The notes under the pieces are model-generated. The model was given only the letters and a program-made list of their open reading frames with translations, was not told where the DNA came from and ran no database searches. A DNA stretch of 42,274 nt from a virus: IMG/VR virus record IMGVR_UViG_3300026549_000138; one strand, written 5' to 3'. The translations under genes were made by a program, and so were the position numbers. The number at the start of each line of letters is the position of its first letter. Position 1 is the first letter of the stretch. Shown here one piece after another: positions 1 through 42,274 of this stretch.

Positions 1-127
1 TCGAGTGCGCCCCGTCTCAGCATTTATTTCTTAATCTTCAAACTTTAATCTTTAACCTTTGCACCCGTCGCAAGACGGGTGCATTAAACAAAAGCAAGAA
101 AGCAAATGGGTAATCAATTGAAATTGG
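1..127. repeat. Terminal direct duplication (identical to 42148-42274); circular-assembly overlap
   Basis: By-eye comparison shows tcgagtgcgccccgtctcagcatttatttctt...gggtaatcaattgaaattgg at both ends. It contains the VR2 3' end, the target stop codon, the hairpin and the avd start. Confidence 0.9.
60..83 (+). promoter_or_regulatory. GC-rich hairpin downstream of VR2 (duplicate copy of 42207-42230); DGR target-recognition cruciform candidate
   Basis: tgcacccgtc-gcaa-gacgggtgca forms a 10-bp perfect stem with a GCAA (GNRA) tetraloop and has no trailing T-tract. Confidence 0.7.
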
Positions 128-504
128 TATCGAACACGCGCATCTATCTGGACGCACGGGCGTTGCTGGATGAGATATTGGATATTATGCCAAATTTCCC
201 ACGCGCCTATAAATTCAGTGTGGGTGCAAAGATGCAGGATTTGGGCATTGGCCTCATCGAGGACATTGCGGCAGCTTACATGGATAAGCCCAACAGATTG
301 CATCACCTCATCGTGTTTCAGACCAAATTTGAAACATTGAAAACCCTAATGCGTATTGCAGGAGAAAGGCAGTGGATTAAAGGCATGGGGCGGCACGCAC
401 ACATCATTGAACTAATGGACGCGATAGGCAAACAGAGTACAGCATGGAAAAACTCAATGACCGCCAAAAAGGGAGTTGAGCAAATGCCGGAATCGGAGAG
501 TTAA
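106..504 (+). CDS. avd: DGR accessory variability determinant (Avd), small basic helical-bundle protein
   Basis: The 132-aa ORF sits directly between the VR-bearing target gene and TR/RT. Its size, helical and basic composition and synteny match Avd. Confidence 0.8.
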   Translation: MGNQLKLVSNTRIYLDARALLDEILDIMPNFPRAYKFSVGAKMQDLGIGLIEDIAAAYMDKPNRLHHLIVFQTKFETLKTLMRIAGERQWIKGMGRHAHIIELMDAIGKQSTAWKNSMTAKKGVEQMPESES

Positions 505-593
505 GACAAACCGAGTGTGCAATCCGTAATAAATGGGCCGTGTACCGTCATTCACGGTTAAGAACAAGACAATACGGCACAGATTGGCGAGCC

Positions 594-698
594 ACCGAGT
601 ACAGCGCGACCAACGCATGGAATCTGAACCTCAACAACGGCAACATGAACAACAACACTAAGGCCACGAACACGAATCGAGTGCGCCCCGTCTCAGCA
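594..698 (+). repeat. DGR template repeat (TR), 105 bp, non-coding position between avd and RT
   Basis: It aligns without gaps to 11945-12049 and 42065-42169. It has 37 adenines and 11 Asn codons (9 AAC, 2 AAT) in the VR reading frame. Every mismatch to either VR is at a TR adenine. Confidence 0.93.
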
Positions 699-711
699 CT
701 ATTTACGGACA

Positions 712-1914
712 TTGCTTAAAAAGTATAAAGATATGGTAACAACGGATGGAATGTTAGAAGCGTATTACGATTGCCGCCGCAGGAAGCGGAGAACGGCAAG
801 CGCGATCGTGTATGAAATGAATTACGAAAGCAACCTGATTGCTTTGCGTGACCGTATCAACACGCGAACATACCAGCCGGGCAAATCTATCTGTTTTGTC
901 GTAACGCGCCCAAGGTATCGTGAAGTGTTTGCCGCCTCATTTGAAGATAGGATTGTGCATCATTACATCGGTTTGCGTTTAGAGCCGTTGTTTGAGTTGG
1001 TGTTTAGTCCACGGACATTCAATTGCAGGAAAGGCAAAGGGCAGTTGTATGGTGTGAAGATGCTGGAGGCCGATATTAAGGAAGCCAGCAACAATTACAC
1101 CACCGACTGTTACATCATGAAATTGGATTTGCAAGGTTTCTTTATGAGCATTGACAAATCCATGTTGGCACGGATGATTGATAAGTTCATCGTGAAGTAT
1201 TACCAGGGCAGCGACATTGACGATTTGCGCTACCTTTGCCAAATCGTAGTGCTGCATTGCCCAGAGCAGAATTGTGAAAGACACAGCCCACGCGAAATGT
1301 GGGAACACCTACCAGCCAACAAATCCCTTTTCACCAATGGGGAGGGCAAAGGTGTGGCCATCGGGAATCTGTTTGCACAGTTGTTTGCCAATTTTCTTTT
1401 GAACATTCTGGATTGGTACATCGAGGAATTGGGCATAAAGTACCACGGGCGATATGTGGATGATTTTTATTGCATCCACACCGACAAAAAGGTGCTGTTG
1501 AGCGCAGTACCAAAAATCCGCGTTAAGTTAGCGGAATTGGGGTTGAGCCTCAACCCGAAAAAATTTTATTTCCAACATTACACCAAGGGTGTTGAGTTTA
1601 CGGGCGCAGTCGTTAAGCCATATCGGACGTATTGTTGCAACAGAGTATTGACCAACTTTATTGCAGCCGTCAGGAAACTCAACAGGGCCAGGAACATTGA
1701 CGAAGTAAACCACGCTGTTTGCTCCATCAACTCATATTTGGGATTGCTCAGACAGTCCAATGAGTACGGCAAGCGACGCGAGATATTGGGCATGATTGCC
1801 CCACGTATTTACAAATGGATTTACATAAAAGGCCATTACGAAGTTGTGGCCATCAAAAACAAGTATAAACAAAATTGCATTACTCAAAAACGCATAAGGG
1901 ATGGCGATTATTGA
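712..1914 (+). CDS. DGR reverse transcriptase
   Basis: RT motifs are present: LDLQGFFMSID, GVAIGNLFAQLFANF (DGR-type IGxxxSQ-like motif, here AQ), GRYVDDFY (YxDD), LNPKK and GVEFTGAVV. The ORF-track start at 712 is TTG; the first ATG is at 733. Confidence 0.92.
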   Translation: MLKKYKDMVTTDGMLEAYYDCRRRKRRTASAIVYEMNYESNLIALRDRINTRTYQPGKSICFVVTRPRYREVFAASFEDRIVHHYIGLRLEPLFELVFSPRTFNCRKGKGQLYGVKMLEADIKEASNNYTTDCYIMKLDLQGFFMSIDKSMLARMIDKFIVKYYQGSDIDDLRYLCQIVVLHCPEQNCERHSPREMWEHLPANKSLFTNGEGKGVAIGNLFAQLFANFLLNILDWYIEELGIKYHGRYVDDFYCIHTDKKVLLSAVPKIRVKLAELGLSLNPKKFYFQHYTKGVEFTGAVVKPYRTYCCNRVLTNFIAAVRKLNRARNIDEVNHAVCSINSYLGLLRQSNEYGKRREILGMIAPRIYKWIYIKGHYEVVAIKNKYKQNCITQKRIRDGDY

Positions 1915-2065
1915 AGTTGAACCGAAAGACCCGATTACATTGCGCGTTGATGTGATTGATATGGGTTTGCTGCATCTGTTAGAAACGAGATATGTGGTAC
2001 TGATAGAACAACGCGAAAACGATATTGTAATTGAACTTTATACAAAGGAACATGGAGACAGTTAG
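1901..2065 (+). CDS. Hypothetical 54-aa protein overlapping the RT stop (below the ORF-track cutoff)
   Basis: My own translation gives ATG at 1901, MAIIEVEPKDPITLRVDVIDMGLLHLLETRYVVLIEQRENDIVIELYTKEHGDS, stop at 2063-2065. It overlaps the RT 3' end by 14 nt and fills an otherwise non-coding gap. Confidence 0.3.
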   Translation: MAIIEVEPKDPITLRVDVIDMGLLHLLETRYVVLIEQRENDIVIELYTKEHGDS

Positions 2066-2393
2066 CGTTATTGAGATTGTTGCAACCATTATCGGAACAA
2101 TGGGAGGATGGGAGGCCATCAAGTACCTTTTGAACCGAAAGACCAACAAGCGAAAAGAAGAGGCCGAGGCCGATGGTGTGGAATTTGGAGTTTTGCGCGA
2201 CAGCATGGAGTTTTTGCAAAACCAACTCAAAGAGAAAGAGGAAAGGTTTGTCAACCAGACAGACCGATTGCGTAAGTTGCAAGATGATTATTTTGAGTTG
2301 CTGAAAGAAAAACAACGTATTGAATTGGAATTGCAGCGTTTTCGATGTGTGCGCCCTAAGTGCGCCCAGAGAGAACCACAAAACGGATATTAA
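2052..2393 (+). CDS. Putative holin or lysis-associated membrane protein (N-terminal TM helix plus coiled coil)
   Basis: The TM-like segment VSVIEIVATIIGTMGGW is followed by a charged coiled-coil region. It lies immediately upstream of the endolysin. I preferred the ATG at 2052 over the TTG at 2031. Confidence 0.45.
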   Translation: METVSVIEIVATIIGTMGGWEAIKYLLNRKTNKRKEEAEADGVEFGVLRDSMEFLQNQLKEKEERFVNQTDRLRKLQDDYFELLKEKQRIELELQRFRCVRPKCAQREPQNGY

Positions 2394-2404
2394 AAACTGA
2401 AAGT

Positions 2405-2983
2405 ATGGCAAAAGTTGAAAGCATCGTGCCGTTTATCCTGAAATGGGAAACAGGCACAACGGGCATTGGTTTGACCAATGAGCAATTGTTTGAGAAAGCC
2501 AAGTTGAAAGGGTTTGCCAATGACCCCGACGATTTGGGAGGTGCAACCATGTGTGGCGTGACATTGGCCACGTTCACGGAGTATTGCCGTCGGAAAGGCT
2601 ACCCACGGCCAACCATTGTGAGGCTGAAAGCCATTAAATACAAAGAATGGTTGGAAATACTAAAGACCATGTTTTGGGATAAATGGAAAGCCGACCAGAT
2701 TAACAACGAATCCATCGCCCTCATATTGGTTGATTGGGTTTGGGGCAGCGGCAAATATGGCATCACCATCCCACAAAAAGCAATTGGCGTGACAGCCGAC
2801 GGCATTGTTGGCCCCAAGACGATTGCCGCCGTCAATGCCAAAGACCCCAAGCAACTGTTTGACCTCATCAGGAAAGAACGGTTGGCCTACATCGAGAGAA
2901 TTTGCAGAAGCCGACCAACCAATTTGAAGTACAAAAGAGGTTGGTTGAATCGGTTAAACGACATCAAATTTAAGGGAGTATGA
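2405..2983 (+). CDS. Endolysin, GH108-type muramidase with C-terminal peptidoglycan-binding (PG_binding_3-like) domain
   Basis: ILKWETG...NDPDDLGGATMCGVT matches the GH108 signature. ADGIVGPKTIAAVN is PG-binding-like. The ATG at 2405 (MAKVES) avoids overlap with the upstream ORF. Confidence 0.8.
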   Translation: MAKVESIVPFILKWETGTTGIGLTNEQLFEKAKLKGFANDPDDLGGATMCGVTLATFTEYCRRKGYPRPTIVRLKAIKYKEWLEILKTMFWDKWKADQINNESIALILVDWVWGSGKYGITIPQKAIGVTADGIVGPKTIAAVNAKDPKQLFDLIRKERLAYIERICRSRPTNLKYKRGWLNRLNDIKFKGV

Positions 2984-3492
2984 AGCAGCTTATTTTCATT
3001 ATTCTGGCCGCGCTCATGCTGATTGGGTGCAGAGCCAAACAGACTGTCATTAAGGAGAACACCACGGCCAGCCTCATTGACACCACACACACCGTGGCCG
3101 ACACGATGAGCGCAGTATCAAATTACACCGACACCACCACGGCCACCCAGCACGTCGAGCAATCGGCCACGATCGAGTTTGTGGATGGTGGCGGTACGGT
3201 CAGCATTGACACGGCAGGAAACGTGACCATGCAGGGCGTGAAATCCATTAAAGGCATGGGCAAGGCCGACGTTACCATCAAAAACGGAGTGGCAGAGCGT
3301 GACAGCATATCAGCCAGCCACACCGACCAGGCAAACGGCATCAATAAGAACGAGAGCAAGCAGCGAGAGACCGAGGAAAAGGTAAGTAAGGCCGTGCAAT
3401 GGTACGAAAGGCCGTTAATATGGATTGGCTCATTGTGCTGCATTGCCGTGTTGCTTTATATCCTATTTATATACATCAAGGCTAAACATTGA
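2980..3492 (+). CDS. Lipoprotein with C-terminal TM anchor; unimolecular-spanin-like lysis protein
   Basis: The N-terminal signal with lipobox is MKQLIFIILAALMLIGC. The C-terminal TM is PLIWIGSLCCIAVLLYILFIYI. Its start overlaps the endolysin stop (ATGA). Confidence 0.55.
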   Translation: MKQLIFIILAALMLIGCRAKQTVIKENTTASLIDTTHTVADTMSAVSNYTDTTTATQHVEQSATIEFVDGGGTVSIDTAGNVTMQGVKSIKGMGKADVTIKNGVAERDSISASHTDQANGINKNESKQRETEEKVSKAVQWYERPLIWIGSLCCIAVLLYILFIYIKAKH

Positions 3493-3532
3493 TTTTGTAC
3501 ATATCTGTAAAAGTGCGACGAAAGTTGTTGAG

Positions 3533-3568
3533 ACCGTGCCAACCCGTGAGGGCCAGCACGGTTTTTTA
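3533..3568 (+). terminator. Intrinsic terminator at the end of the lysis operon, between convergent genes
   Basis: The accgtgc...gcacggt 7-bp stem has an inner ccc-gtga-ggg stem-loop and is followed by T6. It overlaps the integrase stop codon. Confidence 0.6.
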
Positions 3569-4789
3569 TTTGCCTAACAGATAGTCAATTACACGTCGGT
3601 TTGCGGCATCTATTTTGTCGAGGGAAAATTTGATGTAAACGCCCGTGATGGCAGAGCCGTATTTGTGGCCAAGGGCCTCAGATATGGTGTCTTTTGGTAT
3701 ATCCAATTCAGCGGCATACGTCGCCCATGAGTAACGCGCCCAATACGACGTGATTTGTGGCTCAATCGGCTGCATCATGGGCAAATGGTTGTCGGTGTAC
3801 TGAGGTTTGCCGTTGGCATCCGTCTGGATTGGCCCCATGCGCCTGAGTGCTTTATTGAGGTGCTGCATATAGTCTTTATAACTTTTGTATCTGTCAAAGC
3901 AGCGTAGGAGGTGTTTTTGGCCACGGTACTTTTCAATGATTGCCGCCGCCTCATCTTCAACTTTGATGGAATAGAGTTTGCCCGTTTTTGCACGTCGGTA
4001 CTCAATGCGGCCATTCACGTAATTGTCAGAGGTGAGGCCACCCATATCTACCATGTTAATGCCGATAAGGTAAAACGAGAGTAAGAACATATCCCGATGC
4101 TCCAAGTCAGATTTGCCCAGAGGCAGGGCCAGGAGTTCACGGAACTTTGCCAATGGCAGCACCCTCATGGCCGTTTCTTCCTTTGGTATGCGGAAATTGC
4201 GGAATGGGTAGTTTTGCGTTATCCCATCATCCACGGCAAAGTTTATGACGTTGCGGAGATTGCGTAAGTGCATTGCCCGGCTATTGACTGACAATTTATC
4301 CATCGAAGCGTAAAAGCCCGTGAGCCACGTTTTGTTTATCGTCTCAAAACGCACGGCATTGGCATCCCCACAGAAAGCATTTACTTTGTTCAATGTTTGC
4401 TCAAAGAGTGTGCGAGTGCCGCCCGTTTTCGTATCAATGACCTTTTGGAACATTGCCCCCAGAGTTGGCACACCGATGGTTGGTGCTGACAAATCAAGGT
4501 GGGTGAGCATTTCCCGAAGTTGGGCCGGTGTCAGTTTGTCGTATTGCCCCATCATGCGCAACTCCAAAATGCGGTTTGATACCTGAGTGAGCAAGGCCGA
4601 CAGTACACCATTGACCCGTTTGGCATTTTTGCCCACACAGCGTTTGGCCGTGGCATCCCATTCATCGGGTGCAAGAAATATGCCCGTGGCCAGATAGAGG
4701 TTAGTGCCGTAGCCGACACAGATTTGGACGGGAAACGTGCCATCTTTTAATGCCCGTCGAGTATCGAGGCGAAGATTTGATTTTGCCAT
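3566..4789 (-). CDS. int: Tyrosine recombinase / phage integrase (Bacteroidota type)
   Basis: 407 aa. C-terminal catalytic-domain motifs are YRRAKTGK, WARYSWATYA and LGHKYGSAITGVYIKF. The N-terminal region is arm-binding/SAM-like. Confidence 0.88.
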   Translation of the reverse strand: MAKSNLRLDTRRALKDGTFPVQICVGYGTNLYLATGIFLAPDEWDATAKRCVGKNAKRVNGVLSALLTQVSNRILELRMMGQYDKLTPAQLREMLTHLDLSAPTIGVPTLGAMFQKVIDTKTGGTRTLFEQTLNKVNAFCGDANAVRFETINKTWLTGFYASMDKLSVNSRAMHLRNLRNVINFAVDDGITQNYPFRNFRIPKEETAMRVLPLAKFRELLALPLGKSDLEHRDMFLLSFYLIGINMVDMGGLTSDNYVNGRIEYRRAKTGKLYSIKVEDEAAAIIEKYRGQKHLLRCFDRYKSYKDYMQHLNKALRRMGPIQTDANGKPQYTDNHLPMMQPIEPQITSYWARYSWATYAAELDIPKDTISEALGHKYGSAITGVYIKFSLDKIDAANRRVIDYLLGK

Positions 4790-5087
4790 ATTGCTGATTA
4801 TTATCTGTAAATTTGCTTAATCGTTGCTGAAATTTGCGCCAAAGTTATACAAAATCTACCACTTAAACGGCCACCAAAGGCCGATTTTCGGTGTAAGGCA
4901 TTGATTTTTAACAATTGGCCATTTCGCCACGTTTCTTTAATATACTTTGAAAATCAGCACGTTACGGCATTATTACCCTATTGGCCAGCCACCAAAGACT
5001 TTATGCCTCATTATATAAATAATGTTTTTCTTTAGTGCTGATTTTCAGTTAATTACAAAGAAGTGAATTTTATTTGCTGAAAATTTG
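4790..5087. other. Candidate attP region (non-coding, AT-rich, repeat-dense, next to int)
   Basis: Repeats are ttgctgaaatttgc (4824-4837) / ttgctgaaaatttgc (5074-5088), the inverted pair tgaaaatcagcac (4948-4960) / gtgctgattttca (5035-5047), and ccaccaaag twice (4871-4879, 4989-4997). Confidence 0.45.
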
Positions 5088-5540
5088 CTATTGCATCATA
5101 TCTGGCACGCCATCCCCATTTGCGTCGATAGGTGTTGTTTGAACCTTAAACTTTTGACCTTTGCCAGCCATTTCGATTGTCATGGTTTCAGAGTTTATGC
5201 CGAGCGTTTTGCCCGTAAGTTGGCCAGAGTAATCGGCGATAAATTCCGTGGCATCGGCATTGAACGTGGCCGACATCTGGAATGTGCTGTTTTGGTAGGT
5301 GTATGTTGGCCACGCCCCAGCAGAACCAAAACCGAGGACAACAATTTGAGAGCCATTTTTCTGATAAGCGACCATTTCAGTACATTGCCCGTCCGATACA
5401 TAAACGCCCAGCATTTGTGTATCAGTAGCAGCCACGAAAAAGCCACCAGGAATGATTACGGCATCGGGTGCAGTATCATTGTCAGTTGAGCAGGAGAAAA
5501 GCCCACAGAGGGCAAGGAAAAGGGCAAAGCGGTGTTTCAT
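5088..5540 (-). CDS. Lipoprotein co-transcribed with the repressor (candidate lysogenic-conversion or superinfection-exclusion protein)
   Basis: The signal and lipobox are MKHRFALFLALCGLFSC, followed by the acidic stretch STDNDTAPD. Its start overlaps the repressor stop (ATGA). Confidence 0.7.
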   Translation of the reverse strand: MKHRFALFLALCGLFSCSTDNDTAPDAVIIPGGFFVAATDTQMLGVYVSDGQCTEMVAYQKNGSQIVVLGFGSAGAWPTYTYQNSTFQMSATFNADATEFIADYSGQLTGKTLGINSETMTIEMAGKGQKFKVQTTPIDANGDGVPDMMQ

Positions 5541-5905
5541 TTGGCTGCAAGTATCTGGAGTAACTGATTTATCTGTTTGTCTTTTTCTTCAAGCAGCGAC
5601 ACAAGCCGATTGATCGTGTCACCTGCATTGATTTGTGAGTTGTTATTGTTGGCAATGTTTTCACTGCCAACGCGCCCATCAGCGGCATACATTGAGCCAA
5701 TCCCACGCATGAGCCATTCAGCACTCACAGATGGGTACGTTTCCAAGAACTTTGAGAGCAGCCCAGCAGACACGCCACGGTTGCCATTTAAGATGTTGCC
5801 GAATGTGCCAGCGTCCACGCCTAACTCACGGCTCATTTCTGCCTTACTTTTGCCACTTTGTGCCCAAAAGTCATTCATTTTGCCAATAATTTCTTTTTCA
5901 GTCAT
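5537..5905 (-). CDS. XRE/CI-like helix-turn-helix repressor
   Basis: The HTH is SKAEMSRELGVDAGTFGNILNGNRGVS, followed by the AEWLMRGIG motif. It is divergent from the early operon. Confidence 0.75.
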   Translation of the reverse strand: MTEKEIIGKMNDFWAQSGKSKAEMSRELGVDAGTFGNILNGNRGVSAGLLSKFLETYPSVSAEWLMRGIGSMYAADGRVGSENIANNNNSQINAGDTINRLVSLLEEKDKQINQLLQILAAK

Positions 5906-6197
5906 TTTGCCGATAATTTGTTGTTACACAATACTTTATGTGGCATTTGACGGCATGGCGGCAAAAATTTCTTTCACGTCTTAACACAATTTAACAGGCA
6001 AAATGAATGCTATTATCTTCAAAATGCCTATCTTTGCACCCAGATATGAGTGAGTAACGAAGTATCAGGCGCACAAAGAAAGCCGTCGAGCCTATCAATG
6101 CACAACCGTTCAAATCCATTGCAAAGATACGACGGTTTTTCTTTTCCGCCAAAGATATGAGTGAGTAAATAAGTAATTTTAACTAAAACGTCGCATT
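5906..6197. promoter_or_regulatory. Lysis/lysogeny switch region with repeats and Bacteroidota -7 boxes (TAnnTTTG) on both strands
   Basis: tatctttg lies on the plus strand at 6029-6036, and its complement caaagata at 6122-6129 and 6150-6157. A 22-bp direct repeat agatatgagtgagtaa+nnaagta occurs at 6042-6064 and 6153-6175. ttttgccRataattt occurs twice, at 5878-5892 and 5905-5919. Confidence 0.45.
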
Positions 6198-6419
6198 ATG
6201 GCAGGTAAAGAACAGAAAATTGAAACGATTGGGTTGCAAAATCAATCCATGTACAGTGCTAAACAACTCAAACAAGAGTTGGCAGATTTGCGTGACCTCA
6301 TCAGGCAGTTAGCACAGGCCGCCGATGAGAACAACCATTGCATTTCACTCACAGAGTATGAAAATAAGATGTGGGTGCTTAATTGGCTCATTGAGAAAAT
6401 CGAATTTAAGGACAAATAA
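6198..6419 (+). CDS. Hypothetical early protein (coiled-coil)
   Basis: It is a 73-aa ORF, the first gene of the rightward operon. I recognise no motif. Confidence 0.5.
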   Translation: MAGKEQKIETIGLQNQSMYSAKQLKQELADLRDLIRQLAQAADENNHCISLTEYENKMWVLNWLIEKIEFKDK

Positions 6420-6420
6420 C

Positions 6421-6615
6421 ATGGAACGTATTACCAGAGAAGATTTAAGAAACATGGCGATGGGTGAGACACGCACGTTTGACCTACCCAACGCCCAGCA
6501 GTGTGATAACGGCAAGTCCACGGCATACCAGATGCAGAACCTATTGGGCTGCAAGTTCAGTGTGCAAACGGACTATTCCAAGAACCAATTAACCATTACA
6601 AAGAACGCGATATGA
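6421..6615 (+). CDS. Hypothetical early protein
   Basis: The in-frame ATG at 6421 (MERITREDL...) abuts the previous stop. The ORF-track start at 6325 would overlap the upstream gene. Confidence 0.5.
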   Translation: MERITREDLRNMAMGETRTFDLPNAQQCDNGKSTAYQMQNLLGCKFSVQTDYSKNQLTITKNAI

Positions 6616-6812
6616 CACATACCAGGCCCCAAGTTGAACCCGATGGCCGTTACACCGTGCAGCAAGCGGCAAAAGCGTTGGGCGTGGAACGACACACCAT
6701 ATATCGCTATTTTGACAATGGTAGCCTCAAATTCCGTGTGCGTAAGGCCGACAATCGGAGAGTGACAACGGGCAAATGGATTGTCGAATGTTGGGAAGAA
6801 AACTATTTATAA
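6612..6812 (+). CDS. Excisionase-family/MerR-like HTH DNA-binding protein
   Basis: YTVQQAAKALGVERHTIYRYFDNGSLKF resembles the excisionase-type HTH_17 motif. The protein is small (66 aa). Confidence 0.55.
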   Translation: MTHTRPQVEPDGRYTVQQAAKALGVERHTIYRYFDNGSLKFRVRKADNRRVTTGKWIVECWEENYL

Positions 6813-6815
6813 GTT

Positions 6816-6917
6816 ATGCCAATAATCGGAACTATCATTGAAATTGTACTTTGCATCGGACTGTCAATCATTCTGGCAAAGGACATCAGAGAATTAGCAA
6901 AAGAAATGAGTGAATAA
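6816..6917 (+). CDS. Possible 33-aa membrane peptide
   Basis: My own translation is MPIIGTIIEIVLCIGLSIILAKDIRELAKEMSE. It has a hydrophobic helix and fills the gap between genes. Confidence 0.25.
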   Translation: MPIIGTIIEIVLCIGLSIILAKDIRELAKEMSE

Positions 6918-6935
6918 CCATTTAATTTCAGTCGT

Positions 6936-7517
6936 ATGAAAACAGATTTTAGCGTACACATTCATGTGGATTTAGGCGTAACGCCTGAATTGGTGGCATT
7001 GGTTAATGCCGTCATTGACCACAGACCGATGCCGACCGTTGAGGCCCCGAAGCCCGAACCGTCAGCAAGTGAGCAACCAGAAGCCGCCGCCCCTGCAAAG
7101 AAGCGTGGCCGTAAAGCAGCAACAGCCGAAGCACCAGCCCCAGAGGTTGAAGCCCCAGAGGTAGAAGCCCCGGCAGAAGAGGCAGCACCAGAACCCGAAC
7201 CAGAGGCAGAGGCCGAAGCCCCAGCCGAGGCAGAACCCAAGGAACTGACAGAGCAGGACATCCGCGATGCCATGCACCGAACCCGTCAGCGTATCGAGGG
7301 CGAGAACTACAAAGACGAGACGGATGGAGAACTTTATAAGAAGTACCACCGCCAACTGACATCGTGGTTTAAGAACACAGCCGCTTTGTTAGGCTCAGAC
7401 AAGCCGTCAGCCCTCATTACAGAAAAGGGCCAGGATGAGGCACGACAATTCATTGAAGAGTGTGACCGTCTGGAAGTATTGGAAGATGGCACAATCGGAA
7501 TTAAAGAGGCATTTTGA
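6936..7517 (+). CDS. Hypothetical protein with Pro/Glu/Ala-rich linker and KKRGRK basic patch
   Basis: 193 aa. The low-complexity core is APEVEAPEVEAPAEEAAPEPEPEAEAEAPAEAEP. The C-terminal domain is helical. Confidence 0.6.
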   Translation: MKTDFSVHIHVDLGVTPELVALVNAVIDHRPMPTVEAPKPEPSASEQPEAAAPAKKRGRKAATAEAPAPEVEAPEVEAPAEEAAPEPEPEAEAEAPAEAEPKELTEQDIRDAMHRTRQRIEGENYKDETDGELYKKYHRQLTSWFKNTAALLGSDKPSALITEKGQDEARQFIEECDRLEVLEDGTIGIKEAF

Positions 7518-7520
7518 GTT

Positions 7521-8672
7521 ATGGCAGGACACGCATTATTAAGCCCGTCAGCGGCTCACAGATGGCTCAATTGTACAGCCGCCCCACGTCTGGAAGAGAA
7601 CATTGCCGACAGTGGCAGCACCTTTGCAGAAGAGGGTACATTGGCACACGCCTATTGCGCCAAGCACCTCAAAGGATTTTTGGGTTTGCCCACAGCCGAT
7701 GAGGATGCCGAGATTAAGCAGCTTTTCGACAAGTACCACACGGGAGAAATGGATGAGTACACCGACACGTACAAAACGATCGTGCTGGAAAAGTACAATG
7801 CCGCCCGTGCCAAAACACCCGATGCCCAATTGTTGGTTGAGGTCAAATTGGATTTCTCAGAGTGGATGCCAGAGGCATTTGGCACAGCCGATGCCGTTAT
7901 CATTGCCGATGGCACGATGGAGATTATTGATTTCAAGTATGGCAAGGGCGTAAAGGTGTCAGCCGTCAAGAACCCACAAATGCAGATTTACGCTTTGGGC
8001 GCATACTCACAGTTTAGTTTTGAGTACAATATCCAACGTGTAAGAATGACCATCGTACAGCCACGTATTGACAACCTGAGCGAATATGAGTTGAGTACCG
8101 TTGATTTGCTTGCATGGGCAACGTACCAACTCATGCCGAAAGCCAAAGAAGCGTTTGATGGCAAAGGCCACCAGATGCCCGGCGAATGGTGTCAATTCTG
8201 CAAGGTCAAAGCGACCTGCAAAGCATTGGCCGACCTCACATTTGCAGCCGTGGAGCAGCACCCCAACCCAAAGACAATCAGCCCCGAAGAAATGGCCAGC
8301 CGCGTTTTGCCCATGTTAGACACAATCAAGACATGGATTAAGGGCGTGGATGAGTACACGTTGGAGCAGGCATTGAACGGCCAAAAGTACCAAGGTTTCA
8401 AGTTGGTTGCAGGGCGCAGTGTCCGCAAAATCACAGACCAAGAGGCCGTGATGGGCGCATTATCTGGACTGTTTGCCGAAGATGCCTACATGAAACCACG
8501 GGAACTGAAAACCATTACCGATTTGGAGAAACTGATTGGCAAAAAGCGTTTCAATGAGATTTGCGGTGAGTGGATTGACAAGCCCCAAGGTAAGCCCACG
8601 TTAGTGCCAGATTCCGACAAGAGGCCGGAGTTAGACACCGACGATTTTTCCAAAGTTGATTTAAGCGAATAA
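7521..8672 (+). CDS. PD-(D/E)XK exonuclease, DUF2800/Cas4-like
   Basis: The N-terminus SPSAAHRWLNCTAAP and the Cys cluster CQFCKVKATC fit this family. It is syntenic with the DUF2815-type SSB and PolA. Confidence 0.7.
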   Translation: MAGHALLSPSAAHRWLNCTAAPRLEENIADSGSTFAEEGTLAHAYCAKHLKGFLGLPTADEDAEIKQLFDKYHTGEMDEYTDTYKTIVLEKYNAARAKTPDAQLLVEVKLDFSEWMPEAFGTADAVIIADGTMEIIDFKYGKGVKVSAVKNPQMQIYALGAYSQFSFEYNIQRVRMTIVQPRIDNLSEYELSTVDLLAWATYQLMPKAKEAFDGKGHQMPGEWCQFCKVKATCKALADLTFAAVEQHPNPKTISPEEMASRVLPMLDTIKTWIKGVDEYTLEQALNGQKYQGFKLVAGRSVRKITDQEAVMGALSGLFAEDAYMKPRELKTITDLEKLIGKKRFNEICGEWIDKPQGKPTLVPDSDKRPELDTDDFSKVDLSE

Positions 8673-8705
8673 AACCCAAGTTTAATTTTTTAATTCATTA
8701 CAATT

Positions 8706-9293
8706 ATGATGAAACCAAACATTTTGCCCAAGAACGACGGGCGTACAGTTGTAATCGGCCCGTGCCGATTGAGTTACACACATCTTTTCGAGAAGTACAC
8801 CGGCCCCGATGGTGACGAAAGCCGTGCCAAGTATCAAACGGGCATACTCATCCCGAAGAGCCAGAAAGAGACGGTTGAAGCCCTCAAAGGCTGCATCAAA
8901 GCCGCCTACGACCAAGCCATTACAAAGTATTGGGGAGGTAAGAAACCGAAGATTGACGAAACATCGGATGCCTACCCATTGCGTGATGGTGAGGGCAAGG
9001 ATGATGAAGCCTACCAGGGCCACGTTTACATCAACGCCAAGACAGGCAAGAAACCCAGCGTGACCGACCGAAGCGGCCAGCCCATCATTGATGAGGATGA
9101 GATTTACAGCGGTGTGTGGGCATGGGTGTGTGTCACATTCTATGGCTACAAGGTCAATGGTAAGTGTGGCATTGCAGCAGCTTTGGAGGCCGTGCGTAAG
9201 TGCAAGGACGATGAGCAGTTTGGCGGCAGCGTCAGCCAGAGCGAGGCATTTGGCAATATCCCGATGGATGATGAAGATGATGAGGATTTGTAA
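8706..9293 (+). CDS. ssDNA-binding protein (DUF2815-like) with acidic C-terminal tail
   Basis: 195 aa. The C-terminus is IPMDDEDDEDL, and the gene lies between the nuclease and the polymerase. Confidence 0.65.
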   Translation: MMKPNILPKNDGRTVVIGPCRLSYTHLFEKYTGPDGDESRAKYQTGILIPKSQKETVEALKGCIKAAYDQAITKYWGGKKPKIDETSDAYPLRDGEGKDDEAYQGHVYINAKTGKKPSVTDRSGQPIIDEDEIYSGVWAWVCVTFYGYKVNGKCGIAAALEAVRKCKDDEQFGGSVSQSEAFGNIPMDDEDDEDL

Positions 9294-9388
9294 ACCGTGA
9301 ATGATTGGCCGTGGGTGGTGGCAGCGGTAACGCCCCACGGATTAAAAGGGTTATTGACACCCACGGCCATTCTTAAATAACAGAGAGA

Positions 9389-11341
9389 ATGAAAGAATTA
9401 GGAATTGACATCGAGACGTACAGCAGCAACGATTTGGCCGATTGCGGAGTTTACAAATACGTTGAAGCCCCTGATTTCACGATATTGCTTTTTGCATACA
9501 GCGTGGATGGTGGCCCCGTCGTATGTGTGGATTTGGCGCAGGGTGAAGAATTGCCAGCCGATGTTATGGCAGCACTCACAGACCCATCCGTTACAAAGAC
9601 AGCGTTTAACGCTGCATTTGAGCGTATTTGCATCAGCAAGTGGATGGGATTGTCAAAGCCATTGCCAGCCTCACAATGGAAATGCACGATGGTACGTGCA
9701 GCCCGTATGGGTTTGCCGTTGTCATTGGGGCAATGTGGTGAGGTGCTGAAATTGGCCGATGGTAAGATGAAAGAGGGCAAAATCCTAATCCGTTATTTCT
9801 CCATCCCGGCCAAGAACGGCAAGCGGCATTTACCAAGCGACGCGCCCGACCGTTGGGAGGTATTCAAAAAGTACAATATCAGAGACGTGGAGGTTGAGCA
9901 ACAGATTTTGGCCAAGGTGCGCCGTCTGGAGGCCCCTGCATTTGACGATGAGTTGTACATTGCCGACCAAGAAATCAATGACCGTGGCGTGATGATTGAT
10001 TTGCCATTGGTTGAGGCCGCTGCAAGGTTTGACGATGAGTTTAAGGCCGAGTTGCTGCAAGAGGCAAAGACCATAAGCGGATTGGAGAACCCCAACAGCC
10101 CAGCCCAATTGAAAGACTACATTTCCAAGGTTACGGGCATGACCGTGGCCAGCCTCAACAAAAAGAATCTGGATGAGTTGGACGGCCAATTAAAGTATTG
10201 GCCAAAGGCTCAGAAGATTTTGGCATTGCGCCGTGAAATGGGTAAGACCAGCAATAAGAAGTATGCAGCCATGTTGAAATGCGTTTGCAATGATGGCCGT
10301 ATTCACGGACTTTTGCAGTTTTGCGGTGCAGCACGTACAGGCAGATGGGCAGGCCGATTGGTGCAGGTGCAGAACCTACCACAGAACCATTTGGAAAGTC
10401 TGGACGATGCCCGTTATTTGGTACGTCAGGGTGATTTGACAGAGTTTGAAATGAATTATGCCAACGTCACCTATGTACTCAGTGAGTTAATCCGCACAGC
10501 GTTTATTGCAGCACCAGGCCACACGTTTCATGTGTGCGACTTTTCAGCCATTGAGTGCCGTGTGATTGCATGGTTGGCAGGTGAGCAATGGGTGTTGGAC
10601 GTATTCCGGCAGGGTGGCGACATCTATTGTGCCACGGCAAGCCAGATGTTTAACAAGCCCGTTGAGAAGCACGGCCAAAATGCTGAGTTGAGGCAGAAAG
10701 GCAAGATTGCAACATTGGCATTGGGATATGGTGGCGGTGTGTCTGCATTGGAGGCAATGGGTGGCAAGCGTTTAGGTTTGACAGAATCTGAAGAAAAGGA
10801 AATCGTGAATCTTTGGCGTAATTCCAACCCCAAAATTGTGAAGATGTGGGCCACGATCGAGAAAGCTGCCATTACAGCCCTAAAGACGGGTAAGACCGTA
10901 CCCGTACATCGTGGCATTGAGATTGGCAAGCGATGGGGGATGCTGACAATAACATTGCCGTCTGGCCGTGTTATCTGTTACCCCAGAGCAAATGTTGGCA
11001 TTGAATATGGCGACGGATGGCGTGGCGACCACGAAATTATTGAGTATGAGGGTTTGAACCAGACCACCAAGAAATGGGGCAACGTCAGAACGTATGGCGG
11101 CAAACTCACAGAGAACATTGTGCAAGCCATTGCCCGTGACATATTGGGCATTGTCATTCTGAGGGCCAGGCAACAGCACCTCAACGTGGTTTTCCATATC
11201 CATGACGAAATTATTGTTGAAGCAACGCCCGACCAGACGTTGGCCGACGTGGAGGCACTGTTTAGCACCCCGATTGATTGGTGTGCGGATTTACCCCTCA
11301 AAGGTGCAGGTTACACCACACCTTATTATTTGAAAGATTAG
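9389..11341 (+). CDS. Family A DNA polymerase with 3'-5' exonuclease domain
   Basis: Exo I is GIDIETYS, motif A is DFSAIECRVIAW, motif B is RQKGKIATLALGYGGG and motif C is HIHDEIIVE. Confidence 0.9.
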   Translation: MKELGIDIETYSSNDLADCGVYKYVEAPDFTILLFAYSVDGGPVVCVDLAQGEELPADVMAALTDPSVTKTAFNAAFERICISKWMGLSKPLPASQWKCTMVRAARMGLPLSLGQCGEVLKLADGKMKEGKILIRYFSIPAKNGKRHLPSDAPDRWEVFKKYNIRDVEVEQQILAKVRRLEAPAFDDELYIADQEINDRGVMIDLPLVEAAARFDDEFKAELLQEAKTISGLENPNSPAQLKDYISKVTGMTVASLNKKNLDELDGQLKYWPKAQKILALRREMGKTSNKKYAAMLKCVCNDGRIHGLLQFCGAARTGRWAGRLVQVQNLPQNHLESLDDARYLVRQGDLTEFEMNYANVTYVLSELIRTAFIAAPGHTFHVCDFSAIECRVIAWLAGEQWVLDVFRQGGDIYCATASQMFNKPVEKHGQNAELRQKGKIATLALGYGGGVSALEAMGGKRLGLTESEEKEIVNLWRNSNPKIVKMWATIEKAAITALKTGKTVPVHRGIEIGKRWGMLTITLPSGRVICYPRANVGIEYGDGWRGDHEIIEYEGLNQTTKKWGNVRTYGGKLTENIVQAIARDILGIVILRARQQHLNVVFHIHDEIIVEATPDQTLADVEALFSTPIDWCADLPLKGAGYTTPYYLKD

Positions 11342-11368
11342 TTTAACAACCCCAAATTTAATTATCGT

Positions 11369-12061
11369 ATGACAGAGAATCAGAAACTAAAGATGGAACT
11401 TTTGAAAGAGTTTGCCATCAGTGACGAACCAAAGAGCATCGAGGTTTGCCGTGAAATGTACAAATTCATGGTAGAAGATGAGGCCCCGACCCCATCAATA
11501 CCGACAAATGGCAAACACCCAAAGGATGGTGTTTACTACATTTGCGACGATGAGAATAAGACCATTGTGCCGTATAAGGCCACGTTGACACCCCCAGAGG
11601 ATGCAATGGGTGTTTTGTTGGTGCAGGGTGAGCGCAGTATCATTATTGCACTCCGAGATTGCAACGATGGCGAGGAAACGACGTTGACCAAGCAGAAAGA
11701 CCCGTCGAACCTCAAAGGCAACTACATTGACACCTGCATTGATGCCGTGGCCGATTGGAACGGCCAGAAGAACACCGAACATCTAAAGGCCGTCGGACTG
11801 TCTGACAATATCAGCCTGAGCGATGGTTGGTACATTCCAAGCATGGGTGAAATGCTGTTTATCTTCACACATCGTAAGGAGGTCAATGCAGCATTGAAGA
11901 AAGCAGGTGGCCAGCCCATTGCCGATGATTGGTATTGGACTTCGACCGAGTACAGCGCGACCCACGCATGGCCTCTGTACCTCAACTACGGCAGCATGTA
12001 CTACACCACTAAGGCCACGGGCACGCATCGAGTGCGCCCCGTCTCAGCATTTATTTCTTAA
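11369..12061 (+). CDS. DGR target protein 1 (DUF1566/FGE-sulfatase-type C-type-lectin-like fold), VR1 at the C-terminus
   Basis: The C-terminus is GWYIPSMGEMLFIF...WYWTSTEYSATHAWPLYLNYGSMYYTTKATGTHRVRPVSAFIS. It is paralogous over most of its length to the 41417-42181 product. Confidence 0.88.
   Translation: MTENQKLKMELLKEFAISDEPKSIEVCREMYKFMVEDEAPTPSIPTNGKHPKDGVYYICDDENKTIVPYKATLTPPEDAMGVLLVQGERSIIIALRDCNDGEETTLTKQKDPSNLKGNYIDTCIDAVADWNGQKNTEHLKAVGLSDNISLSDGWYIPSMGEMLFIFTHRKEVNAALKKAGGQPIADDWYWTSTEYSATHAWPLYLNYGSMYYTTKATGTHRVRPVSAFIS
11945..12049 (+). repeat. DGR variable repeat VR1
   Basis: It is 105 bp with 12 mismatches to the TR, all at TR adenines (TR index 19, 28, 29, 34, 43, 50, 55, 58, 62, 76, 77, 82). 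The 3' segment cgagtgcgccccgtctcagca is invariant. Confidence 0.93.
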
Positions 12062-12080
12062 TCTTCAAACTTTAATCTTT

Positions 12081-12100
12081 GGCACGGCGAAAGCCGTGCC
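12081..12100 (+). promoter_or_regulatory. GC-rich hairpin downstream of VR1; DGR target-recognition cruciform candidate
   Basis: ggcacggc-gaaa-gccgtgcc forms an 8-bp perfect stem with a GAAA tetraloop, 19 nt after the stop codon, with no T-tract. Confidence 0.7.
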
Positions 12101-12118
12101 GATAATAGGCAAACGACA

Positions 12119-12403
12119 ATGAAAGTAACATTTAAGCATACAAGGCCAACAAGAGCCATTGAAGAGACCATTGACACCAAGGTTGCAGCCCAGATGGCTA
12201 ATGACAACAACGGTGCGGTCATTATTGATGATGCAGATTACCCTGTTTATTACGTGGTCAAGGTACAAGTGAAAGTGTGGTGTTTCTGGATTACCATTTG
12301 GGAAAAGCATTGCGACATTTCCGATGGTGACACACGCCAGCATATTATTAACGAAGCAAATGATTTGCTCAAAACGATGGAGGGCCAGGACAATGAAAAC
12401 TAA
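12119..12403 (+). CDS. Hypothetical protein
   Basis: It is a 94-aa ORF in the co-directional operon. I recognise no motif. Confidence 0.5.
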   Translation: MKVTFKHTRPTRAIEETIDTKVAAQMANDNNGAVIIDDADYPVYYVVKVQVKVWCFWITIWEKHCDISDGDTRQHIINEANDLLKTMEGQDNEN

Positions 12404-12461
12404 GAAGCAAAAACGGCATTTCGTACAGTTAGAGTTATTCCCCGAATATGCTTTGCCACAA

Positions 12462-12470
12462 GGGGGGGGG
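12462..12470. repeat. Intergenic G9 homopolymer
   Basis: The sequence ccacaagggggggggaacg shows the tract, which lies between two ORFs upstream of the methyltransferase. Confidence 0.9.
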
Positions 12471-12527
12471 AACGAATAACGAGCAACCCCAGAACGTGAA
12501 AGATAACAAGTAACCGACAACAGCATC

Positions 12528-12725
12528 ATGGCATTTGTGATTGACCTTTTCCATCAAGTCGTTTATGAGTACGACCATCATACAGTCGTGGCCGATTTTA
12601 CCGACCAATGGCCCCAATATAATGTGTACGACCCTAAAGGCCGATGGATAGGTTGCACAAATGCCGTGTGCGAAGAGAGTTGGAAAGCGAATTGCAGACA
12701 AATAATCAAGCACACCCCGTTATGA
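12528..12725 (+). CDS. Hypothetical protein
   Basis: It is a 65-aa ORF whose stop overlaps the methyltransferase ATG at 12722 (ATGA). Confidence 0.45.
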   Translation: MAFVIDLFHQVVYEYDHHTVVADFTDQWPQYNVYDPKGRWIGCTNAVCEESWKANCRQIIKHTPL

Positions 12726-14059
12726 TTGTTTTATCCTTATTTGACGGCATGAGTTGTGGCCAGATTGCATTACGCGATATGGGCATACCCGTCACACGCT
12801 ATTATGCAAGCGAGATTGACAAATGGGCAATCCAGCAAACTCAACTCAATTTCCCGGACACCGTGCAATTGGGCGACGTGCGTAACGTCGAGGCACGGAC
12901 GTTGGGGCATATTGATTTGCTCATTGGAGGAAGCCCGTGCCAATCGTTCAGTTTTGCAGGCAAGCGTGTTGGCATGAGTACGACAGCCCATGAAAAGGTG
13001 CTGACATTGGCACGTTACATGGAACTGAAAGAGCAAGGATTTGAGTTTGCAGGGCAAAGTTATCTGTTTTGGGAGTACGTGCGAATTTTGGCAGAGGTCA
13101 GAGAGGCCAACCCCAACGTGCTTTTCATGCTGGAAAACGTGGAAATGGGCAAGCAATGGGAGGCCGTCATTGACCAGGCATTGGGCGTGAAAGGTGTGCA
13201 TATCAATTCCGCGTTGGTATCGGCACAGGTCAGAAAGCGCATCTATTGGACTAATATACGAACATTCCAAGCCGATTTGTTTGACGTGCCGGAAAGTGCA
13301 ATACCACAGCCGAAAGACCGTGGCATTTTGCTCAAACACATTCTGGATGATGAAGTGCCAGACAGATTTTATTTGAAGCCAGAGACTATTGAGAAGTTAT
13401 TGCAGCATAAGCAAAGGAACAAGGCCAACGGCAACGGTTTTGGTGCAAAATTCCATCAAGGGGGGGGGAAGATGACAGCAGTAACGGTTAAAGGCAAAGG
13501 AATGTACGATTTAGTGTGTGTGGCACAGCGAGGGCATGAGTACCGAGGTGAGCCAGCACATTTTATCCCATGTACCACCGAGGGCAAAACAAACTCCATT
13601 ACCACGGTGCAGAAAGACAACTTAATTCTGCAAAGGCCACACGGCAAAAACAATGGTGCTGTTTACGCTGATAAAGCCCCGACCCTCACATCTAACTCAT
13701 GGCAGCAAAACAACCATGTGGCAGATGGCCGTATCAGGCAGCTCAACCCATCCCGTGAAAGTGGAGGCACACAGCCGTACCAGCAAAACAGAGTATATGA
13801 CCCAGAGGGCCAGGCCCCGGCATTGATGAATGGCCACGGTGGGCAAACGATCAATGCGTTAGTGGGGGGGGATGCACCGATAAGGCGATTGACCCCAGCA
13901 GAGTGCGCCAGATTGCAGACAATTCCCGATTGGTACAAATGGGAGGTGAGCGAAACCCAGCAATATCGTATGATAGGCAACGGGTGGACGGTGGAAGTTA
14001 TCAAACACATCTTTTCTTTTTTACCCGATGAGTTCAAGCATGAAGCAACAAGTGAATAA
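12722..14059 (+). CDS. DNA (cytosine-5)-methyltransferase
   Basis: Motif I is LFDGMSCG, IV is GGSPCQSFSFAG, VI is FMLENV, VIII is QVRKRIYW and X is MIGNGWTV. The ATG at 12722 gives the canonical N-terminus MIVLSLFDG. The gene contains a G9 tract (13460-13468) and a G8 tract (13864-13871). Confidence 0.88.
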   Translation: MIVLSLFDGMSCGQIALRDMGIPVTRYYASEIDKWAIQQTQLNFPDTVQLGDVRNVEARTLGHIDLLIGGSPCQSFSFAGKRVGMSTTAHEKVLTLARYMELKEQGFEFAGQSYLFWEYVRILAEVREANPNVLFMLENVEMGKQWEAVIDQALGVKGVHINSALVSAQVRKRIYWTNIRTFQADLFDVPESAIPQPKDRGILLKHILDDEVPDRFYLKPETIEKLLQHKQRNKANGNGFGAKFHQGGGKMTAVTVKGKGMYDLVCVAQRGHEYRGEPAHFIPCTTEGKTNSITTVQKDNLILQRPHGKNNGAVYADKAPTLTSNSWQQNNHVADGRIRQLNPSRESGGTQPYQQNRVYDPEGQAPALMNGHGGQTINALVGGDAPIRRLTPAECARLQTIPDWYKWEVSETQQYRMIGNGWTVEVIKHIFSFLPDEFKHEATSE

Positions 14060-14228
14060 AGCCGAATGGCACGAATATCAAAAGGTATGCCGTAATTGTG
14101 TTTTCTGGCAGTCAGAGGGCAATGACACACCGATGGGCGTTTGCACCCTGACTGACACCCTCAAACACGAAATGCAACAGTCGTGCAGCGATTTAAGATT
14201 TACAGTATATGATACAGAGCAAAGATGA
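14028..14228 (+). CDS. Hypothetical small Cys-containing protein
   Basis: It is a 66-aa ORF containing CRNC...C...C, with an alternative ATG at 14040. Confidence 0.4.
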   Translation: MSSSMKQQVNKAEWHEYQKVCRNCVFWQSEGNDTPMGVCTLTDTLKHEMQQSCSDLRFTVYDTEQR

Positions 14229-14412
14229 ACAAAAAAAAGCATCCGTGAGTGCCAAAGTAACACCCGACAGATTGCGCCAGATATACGACATTCTGGAAGA
14301 TGAGCAGATACCATTTGAGGCCGACGTTAAAAAGGTTGGCCGTGGAATCCGAGAAATAACAATCGTGGCCGATGCCAATAACATTGACCATTTCAAAAAT
14401 ATGTTGGTATGA
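14209..14412 (+). CDS. Hypothetical protein
   Basis: It is a 67-aa ORF whose stop overlaps the primase ATG (ATGA). Confidence 0.45.
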   Translation: MIQSKDEQKKASVSAKVTPDRLRQIYDILEDEQIPFEADVKKVGRGIREITIVADANNIDHFKNMLV

Positions 14413-16847
14413 TAAAATTGCAGCATAACCCAGAAGTGGATATTGCCACAGCCCACAAACGCTATGCTAAGAAATGGCGTAACAAGCGGATTGGATGGCA
14501 GGATTTGGTGAACAAGTGCGCCCAGACCAAACGGACGGACGAAACCATCAAGGAGTATTTGAAGATGAGCCGCGAAGAACAAGCCGACATTAAAGACGTT
14601 GGCGGTTTTGTCGGTGGCTATCTGTCAAACGGAACACGTAAGACGGCCAATGTATTGTACCGAACCATTGCCACGTTAGACATTGATTATGGCACGGCAG
14701 ACGTGTGGGAAGAGTTCACCCAGCAATACAGTTGCGCGGCCATGTTATACTCAACACATAAGCATACCAGCGAAAAGCCACGTTTCAGATTGTGCATACC
14801 GTTCAATCGGCAAGTGACCCCACAGGAATATGAGCCGATTTGCAGACGGATTGCCCACAACGTCGGCATTGAACTTTTCGACATTACGACCTACCAATTG
14901 CCCCGTCTATTCTATTGGCCAAGCACGGCCAAGAATGGTGAGTTTGTATTTGAGTACCAAGATGGCCCCAGCCTCAACGCCGACGAAGTGTTGGCCACAT
15001 ACATTGATTGGCGAAACGTCAGCGATTGGCCGACCTCACAGCGAGAGGGTGAGGTGATAAGTCATGAGATACGAAAGGCAGGCGACCCGTTGGAGAAACC
15101 CGGCCTCATTGGTGCATTTTGTCGTGCATACACCATCGAAGATGCCATTGAGAAGTTTTTGCCCGATGCCTACGAAAGAACGGGCATTGATGGCCGTTAC
15201 ACCTATAAGTTAGGAAGCGTTGCAGCCGGATTGGTTTGCTACGAGGGCAAATTTGCATATTCACACCATGAGACCGACCCAGCATCAAGGCAGCTTTGCA
15301 ATGCGTTTGACCTTTGCCGTATTCACCTTTTCGGAGTTCACGATGAGGGTACACGTCAGACCGATGTAACCAAATTGCCGTCGTATCTGAAAATGCAGGA
15401 TTTCGTGTCGGAAGATAAGACCGTGCGCGTGATGCTGACAAAGGAACGTCAGGCAGAGGCCGACAGCATATTTGCAGGTGTGACCGATGAGCCAGACGAT
15501 GCCGACGATGAGGCCGAGGAAAACACCGATTGGATGGCTGAGTTGGAGTTTGACAAGAAAGGCAATATCAAGTCAACGGCAAAGAACATCATTTGCATAT
15601 TGGAGAGAGACCCGAAGTTGGCAGGGCATTTGTGGCACGATGAGTTTACGGGTTTTGACCTCATCAAGAAAGGTTTGCCGTGGGATAAGAAAGCGAAGTT
15701 GTGGGGCAACAGAGACGATGCCAATTTGCGTATCTATCTGGAAGAGCAATACAACGTCACGGGAAAGGACAAAATCAAGGATGCCAAGGATGCCGTTTTG
15801 ACCCGTCACAGATTACACCCCATCCGTGAATATCTGAACGGGCTGCAATGGGATGGTGTGCCGCGTCTCGATCGTCTCATCATTGACTATATAGGTGCAG
15901 AAGATACGCCCCTCAACCGTGCAATGACGCGTAAGCATTTCACGGCAGCGGTGGCCAGAGTAATGCGCCCAGGGTGTAAGTATGATTATTGCCTCATCAT
16001 TGCAGGTGCAGAGGGAATTGGCAAATCCACGTTGCTCAACGTCATGGGTGGCCAATGGTTTTCTGACAGCCTCACAACGATGGAGGGCAAATTGGGCATG
16101 GAGCAATTGCGTGGTGCATGGCTCATTGAGTTGGGCGAATTGTCAAGCATCAAGCGAAGCGACGTTGAACAAGTAAAGTCGTACATTACACGTCAGGATG
16201 ATATTTACAGAGCCGCGTATGGCACGGTGGTTGAGAAGCACCCAAGGCAATGTGTGTTTTGTGGTACAACCAATGAGACCTATTTTCTCAAAGGTGACAC
16301 GGGCAACAGACGTTTTTGGGTAATCAAGATTGTGCCGGAACTACGAAAGCACAGCAACATCAAAGAAGCCATTGAGCGTGACCGTGACCAACTTTGGGCA
16401 GAGGCCGTGCAAAGGTGGCGTGATGGTGAGCAGCTTTATTTGCCCCAAGATTTGGAGGCTGAGGCCCGACAGAGACAACAGGAATATAACGACGATAGCG
16501 ACGACCCATTGAAGAGCCTTTTGGCGGTGTATCTGGATAAGAGATTGCCGACAGATTGGCCGTCGTGGGATTTGCAGCGACGACGTGCGTATTTCACCCA
16601 GAGCGACCCATTGGATGCCGAGGGTGTGACCCTCAGAGACCGTGTTTGCGTTGCTGAGTTCATTTGTGAGCAGATGGGCAGAAGCATGGCAGATAAAGAA
16701 TATAAGTACATGGCCAGACGTATTGCCAAACTGTTAGATGAGTTTGACGGGTGGGAACGTGTCAGCGTTTCACGTCATGCAGAAAAATTGTACGGCAGAC
16801 AAAAGGCGTGGGTAAGAAAGGAGGTTGACAATGAGGGTGATATTTAG
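14409..16847 (+). CDS. Primase-helicase: AEP-like primase N-terminal domain plus VirE/D5-like P-loop NTPase
   Basis: ATLDIDYG (DxD) and YSTHKH (sxH) are AEP-like motifs. The Walker A is AGAEGIGKST. CVFCGTTNE and RRFWVIK are VirE-family-like. Confidence 0.8.
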   Translation: MIKLQHNPEVDIATAHKRYAKKWRNKRIGWQDLVNKCAQTKRTDETIKEYLKMSREEQADIKDVGGFVGGYLSNGTRKTANVLYRTIATLDIDYGTADVWEEFTQQYSCAAMLYSTHKHTSEKPRFRLCIPFNRQVTPQEYEPICRRIAHNVGIELFDITTYQLPRLFYWPSTAKNGEFVFEYQDGPSLNADEVLATYIDWRNVSDWPTSQREGEVISHEIRKAGDPLEKPGLIGAFCRAYTIEDAIEKFLPDAYERTGIDGRYTYKLGSVAAGLVCYEGKFAYSHHETDPASRQLCNAFDLCRIHLFGVHDEGTRQTDVTKLPSYLKMQDFVSEDKTVRVMLTKERQAEADSIFAGVTDEPDDADDEAEENTDWMAELEFDKKGNIKSTAKNIICILERDPKLAGHLWHDEFTGFDLIKKGLPWDKKAKLWGNRDDANLRIYLEEQYNVTGKDKIKDAKDAVLTRHRLHPIREYLNGLQWDGVPRLDRLIIDYIGAEDTPLNRAMTRKHFTAAVARVMRPGCKYDYCLIIAGAEGIGKSTLLNVMGGQWFSDSLTTMEGKLGMEQLRGAWLIELGELSSIKRSDVEQVKSYITRQDDIYRAAYGTVVEKHPRQCVFCGTTNETYFLKGDTGNRRFWVIKIVPELRKHSNIKEAIERDRDQLWAEAVQRWRDGEQLYLPQDLEAEARQRQQEYNDDSDDPLKSLLAVYLDKRLPTDWPSWDLQRRRAYFTQSDPLDAEGVTLRDRVCVAEFICEQMGRSMADKEYKYMARRIAKLLDEFDGWERVSVSRHAEKLYGRQKAWVRKEVDNEGDI

Positions 16848-17121
16848 GATTGACAAAAACGGCTCAGTTGACAATTTTCAGTTGACACGATGCACAAAAT
16901 TGGCTAAAGTGTGCAGTTGCTTTGTCAACCGAATTTTTGAGTTGACAAGTCAGTTGACAAGTCAGTTGACAAAGAAAGTGCCTAAAAATCAATACTTTAT
17001 ATATAATTGTCAATTGTCAACTATAAATTATAAAAAAATAGTGTTTAATAAAAAAGTATGTTTAGAAATAGTGTTTTATTGAATCATACGGGATTTACGC
17101 GCACGCGTGAGAATTGACAAC
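16824..17121. promoter_or_regulatory. Putative replication origin: GTTGACA iterons plus AT-rich unwinding region
   Basis: GTTGACA occurs at 16824, 16867, 16881, 16941, 16953 and 16965 (the last three have a 12-bp period). ATTGACA occurs at 16849 and 17113. Inverted TGTCAAC/T copies are at 16923, 17008 and 17015. The AT-rich stretch at 17022-17085 has aaatagtgttt twice. Confidence 0.6.
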
Positions 17122-17131
17122 AGATTGAAAG

Positions 17132-17443
17132 ATGAAAAAGAGTATTGCAAATATAGTGAATCATGCCGAGGTATCGGAGAAAGCCATTGAGCGTTATTTG
17201 TTCGATAGCGTAAAGATGGCAGGTGGTGTGTGCCTGAAGTATTCCAACCCGAACATGGCAGGCTACCCCGACCGTGTGGCTATCATGCCAAATGGTGTGA
17301 CTGTATGGGTAGAGTTGAAGAGCCAAGGAAAGAAGCCCAGCAAGTTGCAGGTGATACGGATTGAATCAATGAGGCAGTTAGGCCACAAGGTTTATGTGAT
17401 AGACAGCAAACAAGGTGTGGATTTAATGATGAGCGAATTATGA
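17132..17443 (+). CDS. VRR-NUC domain nuclease
   Basis: 103 aa. GYPDRVAI...VWVELK is a PD-(D/E)XK core typical of VRR-NUC, and the gene precedes the SNF2 helicase. Confidence 0.7.
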   Translation: MKKSIANIVNHAEVSEKAIERYLFDSVKMAGGVCLKYSNPNMAGYPDRVAIMPNGVTVWVELKSQGKKPSKLQVIRIESMRQLGHKVYVIDSKQGVDLMMSEL

Positions 17444-18822
17444 TTTACAGACCCTACGAATATCAGCAAACGGCAATGCGATGGATTATTGACCATCCGC
17501 GTTGTGGCCTATTTCTCGACATGGGATTGGGTAAGACGGTCAGCACCCTCACAGCCATTCAGAACCTCATGGACGATTGCGAGGTGAGCCGTACATTGGT
17601 GGTGGCCCCGAAGAAAGTGGCCGAAACAACATGGACTACTGAGGCCCAGAAATGGGAACACCTCAAAAGCCTCAAAGTGGTTAAGGTGTTAGGCACGGAG
17701 AAACAGCGGTGCATGGCATTACAGACCAAAGCCGATGTGTACGTGACAGGACGCGATAATTTTGTTTGGTTGGTTGGCAAATATGGTGGGATGCTACCAT
17801 TTGACGTTTTGGTGATTGACGAATTGACCAGCTTTAAGAGTTCAAAGAGTGAGCGTTTCAAGGCAATGCGTATTGCCGTGCCGACTGTCAAGCGTGTTAT
17901 TGGTTTGACGGGTACACCGGCCCCAAATGGATTGATTGACCTTTGGGCACAGATGTATTGTCTGGATATGGGCGAGCGTTTGGGTAAGAACGTCACGAAG
18001 TACAGAGAGACGTATTTTGAGACACACAAATGGAATAACATTATTGTGCGTTGCGACGTGAAGAAAGGTTGTGAGGATATTATCAGAAACAAGATTGCCG
18101 ACATTTGTTTGTCGATGCAAGCCAAGGATTATTTGACATTGCCCGACCTATTGACCCATACGATCCAAGTGCCATTGTCTGCATCCACGATGGAGAAATA
18201 CCAGAAGTTTGAGAAAGAGAAAGTGTTGGAGTTTGCAGAAGAGCATAAGGATGAGCCATCGAACATTCTGGCTAATAGTGCAGCCGGATTGATGAATAAG
18301 TTAGCCCAATTTGCCAATGGTGCAATCTACGATGAGGACAGAGAGGTGCATGAGATACACAATGACAAAGTGGATAAGTTGGCAGAGATTGTTGAGGCTG
18401 CAAACGGCAACAGCGTTTTGGTATTCTACCAATTCAAACATGACATTCCCAGAATCATAAAGAAGTTAAAGGGGTATCGTGTAGAGGCGTATGAGGGTGA
18501 GAAGCAGTTGGTGGCATGGAATAAGGGGGAGATAGACGTGTTGTTGGCCCACCCTGCATCAACAGCCTATGGCCTCAATATGCAGGAAGGTGGCCATTAC
18601 ATTGTGTGGTTTGGTGTTGGCTGGAATCTGGAACACTACCAACAGGCAAATGCCCGATTGCACCGTCAAGGCCAGAAGCACCCAGTTACCGTGTACAAAC
18701 TCATTTGTCCTAACACAGTGGACGAGAGAGCGGATGCAGCATTGGGCAGCAAGACGGGAGTGCAGCAAGGGTTATTGGATAGCCTTAATTACCTCATGCG
18801 TAAGTACCAAGGTGAGATTTGA
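17440..18822 (+). CDS. SNF2-family (DEAD/H-like) helicase
   Basis: Walker A is GLGKT, motif II is VIDELTSF, then LTGTPAPNG, and motif VI is QQANARLHRQGQ. Confidence 0.85.
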   Translation: MIYRPYEYQQTAMRWIIDHPRCGLFLDMGLGKTVSTLTAIQNLMDDCEVSRTLVVAPKKVAETTWTTEAQKWEHLKSLKVVKVLGTEKQRCMALQTKADVYVTGRDNFVWLVGKYGGMLPFDVLVIDELTSFKSSKSERFKAMRIAVPTVKRVIGLTGTPAPNGLIDLWAQMYCLDMGERLGKNVTKYRETYFETHKWNNIIVRCDVKKGCEDIIRNKIADICLSMQAKDYLTLPDLLTHTIQVPLSASTMEKYQKFEKEKVLEFAEEHKDEPSNILANSAAGLMNKLAQFANGAIYDEDREVHEIHNDKVDKLAEIVEAANGNSVLVFYQFKHDIPRIIKKLKGYRVEAYEGEKQLVAWNKGEIDVLLAHPASTAYGLNMQEGGHYIVWFGVGWNLEHYQQANARLHRQGQKHPVTVYKLICPNTVDERADAALGSKTGVQQGLLDSLNYLMRKYQGEI

Positions 18823-18839
18823 TTGTGTAACGTAATCGA

Positions 18840-19193
18840 ATGAATATGGCCAAGAATGAAACATACAATAAATTGATACACACTGCCCGATGGCTGCAAT
18901 TGCGTCGGCAGGTGTTAAATGCCCATCCGATATGCCAGATGTGCGAGGCAGAGCGCAGGGTGAGCGCAGCGACCGAGGTACACCACATCGTACCCGTTGA
19001 AACAGCAGTAAGTGAGCGAGAAATGGCAGCTTTGATGTTTGACCCTCACAACGTCATGGCATTGTGTCACAAGCATCATCAGGAAGTACACCAGACGTTA
19101 GGCAAAGGAGGAAAGCAAGAGCGACGAAAACGGGCTGATGCACGGCTGCAAAATTTTGTTAAAAAATTTTTCAACGATGAAGTCGGGCCATGA
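18840..19193 (+). CDS. HNH endonuclease (packaging-associated)
   Basis: CQMC...EVHHIVPV...NVMALCHKHHQEVH is an HNH motif, and the gene lies upstream of the terminase genes. Confidence 0.8.
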   Translation: MNMAKNETYNKLIHTARWLQLRRQVLNAHPICQMCEAERRVSAATEVHHIVPVETAVSEREMAALMFDPHNVMALCHKHHQEVHQTLGKGGKQERRKRADARLQNFVKKFFNDEVGP

Positions 19194-19346
19194 TTTTGAA
19201 ACGGGAGGGAGGCCGAATAAACCCCGCCAAAACCTTTCTCTTCACACGAAGTGAGTTTTTAGGCCGTGGGGGCACAGCCCCAATTTTTTGCCCATATTCA
19301 ATTATTTGCCGATATTTTCAGTAAAAACGCAATAAAAGACCCAGAT

Positions 19347-20039
19347 ATGAGATTTGATGATGATATTTTCGATTTTGCCAATTTCGGCAAGGGCCAGGCC
19401 CCAGCCGAGCCAGAGGCAGCAATGGCCAGCGATGAGGGCGCAGATGCCGCAGACAGAGCCGAGGCCAAACGGGCACACCGACGTACAAAGGAATGTACCG
19501 AACTAAGCCAGCGTTATGAGTACCGCCGTGCTTTCTCAGAGGTGAGAATGTTGGAGGCCATGAAGTATGTGCCATTGCAGGATGGCCACACCTACAATTT
19601 CATTACCGCTGGCGACGTGGATAGTTTGTCATTCCTGAAAGTGGTATTGAACCAGCACGATTTGGATTTCATGCTTTGCTCCACATGGTGTATGGCCGCA
19701 GAGGATATTTTGCAGATTCAGCAATGGTGGGAGGCAGGGCGCATTAAGAAATTCGATATGTACATGGGTGAGATATTCCCCGGCAGTTACAAAATCGAGT
19801 GGCAGATGGTCAAAAAATTCTATGCCGCCCACCCGGACGTTGGCCGTGCCGCCATCTTCAAGAACCACAGCAAGATTTACGCAGGGTGCAATGTGGCCGA
19901 TGGGTTTTACTTTGGCATACAGACATCGGCAAATATCAATACCAATCCGCGAACTGAGCAAGGGAGTATAACAGTCGATAAAGGTATCTTTGATTTTTAC
20001 AAAGATTACTTTGACGGCATAAATAGTTTTGAGAAATGA
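19347..20039 (+). CDS. Hypothetical protein with a possible PLD-like HxK...SxN motif
   Basis: The motif is NHSKIYAGCNVADGFYFGIQTSANIN. I preferred the ATG at 19347 over the GTG at 19266. Its stop overlaps the TerS start. Confidence 0.5.
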   Translation: MRFDDDIFDFANFGKGQAPAEPEAAMASDEGADAADRAEAKRAHRRTKECTELSQRYEYRRAFSEVRMLEAMKYVPLQDGHTYNFITAGDVDSLSFLKVVLNQHDLDFMLCSTWCMAAEDILQIQQWWEAGRIKKFDMYMGEIFPGSYKIEWQMVKKFYAAHPDVGRAAIFKNHSKIYAGCNVADGFYFGIQTSANINTNPRTEQGSITVDKGIFDFYKDYFDGINSFEK

Positions 20040-20779
20040 CAGAGCAGGATCGAGACAAGCAAAAGGCCGCAGTTGTGGCCGAGATAGTCAGGAGCAAAGG
20101 TTTTAAGACCGTGGCGTGTTCAAACGTCGGCCTCAACCCACGGACATTCAGGCAATGGATGGCCACCGATGCTGAGTTTAGGCAGGCCGTCGAGGATGCC
20201 GTGGAGATTGCCCGTGATTACCGCGACGATATGGCCGAAAAGAAATTGTATGAGAACGTGGAGGCAGGCGACGTGACCAGCATTATTTTTTATTGCAAAA
20301 CCCGTCTGAAAAATCGAGGGTACACGGAAAAGGTATTGCCGCAGCCCCAGCCAGAGCAAGCACCGGCCCAGCCGACATTGCCAGAGCCTCAGATTGTGGA
20401 TGGTGAGAAGATTGCCGCATCCATCCAAAAGAAGATTACGGCCAAAAAGACCTACATTGTTAAGTTGCTCAAAAAGCAAAACAAGTACACACCCGAATTG
20501 TCAATGCAGGTCAAGATTGTGGCGCAGCTGTTGGTTAGGACAGAGATATTGGCCGAGCAGATATTTGATGTCAACCACAAGCCCGTCAATGTGGAGTTAT
20601 CCCGTGAGGGCAACGAGCGTGAGAGTATCAGCCCCAAGGAAAAATTGTATCTGGATTTGCTGACCCAGAGCCAAAAGGCACTCAGGGCGTTGGGTATGAA
20701 CACGGACAGCCGAGAGCGTAAGACTGACAACGATGGTTTTGCCGACTTTATTAACCAATTCAAGGATGAGGAAGAATGA
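20036..20779 (+). CDS. terS: Terminase small subunit
   Basis: The N-terminus is HTH-like. The AEKKLYENVEAGDVTSIIFYCKTRLKNRGY motif is common in TerS. The gene is directly upstream of TerL and translationally coupled to it. Confidence 0.65.
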   Translation: MTEQDRDKQKAAVVAEIVRSKGFKTVACSNVGLNPRTFRQWMATDAEFRQAVEDAVEIARDYRDDMAEKKLYENVEAGDVTSIIFYCKTRLKNRGYTEKVLPQPQPEQAPAQPTLPEPQIVDGEKIAASIQKKITAKKTYIVKLLKKQNKYTPELSMQVKIVAQLLVRTEILAEQIFDVNHKPVNVELSREGNERESISPKEKLYLDLLTQSQKALRALGMNTDSRERKTDNDGFADFINQFKDEEE

Positions 20780-22521
20780 CCGAAGAAGAGAAAGTAAGAG
20801 AGCGACAATTTAAGGCCGACGTGGTGGCCGACCTGCAAAGGCAACGGCCATATCTGGCCACCCGTTACCGCCGTGCGCTGGATGATACCGACCCACGCAT
20901 GGCGCAGTATGTGTTTGGTGTGATAGACAACCCAGATGCCCACAACCTTTATGAGCATTTGGCCATCCGGCGTTTCTTCAAGATGCTGGATAAGTACGAT
21001 TGGAAGAAAGGCCGCGTTAAGCGTTTCATCAAGTTTTACGAGGTGTTGCGTTTCAATGGTACGTCTGGCAGAACCCGATACAAGTTGACACCCGTGCAGA
21101 CGTTTCAGTTTGCCAACATATTCGGGTTTGTTGATGCAATTGGCCGTCGGCTCATTCGTACTGTTTACATCTTTGTGCCGCGTAAATTCAGCAAAACCAC
21201 GTCGGCTGCATCATTGGCCGTGTTTGATATGCTGTTTGGCGACAACAATGCTCAGGCATACGTTGGGGCAAACAGTTACGAGCAGGCCAAAATTTGCTTT
21301 GATGAGATACGGGCAATAATGCAGGATATTGACCCAGCCTCCCGGCATTTCCGCGTGAACCGTGAGAAAATCACCTTTAAGGACAGAGGCCGTGACAGCC
21401 TCATCCGATGCCTAACGGCCAACGCCAAGACGCAGGACGGTTTACACGCCTCATTGGTGATAATGGATGAGTACGCCCAGGCACGGAACACGGCAGGGAA
21501 GAACGGCGCAGACCTCAAAAACGTGCTGACATCTTCGATGGGGCCACGCCGTGAGCCGTTGACGATGATTATTACCACGGCCAGCGACGTGATAGATGGC
21601 CCGTTTGCGCATGAGTTGGAGGGCGTGAAAAAGGTACTCAGAGGCGAGGCCGAGGCCGACACCATGTTTGCTTCACTATTTATGCCCGACGTGGACGATG
21701 AGGAAAACGACCCCCACACATGGGCAAAGGTGCAACCCCATTTGGGTATTACCGTGCAGCCCGATTTCTACGAAAAGGAGTATGAGACCGCCCAGCTGTC
21801 AGCCGAGAATATGTTGGCGTTTCGTACCAAGTTGCTCAACGTGTTTGCTGTCAACGATGAAACGGCATGGCTACCAGAGAAAGTTTGCCAGAGCCTCATG
21901 GGAGATTTCGACATTGACCATGTGCAGGGCAAGCCATCGTGTGCCGTGGCGTTTGATTTGTCGGTGCATGATGATTTCAGCGCAGTTTCTTATACCATCT
22001 ATCTGGAGGCCAACAAACGCTTTTACACCCATACCGACTATTATTTCCCGGAGGGTGCATTGCCCGGCCACCCTAATGAGCAGCTTTACAGGCTATGGCA
22101 TGAGGCAGGGCATTTGAAGTTATGCAAGGGAAAGAAGATTGACGTGAGGCAGGTGGGCAATGATATATTGGCACGATCCAAACGTGTGCGCATTATCCGT
22201 ATCAGTTATGATGCCTACAAAGCGCAGGATTTGGTGAACATCTTGCGAGTGTTGGGAGGCCCCGACACGTTGCAGCCATACAGCCAGACCAACGGCAATT
22301 TCAATTTGCCCGTCGAGAGTTTTGAAATGATGGCCTACAATGACCCACCACAAATTACGCTCAACAACAACCCCATCAATCTGTATTGCCTGATGAATTG
22401 CGTAATTGACGAGGATAGGTTGGAGAATAAGAAGCCAATGAAAGTGAGCCAATACAGAAAGATTGACGGCGTGATTACGTGCCTAATGACAATTGGGGCA
22501 CTCTATTCATACGAAAGATAA
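20776..22521 (+). CDS. terL: Terminase large subunit
   Basis: 581 aa. The Walker A-like motif is VPRKFSKTT and the Walker B is LVIMDEYAQ. The C-terminal region is nuclease-like. Confidence 0.85.
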   Translation: MTEEEKVRERQFKADVVADLQRQRPYLATRYRRALDDTDPRMAQYVFGVIDNPDAHNLYEHLAIRRFFKMLDKYDWKKGRVKRFIKFYEVLRFNGTSGRTRYKLTPVQTFQFANIFGFVDAIGRRLIRTVYIFVPRKFSKTTSAASLAVFDMLFGDNNAQAYVGANSYEQAKICFDEIRAIMQDIDPASRHFRVNREKITFKDRGRDSLIRCLTANAKTQDGLHASLVIMDEYAQARNTAGKNGADLKNVLTSSMGPRREPLTMIITTASDVIDGPFAHELEGVKKVLRGEAEADTMFASLFMPDVDDEENDPHTWAKVQPHLGITVQPDFYEKEYETAQLSAENMLAFRTKLLNVFAVNDETAWLPEKVCQSLMGDFDIDHVQGKPSCAVAFDLSVHDDFSAVSYTIYLEANKRFYTHTDYYFPEGALPGHPNEQLYRLWHEAGHLKLCKGKKIDVRQVGNDILARSKRVRIIRISYDAYKAQDLVNILRVLGGPDTLQPYSQTNGNFNLPVESFEMMAYNDPPQITLNNNPINLYCLMNCVIDEDRLENKKPMKVSQYRKIDGVITCLMTIGALYSYER

Positions 22522-22551
22522 GTTAAAGTTTGTTAAATATTTTTCGGTGGC

Positions 22552-22647
22552 TGTTTTGCTTTGTAGCGCATTGTTTTGCTTTGTCCTACATTGTAAAGCG
22601 GCCATTTTTAATATGTGTATCTTTGCGGCAGATAACTTTGCAAAGAT
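22552..22647 (+). promoter_or_regulatory. Candidate late/structural promoter region upstream of the portal gene
   Basis: The direct repeat tgttttgctttgt occurs twice (22552-22564, 22572-22584). TAnnTTTG boxes are tatctttg at 22618-22625 and taactttg at 22633-22640. The palindrome ctttgcaaag is at 22636-22645. Confidence 0.4.
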
Positions 22648-23970
22648 ATGAATTTTCCTAAATGGCTGAACCCCGCAACGTGGTTTTCCAGAGAGGAAAC
22701 CATTGTTGAGACAGGTACGGAAGAGGTGGCAACAAACACTCAATCCGCACCCGATACTCCACGCACGGGCGGTTATTCGTTTTGGGAACTTTTAGCAGGT
22801 GGCAACAGCACCGCATTGTCGATTGCAACGGTGTACCGTTGCGTTAATCTGTTGGCCGATAGTGTGGCCGTTTTGCCGTGTCAGTTTATGCGGCAGAAAG
22901 ATGGCCGATTTGTCGTTGATACCAACAGCCGATTGCATTACCTTTTGAATGTACAGCCAGACACAGCATTGAGCGCGTTTGATTTTTGGCGGCAAGTGGT
23001 ACAGCGATTGTTGATGGATGGCAATGCCTACATCGTACCCGTTTACAACACCGTATCATTGGAGATTGACCGTCTGGCATTGTGTGGCCGTGGCACAGTA
23101 AGCCACGACACAACCAATGACACGTACACCGTCACGGATGCCGACAACGGAATTTATGGCGTGTATGATGAGGATGAGATTATCCACATTAAGGGCATGA
23201 GCGTTGACGGCAAGCATGGTGTGAGCGTATTAACGTACGCCCGTCTTACATCGAATATTGCTACCACAGGCGATGCCGAAACGCTTAAACGCTTTGCCAA
23301 TGGTGGTAACGTCAGAGGTATCATTTCCAACGATAACAGCGTAAGAGGTTTTGGCGAGTACCAGGATGAGGAATTGGAGAAAACGGCAGTTGATGTTGAC
23401 GGACGTTTCCAAGCAGGGCAGCACATCGTATCTTTGCCCGGTCAAGTCCAATTTACTCAGATGTCGATGAGTTCAGTGGATATGCAGTTTTTGGAGAGCC
23501 GCAAATTTACCGTGAGAGAGATTTGCCGTTTCTTCGGTGTGCATCCATCTTTTGTGTTCGACGATACCAGTAACAATTACAAGTCCGCTGAAATGGCCAA
23601 CGTGGCATTTCTCAATAACACCCTCAACCCTATTTTGCGTAAGATTGAGGCCGAGTTGTTGCGTAAGTTGGTGGCCCCGACGCTGGCAACCAAGCGAAAG
23701 TTTGAGTTTAACCGCCAATCACTTTATGCGTGTGATTTGGAGAGCAGAGGCAAGTATTGGAAGCAGGTTATTGAAACGGGATTGTACACCGTCAATGAGT
23801 TGCGCCGTGAAGAGAACAAGCCCGATGTGGAGGGTGGCGACACGGTGTTGGTGTCTGCCAATCTGAAATCCATTACCAATCTGGCCGCAGAGGGAGAACC
23901 GACACAGACAGAACCCGATAAGAACCCCGACGATAACAAGAAAAAGGAGGATAGCGAAGATGAAGAATAA
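22648..23970 (+). CDS. Portal protein (HK97 family)
   Basis: 440 aa, in the position after TerL. ATVYRCVNLLADSVAVLP is a portal-like N-terminal motif, and the C-terminus is acidic. Confidence 0.85.
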   Translation: MNFPKWLNPATWFSREETIVETGTEEVATNTQSAPDTPRTGGYSFWELLAGGNSTALSIATVYRCVNLLADSVAVLPCQFMRQKDGRFVVDTNSRLHYLLNVQPDTALSAFDFWRQVVQRLLMDGNAYIVPVYNTVSLEIDRLALCGRGTVSHDTTNDTYTVTDADNGIYGVYDEDEIIHIKGMSVDGKHGVSVLTYARLTSNIATTGDAETLKRFANGGNVRGIISNDNSVRGFGEYQDEELEKTAVDVDGRFQAGQHIVSLPGQVQFTQMSMSSVDMQFLESRKFTVREICRFFGVHPSFVFDDTSNNYKSAEMANVAFLNNTLNPILRKIEAELLRKLVAPTLATKRKFEFNRQSLYACDLESRGKYWKQVIETGLYTVNELRREENKPDVEGGDTVLVSANLKSITNLAAEGEPTQTEPDKNPDDNKKKEDSEDEE

Positions 23971-24637
23971 GAACCAAATAATCAGACGGCAGATGTTCAC
24001 GGTTGCAAGCCTGCAAGTACGTGAAGCCGCCGAGGGCGAGGCCCCCAGCCGAATCATTGAGGGGTACGCCATTCTTTTCAACGTGCCATCCGCTCCATTG
24101 TGGGCAGATGAGGACAGCGAAGCCAGAGAGGTGATTGCCGCAGGTGCAGTGACCAAAGAACTGTTGGACGGTTGCGACATCAAAATGACGATGTTTCACA
24201 ATCGGCAGTTGCTTTTGGCACGATCGAACAAGGGCGCAGGTACATTGACGTATGAGGTTGACGAAAAGGGCGTGAAGTTCAGTTTTGAGGCCCCCAATAC
24301 AGTCGATGGTGACAAGGCATTGGAATTGGTAAGACGTGGTGACATTGGTGGGTGCAGCTTTGCATTTACCACACGTTATTACGACGATGCTTGCGTTGAG
24401 CGCAGTGCCAAAGTTGTGAATGGTACGACCATGATAACGTACACCGTGAAAGCCGTTACGGGCATTTACGATTTCACTATCACTGACAATCCGGCATACC
24501 CCGATACATCGGTTGAGGCGAGGGAGTTTGTGGCAGGGCTGAAAGCACCAGAGACCCCAGAACCTCCAAAGGACAATACGAAAATGCGTGAGCAATTGCG
24601 CGAAATGCGTTGCGCCGCAAATAGTAAGTTATTTTAA
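23960..24637 (+). CDS. Prohead serine protease (HK97/S78 family)
   Basis: 225 aa, located between the portal and capsid genes, with the IEGYAILFN-type N-terminus. Confidence 0.75.
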   Translation: MKNKNQIIRRQMFTVASLQVREAAEGEAPSRIIEGYAILFNVPSAPLWADEDSEAREVIAAGAVTKELLDGCDIKMTMFHNRQLLLARSNKGAGTLTYEVDEKGVKFSFEAPNTVDGDKALELVRRGDIGGCSFAFTTRYYDDACVERSAKVVNGTTMITYTVKAVTGIYDFTITDNPAYPDTSVEAREFVAGLKAPETPEPPKDNTKMREQLREMRCAANSKLF

Positions 24638-24663
24638 GTTTAACCCCTAAATTTCACAGTTCA

Positions 24664-25980
24664 ATGAAGAAGAACAAATTGAATGTGCGCGAATTGGTCA
24701 ATCAGTATCAGGCCAATTGCGACCGCATCCGCGAAATGGCGGATACGTGCGAAAAGGAGAACCGTGAGCGCAACGATGCTGAGAACAAGGAGTTTGAGGC
24801 CCTTTGCCGCGACAATCAGTTGCTCCAGATGAAGATGCAGGCCGCAACAGCCGAGCATCTGCGTGAGAACCCCAACGCCGCTGAGGAAGCCATTACCCTC
24901 ATCCGCGAGAACGCGAAGAACGGCAAGAAGTCGGAAATTATCTTTGTTCGTGACATGATGATGGTTTCCGATGTGAACGCTGGCGGCATCATCCCCCTCA
25001 ATGTGCAGGATATTTTGAAGCCCCTGCAAGAGGGTTTCATTCTCGACAAGGTAGGTTTGCCCATGCCTACGGGTTTGGCTGGCGATTTCGTTTGGCCAAT
25101 GTATGAGATGGTTGAGGCTACTGTTTTGGGTGAGGGTGCAGCACTCTCAGACACCAAGATTCCGTTTAGCAAGATGACCGCATCACCGGCCCGTATTGGC
25201 ATTGCTATCCCCGTAACCAACCAGAGCCTCAACCAGAGTGACGGCGTTTTGGAGATGATTGTGCGCGAGGTCATGCCGCTGGCAGTGCGTCAGTTGCTCA
25301 ACAAGATTCTGTTTAGCACGGAGGCAGTCAACCAGACCGCCGCATCCGCTGGACTAATTGGCCCGTTTGCCAAGGATTCTGTTAAGGCAAAGAAGATTGC
25401 ATTGTCGAATGTTCCTACATTCCAGCAACTCAATGCCCAGATGAAGGCCGCAGTGCTTGAAACGGGTATTACAGGCGATCACCTTTGTTGGGTTATGACT
25501 AAGAGCATGGCCGCAATTCTGGAGGGTACGCCCATCAACGAAAAGGGCATTTTTGTGCCTATGCTCCAGAACGGCATACTTTGCGGATTACCCGTGTACA
25601 CCACCAACACCATTCGTAAGATTGTCAAGTCGTACCAGAAATATACGGCAGGGCAGACGAACGCATGGGCAGCTTACACCCTGCAAGACAGCGACACCGT
25701 TACTTACAAGGTGAGCGGTGACACCATTGCGCACGCGCTGGCTAAGATTACCAGCCCCGACGGCGGCAAGATTGCCGAGGTGAGCGTTGTGACTGAGTAC
25801 ATTGGTTTGGGTGATTGGCGTTACCAGCCAATGGGACTGTTTGGCACGCTCCGTTTCATCGTTGACCCGTACAGCCAGGCCCGTAAGGACAGCGTGGATT
25901 TCGTACTCAACACGGACTATGCAACCAAGACCGTGCGTGAGGAAGCATTCCTCATGGGCGAGGTTGCCCCGGCATCCTAA
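24664..25980 (+). CDS. Major capsid protein (HK97 fold) with N-terminal delta/scaffold-like coiled coil
   Basis: 438 aa, directly after the protease, with a helical charged N-terminal region of about 100 aa. Confidence 0.85.
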   Translation: MKKNKLNVRELVNQYQANCDRIREMADTCEKENRERNDAENKEFEALCRDNQLLQMKMQAATAEHLRENPNAAEEAITLIRENAKNGKKSEIIFVRDMMMVSDVNAGGIIPLNVQDILKPLQEGFILDKVGLPMPTGLAGDFVWPMYEMVEATVLGEGAALSDTKIPFSKMTASPARIGIAIPVTNQSLNQSDGVLEMIVREVMPLAVRQLLNKILFSTEAVNQTAASAGLIGPFAKDSVKAKKIALSNVPTFQQLNAQMKAAVLETGITGDHLCWVMTKSMAAILEGTPINEKGIFVPMLQNGILCGLPVYTTNTIRKIVKSYQKYTAGQTNAWAAYTLQDSDTVTYKVSGDTIAHALAKITSPDGGKIAEVSVVTEYIGLGDWRYQPMGLFGTLRFIVDPYSQARKDSVDFVLNTDYATKTVREEAFLMGEVAPAS

Positions 25981-26026
25981 GACTTTTCTTTCTGTTCATA
26001 CGATTAAAAAATTAAGTTGGTAGTCA

Positions 26027-26338
26027 ATGGCAGCAGTGGATTTGGCACTATTCAAAAAGCACGTCAGGGCAGATGATTTTGCCGACGATGATACTTATTT
26101 GCAGCACCTTTTGGATGCCGCAGAGTTAAGCGTTATCACGGCAACCCACCGCACGGAAGATGAGTTGAAAGCCATCGGAAACGGTGAGACCATCCCCACA
26201 CCGCTCATTCAGGCGATTATGATGCTGGCAGCGCATTGGTATAATCAGCGTGAGAGCGTGAGCAACGTGCAAATGCACCAAGTGCCCGATTCACTGTCTG
26301 CATTGATTAAGCCATACCGAAAGTTGGTGAGCGAATGA
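26027..26338 (+). CDS. Head-tail connector (gp6-like)
   Basis: 103 aa. LFKKHVRADDFADDDTYLQHLLDAAE is typical of gp6-like connectors. Confidence 0.7.
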   Translation: MAAVDLALFKKHVRADDFADDDTYLQHLLDAAELSVITATHRTEDELKAIGNGETIPTPLIQAIMMLAAHWYNQRESVSNVQMHQVPDSLSALIKPYRKLVSE

Positions 26339-26655
26339 TTGCAGGACGCATGAAATACAAGTTGGCGTTATTGATGCCCAGCACGATCGAGAATGATTTT
26401 GGCGAGGCCATAACCACCTACGAACAAACGCGAGTTGTCAATGCCGAAAGGGTAAAAAACAATGGCCGCAGAAGTGAAGAGGTTGGTGAGCATTTCCCCG
26501 ATTATAATGCTGAGTTCAATATCCGAGACGCGCACCCCGTCGATGAAAATTGGCGAGTGCAGCAATTGGGTGGCCATTTGTACACCGTGACCGCGATAAT
26601 TCCCAACATTGACAAAGGTATGAAAACATTGATTTGTGAGCGTGTGAACGAGTAA
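26335..26655 (+). CDS. Head closure / head-tail adaptor protein
   Basis: 106 aa. The call rests on size, position and overlap with the upstream gene. Confidence 0.6.
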   Translation: MIAGRMKYKLALLMPSTIENDFGEAITTYEQTRVVNAERVKNNGRRSEEVGEHFPDYNAEFNIRDAHPVDENWRVQQLGGHLYTVTAIIPNIDKGMKTLICERVNE

Positions 26656-26666
26656 ACCAACAGCCG

Positions 26667-27260
26667 ATGAAACCCGAAGAATACACAGGCAGCGAATGGC
26701 AGTATCTGTTGAAGCAGATGGACGGCAAGGAAATCAAGAAATCTTTGCGCAGTGCCATAAGAGCCGAGGCCAAGAAAGCCCAGAAGATAGCGCAGGACAA
26801 ATTGGCCGCGACTGATTTGCAGGTGCAGGGTAACACGGCAGATTGGAAGAAAGGAATTAGAACGTACATTTACAATCCCAACAGAGCCACGGGATTCATG
26901 GTGACGGTCAAGGCCAGAGCCGCAAGCAGAAAGACGGGCAAAGGTGAGAAGTCAATGCACCAGAACCGCAAGGGATTCAAGAAACCCGTTTTGATGTGGG
27001 CAGAAGAGGGCACACAGCCCCGTAAACGTGGGGGCAAGCGAGTGAAAGCCGACAACGCCCACAACACGGCAAAGGCGCAGGGCAGAATTGGTGGAGCATG
27101 GCAGTACATACGAAAGGGTGGCATTAAGACGGGTCGGATGAAACCGTACCGTTTTCTGGAAAGGGCGACCCCTGAAATGTTCCAAGCCGTCGAAGCAGGT
27201 TTGACCCCCGAAGTTGGCAGAGCCGTTGAGAACGTGGCACGGAAATGTGGTTTTATTTAA
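26667..27260 (+). CDS. Neck/tail-completion protein (HK97 gp10-like position)
   Basis: 197 aa, basic. The call rests on synteny only. Confidence 0.45.
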   Translation: MKPEEYTGSEWQYLLKQMDGKEIKKSLRSAIRAEAKKAQKIAQDKLAATDLQVQGNTADWKKGIRTYIYNPNRATGFMVTVKARAASRKTGKGEKSMHQNRKGFKKPVLMWAEEGTQPRKRGGKRVKADNAHNTAKAQGRIGGAWQYIRKGGIKTGRMKPYRFLERATPEMFQAVEAGLTPEVGRAVENVARKCGFI

Positions 27261-27272
27261 TAGGCAGCATCT

Positions 27273-27650
27273 ATGACATCATTAAGCATTGGCAAGATTA
27301 TCCGCAAACTCCTAACCGAGAGCGTGAAGATTAAGGCGGCAAAGGTGACAAAGGTTTTCCCCGTTGTTACCGATGAGGCCAAATTGCCATACATTGCATA
27401 TCGTCGGGCTGACATTGAGCCAGGCCCCTTTAAGGGCGGCAACGCCGACACGGTGACAGTCGAGGTGGCGTGTTTCACCAAAGACTATGAGAGCGGCATT
27501 GAGTTGGCCGAGATAGTGCGCGAGGTGCTGGATTGTCAAGAGAAAGAGATTGACGGTTTGAAAATGCGCAGTTGCACATTGTCTGGCGGCGATGAGAGAT
27601 ACCAAGATGATGCCTATGTTCAATATTTAATATTCACAATTAAAGCATAA
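27273..27650 (+). CDS. Tail terminator/tail completion protein (DUF3168-like position)
   Basis: 125 aa, immediately upstream of the major tail protein. Confidence 0.5.
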   Translation: MTSLSIGKIIRKLLTESVKIKAAKVTKVFPVVTDEAKLPYIAYRRADIEPGPFKGGNADTVTVEVACFTKDYESGIELAEIVREVLDCQEKEIDGLKMRSCTLSGGDERYQDDAYVQYLIFTIKA

Positions 27651-27656
27651 TGAGTT

Positions 27657-28127
27657 ATGAGTTACGTTAATGGTAGTGATTTGTTGCTGAATGTAGGTGG
27701 CAAGGCTGTCGGCCATTGCACCACCCACACCACAACTTACAACAGCGAGACGAAAGACCGCGCCGTTAAGCCCGTTGCATCCGCTAAGAAGTCCGCAGGA
27801 CTGTGGAAAGGCAAAGGCGTTACGGGCCTCAGTATTTCCATCAGTGCAGAGGGTTTGCGCTATTACAGCGAGACCGAAAACGGGTTTGTGCAGATTGCGC
27901 CCATGTGGGGCAAGGGTCAGAGCGTTCAGGTGCAGGCATTTGAGCGTGAGGGCGACGCGACACCCTATCTGCAAGGTAAGTTTGTCATTGCCTCCATCGA
28001 GGAGACCAGCCCGGCACAAGACGATGCCACGTACACCATCAATCTGGAGAATGACGGTGAGCCTGACATCTACCCCGGCAGCGACGATGAAGATGGCGGT
28101 GGCGACGACGATGGCGATGGTGGCTAA
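27657..28127 (+). CDS. Major tail protein
   Basis: 156 aa, located before the chaperone and tape-measure genes. It is beta-rich with an acidic, Gly-rich C-terminus. Confidence 0.7.
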   Translation: MSYVNGSDLLLNVGGKAVGHCTTHTTTYNSETKDRAVKPVASAKKSAGLWKGKGVTGLSISISAEGLRYYSETENGFVQIAPMWGKGQSVQVQAFEREGDATPYLQGKFVIASIEETSPAQDDATYTINLENDGEPDIYPGSDDEDGGGDDDGDGG

Positions 28128-28146
28128 CAACCTAATCTGACACAAC

Positions 28147-28467
28147 ATGAATAAGGTTGAAATCACGATCAACGGCAAGCATTACCCCTGTCGGCCAACG
28201 ATGGGGGCAATGCTCCGTTTCAAGAAAGAGACGGGCCGCGAAATTACCCAAATCGAATCTGGCAGTTTTTCCGATATATGCACGTATCTTTGGTGTTGTT
28301 TGGTATCGGCCTGCAAGCATGATGGTATTGAGTTCAATTTGTCATTGATGGATTTTGCTGACAGCATCAGTGCAGATGATATGACCGATTGGAGCAATGC
28401 CGTGATGGGCGATGCCGAGGGCCAGGCCCCAGAGGATGGCGCAGATGCCGAAAAAAAAAGTCAGTAG
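28147..28467 (+). CDS. Tail assembly chaperone G
   Basis: 106 aa, directly upstream of the tape measure. It ends just after an A9 slippery run. Confidence 0.75.
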   Translation: MNKVEITINGKHYPCRPTMGAMLRFKKETGREITQIESGSFSDICTYLWCCLVSACKHDGIEFNLSLMDFADSISADDMTDWSNAVMGDAEGQAPEDGADAEKKSQ

Positions 28468-28784
28468 GCATTTATGAGTTGTTAGGCATTGCGGTTGGCT
28501 GCATCGGTTTGTCATACGACGATTTTTGCAGATTGACCCGTGAAGAGTTCCAACACATTTATGATGCCTATCAAGACAAATTGGAAACTGAGTACCGTTG
28601 TGGATGGGAGCGTATGCGAATGTTGGCCGCGATAACCATACAGCCGCACACCAAGAAAAAGGTAACACCCGAAAAGTTATTGCCATTCCCATGGGAAAAG
28701 AAGAATAAGGCTAACCATAAATTGCCGACCGCCGATGAGGACAAGGCAAGGTTGGAAAGCCTATTGAAACGAATTAAGAAGTAA
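28147..28784 (+). CDS. Tail assembly chaperone GT fusion, produced by -1 programmed frameshift at 28450-28459
   Basis: The -1 frame ORF (28389-28784) is open across the A9 run and continues for about 110 codons to just before the tape-measure start. Confidence 0.65.
28450..28459 (+). promoter_or_regulatory. Slippery sequence for -1 ribosomal frameshifting (G AAA AAA AAA)
   Basis: An A9 run at 28451-28459 lies 6 nt before the zero-frame TAG, and the downstream ORF is in the -1 frame. Confidence 0.65.
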
Positions 28785-28792
28785 CAGCAGAT

Positions 28793-31700
28793 ATGGCAAA
28801 AGACGTAAAATTTAATATAAAGCTGCAAGTTGACGGCAAAGATGTGGTTGTGCAAGCCTCAACCAACGTCAAGCAGTTGGCCAACGATTTAGGGTTGGTG
28901 CATGACCGCGTGACAGCCGCCGACAAAGCGTTTATGAAATGGACGCAGAGCGTTGTTGCCATCGGTGCTGTTACTAACTCCATCCAACAAATATCTGGCG
29001 TACTCAACACCCTCACTGAGGACAGCCGTACATTTGGCGCAGCCATGAAAGCCGCCAACACTATGGCTGGCAAGGATGCCGAGGGATTTGCGCAACTGAA
29101 AGACCAGGTTGCCGAACTGAGTAAGTCAATACCAATGGCCCGTGATGAGTTGGCCAATGGTTTGTATCAAGTCATTTCAAATGGCGTTCCCGAAGATAAT
29201 TGGATTGATTACCTAAGAGCATCGAGCCGTGCCGCCGTCGGTGGTATTGCCGATGTTGGCGAGGTGGTCAAAGTCACTTCGACTGTCATTAAAAACTATG
29301 GTTTGGAATGGTCAGCCGCCCAAGATATTCAGGACAAGATACAGTTGACCGCCAAGAACGGTGTGACATCGTTTGAGCAGTTAGCCGCCGCCCTGCCATC
29401 CGTCACGGGCCAGGCAGCGCAGTTGGGCGTGTCATTCACGGAAATGCTGGCCGTGATGAGTACGTTGACGGGCGTAACGGGTAACACGTCAGAGGTGGCC
29501 ACGCAGCTTGCAAGTGTGCTGACCGCATTAACAAAGGAGAGCAGCAAGAGCCAGAAGATGGCCGAGGAAATGGGCATATCGTTCAATGCTGCATCCATCC
29601 AAGCCGCAGGTGGTTTGCGTAACTATCTGCAAGAGTTAGACCGTACCGTTACGGCATACGCACAGAAGTCCGGCCAACTCAAAGAATCCATTTACAGCAA
29701 ACTTTTCGGACGTGCCGAGGCATTGCGTTTGGTCAATGGCCTAACGGGAGAAATGGCCGCTAAGTTTGACGAAAACATTGCCGCGCTGGATAACAGTGCA
29801 GGAACGATTGACAAGGCATTTGAGACGATGAGCAGCACGGGAGCGGCCACAACTCAGATGCTAAAGAATCAGTTTGCCGCCGTTACCGACCTCATTGCAG
29901 GGATCGTGGGAGGCATACAGCCATATTTGAATTTTACCGCCCAATTGGGCATGACCATATTAAGCGTTACCAGCCTCACAAAAGCCATCAAGGGCCTCAA
30001 CATTGCACACGCATTGATGATTGCCCGTACCAAGGCCGGAGGTGTGGCGATGCTGGCATTTGGTTTGAGGGCAAGCCGTGCCGCCGCTTTTGCCCGTGTG
30101 TTTAGTGCTGCATTGAAAGGTGTGGCATATCAGGCCACAGCCACTAAGATTGCAATACGTGGTTTGATGATGGCAACGGGCGTTGGTGCGCTCATTGCAG
30201 GTGTCACATTTGCCGTTGAAAAACTCACGGGAGCATTTGAAGATGCCAGTGATGCCGCCGAAGATACGGCAGAGAAGATTGACCGTGTGGCCGATACAGC
30301 CCAGCAAGCCCAAGATGCTTTTGCCAATAAGCAGTCAGAGGTGTACAGCAGTCTAATGACAAAGTACACCCAATTGCAGACGGCATGGAAAGCACTGTCA
30401 ACGGCTCATGCCAAAGCCCAATGGATTAAGGACAACAAAAAGGCATTTGAGGAATTGGGTTTGAAGATACACAGTGCCAAGGATGCCGAAGATACGTTTG
30501 TCGGCAATACCGATGCCGTTGTGGAATCGTTCAAGGCCAGAGCCAAAGCCGCCGCCCGTCTGGCACAACTCACAGAAGAGTACCGAATCCAAATGGATTT
30601 GGCCGATGAGATTGCCCGTGGTGATGAGCAATACCGCCAAGAGAACACCGTGCAGGCAGGTGAGCCTGTACGTAAGGAGGGCGAATTTTACCCGGCTGGC
30701 CATTCAGCCGAGAAAGGCATGGAGTACGTCAACAGCGGTGGCCATTGGGTTTATACTGACAAGGGCGCAGCACAGCACAATGCCAATATCGGCAAAAACC
30801 CCAATCTGCAAAGCAGCCGCGACGCATTGGCAGCATCCCAAGAGCGCAGTAAGAAAATCGAGGGTGACATTGCCGCCGATGCCAAAGCCGCCACGACTAA
30901 GGTTAAACCCACGCCCACCAATACAACCAACACAAAGGGCGACCCCAATAAGGACAAAATCATTGAGGGCGCAAAGAGTTATGCCGACCTTACACACAAC
31001 ATCGGTGTGTATAAGAAGCAGTTGGAGGCAGCAGACCCAGCCAACAAGCAGCTTATTACATCTTTGCGTCAGCAGATTGCCGAGGCTGAGGAAGCAGCAC
31101 AGGCCGCAAAGGATTTGGCCAACGGATGGGATTTGCAGAACCCCGACACGCTGGAAGAGATAGACGAAGCCATCAGCCGCCAGCAGGCGTTGCGAAAAAA
31201 GGCCAATGCCGAGAATCTGCAAGGCATTGATGCCGAGATTAAGCGTTTGCAGGGATTGAAAGCCCAGATGGAGCGCAATGCCAAAGTACCAACACCCATT
31301 GAGCAAATCCACACGTATGAGCAATTGGATGAGGCATTGGCCATCTACAATGACCGCCTAAAGGTGGCCACGGAAGAGGAACGCGCCCAAATCCAAACTC
31401 AGATTATCGAGTTGGAGAGATTGCGTAAGAAATGGGATGCCACATTGGAGGCCATGAAAAAGCCAGGCCCCATTGGTACGCTAAAGACCATTGAGGATTT
31501 AGACGATGCCATTTCCTATTACGGCCAACTCCAAAAACACCAGAGTGCCGATGAAATTGCAGCCACCCAGCAAGTCATACAAGCATTGGAAGCCAAGAAA
31601 AAGGCAATGCAGAGGCCGATTGAGTTGGCAGGAATGCAAAAGGAAATTGACGAAATCAACGCCCTAAGTGGCCGTGAGTTCAAGGTGAAGATTAAGGGCA

Positions 31701-32512
31701 TGGGATTTGATGCCCTCACTGACAAAATCCGCGAACTGAAAAAGGCCCTCAACGATATTGACAACCCACCGACCGAGAATCAGCGAAAGCAGATTGAGGG
31801 CATGATTGCCACATACGAGGAATGGCGCAGAAAGTCAATAAGTGCATTTGACACAGCCCGTAACGGATGGGATGGTATCAAGGGCATTGGCAACTCCATT
31901 CAGAGCATTACGGACGCGCTGGAGGGAAACGGCAACGCATGGCAAAAGACTGTTGCACTCGTTGATGCTTTCATCGGTTTGTATGAGGGAATCCAAGCCG
32001 TCATTGGTATCATCAATTTGTTATCGGCTGCATCGTCAGCCCATGCCGTGACCAAAGGTGTTGAGGCAGGTGCAGAGACCACAGAGGCAGCGACCAGGGA
32101 GGCAGCGACCGCCGCCAATGTTGCTGCATCCGTGGCCCAGATTGCGGCAAACAAATTGGAAACAGCATCGTGGGCAGAGTTGGCCGCAGCCATGACATTT
32201 GCCGCCCACGCTTACATACCATTTGCAGGTACGGCCATTGCATCCGGCATGATTGCCGCCCAGCAAGCCATGATTATTGCCGCAGGCATACCGAAGTACG
32301 AAAAGGGTGCTTTGGCATTTGGCCCCACGTTGGGCATATTCGGTGAGTATGCAGGTGCAAGCCACAACCCCGAAGTCGTGGCCCCGTTAGACAAATTGCG
32401 CTCCATGATTGAGCCGTCAAGCGGTTTCAGCGGAGAGGTGGAGTTTGTCATTAAGGGCAGACGTTTGGTTGGTGTGTTGAACAAGGAAAACAAAATCAAT
32501 AAACGCACGTAA
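28793..32512 (+). CDS. Tape measure protein
   Basis: 1239 aa, helical and coiled-coil, with hydrophobic Ala/Gly-rich segments, located after the G/GT chaperone. Confidence 0.9.
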   Translation: MAKDVKFNIKLQVDGKDVVVQASTNVKQLANDLGLVHDRVTAADKAFMKWTQSVVAIGAVTNSIQQISGVLNTLTEDSRTFGAAMKAANTMAGKDAEGFAQLKDQVAELSKSIPMARDELANGLYQVISNGVPEDNWIDYLRASSRAAVGGIADVGEVVKVTSTVIKNYGLEWSAAQDIQDKIQLTAKNGVTSFEQLAAALPSVTGQAAQLGVSFTEMLAVMSTLTGVTGNTSEVATQLASVLTALTKESSKSQKMAEEMGISFNAASIQAAGGLRNYLQELDRTVTAYAQKSGQLKESIYSKLFGRAEALRLVNGLTGEMAAKFDENIAALDNSAGTIDKAFETMSSTGAATTQMLKNQFAAVTDLIAGIVGGIQPYLNFTAQLGMTILSVTSLTKAIKGLNIAHALMIARTKAGGVAMLAFGLRASRAAAFARVFSAALKGVAYQATATKIAIRGLMMATGVGALIAGVTFAVEKLTGAFEDASDAAEDTAEKIDRVADTAQQAQDAFANKQSEVYSSLMTKYTQLQTAWKALSTAHAKAQWIKDNKKAFEELGLKIHSAKDAEDTFVGNTDAVVESFKARAKAAARLAQLTEEYRIQMDLADEIARGDEQYRQENTVQAGEPVRKEGEFYPAGHSAEKGMEYVNSGGHWVYTDKGAAQHNANIGKNPNLQSSRDALAASQERSKKIEGDIAADAKAATTKVKPTPTNTTNTKGDPNKDKIIEGAKSYADLTHNIGVYKKQLEAADPANKQLITSLRQQIAEAEEAAQAAKDLANGWDLQNPDTLEEIDEAISRQQALRKKANAENLQGIDAEIKRLQGLKAQMERNAKVPTPIEQIHTYEQLDEALAIYNDRLKVATEEERAQIQTQIIELERLRKKWDATLEAMKKPGPIGTLKTIEDLDDAISYYGQLQKHQSADEIAATQQVIQALEAKKKAMQRPIELAGMQKEIDEINALSGREFKVKIKGMGFDALTDKIRELKKALNDIDNPPTENQRKQIEGMIATYEEWRRKSISAFDTARNGWDGIKGIGNSIQSITDALEGNGNAWQKTVALVDAFIGLYEGIQAVIGIINLLSAASSAHAVTKGVEAGAETTEAATREAATAANVAASVAQIAANKLETASWAELAAAMTFAAHAYIPFAGTAIASGMIAAQQAMIIAAGIPKYEKGALAFGPTLGIFGEYAGASHNPEVVAPLDKLRSMIEPSSGFSGEVEFVIKGRRLVGVLNKENKINKRT

Positions 32513-32514
32513 CG

Positions 32515-34869
32515 ATGGCAAAGTATTTACGATATATGGGTGAGTTCCTGAGCCACGCAAACACCGTGTGGCGAGTGGAGATTTTGCAAGAGGCTGACAA
32601 GGCATTTGCCCGTGTCGGCCAACTCACTTTTGAGGCAGAGGAAGCGTTGTTGATTGAGTGGAAACACATTGATAAAGAAGAGGTGTTGCACGGCAGCACG
32701 GCCACGATCCAAATTGAAAGCCCCGGCGATAGAACGTATGAGGATTTATATTCAATCGAGGTTGGGCAAATCCGCATGGACGTGTACAAGGATAACGTGC
32801 TTTATTGGAGTGGCGCGTTAGACCCAGAGTTTTACGAAGAGCCGTATGAGAGGGCCAGGCATTACGTCGTTACCCTCACATTTAGCGATTTTGGCATTTT
32901 GGGCAGATTGAAATACAATCTGTCTGGTATGCAGACGTTGCACGATATTTTGGTGAACGCACTGAGCCGCAGCACCATCAATTACGCAGCTTTGGACGAT
33001 ACGACCTATTGCAGCACATATTTTGCTGATAGCAACGCCAAGGCCACACCATCCGCATTGTCAGTAAGGAGTGAAAATTTCTTTGATGAGGATGGTGAGG
33101 CAAGCACGTTGGAAGATGTGTTGATTGGCATATTGCAGCCGTTGGCGTTGAAGATGGTACAGCGCAATGGCAAAATCGTGGTGTATGACCTCAACGGATT
33201 GCGCCAGAACGCCCCACGCAGAGTGATTGAGTGGGATGGTGATAGCCAGACGATGGGCGTTGACAAGGTGGCCAATAACGTGAAGATTGGTTTTTCCCCG
33301 TATTCGTCGGCTAAGTTGCTGGAGGGAGAATTGGAGTACAAAGATACCTTTGATGCCTCATTAACAAATCTGACAAGCGACACAAGCGGTTGTGTGGCTG
33401 GATTGGAATATTATTCGTATTACCCCAATTATGGTGAGATACGGCAAGGAAACAGTGTTGATTACAACCTGATTAACTTTACTATCTTTGCCAGCACCAA
33501 GGGCAAGGGATTGGCGTATTTAAGCCCGTCGGCCAAATATTGCCACATTCAGCCGATGGTGAGCGGCCCCAGCGAAGAAACGGCAATTGCATGGAGTTTT
33601 TACACGGGTGGCCACGGCTCATTAGATACGGGATGGCCAAAACGGAAATTGAACCCCGTGGCCAATGCCGCTAATGGTATATTGATGAAAACCAACCGTG
33701 TTTTCATTCCCAAACTGAGCGATGCCGACCGTAAGAAATATTATCTGAAACTATCATTGGAAATGCTGTTGGATGCCCGTTACAACCCATTCAACGATGC
33801 CAAGAATAATGAAGAGGGCAGATACGACCAATTCAAGGTATGGACGGGATGGGCGTTTGTACCCGTCGGCATTACACTCTATGATAACAATGGAAACGCC
33901 ATCTGCCATTACGTCAATCGGCCAAAGACGATAACGGGAACACAGGGCAACATATATTGGTCAACGCTCGACACCATGACCGTTTACGGCCAAGTGCCAG
34001 CCGTCAGTTGGCAGGCAGGGGAGGCCGCATTTGGCGATTGTTGGTTGGAGTATTACGACCCGTCGGATTTGGAAGAGAGCGCAGGGATATTGGGTTGGCA
34101 CAAGAACCGACACAACATTGGCAGACCAGACGTTTCAAGCCGAAAAGGTGGCTCAACCGATGGCATGGTTGATTACAGAAAGGGTTATTTTCCATCGTGG
34201 GATTACGGCCACTTTTATATGTATGAGAGTTTTAAGGCCCAGCCAGACGGTGAGTTTATCCCATACCCAGCCAATGGTGGATATTTGGAGATTGTGGTGT
34301 ACCAGGGCGTGAATTGTTACGATTTTGGCGAAGAGCACGATTTTGATACAACGGCACAATGGAACAACAAAGGACTTTACAACAAAGTGCGTTGGTTGCT
34401 TTACAAAGCCCCCGTGTTGGAGGTGGTGCGTAAGAACCTCATATTTGACGATGCAGAGTTGGACGATGTGGAATATTCGGGCTACATCAATAAGGCCGCG
34501 AAAGAGGAAATCAGCATTGACACCATTTGCGGAACGGCTAACAAGGTTTGCCCCACGGCCAAAGGTATCTACCATCGTGCATCTGACAGCCTGCAAATAC
34601 AGACATTGAAAAGGGCCGGTGTGACTGACCACCCCGAAAGATTGCTGATTGGTACGCTTTACAGCCAATATGCCAGCCGACACACGACGTTGGAGGGTGA
34701 GGCAGTCATTGACACGGGCGATTTGGCCGCATATACAGAGAGAAACCAGAAAGGCAAAGTGTTCATCATAAGCGAGGAAGCGCAGGACGTGATTACGGAC
34801 ACGACGGATGCCGTGTTTACTGAGTTCAACGCCGATGAGTACGAAGCCATCGAAGAAGTGGAGGGTTAG
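32515..34869 (+). CDS. Tail tip/baseplate structural protein (distal-tail-protein position)
   Basis: 784 aa, immediately after the tape measure. The call is by synteny only. Confidence 0.5.
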   Translation: MAKYLRYMGEFLSHANTVWRVEILQEADKAFARVGQLTFEAEEALLIEWKHIDKEEVLHGSTATIQIESPGDRTYEDLYSIEVGQIRMDVYKDNVLYWSGALDPEFYEEPYERARHYVVTLTFSDFGILGRLKYNLSGMQTLHDILVNALSRSTINYAALDDTTYCSTYFADSNAKATPSALSVRSENFFDEDGEASTLEDVLIGILQPLALKMVQRNGKIVVYDLNGLRQNAPRRVIEWDGDSQTMGVDKVANNVKIGFSPYSSAKLLEGELEYKDTFDASLTNLTSDTSGCVAGLEYYSYYPNYGEIRQGNSVDYNLINFTIFASTKGKGLAYLSPSAKYCHIQPMVSGPSEETAIAWSFYTGGHGSLDTGWPKRKLNPVANAANGILMKTNRVFIPKLSDADRKKYYLKLSLEMLLDARYNPFNDAKNNEEGRYDQFKVWTGWAFVPVGITLYDNNGNAICHYVNRPKTITGTQGNIYWSTLDTMTVYGQVPAVSWQAGEAAFGDCWLEYYDPSDLEESAGILGWHKNRHNIGRPDVSSRKGGSTDGMVDYRKGYFPSWDYGHFYMYESFKAQPDGEFIPYPANGGYLEIVVYQGVNCYDFGEEHDFDTTAQWNNKGLYNKVRWLLYKAPVLEVVRKNLIFDDAELDDVEYSGYINKAAKEEISIDTICGTANKVCPTAKGIYHRASDSLQIQTLKRAGVTDHPERLLIGTLYSQYASRHTTLEGEAVIDTGDLAAYTERNQKGKVFIISEEAQDVITDTTDAVFTEFNADEYEAIEEVEG

Positions 34870-34872
34870 CGC

Positions 34873-36588
34873 ATGGATAAGAAATACACAGCAGTAACCA
34901 CCAACCGCACACCGCGCCCACGCAGTCAGAGATTGCGTGAGCAGGGCATTGGCAGCGTTGCAAGTACCGTGGTGCTGAATGGCGACACGGGAGGCAGCAG
35001 CGTACCATCTGGCGACGGCCACACCCATGCCAACAAATCCGCGCTCGACCAGATAAGCACCGACAGCCAAGGTTATGAGTATCTGACCCGGTACGTTGAG
35101 GTGACAGACCCCGACACGGGCGAGACCTCATTGCAGCAGGTAACGGAAAAGGTCAAAGCCGGATATGCCGACGTTGCCCACGACCTCACACCCGACAGCC
35201 CCGTGCGCCAACAATTCCTGAGCCGTATTGCAGACGATGTGGCGCAGGGTAAAATTACCTTTGAGCAGGGATTGATTGCCGTTGGTATGGCCATATTCCA
35301 AGATGGCGCAGAGTTTGGTGAGTTCGTCAAGTCTTTATATGCTGGCAAGGGCGCAGGTATTGACAAAGACGGCAATGCAGAGTTTGAGAGCGTGAGAGTG
35401 CGCACATACTTTGAGGCCGTTGAGTTAATCATCAACCGACTGTCAGCCATCGAGGGCGACCAATTGTTGACTGAGGCCGACACAATCGAGAGAGTTGTGG
35501 ATTTGGGCGACAATTGTTATGGCCTATATTTGCACCCAAAATGGGAGGGATATTTTACCGCCCAAGCCGTCGGCAATGTGCTGAAAGGCATTATCAATAA
35601 TTTGGGTGCAGTGGCATTGGGCATGACGGGCCAGGGAAACGCCGCCATGTACACCTCATGGATGAGGGTAAACAGCGTAAACCCCACGCTCAATTACATT
35701 GAGGTGACGATGTACCCCGACGATGAGACCCCAGCCGGAAAGAACTTTTTGCCGTGCGAGTTGATGAAGATTGCCCGATGGGGAAACCAGACCGACAAGA
35801 CACGCCAAAGCTGCATTTATCTGTCAAGCACGGAGGGGCGCATTGTGCATTTGAATGGCGTGACAAAGCCCATCATTGACCAATCCAACTATGCAGCCAC
35901 CTTTGGCACGATACCAGAGTTTGTTAAGCACATGACCGACCGCGAGGGAAACCCGTTACCATTGCGCGACAATCTGGATTACGTTTACATCGGTGGCCTC
36001 ATCGTGCAGGACGTGATAAGGGTGGATTTCCAAGGCAAGCCGATTGTTACATACGTCGATCGTGGCCAATGGTATGCCGCCGCCAATTATTATTGCGAGG
36101 CCAAGAACCCCACGACGGGCGTATGGGAAACAAGCGATGTGTGGTACATGGGTTGCAAATATCGGTGTTGCAAGAATCTGACAAAGACCGCCCCGGCATG
36201 GAACAATACCGATTGGGCAATGGTTGAGGGCAACCCAGATTTTACGGTTGAGTTTGCCGATACTGATTACCTTTTCGACCCCGACCGATTTGCCGTGACA
36301 TTGACCATCATTGCCAAACTCCACAACATTGACGTGACCGCTGACATTCTGGATGCCGATGTGATATGGACGCGATACAGCGAAGATGATAAGGGCGTTG
36401 AGCGAGTGGCCAGCGATAACGCATGGGCATTGAAACGGGCAGGTGCAGGAAAATCCATCAATCTGACAGCCGCCGACGTGGATTTCAACGGGTATGTGCC
36501 AAGGGTGTTAAGGTACACGGCCACGGTGACATTGCGCGACGGTATGGGAGAGCCAGCGGCCACGGAGAGCGTTAGTTTTGAGTTTTAA
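34873..36588 (+). CDS. Tail tip/baseplate or fibre-associated structural protein
   Basis: 571 aa. The GDGHTHANKSALDQIS motif is seen in phage tail fibre and spike N-terminal regions. Confidence 0.5.
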   Translation: MDKKYTAVTTNRTPRPRSQRLREQGIGSVASTVVLNGDTGGSSVPSGDGHTHANKSALDQISTDSQGYEYLTRYVEVTDPDTGETSLQQVTEKVKAGYADVAHDLTPDSPVRQQFLSRIADDVAQGKITFEQGLIAVGMAIFQDGAEFGEFVKSLYAGKGAGIDKDGNAEFESVRVRTYFEAVELIINRLSAIEGDQLLTEADTIERVVDLGDNCYGLYLHPKWEGYFTAQAVGNVLKGIINNLGAVALGMTGQGNAAMYTSWMRVNSVNPTLNYIEVTMYPDDETPAGKNFLPCELMKIARWGNQTDKTRQSCIYLSSTEGRIVHLNGVTKPIIDQSNYAATFGTIPEFVKHMTDREGNPLPLRDNLDYVYIGGLIVQDVIRVDFQGKPIVTYVDRGQWYAAANYYCEAKNPTTGVWETSDVWYMGCKYRCCKNLTKTAPAWNNTDWAMVEGNPDFTVEFADTDYLFDPDRFAVTLTIIAKLHNIDVTADILDADVIWTRYSEDDKGVERVASDNAWALKRAGAGKSINLTAADVDFNGYVPRVLRYTATVTLRDGMGEPAATESVSFEF

Positions 36589-36607
36589 CATATAAGCAGC
36601 TGAATAT

Positions 36608-37768
36608 ATGAAAACAAGAAGATTTGATTTTAACTTTAAGCCGTTGCAGGTTAGCCGCACGATTGCGGTTGATGGCAGCGTACCGGCCCGACAGACGTAT
36701 GATGCCGAATCGGGATTGTTTACGCCTGATTACACCCTCACGCCCCTCATTATCCAACCGCGAATCGGGCGCATGGATAAGGACGAGATTTTGACATCGG
36801 GCAGCATTAACCATCTTTTGGCCAATGTGCGTTGGTATGAGATTATTGATGGTACTAAGACCCTCATTGAGACTACCAATGCCGATTATGAGATTACGGC
36901 AAGCGGAAAAGATGCCGGACGTATTAAGGTAAAAAAGAACGCAGAGCCTCAGCACCCGATTACGCTGGAGTTTTATGCCGAGTACACTGACAGCCGTACA
37001 GGGCAGTTGTACGTCATTCAAGACACATTCCCCATCATGTGCAGGAACTCCACGGCATTGCCTGAGTTGTTTTTGGATGCCGCCGACCAAACCATTTATG
37101 ACCCCCTCATTGACGTGGCCGACCAGACCGTGACCGCCAGCCTTAAATTAGGTACAAAGGAGTGTGCAGTGGATAACCGCCTTTTCGTGTGGGAACTGTT
37201 ACGCGACGATGGCACATGGTCAGTGGTAGGCGCAGAGCCAGCATTGGATTATTGCATTGACGTGGCCGCCGATGGCCTCAGTGCTGTTGTGCATCGTGAC
37301 CTCATGGGCGAATCATTGGCGTTGCGTTGCAGGGCGAAATATGACCCAGAGGGCAACCCAGCAACCATTACGCTCAACGATGGAAGCCCCTGCAAGGTGG
37401 TGGAGTTTGTGCGTCGAATCCACAAGTATGATTTTGACATCGTAGATTGCCCCGTGAATATCCCCAGCGGAATGTTGGCTATTGCCCCACGCGCATCTAT
37501 TTATGACACTCACGGAGAGATTACCAACCCCGAAAGGGAATTGATCGTACTTTGGTACGTGGCCACGAATAAGGCCAGCGGCGCATTGTCGTACAGCCTC
37601 ATTGCCCACGGCCAAGAGCCGGATATGTTACCCACGTCAGCCATGAACGCCCAATTTGGTGCAGTGTATGGCATTGACGTTAAGGACATCGGCCCCGTGG
37701 CTGCATGGGAAGATGGCGACGGCAAGTTGTTCGAAGATGGCGATGGAAATATTATTTTAATTCACTAA
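36608..37768 (+). CDS. Hypothetical tail-module protein
   Basis: It is a 386-aa ORF in the tail module. Confidence 0.5.
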   Translation: MKTRRFDFNFKPLQVSRTIAVDGSVPARQTYDAESGLFTPDYTLTPLIIQPRIGRMDKDEILTSGSINHLLANVRWYEIIDGTKTLIETTNADYEITASGKDAGRIKVKKNAEPQHPITLEFYAEYTDSRTGQLYVIQDTFPIMCRNSTALPELFLDAADQTIYDPLIDVADQTVTASLKLGTKECAVDNRLFVWELLRDDGTWSVVGAEPALDYCIDVAADGLSAVVHRDLMGESLALRCRAKYDPEGNPATITLNDGSPCKVVEFVRRIHKYDFDIVDCPVNIPSGMLAIAPRASIYDTHGEITNPERELIVLWYVATNKASGALSYSLIAHGQEPDMLPTSAMNAQFGAVYGIDVKDIGPVAAWEDGDGKLFEDGDGNIILIH

Positions 37769-37782
37769 AAAATATCGAGATT

Positions 37783-38244
37783 ATGGCACGTTACATTAAA
37801 GCAAATCCGAAAGTTGCAAGTTATTTGCATCTGGAAAATGACCGTCTGAAACTGAAAGATGGTAATTACATTCTTTGGCAGGGCGATATGACCGCATTTG
37901 GCCCATTGCCTATGCTCAACGAGACACTAACGCAGATTGGCGGCATTGCCCTCATGCCCCATGAGGCCAAGCAAGAGCAGGATGGCACGTACAACCGACC
38001 TTTGCCCGTGGCCACCGATGAGCGTTTTATCATGGATGAGGCCAAGGCAGACCCCGAACATCAGACAGACGATGAGGCAGAAGCCGTGACCGATGAAAAC
38101 GGAGAGGGCCAGGCCCCAGCAGCCGCCAGCACCGAAGAGCCGACAGACGATGAGGGCGATGGCGATACCGACGAAGAGCCAGCCGAAGCGGAAGCCGAGG
38201 CCGAGAGTGAGACAACCGAATCTGAAAACCCCGAAACAGAATAA
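37783..38244 (+). CDS. Hypothetical protein with a highly acidic C-terminal tail
   Basis: I preferred the ATG at 37783 (MARYIKANPK). The C-terminus is TDDEGDGDTDEEPAEAEAEAESETTESENPETE. Confidence 0.5.
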   Translation: MARYIKANPKVASYLHLENDRLKLKDGNYILWQGDMTAFGPLPMLNETLTQIGGIALMPHEAKQEQDGTYNRPLPVATDERFIMDEAKADPEHQTDDEAEAVTDENGEGQAPAAASTEEPTDDEGDGDTDEEPAEAEAEAESETTESENPETE

Positions 38245-38247
38245 GCC

Positions 38248-39306
38248 ATGAGCAGTGCATCAACAACAAGAACCATCAAATTTGTGTCTAAGGCTGGAAC
38301 GTATGCCGCCGTTATCATGTGTCCTGATGGTGACATATACCAGGAATGGGAGGGCAGCACCAGCCAAGTAACGGGTATCTACCCCAATTTTGAGGTAACG
38401 AAACCCAAACTCTATTTCGTATGCACGTCGAGCCGTGTGGCCGAGGGTGTTGCAACACCCGATGCCATCAATTTCTATTTCAACGGCACACTCATTCAGT
38501 GGAATGGCGATACCAGCACGGGAACATTTGCAGGGCTGTTTAAGAAGATTGCCCCGGCAGGTGACAACCTTTATTATGGTATTCAGATTGTCAAGAACAT
38601 TGCACAGGCCGCAGGATTTGCGCCAGCCGTCATTAAGATGGTGGCCACCGTGTCATACGGCACTCAGACTGACCAAATCGAAGCATCGTACAATATTCCC
38701 ATCCAACAGGCCACGGGCAACGGAATCCGCGTGACGATCGTAAGCCCCGACGGAAAGAACTTTGTCATTAACGACAAGGGGAGCAGCTGTCAGTTAAAGG
38801 CAATGGCCTATCAGAAAGGCACGGAACTCACGGCCAATCTGTCATACGTGTGGGAGCAGATGCAGGCCAGCGGATGGGTAGTGTTGACGGGTAAGACAAC
38901 CCAGACCATTACCGTGCAGGACACCGACATCAACAGTTACGGTGAATTTCGCGTTACCGTCAACCGTGGAAGCGGAACGAGTGCGGAGGAATTGGGCAAG
39001 GACATTCAGGGCGTTATGGATGCCAGCGACCCATTGCAGGTTGACCCACACCCCAGCCCCGAAGATGAGGCCATCACAGAGGACACCAGCGGCAACGGCA
39101 CTGTCACGTACACGCCCGTTGTGGTCAAGCGAGGAACAAGCACCAAGGCGTTAGACACCACGTTTTATTTCGTGGTCAAGGATGCCGTGGGCAATTACCT
39201 CAACCCCGGCAGCATGGGAACGGCCAAAGCCACAGAGACCGTGACCAGAGCGCAGTGTGTTCAGGCAGGTGGCGACGTATCAATTACAATCACATCAAAG
39301 GACTAA
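38248..39306 (+). CDS. Hypothetical virion/tail-fibre-module protein (beta-rich)
   Basis: It is a 352-aa ORF in the tail module. Confidence 0.5.
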   Translation: MSSASTTRTIKFVSKAGTYAAVIMCPDGDIYQEWEGSTSQVTGIYPNFEVTKPKLYFVCTSSRVAEGVATPDAINFYFNGTLIQWNGDTSTGTFAGLFKKIAPAGDNLYYGIQIVKNIAQAAGFAPAVIKMVATVSYGTQTDQIEASYNIPIQQATGNGIRVTIVSPDGKNFVINDKGSSCQLKAMAYQKGTELTANLSYVWEQMQASGWVVLTGKTTQTITVQDTDINSYGEFRVTVNRGSGTSAEELGKDIQGVMDASDPLQVDPHPSPEDEAITEDTSGNGTVTYTPVVVKRGTSTKALDTTFYFVVKDAVGNYLNPGSMGTAKATETVTRAQCVQAGGDVSITITSKD

Positions 39307-39309
39307 GTT

Positions 39310-41391
39310 ATGCCATCCGTTACCAGAATCGTTAAGTTTATCCGCAAGGGTGAGAAAGGCGACAATGGCCGCAGTGTGTTGGGCGTTGATGTTGAGTATG
39401 CACAAAGCACCTCAAACACCACCGCCCCCACAAGCGGATGGAGTACCGATGCCCCTGCATGGATTGATGGGCAATACATCTGGAGCAGAACACGCATTGA
39501 CTATTCGGAGGGCGACCCCGAATATACCGACCCCGTTTGCATAACGGGAGGCAAGGGAAGCACGGGCAATGGCGTTGTGAATATCACAGAAGAGTATTAC
39601 CGAAGCACAAGCGCGTACAGTCTCAGTGGTGGCAGTTGGTCAACGTCACGCCCGACGTGGATTAGTGGTTATTATATCTGGACGCGCTCACACATCGTTT
39701 TGACTGACCGCGATTTTTACACCACGGCCATTTGCGTGACAGGTGCAAGAGGTAGCAACGGCACAACTTATTACACATGGATTAAGTATGCCGACAGCCT
39801 GAGCAGTTTGGGTTATCCTGCATCCATGTATGACACACCAACCGAAAACACAGCGTATATTGGCATTGCCAAGAATAAAACCACATCAACCGAGGGCACA
39901 GACCCCAGCGTTTACACATGGGCGAAGATTAAAGGTGAAGATGGGGCCGATGGTACGTCATTCACGGCAAAGGGTAGCGCAGACGGGCATTTTGCATCAA
40001 TCGCCGATTATTCCGCTGCATCAAAGACTAACGGCCATTATTATTTGGTTGATATTCCTGATACAACCACATATCCAGATGGCGCGTGTGTAATGATGCC
40101 GACAAACAGAGGCGATGCAACGTATTATTGCGAGGATGGCGATGCCTACACAACCGCTGATAAGCATTTGTGGGTTAAGGACGGTGGTTATTGGATTGAT
40201 TTAGGAGAAATCCAAGGCCCAAAGGGTGACAAAGGCGACAAGGGCGACAAGGGCGACCGTGGAAACGTCGGCCCCTCATTGCGCGGCCCTCAGAATTGGG
40301 CAGATGTGGCCGTTGGTTACAACTTCTACCAAGGAGCGGAAACAGAGCCATACAAAGATGTTGTTATCTGGAATGGCAACTATTACTCATGTGTGAAGAG
40401 CCACACCAAGACCGCCAACAATTACCCGTTGAGCGATGCCGACAATACAAACCACTATTGGCAGACCACGGACAAAGTGGAGATTGTGGCCACACAGATA
40501 TTGTTGGCCACGTATGCAGTCATTAAGAATTTGGGTGTTGAGGCCATCGAAATGAAGAACGCCGCCGGAAACACGGTGTTTCTTGCAAAGGATGGTGTTG
40601 TGACCTGCCAGACGGGAACATTCAACAACATTACTGTACAGAGTGGCAAGATTGCTGGATTTACTATCAGCGGCAACGGATTGTCAAATGACCCATTCAC
40701 CAATGATGCTTACATCATTTTCAGAAATGACAGCAAAAAGGCATTTGCAGGAATAGGTGGTAATGTACTCCCGACCTCATCGGGATTGAGAGCCGTGGCA
40801 CGGTTTGAGAATGAGGACACAAGCGATCAATGGGGAATTGGTGCTAACTATGCGCTCATATTATCGGCAAAGAATGGTGGCCGAAATTATGCCTTTAAGG
40901 GTAGTGGCAACGGCATATTAGATGGCTGGATTGCTGGCTATCAGTTCTATAAATATACGATTGCAGCCGCCAACACTATCTATGAGGGTGGCGCAGTATT
41001 GAATATGAACAAAGCCAACCAATTCATTGTACATTGCGATTATGGTAATTCTGGCGTATGTTTGCCACGATTGAGTGCAGTTTGTGAAGCGTTGGGAATC
41101 AGCCAAGGCACAAATTTCATGGTTAAAATTACCATCATATCCGATTTGAGCAATAACAATAATTGGTCAGTTTACGGACGTAACAGGAACAAAAGCAGTT
41201 CAAACACATACCCGTGGAACACCGACCAATTACCGTTAATTACTCATTGGGATGGTAGCAATTGGAACTCAGTTGCAATGGGTAGCGGTGACAGCCTCAC
41301 CATCATGTTAGTATATGATAGCAGCCGTTCACAACTCATTGACAATTTCACTACTAAGTACACAGCGAGAATTATTAACAGACAAGATTAA
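39310..41391 (+). CDS. Tail fibre protein with a short collagen-like Gly-X-Y repeat
   Basis: GPKGDKGDKGDKGDRGNVGPS is encoded at 40216-40278. The 693-aa protein lies immediately upstream of the DGR target. Confidence 0.7.
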   Translation: MPSVTRIVKFIRKGEKGDNGRSVLGVDVEYAQSTSNTTAPTSGWSTDAPAWIDGQYIWSRTRIDYSEGDPEYTDPVCITGGKGSTGNGVVNITEEYYRSTSAYSLSGGSWSTSRPTWISGYYIWTRSHIVLTDRDFYTTAICVTGARGSNGTTYYTWIKYADSLSSLGYPASMYDTPTENTAYIGIAKNKTTSTEGTDPSVYTWAKIKGEDGADGTSFTAKGSADGHFASIADYSAASKTNGHYYLVDIPDTTTYPDGACVMMPTNRGDATYYCEDGDAYTTADKHLWVKDGGYWIDLGEIQGPKGDKGDKGDKGDRGNVGPSLRGPQNWADVAVGYNFYQGAETEPYKDVVIWNGNYYSCVKSHTKTANNYPLSDADNTNHYWQTTDKVEIVATQILLATYAVIKNLGVEAIEMKNAAGNTVFLAKDGVVTCQTGTFNNITVQSGKIAGFTISGNGLSNDPFTNDAYIIFRNDSKKAFAGIGGNVLPTSSGLRAVARFENEDTSDQWGIGANYALILSAKNGGRNYAFKGSGNGILDGWIAGYQFYKYTIAAANTIYEGGAVLNMNKANQFIVHCDYGNSGVCLPRLSAVCEALGISQGTNFMVKITIISDLSNNNNWSVYGRNRNKSSSNTYPWNTDQLPLITHWDGSNWNSVAMGSGDSLTIMLVYDSSRSQLIDNFTTKYTARIINRQD

Positions 41392-41416
41392 GTTTAACAA
41401 TTAAAAAAATGCAGTT

Positions 41417-42181
41417 ATGGCAAAACAGACAAAGAAACTGACAGCCCAAACAACTGTTACGACTGTCACATCGGCACAGAAATTTCCAATGACTGATGCC
41501 AACGGCAATGTAACCCTGATTACATTGGCCAATCTGAAAGCCGCTTTAATGGGTGGCCTCAACCTCAATTCGCTGGAGGATGGCGTGTTTATCATGTGCC
41601 ATCGTAAGCAAGACGATTACCCCATCATGTACAAACCACACAAGTGGACGGCACAGCAAAACGCCGGAGAGGTGGCCGACGGTGTTGTGGTAGTCGAGGG
41701 TGGCCATGTGTTAGTCGTGGCCCCGACGGAAAGCGCAACCAAACTTAATTGGGGCAGTGCCAACGTGGCAGGTGGCGGTGTGACTACCAGCAACCGCGAA
41801 ACCGCTTACAGCGATTTTGCAGGTAAGGCGAACACGGCCAGCCAAATCACCCATACCGAAATGAGCGGTGAGGGCTATGCCCCCGGCTTCTGCCATGCTT
41901 ACAGCCGCGTGAACGCCAACGGCAAGGGTTTGACCGCTGGCAAATGGTGGTTGCCATCGTTGGGCGAAATGATGATGATTTATGCCAACATGACAAAAAT
42001 CAATTATGCTTTGTCGCTCATTGAGGGTGCAACGCAGTTGGTGGAAGATGCCTATTGGACTTCGACCGAGTACAGCGCGGCCAACGCATGGCTTCTGAAC
42101 CTCAACTACGGCGGCATGTACTACTACACTAAGGCCGCGAACACGTATCGAGTGCGCCCCGTCTCAGCATTTATTTCTTAA
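41417..42181 (+). CDS. DGR target protein 2 (DUF1566/FGE-type C-type-lectin-like fold), VR2 at the C-terminus; probable receptor-binding protein
   Basis: The C-terminus is KWWLPSLGEMMMIY...AYWTSTEYSAANAWLLNLNYGGMYYYTKAANTYRVRPVSAFIS. It is the last gene of the tail-fibre module and, via the circular junction, lies directly upstream of avd. Confidence 0.9.
   Translation: MAKQTKKLTAQTTVTTVTSAQKFPMTDANGNVTLITLANLKAALMGGLNLNSLEDGVFIMCHRKQDDYPIMYKPHKWTAQQNAGEVADGVVVVEGGHVLVVAPTESATKLNWGSANVAGGGVTTSNRETAYSDFAGKANTASQITHTEMSGEGYAPGFCHAYSRVNANGKGLTAGKWWLPSLGEMMMIYANMTKINYALSLIEGATQLVEDAYWTSTEYSAANAWLLNLNYGGMYYYTKAANTYRVRPVSAFIS
42065..42169 (+). repeat. DGR variable repeat VR2
   Basis: It is 105 bp with 11 mismatches to the TR, all at TR adenines (TR index 16, 28, 29, 43, 49, 50, 55, 58, 61, 73, 82). 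Confidence 0.93.
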
Positions 42182-42206
42182 TCTTCAAACTTTAATCTTT
42201 AACCTT

Positions 42207-42230
42207 TGCACCCGTCGCAAGACGGGTGCA
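42207..42230 (+). promoter_or_regulatory. GC-rich hairpin downstream of VR2; DGR target-recognition cruciform candidate
   Basis: tgcacccgtc-gcaa-gacgggtgca lies 25 nt after the stop codon. Confidence 0.7.
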
Positions 42231-42274
42231 TTAAACAAAAGCAAGAAAGCAAATGGGTAATCAATTGAAATTGG

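Follow-up and report, generated by a model that had tools for sequence, protein, structure and literature searches.

Does the region at the start of this viral DNA (positions 106–1914 of the window, by which we mean the whole 42,274-nucleotide stretch analysed) encode a complete diversity-generating retroelement (DGR), and has that element been at work recently? The initial annotation had called here, from the letters alone, a complete DGR core of avd, a 105-bp template repeat (TR) and a reverse transcriptase (RT). That call is borne out, every testable defining feature of such a core having been found, and we consider the region very probably to be a complete, recently active DGR carried by a Bacuni-like siphophage of Prevotella whose circular genome measures 42,147 bp. 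Four aspects were not mentioned at that stage: the adjacency of the VR2 target and avd on the circle, the flank and hairpin signals beside the VRs, the RNA structure around the TR and the published architecture of the Bacuni phages. All features described below lie on the + strand.

Reverse transcriptase and Avd

The avd gene (accessory variability determinant, 106–504) encodes the 132-residue Avd-like protein first recognized from its ORF. Its product passes the Pfam threshold for bAvd (82.8 bits, cutoff 40) and matches the PHROG 'Avd protein of DGR' (1.8e-16), falling under the stricter NCBIfam equivalog cutoff (40.8 vs 80). The RT had been placed at 712–1914 with YVDD and IGNLFAQ motifs; the ORF and both motifs are present as described, but the start differs, the conserved initiation codon being ATG 733 (invariant in 23 relatives) and not TTG 712, which is not invariant in those genomes. 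The resulting 393-residue protein (733–1914) matches RVT_1 and carries YVDD as its catalytic motif. Searching the PDB returns the Bordetella phage bRT as the closest solved relative (8ub7, E=1.4e-24), and bRT residues R74, I181, G182 and Q187 align with identical residues in the window RT. Membership of the DGR class is thus supported at the level of sequence. The IGNLFAQ motif, which has Ala where the canonical [LIV]GxxxSQ has Ser, is found in 89 of 99 family RTs, with IGNLFSQ in another 7.

Template repeat, VRs and recipient sites

The TR (594–698, 105 nt) contains 37 adenines and, in the VR reading frame, 11 Asn codons (nine AAC, two AAT), exactly as first counted. It had been described as non-coding; the coordinates are correct, yet the repeat sits within a mechanical in-frame ORF (540–719) whose Bacuni_F1 counterpart is annotated as a CDS. 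The companion proposal, that adenine mutagenesis of the TR makes no stop codons, is nearly true, the exception being AAG 660–662, which can become TAG.

VR1 (11945–12049) departs from the TR by 12 substitutions and VR2 (42065–42169) by 11. The annotated asymmetry is reproduced in full: all 23 mismatches fall at TR adenines and none at C, G or T. The hypergeometric chance of 12 and 11 mismatches all landing on the 37 adenines is 9.5e-7 x 3.4e-6 = 3.3e-12. Wherever the repeats vary, the TR has A, and there are no synonymous-type or non-A differences between TR and VRs in the window. Both VRs are in frame and end 4 codons short of the stop, VR2 forming the last 35 full codons ahead of the 4-codon tail of its target. 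A third VR was considered and rejected: the only extra copy of a VR 3′ end (2–22) is the terminal duplicate of the end of VR2.

An IMH-like flank of 31 nt, TTTATTTCTTAATCTTCAAACTTTAATCTTT, is identical 3′ of both VRs (12050–12080 at VR1, 42170–42200 at VR2), whereas the TR flank differs. GC-rich hairpins follow. That at VR1 (12081–12100, 31 nt 3′ of the repeat) has the form GGCACGGC GAAA GCCGTGCC; that at VR2 (42207–42230, 37 nt 3′; folding z=-2.9) has the form TGCACCCGTC GCAA GACGGGTGCA, and its bases are repeated at 60–83 in the terminal duplicate. Family-wide, such a hairpin accompanies 77 of 78 VRs as against 1 of 79 TRs, built from 14 different stems with loops that are mostly GAAA, GGTA or GCAA. 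In phage BPP-1 the required hairpin has a 7–10 bp GC stem, a 4-nt GRNA loop and a position 4–34 bp from the VR (PMC3240598); the features seen here match that element, save for the GCAA loop of VR2, and flank and hairpin together presumably act in homing. As to loop sequence, the published consensus is GRNA, which GCAA does not fit, and GTTT occurs in one relative. We also considered the VR hairpins as intrinsic terminators and rejected this, a terminator scan having called none there and neither hairpin being followed by a T-run.

Comparison between genomes gives the repeats a direction. Four near-identical relatives (L002, L003, L004 and a contig of Prevotella sp. P3-122) are 97–99% identical around the element and 85–95% over the tail and target genes. 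Their TR is invariant, and their VRs differ from it by 14, 15, 16 and 14 substitutions, respectively, in differing patterns. In one further lineage an extra AAC codon in the TR is mirrored by 108-nt VRs at both targets; its two contigs, L001 and L206, come from one sample and are assumed to represent a single genome. When the same-TR relatives are pooled with the window, the 108-nt lineage, L200 and L207, adenines account for 140 of the 142 substitutions, which leaves 2 at other bases. More broadly, 77 of 80 IMG/VR relatives hold a TR/VR pair in the order target–avd–TR–RT, with 1152 of 1262 substitutions at A. Most of these loci end just short of the position expected for the remote (VR1) target, 11.2 kb from the RT, and a query with the N-terminal part of that target recovered close relatives only.

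At the protein level, 31 orthologues of at least 90% identity, used as a proxy for a population, confine hypervariability to the 11 Asn-codon columns, each of which samples 7–12 residue types, against at most 4 in columns outside the VR. Since the TR stays identical while VRs are rewritten across samples, and since a TR indel reappears in the VRs, information apparently passes one way, from TR to VR, in an element that has apparently been active of late. These comparative data are unusually direct for evidence drawn from sequence only.

Might the repeats instead be ordinary diverging paralogues, or products of gene conversion, among two lectin-like genes and a pseudogene fragment, with the RT unrelated to them? 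The targets are indeed paralogues (58% identical over the C-terminal 78 residues), and the in-frame pseudo-ORF holding the TR resembles a target C terminus. Such drift would have had to place 23 of 23 differences on 37 of 105 positions (p about 3e-12), leave no synonymous-type or non-A change, keep the TR all-A at variable sites and repeat the pattern in 77 of 80 relatives, beside an Avd gene and a bRT-like RT that flank the TR. The initial annotation held the asymmetry to be beyond ordinary repeat divergence; we agree, regard this explanation as effectively refuted already and attach next to no probability to it. We find it just as hard to credit an RT of some other class, be it group II intron, retron or Abi/DRT defence, whose system the repeats would serve. 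The top-named NCBIfam match is a group II intron RT/maturase, and PADLOC returns DRT and retron matches that are generic or weak. These scores lie far under the curated cutoffs (71 bits vs 300 for the group II model, 33 vs 235 for another NCBIfam match), and no group II, retron or DRT model in NCBIfam or PADLOC reaches its cutoff; NCBIfam is without a DGR-RT model, and we reject its group II label as the class of this RT. In the PDB search, bRT leads the other solved relatives by 20 orders of magnitude (group II intron RT, E=4e-4; a chain deposited as retron-type RT, E=5e-4). No Rfam family, intron RNA and msr/msd included, is found in the window, and the Avd and TR/VR context is diagnostic. 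On these scores the RT resembles bRT and not the group II, retron or Abi enzymes that the initial annotation had named as the alternative.

A third explanation accepts the DGR and disputes its activity: the parts would be intact, homing would have ceased, and the VR differences would be frozen and inherited vertically. In its favour, all the evidence for activity is comparative, between samples, and the GCAA loop of VR2 departs from a consensus that is critical in BPP-1. It has to reconcile genomes 97–99% identical at the element, with identical TRs, with VR patterns that are wholly different, and against it RT, Avd, TR and target signals are all intact. Bacuni isolates that are 99.8% identical differ almost only in their VRs (PMC8143477), and the Bacuni VRs that vary include one followed by a GCAA-loop hairpin. 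We judge a fossil element to be very improbable, and proceed with a DGR that has been recently active.

RNA structure around the template repeat

A covarying RNA structure brackets the TR, most of it upstream of the repeat. Its outermost element, P1, is a long-range duplex of 7–8 bp that joins sequence 65 nt upstream of the TR to sequence 5 nt downstream. The 5′ strand (519–529) consists of the core TCCGTAA (523–529) preceded by a GCAA extension (519–522); the 3′ strand (703–715) consists of TTACGGA (703–709), a CA bulge and TTGC (712–715), such that 523–529 pairs with 703–709 and 519–522 with 712–715. The GCAA extension is specific to the window. P1 emerged unaided from RNAalifold, shows compensatory changes in 7 of 8 pairs, and has a 3′ strand that adjoins the TR and is absent from the VR flanks.

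Inside P1, a conserved AAATGGG (531–537, of which the AATGGG portion is invariant) precedes a covarying two-tier hairpin (537–578), in which P2 pairs 537–543 with 572–578 and P3 pairs 544–548 with 554–558. The hairpin carries a conserved 13-nt internal loop, TAAGAACAAGACA. A search of IMG/VR for its sequence pattern gives 106 stretches; of 100 that were fetched, 95 have an RT lying 195–214 nt downstream, and the remaining 5 are truncated. Over the whole bracketing structure, 88% of cells are paired, where slid controls give 33–44%; compensatory change is seen at 18 of 20 pairs, and none of 500 shuffles reaches the observed values. The structure is absent from Rfam, where a gathering scan of the whole window and an E-value scan of 400–1000 gave nothing relevant. 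Duplex folding across 23 relatives, in search of a template:primer duplex, gave the TR 3′ end no partner at a consistent site, and the first 120 nt of the RT ORF hold no convincing conserved structure.

These elements suggest a route for diversification. The avd–TR–RT transcript would fold such that the 523–529/703–709 duplex closes the TR into a loop beside the upstream hairpin. A complex of RT and Avd would then reverse-transcribe the TR, misincorporating opposite template adenines, and the cDNA would take the place of the 105 homologous nucleotides that lie at the 3′ end of each of the two Lcl_C/DUF1566 genes, where the common 31-nt flank and a 4-nt-loop GC hairpin would mark the recipient site. 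We infer both the RNA intermediate and the priming step. Each target could thereby take on as many as about 2e19 protein sequences (the product of per-codon options), mostly through the 11 Asn-templated positions.

BPP-1 (mtd–avd–TR–brt) offers the natural comparison. The two systems share the order target–avd–TR–RT, adenine mutagenesis, a VR at the C terminus of a receptor-binding protein with a lectin fold (both properties putative for the window), a 4-nt-loop GC hairpin beside an IMH-type flank and, as predicted here from covariation, a duplex joining sequences upstream and downstream of the TR, and bRT is the closest solved homologue of the window RT. They differ in the number of targets (one in BPP-1, two here), in the target domain (Lcl_C/DUF1566 here, not Mtd) and in the (GC)14 tract, which is missing from the window. 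The BPP-1 TR is 134 nt long and is followed by a 140-nt spacer holding Avd-binding, primer, stop and RT-binding RNA elements, whereas the window has a TR–RT gap of 34 nt and its covarying hairpin upstream of the TR. It is possible, although we would sooner bet against it, that the accessory DGR RNA of this family has a different layout from that of BPP-1, with the 34-nt gap replacing the 140-nt spacer, a putative structured protein-binding element upstream and the 7–8 bp duplex looping out the TR. Were this so, priming or termination of the cDNA might use a strand located upstream, and such RNAs would escape surveys whose scan reaches no further than 40 nt upstream of a TR. The structure supplies testable constraints on how DGR ribonucleoproteins are built when no long spacer follows the TR.

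Phage kinship and the two target proteins

Positions 1–127 are identical to 42148–42274; the contig is circular and the window a circularly permuted copy. On the circle, this terminal repeat therefore puts the VR2 target directly upstream of avd. We take this Bacuni-like siphophage to be temperate; no tRNAs were found in the window.

Bacuni phages F1, F2 and F4 (MT635598) of Bacteroides uniformis have the same two-target architecture, which is correlated with host range (PMC8143477). They share with the window the order tail genes, DUF1566 target, avd, TR, RT, lysis genes and integrase, with DNA polA and then a second DUF1566 target further on. Both targets of these phages carry at the 3′ end a 35-codon VR with adenine-only changes, each VR is followed by a GC hairpin whose loop is GAAA or GCAA, and the same RNA elements lie upstream, the upstream hairpin being expanded in Bacuni. 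Collinear Bacuni_F1 homologues exist for 24 of the 29 window ORFs tested, at 38–82% amino acid identity (RT 65%, Avd 62%, targets 70% for the proximal one and 40%). There is no megablast-level DNA similarity, a search with positions 1–2100 having given no match among GenBank phages; relatives of that region were recovered at the protein level only. In gene content and order the window phage agrees with the Bacuni-like phages, a provisional genus of Hedzet et al. 2021, but the missing DNA-level match makes it a relative of Bacuni_F1 from another species, with Prevotella as host genus in place of Bacteroides.

Closer still is the prophage of Prevotella sp. P3-122 (NZ_NPJH01000046), listed as a Bacuni relative by Hedzet et al. 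2021 (PMC8143477). Its RT is 99% identical and its TR identical to ours, within 4.9 kb of 97.8% DNA identity that takes in avd, the TR, the RT, the lysis genes and the integrase. WP_094400963, the DUF1566 protein of this prophage, belongs to a 90% cluster, and the representative of that cluster shares 93% identity with the window target. The upstream tail and target region is only 85% identical, VR2 carries another set of 14 substitutions (13 at A, 1 at T), and this copy is integrated in a chromosome contig where ours is a circular contig. Given the synteny with Bacuni and the near-identical RT and identical TR of P3-122, the element is of an already known kind, an ordinary relative of the published Bacuni system and not a new one. 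It leaves the current understanding of DGRs unchanged. What it adds is a clean, complete two-target phage DGR for Prevotella. Few phages of this genus, which is dominant in gut and rumen, have been characterised, and a cultured lysogen, P3-122, is available for experiments.

Both targets score barely over the Pfam Lcl_C cutoff of 34.9 bits. The proximal target (41417–42181, 254 residues, Lcl_C/DUF1566) reaches 36.4 bits and closes the tail and tail-fibre module; the 693-residue protein encoded upstream of it matches tail-fibre and host-specificity PHROGs. From its domain assignment the target family is C-type-lectin-like, with a putative lectin fold: sequence and family-profile searches of the PDB give only weak matches (8q4e and 4eps), and an AlphaFold2 model of the VR2 target from a 54-sequence alignment has a mean pLDDT of 61, dropping below 50 over residues 213–254, across the VR. 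The proximal target, at the end of the tail-fibre module, most likely sets host adsorption specificity, presumably as a receptor-binding protein.

The remote target (11369–12061, 230 residues, Lcl_C/DUF1566, 36.2 bits) has the gene for DNA polymerase A on one side and that for a DNA methyltransferase on the other. As it is conserved in the replication gene block and not among the virion genes, it may be something other than a tail protein; the second target of Bacuni_F1 is placed likewise.

DGR components and the adenine pattern

Its parts, adenine pattern and relatives support the initial annotation's reading of avd, template repeat and reverse transcriptase (RT) as a complete core, and the element is a complete, two-target diversity-generating retroelement (DGR), apparently active. 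A repeat finder returned one three-copy family in the window (573–729, 11924–12080 and 42044–42200). The 105-nt template repeat core (TR, 594–698) and the variable repeats VR1 (11945–12049) and VR2 (42065–42169) all lie on the plus strand. A recount of the TR gave the same 37 adenines and, read in the frame that both targets use, 11 Asn codons (nine AAC, two AAT). VR1 and VR2 carry 12 and 11 mismatches to the TR, every one at a TR adenine as had been claimed (chance of all landing on the 37 A positions, ~3e-12). These 23 substitutions fall at codon position 1 (17) and position 2 (six), yielding T (10), G (seven) or C (six). The proposal that the codon design avoids stops is nearly correct, the exception being AAG at 660–662, which could mutate to TAG. 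A mechanical 59-aa ORF (540–719), putative as a coding sequence, contains the TR in frame and reads like a target C terminus. Its equivalent in the Bacteroides uniformis phage Bacuni_F1 carries a CDS annotation, 'putative DUF1566 domain protein'.

The avd gene (106–504, plus strand, 132 aa) scores 82.8 bits against Pfam bAvd (threshold 40); the PHROG family 'Avd protein of DGR' matches it too, and its score for the stricter NCBIfam equivalog is under the cutoff. RYVDDFY and AIGNLFAQLFAN both occur in the RT ORF, which ends at 1914; both genes, including the YVDD and IGNLFAQ motifs, are present as initially described. The RT start is most likely ATG 733, giving 393 aa, because this ATG is invariant in 23 diverse relatives and TTG 712 is not. 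Searches with this RVT_1-domain protein do not point to a group II intron, retron or Abi RT: the best solved relative is bRT of the Bordetella phage bRT–Avd–RNA cryo-EM structures (E=1.4e-24), versus 4e-4 for a group II intron RT and 5e-4 for a chain deposited as a retron-type RT, and no group II, retron or DRT model came near its cutoff. R74, I181, G182 and Q187 of bRT, reported to contact the template and the incoming nucleotide, align to identical residues. Most DGR RTs have Ser where IGNLFAQ has Ala; within the family of relatives of this RT, IGNLFAQ occurs in 89/99 and IGNLFSQ in 7/99. Both target proteins contain Lcl_C (formerly DUF1566), scoring just over the Pfam cutoff, and their paralogy is confined to the C-terminal 78 residues (58% identity).

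Genome geometry and lineage

The contig is circular with a unit of 42,147 bp, because positions 1–127 are repeated exactly at 42148–42274. The same terminal duplication accounts for a 21-mer at 2–22 that looks like a further VR 3′ end and is the duplicated end of VR2. On the circle, the proximal target (41417–42181, containing VR2) ends 71 nt ahead of the avd start, and the order is therefore the canonical target–avd–TR–RT, plus a remote second target (11369–12061, containing VR1). Tape-measure, tail and tail-fibre-like genes precede the proximal gene; the remote one, among replication genes, has DNA polymerase A on one side and a DNA methyltransferase on the other. Directly following the RT, at 1901–4789, a 54-aa ORF overlapping the RT stop leads a series that continues with a holin-like membrane protein, an endolysin (GH108, with PG_binding_3), a protein with a lipobox and, on the minus strand, an integrase of Bacteroidota type carrying Arm-DNA-bind_5 and Phage_int_SAM_5. 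This marks the phage as temperate. Short imperfect repeats at 7116–7224 (inside ORF 6936–7517) and 38032–38204 (inside ORF 37705–38244) encode Ala/Pro/Glu-rich and Asp/Glu-rich stretches of low complexity and have no connection with the DGR.

Among cultured phages, the nearest relatives are Bacuni F1, F2 and F4 of B. uniformis (RT identity 64–69%), whose DGR has two DUF1566 targets, one adjoining avd–TR–RT and one distant; there the VR takes up the final 35 codons, only adenines change, and host range correlates with the VR differences (PMC8143477). Bacuni_F1 has the same annotated gene order as the window, including a DUF1566 gene after DNA polymerase A, and collinear homologues of 24/29 window ORFs (38–82% identity). 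The Bacuni VR flanks and upstream RNA likewise show the features of the window's. GenBank phages gave no DNA-level match. A Prevotella sp. P3-122 prophage has been named as a Bacuni relative sharing the DGR and target regions (PMC8143477), and this deposited genome, the only isolate genome with a close relative, contains an essentially identical DGR core. From the shared DGR design, gene order, collinear homologues and flank and RNA features, the comparison therefore places the window as a Prevotella member of this published phage and DGR lineage. Close phage relatives (L084, L086, L087, L091 and L094) also occur in gut samples, from sheep among others, within MAG bins that bear the labels Saccharibacteria, Elusimicrobia and Oribacterium; these are probably mis-binned phage contigs, not true hosts.

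Variation among relatives

Searching IMG/VR with the window RT gave 101 relatives. Three loci (L002, L003 and L004) are 97–99% identical to the window around the element and 89–95% over the tail and target genes. Their TR is identical to the window's; their VRs carry 16, 14 and 15 substitutions, respectively, in differing patterns and all at TR adenines. P3-122 has the same element (RT 99% identical, TR identical), with 14 substitutions in VR2 (13 at A, one at T). Further VR1 copies show 16 (locus L200, 15 at A) and eight (L207, all at A). Pooling the window and close relatives, 140/142 substitutions lie at A, bearing out, at the level of assemblies, the expected restriction of VR variation to TR-adenine positions.

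In locus L001 the TR (9859–9966) is 108 nt long, with one extra AAC codon. The proximal VR (9179–9286) is also 108 nt, as is the remote VR of this lineage (L205, L206); they carry 19 and 17 substitutions, respectively, all at A. It seems that the extra AAC was passed from the TR to both targets, assuming that L001 and L206, two contigs from one sample, are one genome.

At 90% identity the proximal target falls into two protein clusters (P0001 and P0003) with 165 and 40 distinct member sequences, an inflation caused by VR hypervariation; in a clustered protein database, such swelling could be an easy marker of DGR targets. Across 31 members, the 11 Asn-templated columns hold 7–12 residues each (entropy 2.2–3.2 bits). 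Other A-containing codons are less variable, the AAG lysine never varies, and columns outside the VR show at most four residue types (≤1.14 bits). Family-wide, a TR/VR pair is found in the same arrangement in 77/80 loci, and 1,152/1,262 substitutions are at A, the remainder mostly at ragged alignment ends.

Signals flanking the repeats

A 31-nt AT-rich flank is identical at both VRs (12050–12080 and 42170–42200), unlike the TR flank. Beyond it on the plus strand are perfect, GC-rich hairpins with 4-nt loops, GGCACGGC-GAAA-GCCGTGCC for VR1 (12081–12100) and TGCACCCGTC-GCAA-GACGGGTGCA for VR2 (42207–42230); neither is followed by a T-run or called by a terminator scan. Among IMG/VR relatives, 77/78 VRs have a similar hairpin 8–43 nt downstream (26–43 nt in all but one), built from 14 different stems with loops mostly GAAA, GGTA, GCAA or GGCA, versus only 1/79 TRs. 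These match the hairpin/cruciform element of Guo et al., required for homing in the prototype Bordetella phage BPP-1 and conserved in phage DGRs (7–10 bp GC stems, 4-nt GRNA loops, 4–34 bp from the VR; PMC3240598). The window VR2 loop, GCAA (42217–42220), differs in lying outside the GRNA consensus reported critical in BPP-1, as does the GTTT loop of L001, 37 nt downstream of the VR end at 9286. The VRs with these two loops are diversified all the same, and a Bacuni VR with a GCAA-loop hairpin differs among isolates.

The spacer between avd and the TR shows high conservation; from 23 diverse relatives, RNAalifold predicted two helices with no guidance. Three predicted plus-strand helices were then scored: P1 (523–529 with 703–709), a long-range duplex enclosing the entire TR, and P2 (537–543 with 572–578) and P3 (544–548 with 554–558), which make up a two-tier hairpin upstream. 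In window coordinates the whole covarying structure spans 519–578 and 703–715, bracketing the TR. Across P1–P3, 88% of cells are paired, versus 33–44% with slid partners, and 18/20 pairs show both-sided changes; 0/500 shuffles reached the observed values. Along with the helices go a conserved internal loop of 13 nt and an AATGGG that never varies and is extended to AAATGGG in at least 90% of members. A pattern of 21 specified bases from this element matched 106 IMG/VR stretches; 95 of the 100 loci fetched have an RT relative 195–214 nt downstream, and the other five end too near the match to tell. The predicted structure, for which Rfam gave no match, is thus tied to this DGR RT family.

Reverse transcription in BPP-1 requires a 'cPRT Stop' duplex between sequences on the two sides of the TR, and a 140-nt spacer on the downstream side holds all of the Avd-binding, primer and RT-binding elements; the survey by the same authors covered 40 nt on the upstream side and 100 nt on the downstream side (bioRxiv 10.1101/2023.10.23.563531). 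The window differs in having its structured element upstream, with the P1 5′ strand 65 nt upstream. Its TR-to-RT gap is 34 nt; hairpin comparison and RNAalifold gave no conserved hairpin after the TR, and a search for a consistent partner for the TR 3′ end (a would-be primer duplex) found none. By analogy, P1 plausibly corresponds to the Stop duplex, and P2/P3 could be a protein-binding stem-loop. The element is already known in kind; what is most novel may be its RNA layout, with an upstream hairpin, a long-range duplex and a minimal spacer after the TR, together with the position of the second target amid replication genes. In a subclade at 58% RT identity (L063, L064 and L065), the VR sits on the strand opposite to the RT and downstream of it (for example, L063 TR 9877–9983, VR 11471–11365), and the upstream RNA motif is retained despite this different layout.

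Follow-up and report, generated by a model that had tools for sequence, protein, structure and literature searches.

A Non-adjacent DGR Target Among the Replication Genes of a Phage Related to the Bacuni Phages

Phage DGRs With One and Two Targets

The DGR of the Bordetella phage BPP-1 operates through adenine-specific mutagenesis and includes the accessory protein Avd, a GC-rich IMH that closes the VR on its 3′ side, and a short GC hairpin/cruciform (4-nt loop) immediately 3′ of the VR. Its one target, the tail-fibre protein Mtd, is encoded adjacent to the cassette. The phage genome described here shares with BPP-1 the adenine-specific mutagenesis, the GC-rich IMH, the short GC hairpin with a 4-nt loop, and Avd. 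However, it possesses a second target 11 kb away among replication genes, which is of the DUF1566 type instead of the Mtd type.

Two DGR targets, one of them in a distant part of the genome, have been described in the Bacuni phages of Bacteroides (Hedžet, Rupnik and Accetto, 2021; PMC8143477). Bacuni F1 shares its host with F2, from which it is distinct in the secondary VR; F4, distinct from F1 in the RT-proximal VR, infects another host (Hedžet et al., 2021). An adhesion role was proposed for both targets in that study, which does not discuss the non-structural position of the distant one and which names a prophage of Prevotella sp. P3-122 as a relative (Hedžet et al., 2021). Wu et al. (2018, NAR; PMC5758913) consider non-adjacent targets within prophages common. 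In their prophage DGRs with an adjacent plus a non-adjacent target, as in the genome described here, two VRs of one prophage depend on the same RT and TR. Their category 'd' (DUF1566/DUF823/Fib_succ_major, CLec2-type VR) accommodates the remote target described below, whose VR is C-terminal. Their study is a catalogue without analysis of the non-adjacent target's position in the phage genome or of its N-terminal part. The two-target layout, including the synteny of PolA, target, and methylase, is thus already published for the Bacuni phages (PMC8143477), and the novelty that a preliminary description of the present genome implied for it does not hold.

The DGR Cassette and Its Adjacent Target

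The window, meaning the whole 42,274-nt stretch of DNA that was analysed (IMG/VR record IMGVR_UViG_3300026549_000138), represents the circular or terminally redundant genome, 42,147 bp long, of a gut-type phage, in which positions 1-127 equal 42148-42274. The phage carries one DGR only, with the following features in and beside the cassette.

106..504, + strand: Avd accessory protein (Pfam bAvd, E 2.9e-23, 82.8 bits against a cut-off of 40)
594..698, + strand: template repeat (TR), rich in AAC/AAT codons
712..1914, + strand: DGR reverse transcriptase (RT; Pfam RVT_1, E 7e-17), adjoining the TR
41417..42181, + strand: T2, the adjacent DGR target, 254 aa, Pfam Lcl_C, last gene of the tail module
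42065..42169, + strand: VR2, with 11/11 mismatches to the TR at TR adenines
42207..42230, + strand: hairpin 3′ of VR2, TGCACCCGTC-GCAA-GACGGGTGCA (z -5.5)

Because the window is circular or terminally redundant, no more than 676 bp separate VR2 from the TR downstream of it. Avd also matches the NCBIfam model DivGenRetAVD (E 2e-10), under that model's cut-off. The RT is 64-69% identical to the published Bacuni DGR RT and 35-38% identical to other phage RTs of similar size; its assignment to the DGR type is based on similarity. NCBIfam contains no DGR-specific RT model. T2 follows a tail-fibre-like gene (39310-41391) and closes the tail genes of the window (28793-42181). The order of fibre gene, T2, Avd, and RT is kept in 20 loci, and a hairpin like that 3′ of VR2 is present in 19 of 21 T2 orthologues.

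The Remote Target Gene and Its Repeat

The remote target gene, T1, lies in the replication module, where the following features are found.

9389..11341, + strand: family A DNA polymerase (PolA; Pfam DNA_pol_A), with a 27-nt gap before T1
11369..12061, + strand: T1, the remote DGR target gene, 230 aa, ATG start (ORF list and translation)
11369..11476, + strand: N-terminal module of T1, residues 1-36, two predicted helices (3-15 and 24-35; AlphaFold secondary structure)
11477..11512, + strand: linker of T1, residues 37-48, Pro/Thr/Ala/Glu-rich, pLDDT below 50
11945..12049, + strand: VR1, homologous to the TR (594-698), with 12/12 mismatches at TR adenines
12027..12049, + strand: IMH-like core, the invariant GC-rich 3′ end of the repeat (ATCGAGTGCGCCCCGTCTCAGCA), 23 nt, identical in TR, VR1, and VR2
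12050..12080, + strand: 31-nt VR-specific flank including the stop codon, the same in VR1 and VR2, different at the TR
12081..12100, + strand: VR1 hairpin GGCACGGC-GAAA-GCCGTGCC with a GNRA loop, 19 nt past the stop codon
12119..12403, + strand: conserved 94-aa ORF (orf94) just 3′ of T1, present in most orthologous loci at 35-93% identity
12644-14059, downstream of T1: C5 methyltransferase (Pfam search)

A second, non-adjacent target with its own VR had been proposed at 11369-12061, and the Lcl_C match of its product together with the confinement of all VR1 mismatches to TR adenines confirms this. Pfam matches to the neighbouring genes place it, as described, between DNA polymerase A and the methyltransferase in the replication module, and the suggested distance of about 11 kb from the TR is computed as 11,351 bp to VR1. 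T1 is also far from the tail genes.

VR1 belongs to a three-copy repeat (573-729, 11924-12080, and 42044-42200), occupies the last ~35 codons of T1, and ends 12 nt before the stop codon. With 35% A in the TR, the chance of all mismatches falling on adenines is ~3e-6 for VR1 and ~9e-6 for VR2. The codons varied in the VRs are the AAC/AAT codons of the TR, and VR1 and VR2 differ from each other at 11 sites, all of which are TR-A positions. The IMH-like core sits 3′ of the last mutated adenine. The 31-nt flank that follows sets the recipient (VR) apart from the donor (TR), and motifs related to it occur in orthologues (TCTTTAATCTTT / AAACTTTA).

The downstream hairpin and IMH-like 3′ end that had been ascribed to T1 are both present. 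Folded as DNA, the VR1 hairpin has a stability of -11.8 kcal/mol (z -3.3), which 0 of 200 shuffles reach, and DNA folding finds no hairpin after the TR (z 0.08). Seventeen T1 orthologues, all in the PolA context, carry a GC stem of 7-9 bp, mostly with a GAAA loop, and these stems comprise seven distinct sequences with compensatory changes (covariation). A function of the VR1 hairpin as a terminator was rejected, since no T-run follows it.

By homology to established DGR biology, the RT (712-1914) and Avd (106-504) would copy TR-containing RNA into cDNA, misincorporating at template adenines, and this cDNA would replace VR1 (11945-12049). The recipient would be recognised via the GC-rich 3′ end (12027-12049), the 31-nt flank (12050-12080), and the GNRA hairpin (12081-12100). 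VR2 (42065-42169), beside the cassette, would be supplied from this TR as well, so that one mutator would diversify two paralogous DUF1566-type ligand-binding domains independently.

Signs of Ongoing Diversification of VR1

Among 67 near-identical metagenomic T1 orthologues (87-96% identical), all 12 AAY codons are diversified, with 9-15 residue types per codon and an entropy of 2.6-3.4 bits, against 0.17 bits for the scaffold. DNA relatives of the window (L002-L004, L008, and L009) differ at TR-A positions only and have identical flanks. Between Bacuni F1 and F2, the T1 region contains 16 differences in 1257 bp, all of them within VR1 and 15 at TR adenines. These sequence patterns and relatives, from which activity and retrohoming are deduced, indicate that the phage's only DGR very probably still acts on T1 as a true non-adjacent target.

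A decayed VR1 that the DGR has ceased to serve, or a chimeric join arising from the three-copy repeat, is in comparison highly improbable. Assemblers can be misled by repeats of 105-150 nt, three IMG/VR contigs end precisely where VR1 starts, and a chimeric join through the ~105-150 nt repeat in the assembled window is formally possible. However, dozens of independent assemblies, as well as isolate genomes such as that of Prevotella sp. P3-122, show the same junctions of PolA with T1 and of T1 with orf94, and synteny kept across more than 80 independent loci speaks against such a join. Decay is likewise difficult to reconcile with an intact T1 ORF whose repeat mismatches the TR exclusively at adenines, with near-saturated AAY-codon diversity over near-identical scaffolds, and with the change observed between the isolates Bacuni F1 and F2. 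The preliminary description had regarded an invariant VR1 as the mark of a fossil target, and VR1 is instead as diverse at the AAY codons as VR2 (2.6-3.4 vs 2.7-3.4 bits).

Architecture of the T1 Protein

From N- to C-terminus, the product of the intact T1 ORF consists of the two-helix module, a flexible linker, and a DUF1566/Lcl_C domain that carries the VR C-terminally. The Pfam match of this domain reaches 36.2 bits against a curated cut-off of 34.9 (E 8e-9). T1 and T2 share 58% identity across the C-terminal 78 aa (E 2e-28), and their N-termini, which had been described as different, show no similarity in comparison. Of the earlier designation as a lectin-fold paralogue, the paralogy is thereby upheld; a C-type-lectin fold of the VR domain is a family-level claim, made from Lcl_C/DUF1566 membership. 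The AlphaFold model of T1 has a pLDDT of 71, falling below 50 in the VR region, and a Foldseek search with it against the PDB yields nothing significant, the best match being the Lcl C-terminal domain (E 0.15). Against BFVD, the model matches predicted viral DUF1566 proteins (E 2e-9), and C-terminal parts of tail-fibre proteins are among its neighbours in predicted viral structures. Sequence-profile matches of the C-terminal ~80 residues in the PDB are the Legionella Lcl C-terminal domain (8Q4E, E 4e-5) and the pilin-tip domain of Bacteroides ovatus BACOVA_04982 (4EPS, E 0.02). Both belong, as T1 does, to the Pfam family Lcl_C, but unlike T1 they come from bacterial proteins that are secreted or located at the surface and whose N-terminal parts are different.

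The N-terminal module is kept in the orthologue alignment down to 48% overall identity, and the linker differs in length and sequence among the aligned orthologues. Searched against 1.84 billion proteins, the profile of the module returns only 31 hits, all of them N-terminal in proteins of ~220-270 aa or fragments, and all with either the T1 architecture or a Fib_succ_major-type swap. The contexts of two of the swap variants are short contigs and are uninformative. The same profile finds no second occurrence in the rest of the window, where nothing else resembles it. The module would oligomerise T1 or dock it to a partner. Reading from sequence, T1 has no signal peptide or transmembrane segment. 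Recent acquisition of the gene (as a moron) was considered and rejected, since its GC and GC3 match those of the neighbouring genes.

Conservation of the Genomic Setting

The synteny is borne out by a survey of related phages, in which PolA is followed within 1.5 kb by a DUF1566 gene in 65 of 69 related IMG/VR loci; PolA followed by T1 is also found in 18 genome loci. Four relatives, L098, L116, L155, and L159, are without T1; the IMG/VR records of these four are 3300021387_005776, 3300006099_000232, 3300006153_000044, and 3300006150_000015. The adjoining orf94 has no match in Pfam, PHROG, or NCBIfam. A megablast search of 7500-16900 against 50,697 phage records gives no match, kinship to known phages being visible at the protein level only, and Rfam and tRNA scans of the window return nothing.

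T1 is the orthologue of the Bacuni target described as 'distant VR1' or 'secondary VR', Bacuni_F1_00026, to which it is 40% identical over residues 1-229, that is, over its full length including the N-terminal module. The gene order in Bacuni_F1/F2/F4 (MT635598) is that of the window: DUF2800, ssDNA-binding protein, PolA, the DUF1566 remote target, C5 MTase, and VapE primase. In both, a second DUF1566 target followed by Avd, TR, and RT closes the tail module, and TR/VR differences are A-specific at both VRs. The window phage is a separate, uncultured Prevotella-type member, with the 94-aa ORF after T1, whereas Bacuni has a 114-aa hypothetical ORF before T1, between PolA and the target. T1, PolA, Avd, and RT of the P3-122 prophage are 93-99% identical to those of the window.

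A T1-family gene also occurs in the Bacteroides phage BS-TP1 (PQ571274), whose gp76 is 32% identical to T1 and has a homologous N-terminal module. The VR of gp76 mismatches the BS-TP1 TR at 12 positions, 11 of which are TR adenines. Like the window, BS-TP1 has a proximal target (gp27) beside Avd and RT; unlike T2, gp27 is a giant multi-domain protein. The 111-kb genome is otherwise unrelated to the window, and its remote target, 51 kb from the TR, sits among small early-type genes and adjoins a second, non-DGR RT. In its available text, the BS-TP1 publication names gp27 alone as a target (PMC12694917), and gp76 is thus a remote DGR target that this text does not report.

In every lineage examined, T1 lies outside structural modules, whether next to PolA (Bacuni-like phages), among small early-type genes (BS-TP1), or beside PcfK/PcfJ (L034 and L088). 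A subgroup of loci (L026 and L031-L036) has PcfK/PcfJ/DUF4120 as neighbours. An ICE was considered for this subgroup, and neither tra nor structural genes were found nearby. The RT that adjoins the T1 homologue there is homologous to BS-TP1 gp79, so the loci might instead belong to a BS-TP1-like phage. Around L088, the ±10 kb flanks contain no TR.

Possible Roles of T1

Where phage DGR targets have been characterised, they are tail or receptor-binding proteins (Roux, 2021; Macadangdang, 2024). T1 could likewise be a virion component, namely an accessory protein for receptor binding or adhesion, attached to the tail or capsid via its N-terminal helices, with its position in the replication module being meaningless; this is a serious possibility that falls somewhat short of an even chance. 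T1 has the conserved N-terminus, the linker, and the swappable C-terminal lectin (DUF1566 or Fib_succ_major-like) that typify modular receptor-binding proteins. Yet its N-terminal module occurs both in a 42-kb genome of siphovirus type and in a 111-kb phage whose virion genes are different, so that a shared dock is not obvious, and the module is unlike anything else in the window. The lack of a signal peptide fits cytoplasmic assembly, and the resemblance of the T1 model to tail-fibre C-termini among predicted viral structures also favours a place in the particle. A virion role also agrees with the location of all lytic genes of the window on one strand, with no terminator detected between modules, but T1 is in no structural module of any lineage examined. 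Moreover, Bacuni F1 and F2 use one host although their VR1 sequences differ heavily (PMC8143477). As regards a tail-fibre or receptor-binding assignment, T1 lies outside the tail module and has no attachment domain in common with structural proteins.

T1 might otherwise be a diversified binder made early or in the middle of infection and kept off the virion, either binding an intracellular host factor (e.g., a defence protein) or acting as a lectin decoy or surface blocker released at lysis. This role is proposed tentatively, and its support is purely positional. The non-structural position is kept in three genomic contexts, and the gene block that contains the BS-TP1 homologue also includes a Lar-like restriction-alleviation gene and a gene annotated as 'immediate-early', annotations that are automated. 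T1 begins 27 nt past PolA with no promoter-like signal detected, in a sigma-70-style scan that is not valid for Bacteroidota. More broadly, the sigma-70 promoter and intrinsic-terminator scan of 5000-20000, unsuited to Bacteroidota promoters, gave counts at or below shuffled expectation and detected no signal separating T1 from, or tying it to, the PolA transcript. That the N-terminal module is private to the T1 family also agrees with a role off the virion, as does the precedent in bacteria for cytoplasmic DGR-diversified lectin domains in the available text of Doré et al. (2024; PMC10907252). The preliminary description moved from the replication-module location to a non-virion role directly, a step that, as stated, drew on gene position only. 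Against such a role, we know of no phage DGR target shown to act off the virion.

The conserved non-structural position, the private N-terminal module, and the second lineage (BS-TP1) give circumstantial support for a role distinct from that of the tail-tip target. It is about an even call that T1 is an auxiliary diversified binding protein and not the primary host-range determinant; the latter part derives from one Bacuni isolate pair with few strains tested (PMC8143477). A literature search found no virion proteomics of DUF1566 phage proteins and no expression or adsorption data for the T1 family. It seems rather unlikely, if worth stating, that the T1 family consists of DGR targets that never enter the virion, being small, hypervariable lectin-type binders made with replication or early genes, whose diversified face would bind variable host molecules, such as defence or surface factors, within the infected cell or at its surface.

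Implications for Phage DGRs

The window is a well-supported further example of a published architecture and adds little by itself. Automated DGR calls miss distant targets, as with BS-TP1 gp76, which lies 51 kb from its TR and goes unmentioned as a target in the available text of PMC12694917, and metagenome surveys state that remote targets are invisible to them (Roux, 2021). Thus, the number of two-target phage DGRs is probably underestimated. Since the cultured relative Bacuni F1 carries the orthologous gene, it is a tractable question whether phage DGRs serve only to retarget the virion or diversify a second binding protein with a different job too. If the T1 family does act off the virion, phages would be using a DGR for something besides receptor recognition.

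Genome Organization and Position of the Two Targets

The window represents a complete phage genome of 42,147 bp with an exact 127-bp terminal duplication (1-127 = 42148-42274), from which the assembly is taken to be circular (circularly permuted) or terminally redundant. The duplicated stretch holds or adjoins the end of T2, the target proximal to the DGR reverse transcriptase (RT), as well as the T2 hairpin (second copy at 60-83) and the start of avd. The gene map was built from domain and PHROG searches. After the repressor-like gene begins a long run of + strand genes, in which the remote target, T1, directly follows DNA polymerase A (PolA). On the circle, T2 lies upstream of the template repeat (TR), its end 676 bp away. 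ORF 6936-7517, an early gene without known function, contains imperfect short tandem repeats (7116-7224) that encode an Ala/Pro/Glu-rich low-complexity stretch.

Features of the window (strand where assigned)
106-504, accessory protein Avd
about 594-698, TR
712-1914, DGR RT
2360-2983, endolysin
3566-4789, - strand, integrase
5537-5905, - strand, repressor-like gene
6612-6812, + strand, excisionase-like gene
7521-8672, + strand, DUF2800 nuclease
8706-9293, + strand, Enc34-type ssDNA-binding protein
9389-11341, + strand, PolA
11369-12061, + strand, T1
12119-12403, + strand, 94-aa ORF
12644-14059, + strand, C5 methyltransferase
14409-16847, + strand, VapE-type primase/helicase
beyond the VapE-type gene, in order: VRR-NUC, SNF2 helicase, HNH, terminase, portal, protease, capsid
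28793-32512, tape measure
39310-41391, tail-fiber-like gene, among distal tail genes
41417-42181, T2, the second DUF1566 gene

Template and Variable Repeats

The 230-aa T1 product passes the gathering threshold of Pfam Lcl_C (DUF1566). A repeat occurs in three copies (573-729, 11924-12080, and 42044-42200), within which TR (594-698) differs from VR1 of T1 (11945-12049) at 12 sites and from VR2 of T2 (42065-42169) at 11, all at TR adenines (12/12 and 11/11). Given that TR is 35% A, the chance of adenine-only mismatches is ~3e-6 for VR1 and ~9e-6 for VR2. The 11 sites that distinguish VR1 from VR2 are likewise all TR-A positions, and the in-frame TR is a series of AAC/AAT codons. TR, VR1, and VR2 have the same 3'-terminal 23 nt, ATCGAGTGCGCCCCGTCTCAGCA, while in the 31 nt beyond them, stop codon included, VR1 equals VR2 and TR differs. 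GC-rich hairpins with GNRA loops accompany VR1 (12081-12100, GAAA, z -3.3) and VR2 (42207-42230, GCAA, z -5.5); the region 3' of TR gives no fold (z 0.08). The T1 and T2 proteins share 58% identity across their C-terminal 78 residues, with no recognizable similarity between their N-termini. Through these repeat, mismatch, hairpin, and paralogy results, the claim of the preliminary description that the replication module holds a second, remote DGR target with its own VR1 and hairpin is confirmed in every element.

A 16-17 nt motif, AGATTA(A)GTTTAACAA, is shared at 11334-11349 and 41385-41400, where it runs across the stop codon of whichever gene precedes the target (PolA for T1, the tail-fiber-like gene for T2). 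GTTTAACAA occurs three times in the window vs. 0.5 expected, and the motif could be a remnant of the duplication behind the T1/T2 paralogues or a common signal.

Ongoing Diversification of VR1

A 5.8-billion-protein collection contains dozens of clusters at 87-96% identity to T1, of which 67 were aligned with the window. In this alignment, scaffold residues 1-191 have a mean entropy of 0.17 bits, and the 12 codons templated by adenine-bearing AAC/AAT codons carry 9-15 residue types apiece (2.6-3.4 bits). VR2 is equally diverse (2.7-3.4 bits in 119 homologues). In five IMG/VR contigs of ~96% DNA identity, VR1 differs from that of the window at TR-adenine positions between identical flanks. The cultured Bacteroides phages Bacuni_F1 and F2 show 16 differences in the 1257 bp around their T1 orthologue, all 16 within the VR and 15 at TR adenines, and F4 equals F1 across this region. 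The hypervariable codons of the 67 orthologues and the confinement of F1/F2 changes to the VR contradict an invariant VR1, the result that the preliminary description had set against its own proposal. T1 is very probably an active trans target of the window's DGR cassette, and its diversification would proceed by the established DGR scheme.

Three independent IMG/VR contigs (L005, L006, and L007/L095) break exactly at T1 residue 194, within the first VR1 codons, which is probably an assembly effect of population heterogeneity or of the three-copy repeat.

Conservation and Earlier Descriptions

T1-type genes with the N-terminal module follow PolA in 18 genome-derived loci, with PolA identity of 72-99% and T1 identity as low as 40%. 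Anchored on PolA, a DUF1566 gene lies at most 1.5 kb downstream in 65 of 69 IMG/VR loci with sufficient downstream sequence. T2-type genes occur without exception in the order fiber, T2, Avd, RT, and four assemblies carry both types on one contig. Both orthologue groups are deeply conserved. A GC stem-loop is kept 3' of T1 in 17 orthologues, all in the PolA context, and 3' of T2 in 19 of 21; it has a 7-10 bp GC stem and mostly a GAAA loop, 10-35 nt past the stop codon. Seven distinct stem sequences for T1 and nine for T2 include compensatory changes such as GCACGGC/GCCGTGC, GCCCGGC/GCCGGGC, GCCCGCC/GGCGGGC, and GTACGGC/GCCGTAC.

In the 18 loci, T1 is usually followed by the 94-aa ORF, then by the methyltransferase and/or VapE. 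This ORF (35-93% identity), kept right after T1 in most orthologous loci, has no family match and is a candidate functional partner for T1.

Among deposited phages searched at the protein level, Bacuni_F1, F2, and F4 encode full-length T1 homologues of 40% identity. Like the window, Bacuni_F1 has the order DUF2800, ssDNA-binding protein (DUF2815), PolA, hypothetical gene, DUF1566 protein, C5 methyltransferase, and VirE primase, and past the tail genes a second DUF1566 gene, then Avd, TR, and RT; three repeat copies act as its TR, VR1, and VR2. The Prevotella sp. P3-122 prophage, given as a relative by Hedžet et al. (2021; PMC8143477), has PolA, T1, Avd, and RT with 93-99% identity to those of the window. 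Many prophage DGRs with one non-adjacent target are also on record (Wu et al., 2018; PMC5758913), and remote targets were undetectable in the metagenome survey of Roux et al. (2021). The two-target architecture, this exact synteny included, has already been published for the Bacuni phages (Hedžet et al., 2021; PMC8143477).

The T1 Family in Other Contexts

T1 residues 1-36 are predicted to form two helices; the linker behind them is disordered and varies in length. Of 1.84 billion representative proteins, a profile of this module matched just 31, always N-terminally and mostly in proteins of 220-270 aa, and nothing else within the window. In a few (P0128, P0133, and P0147), DUF1566 is replaced by a Fib_succ_major-like domain, another type of DGR target; these proteins are domain swaps behind a constant N-terminus. 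The loci recovered for swap variants (L171 and L172) lie on short contigs that carry small, unknown ORFs.

The 111-kb Bacteroides phage BS-TP1 (PQ571274) is unrelated to the window, and its DUF1566 protein gp76 (77864-78535; L091 7989-8660) has 32% identity to T1 with the N-terminal module in common. The gp76 VR (78411-78524) differs from the TR beside the DGR RT (27397-27510; L092 5855-5968) at 12 of 114 nt, 11 of these 12 at TR adenines, over a distance of 51 kb. Around gp76 lie small early-type genes, one of which bears a Lar-like restriction-alleviation annotation. The role of proximal target falls to the giant protein gp27, the sole one that the consulted passages of the BS-TP1 publication (PMC12694917) name as a target. 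Judged by sequence, gp76 is a remote DGR target in BS-TP1.

A further subgroup, with 37-40% identity to T1 and the same codons hypervariable, adjoins PcfK/PcfJ genes and a homologue of the BS-TP1 RT gp79; at its locus L088, the ±10 kb of flanking sequence contains no TR. This second RT, not of DGR type, sits just 3' of the T1-like gene both in BS-TP1 (gp79, L091 9476-10738) and in the Bacteroides MAG contig L088 (13581-14852), in the latter downstream of PcfK and PcfJ. It shares 23% identity with the window's own RT and stays under the threshold of group II, retron, and Drt models.

Poly-G Tracts of the Methyltransferase

Only three G/C homopolymers of at least 7 nt occur in the 42-kb window, all poly-G.

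Poly-G tracts at the C5 methyltransferase gene (12644-14059)
12462-12470, G9, 174 nt upstream of the start
13460-13468, G9, inside the gene, at about codon 272
13864-13871, G8, inside the gene, at about codon 407

Tracts of G7-G10, varying in length, occupy equivalent places in seven related loci (L012, L014, L017, L019, L024, L025, and L027), and those of Bacuni_F1 are C8/C8/C10. In several relatives the methyltransferase is broken into 2-3 ORFs near the tract positions. The pattern suggests phase variation of the phage methyltransferase by strand slippage, which Hedžet et al. (2021; PMC8143477) do not mention.

Possible Roles of T1

The phage DGR targets known so far belong to the tail or bind receptors, and T1 has a modular adaptor–linker–lectin design, no signal peptide, and predicted structural neighbors that include tail-fiber C-termini. 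These points speak for a virion-associated, ordinary accessory adhesin, to which we assign somewhat less than an even chance. A role distinct from that of the tail-tip target is favored by the non-structural position kept in three contexts, by the N-terminal module private to the T1 family, and by the Bacuni phages F1 and F2, which have the same host despite 15 SNPs in the secondary VR. F1 and F4, with different RT-proximal VRs, have different hosts (Hedžet et al., 2021; PMC8143477). The literature search found no proteomic data bearing on T1. That T1 is a non-virion protein, as the preliminary description had proposed, is a reasonable, unproven hypothesis to which we give a slightly smaller chance than to the virion-associated one. 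The function of T1 is directly testable in the cultured Bacuni phages.

Follow-up and report, generated by a model that had tools for sequence, protein, structure and literature searches.

The window, a virus sequence of 42,274 nucleotides (IMG/VR record IMGVR_UViG_3300026549_000138), carries the parts of a DGR at its two ends. On the left are avd (accessory variability determinant, 132 aa, 106..504), the template repeat TR (594..698) and the DGR reverse transcriptase gene (RT, 393 aa from ATG, 733..1914). On the right, a 254-aa gene (DGR target gene 2, 41417..42181) holds the variable repeat VR2 (42065..42169) and is followed by a presumed recognition region and a hairpin. A second DGR target gene of the Lcl_C type (230 aa, 11369..12061), with its own repeat VR1 (11945-12049), lies further inside. 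All of these features are on the plus strand.

The avd product matches Pfam bAvd with 82.8 bits against a cutoff of 40 (E 2.9e-23) and is 62% identical to the Avd of Bacuni F1, a phage of Bacteroides uniformis; it also matches NCBIfam DivGenRetAVD, below that model's cutoff. TR contains 37 adenines and 11 AAY codons. The RT gene starts 35 nt downstream of the TR end, and a TTG at 712 is an alternative start. Its product matches RVT_1 (E 6.6e-17) and is 64.6% identical to the Bacuni F1 RT; in NCBIfam it reaches no DGR-RT model and gives only sub-threshold matches to group II intron, retron and Drt models. Taken together, the locus holds an RT beside a TR, TR/VR pairs that differ only at adenines, an Avd and 3′ target-site signals, which are the features used to recognize a DGR.

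Circular junction and prophage state

In a self-comparison of the window, bases 1-127 are exactly identical to bases 42148-42274. A k=127 assembler working on a circular or concatemeric molecule leaves an overlap of 127 nt, and we read the repeat at 1..127, to which no strand is assigned, as an assembly overlap that marks the circular junction. Given this overlap, the unique sequence amounts to 42,147 bp and the window is a circle cut open; read from the sequence in this way, the genome is a 42,147-bp circle.

As a substitute for junction-spanning reads, the junction was checked by rotating the window (36000..42147 followed by 1..6000) and aligning it to three independently assembled relatives, namely two metagenome contigs from two other assemblies (L001 and L002) and one contig of 78.7 kb from the isolate Prevotella sp. 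P3-122 (L003). The rotated window is colinear through the junction in all three, at 89-94% identity (93.9% over 6,972 nt for L003), and gene calls on L001 and L002 give the fibre (693 aa), the Lcl_C protein (254 aa), bAvd, RVT_1, amidase and integrase. The order across the junction is fibre, 254-aa target with VR2, hairpin, avd, TR and RT, unbroken in the three relatives. An earlier note on this DNA had proposed that the target and avd meet across a circular junction, in the canonical order target(VR2)-hairpin-avd-TR-RT, and the exact end overlap and the contiguity of L001-L003 bear this out.

It is hardly credible that the adjacency of target and avd is an assembly artefact, produced either by a mis-join through the ~50-nt sequence common to VR1, VR2 and TR or by the terminal repeats of a linear genome. 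The contig does end inside sequence that occurs three times in the genome, but the exact sequence common to VR1, VR2 and TR is far shorter than the 127-nt overlap, three independent assemblies including an isolate genome cross the junction at the identities given above, and the order is identical in Bacuni F1. True terminal repeats of 127 nt that part the target from avd were rejected, given that the prophage and the other contigs run through the junction without a break.

An integrase gene is present in the window. L003 is homologous to the window up to about window position 5010, just beyond the integrase, and a LacI-family regulator gene comes next, so that the element is an integrated prophage in this cultured Prevotella. 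The cassette is contiguous in the integrated state as well (P3-122 prophage, L003). A search for tRNAs found none in the window or at the prophage end. That the phage is temperate and has a Bacteroidota host, as suggested earlier, agrees both with the integrase of the window and with the 94%-identical prophage integrated in Prevotella sp. P3-122.

Variable repeats and 3′ target-site signals

VR2 covers 35 codons of the target gene (aa 217-251). An ungapped comparison of VR2 (42065-42169) with TR (594-698) gives 11 mismatches, and the TR base is an adenine at every one of them (11/11). TR is 100% identical among the window, L001, L002 and L003, while VR2 differs in each of them; the VR2 copies of L001-L003 have 14-15 mismatches to TR, 13-15 of which are at TR adenines. 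The same adenine pattern is seen in the more distant L005, L007 and Bacuni F1 against their own TRs, and six related loci have 13-17 TR/VR mismatches each, nearly all at TR adenines.

On the protein level, the nine most variable columns among 26 target homologues (72-93% identity) all correspond to AAY codons of TR. Mean entropy in this set is 2.67 bits for the AAY codons, compared with 0.08 for adenine-free VR codons and 0.53 for the rest of the protein. The closest target homologue (P0001) differs at 17 residues, 16 of them at TR-adenine codons. Variability confined in this way to AAY codons is the footprint that would be expected of active mutagenic retrohoming under selection for the scaffold, and the 254-aa gene is almost certainly a live DGR target in a canonical cassette. 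We rejected the possibility that VR2 is a decayed copy and VR1 the sole live target, on the basis of the adenine-only differences, the intact hairpin and the hypervariability in the population.

The second target gene is located in the replication module, between the DNA polymerase and methyltransferase genes. All 12 mismatches of VR1 to TR are at TR adenines, and in 80 homologues of the VR1 target the 11 AAY codons coincide exactly with the 11 columns of highest variability. The earlier note implied that the VR2 gene is the single cognate target, which does not hold, given that VR1 is equally diversified and has a hairpin of its own (12080-12101).

Downstream signals are present at both targets. 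The presumed IMH-type 3′ recognition region of VR2 (42148..42200) consists of the GC-rich end common to TR (to 42169), which in VR and TR alike reads …CGAGTGCGCCCCGTCTCAGCA, and then of a 31-nt AT-rich stretch. This stretch is identical to the VR1 flank (12050-12080) and is absent after TR, where the sequence diverges past position 698. It is followed by a target-site hairpin or cruciform (42207..42230, duplicated at 60-83) with a perfect 10-bp GC-rich stem (TGCACCCGTC/GACGGGTGCA) and the loop GCAA, for which dG is -14 kcal/mol and z is -4.0 against shuffles. The VR1 hairpin has a 9-bp stem and the loop GAAA (z = -2.9), and no comparable hairpin was found after the TR of the window. About 20 related loci have a perfect hairpin of 7-10 bp, placed 32-43 nt past VR and never after TR, and the stem sequences vary between lineages with the pairing retained.

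Retrohoming in Bordetella phage BPP-1 requires a GC-rich stem of 7-10 bp and a 4-nt loop at a variable distance from VR (Guo et al. 2011, PMC3240598). The VR2 and VR1 hairpins both fit this description, and the GCAA loop of the VR2 hairpin deviates from the GRNA consensus (PMC3240598) at its second base. A conserved, covarying hairpin with an off-consensus loop may be a new detail.

The target protein and its probable role

The 254-aa target is made up of a portable N-terminal module of ~53 aa and a probably C-type-lectin-like domain of the Lcl_C/DUF1566 family, contains the motifs WWLPSLGEM, YWTSTEYS and RVRPVSAF, and has 3,611 homologues. Pfam Lcl_C (PF07603, formerly DUF1566) matches aa 107-249 with 36.4 bits against a gathering cutoff of 34.9 and overlaps VR at the C-terminus, in line with the DUF1566-type C-terminus described earlier. 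The accompanying label 'FGE-type' is unsupported, given that FGE-sulfatase (PF03781) gave no Pfam match in the target at E<=0.01 and that no FGE structure is among the Foldseek matches. A profile built from 62 family members matches the C-terminal domain of Legionella Lcl (PDB 8q4e, E 7.7e-6) and, weakly, a Bacteroides ovatus pilus-tip protein (PDB 4eps, E 0.008).

AlphaFold2 models were made of the full-length target and, with a more diverse 62-sequence alignment, of aa 54-254. Both reach medium confidence, with pLDDT 66.5 and pTM 0.66 in the full-length model and pLDDT 72 and pTM 0.76 in that of aa 54-254, and pLDDT in the VR region is below 60. With the full-length model, 8q4e is the only significant PDB match in Foldseek (E 5.7e-4, target-normalised TM 0.57) and the invasin InvE is second (E 0.059). 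With aa 54-254, 8q4e again ranks first, at a level that is not significant (E 0.27); compared with the full-length model, the shorter one thus has a higher pTM and a weaker match to the Lcl C-terminal domain. Mtd, TvpA and FGE are absent from the Foldseek matches of both medium-confidence models. Of the C-type-lectin- or FGE-like fold that had been put forward, the first part receives weak backing, with 8q4e at the top for both models, and the FGE part none. Because the Foldseek support is weak, the C-type-lectin-like assignment is a modest one that relies mainly on the sequence profiles.

The Lcl C-terminal domain is C-type-lectin-like and trimeric (PMC11162425). Its glycan-binding residues K369, K380, K385 and K391 align with target positions 219, 230, 235 and 242, where the TR codons are three AAC and one TAC, and its surface residue D386 aligns with the TR-adenine codon 236 of the target; the Lcl-to-target numbering offset of 236 was checked on R338, R342, F343, E344 and E368. 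The match between Lcl surface residues and TR-adenine codons has a chance p of about 0.06-0.07. The alignment thereby agrees, mildly above chance, with a location of the variable residues on the ligand-binding face, and this mapping of diversified codons onto Lcl ligand-binding residues may be a new detail.

The N-terminal module (aa 1-53, 41417..41575) is a presumed adaptor for attachment to the virion or fibre. It is common to P0264, P0270, P0274 and P0253, proteins in which the N-terminus of ~50 aa matches the target and the C-terminal parts are unrelated. In L038, P0270 closes a syntenic tail module, with no avd or RT behind it, and the VR1 target is without the module. A portable N-terminal adaptor may likewise be a new detail; a conserved attachment part combined with exchangeable heads is typical of host-specificity proteins.

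The tail module itself runs from the tape-measure protein (28793..32512) through four tail proteins and the 693-aa tail fibre (39310..41391) to the 254-aa target as its last gene, and this terminal position is kept in L001-L003, Bacuni F1 and L038. The fibre matches several PHROG tail-fibre families and PHROG host-specificity entries too, and contains a collagen-like repeat (40216-40278) of seven G-X-Y triplets at aa 303-323. With this gene directly upstream, the target does follow a collagen-repeat fibre gene, as had been noticed before. Structural matches of the target in BFVD are headed by a tail fibre protein of 1,417 aa, with E 4e-8 and 30% identity across 199 aligned columns, and also include several phage DUF1566 proteins.

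From the position of the gene, the portable N-terminal module, the tail-fibre structural matches and the Bacuni precedent, we infer a receptor-binding role, and the target is probably the host-binding protein of the tail tip. On the same grounds, with the N-terminal module as anchor and the correlation reported for the Bacuni phages, DGR variation would here act as tropism switching. The best explanation of the whole, which we regard as likely, is a canonical phage DGR with an adjacent target gene that closes the tail module and encodes a host-binding tail-tip adhesin. In such a system, TR RNA would be reverse-transcribed by an RT-Avd complex with adenine-specific errors, and the cDNA would replace VR2, with the IMH-like element and the hairpin as target-site signals. 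The product would be a two-part tail-tip adhesin, in which the N-terminal module of ~50 aa docks to the tail or fibre and a probably trimeric C-type-lectin-like Lcl_C/DUF1566 head shows ~11 fully randomisable residues on its ligand-binding face. Rewriting of these residues would alter which Prevotella surface structure the phage binds.

Two other roles for the VR2 protein were weighed against this. In the first, which is rather unlikely, primary receptor binding would fall to the 693-aa fibre or to some other protein of the tail tip, and the VR2 protein would be an accessory adhesin. Such an adhesin might attach reversibly to capsule or another polysaccharide, or to mucus glycans of the host, and DGR variation would then adjust how efficiently the phage attaches or how well it is retained in its niche, rather than its range of hosts. 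The Lcl C-terminal domain, which is the nearest homologue with a solved structure, uses a charged surface to bind glycosaminoglycans (PMC11162425), a fibre with tail-fibre and host-specificity PHROG matches is encoded immediately upstream, and host outer-membrane mutations also mattered in the Bacuni system (PMC8143477). However, a terminal tail-module gene with an exchangeable head on a conserved N-terminus is the usual signature of a specificity determinant, and Bacuni F1 and F4 have different host strains and most of their SNPs in the VR (18/24; PMC8143477). Far less probable still is that the VR2 protein stays off the virion as a diversified binder that works within or on the cell, be it a lysogen or an infected one, in the way that the VR1 paralogue may do. 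A crude hydropathy check shows no N-terminal signal peptide in either target, and the fold is not restricted to tail genes, given the VR1 paralogue in the replication module. A signal peptide is, however, unnecessary for virion proteins, the VR2 protein has the 50-aa N-terminal module that the VR1 target lacks, proteins with this module hold the terminal tail position, and the best viral structural matches are tail fibre proteins.

The host-binding tail-tip adhesin is hence our preferred role for the VR2 protein. A joint reading of both targets goes further and is speculative, and we give it only a small chance. It would see a 'lollipop' adhesin of the Lcl type (collagen-like stalk and trimeric DUF1566 head) split over two genes, in which the diversified head is a separate cap placed on the fibre by the portable 50-aa adaptor and swappable for unrelated heads in related phages. 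The same TR would rewrite the adaptor-less paralogue of the replication module, which would act away from the virion, for instance on a variable factor of the host. If this were true, one DGR would serve two different binding tasks.

With its two targets, the DGR of the window is a complete and clean example from a temperate Prevotella phage. The target family is very widespread in metagenomes of gut and rumen (more than 3,600 protein clusters), and the activity of the retroelement is indirectly supported at the population level. Few Prevotella phages are available, and this one could be used as a model of host-range change driven by a DGR.

Relation to known systems

Published work on the Bacuni phages has already described this layout, domain class and second target and put forward the tropism hypothesis; the window is a well-supported ordinary case, and current knowledge of DGRs is unchanged by it. 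In Bacteroides uniformis phages Bacuni F1, F2 and F4, the adjacent DGR target is 70% identical in amino acids to the 254-aa target of the window. The order of tail proteins, fibre, ~254-aa DUF1566 target, bAvd, TR, RT, lysis and integrase is the same, VR is again the last 35 codons, and the adjacent target is again accompanied by a second one, which lies in the replication region at a distance of ~11-12 kb. This homology was found by protein-level search, with 50-70% amino acid identity over seven proteins (target 70%, RT 65%, Avd 62%). Together with the common gene order, these identities place the window phage among the Bacuni-like temperate siphophages of Bacteroidales. At the DNA level, megablast found no similarity between the window and the Bacuni phages, and a megablast of the tail region against GenBank phages gave only a 42-nt collagen-repeat match to a mycobacteriophage, which is uninformative.

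The two differ in the fibre, which is 358 aa in Bacuni and 693 aa in the window, with only aa 317-452 common with the Bacuni fibre, and in the host, which is Bacteroides for Bacuni and Prevotella for the window phage. The Bacuni phages were isolated as plaque formers, whereas for the phage type of the window integration into the genome of an isolate is clear. The Prevotella sp. P3-122 prophage, to which the window is ~94% identical in nucleotides over the region compared, has already been named and linked to the Bacuni phages, and its lysin and integrase were reported as non-homologous to theirs (PMC8143477). [quoted passage not shown] 2021, PMC8143477); this evidence on VR and host range is a correlation from three phages (F1, F2 and F4), in which host mutations are also involved (PMC8143477).

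Bordetella phage BPP-1 (mtd-avd-TR-brt) has the same cassette order, with a tail-tip target gene directly upstream of avd, and the same adenine-specific TR/VR differences. Its VR is likewise GC-rich at the 3′ end, next to which comes a VR-specific element, and a GC-rich hairpin with a 4-nt loop lies downstream. The head is of the Mtd class in BPP-1 and of the Lcl_C/DUF1566 class in the window, where the target has no detectable sequence or Foldseek similarity to Mtd. BPP-1 has one target and the window phage two, and the hairpin loop is GAAA in BPP-1, compared with GCAA at 37 nt from the VR end in the VR2 hairpin.

By domain, the target falls in 'category d' of DGR targets (DUF1566/DUF823/Fib_succ_major, CLec2; Wu et al. 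2018, PMC5758913), which includes Legionella LdtA and the Bacteroides pilus-tip protein BACOVA_04982 (PDB 4eps; PMC5758913). As in that category, VR overlaps the DUF1566 motif at the extreme C-terminus of a short protein that consists mostly of this domain. The known examples are cell lipoproteins or pilins, whereas the window target is phage-encoded, lies in a tail module and is without a signal peptide. Legionella pneumophila Lcl (PDB 8q4e; PMC11162425), the best Foldseek match, belongs to the same Pfam family (Lcl_C/DUF1566) and carries a C-type-lectin-like trimeric head on a collagen-like stalk, and its ligand-binding lysines align with diversified codons of the window target. It differs in being a secreted bacterial adhesin without DGR diversification, and its stalk and head form one polypeptide, whereas in the window phage a short collagen-like repeat is located in the preceding gene.

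A second target gene and the sequences behind its variable repeat

The window carries a second DGR target, the gene of a 230-aa Lcl_C protein that occupies, with its hairpin, positions 11369-12101 between the DNA polymerase A and DNA methyltransferase genes. Its variable repeat, VR1 (11945-12049), has 12 mismatches to the template repeat (TR, 594-698), all 12 at TR adenines, and across 80 homologues the hypervariable columns of the protein are precisely the 11 AAY codons. The hairpin has a GAAA loop and lies at 12080-12101. A crude hydropathy check found no signal peptide in this target, and it does not have the N-terminal module seen in the target at the end of the tail genes, which contains the other variable repeat, VR2. 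Between the related Bacteroides uniformis phages Bacuni F1 and F2, the VR equivalent to VR1 differs with the host unchanged (PMC8143477).

A 31-nt AT-rich sequence, TTTATTTCTTAATCTTCAAACTTTAATCTTT, is identical 3' of VR2 (42170-42200) and VR1 (12050-12080), and is absent after the TR. Both target genes end within it, so that it includes their final codons and stop, and it probably represents the portion of the IMH, the 3' recognition element of the VR, that is specific to VRs. In about 20 related loci (among L001-L037) a hairpin follows 32-43 nt past each VR. Its stem changes in sequence with pairing kept (stem variants among relatives are TGCACCCGTC, GATACGGC, GTACCCGGC, TGGTGCGGC and GTCCTCGAC), and its loops are mostly of 4 nt (GGTA, GAAA, GCAA, GTTA, GATA), several of them not matching GRNA, the published loop consensus.

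A portable N-terminal module and the spread of target homologues

The N-terminus of the VR2 target is a portable module of ~50 aa (41417-41575), which also starts proteins 321-586 aa long whose C-termini are unrelated to one another. Among these, one is the product of the final gene of a syntenic tail module with no DGR behind it (contig L038, 8001-9044), and P0269 contains tandem repeats of a related motif. Close target homologues are also found on contigs assigned to MAGs of Elusimicrobia, Saccharibacteria, Eubacteriales, Oribacterium and Staphylococcus; several of these contigs are ~42 kb and hence phage-sized. These contigs (L004, L009, L013, L016, L017, L019, L020 and L034) are most likely mis-binned phage sequences and no evidence for such hosts.

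Probable integration site region

Homology to the prophage-bearing contig of the isolate Prevotella sp. P3-122 (L003, 11748-12542) stops at about window position 5010, just past the integrase gene (3566..4789, minus strand), and the next gene in the isolate encodes a LacI-family regulator. The attP site is therefore probably in this region (about 4790-5090). The interval holds an inverted repeat (4933-4960 / 5035-5062); no tRNA was found at the P3-122 prophage/host junction.

Reverse transcriptase and tail fibre

The reverse transcriptase (733-1914) has the motif IGNLFAQ, with alanine where DGR reverse transcriptases usually have serine (...SQ).

The 693-aa fibre (39310-41391) preceding the VR2 target is mosaic in composition. 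Bacuni F1 and L038 have much shorter fibres (358 aa and 266 aa), and these share with it only aa 317-473, a stretch that takes in some of the collagen-like repeat; towards its N- and C-termini the matches are to other PHROG families.
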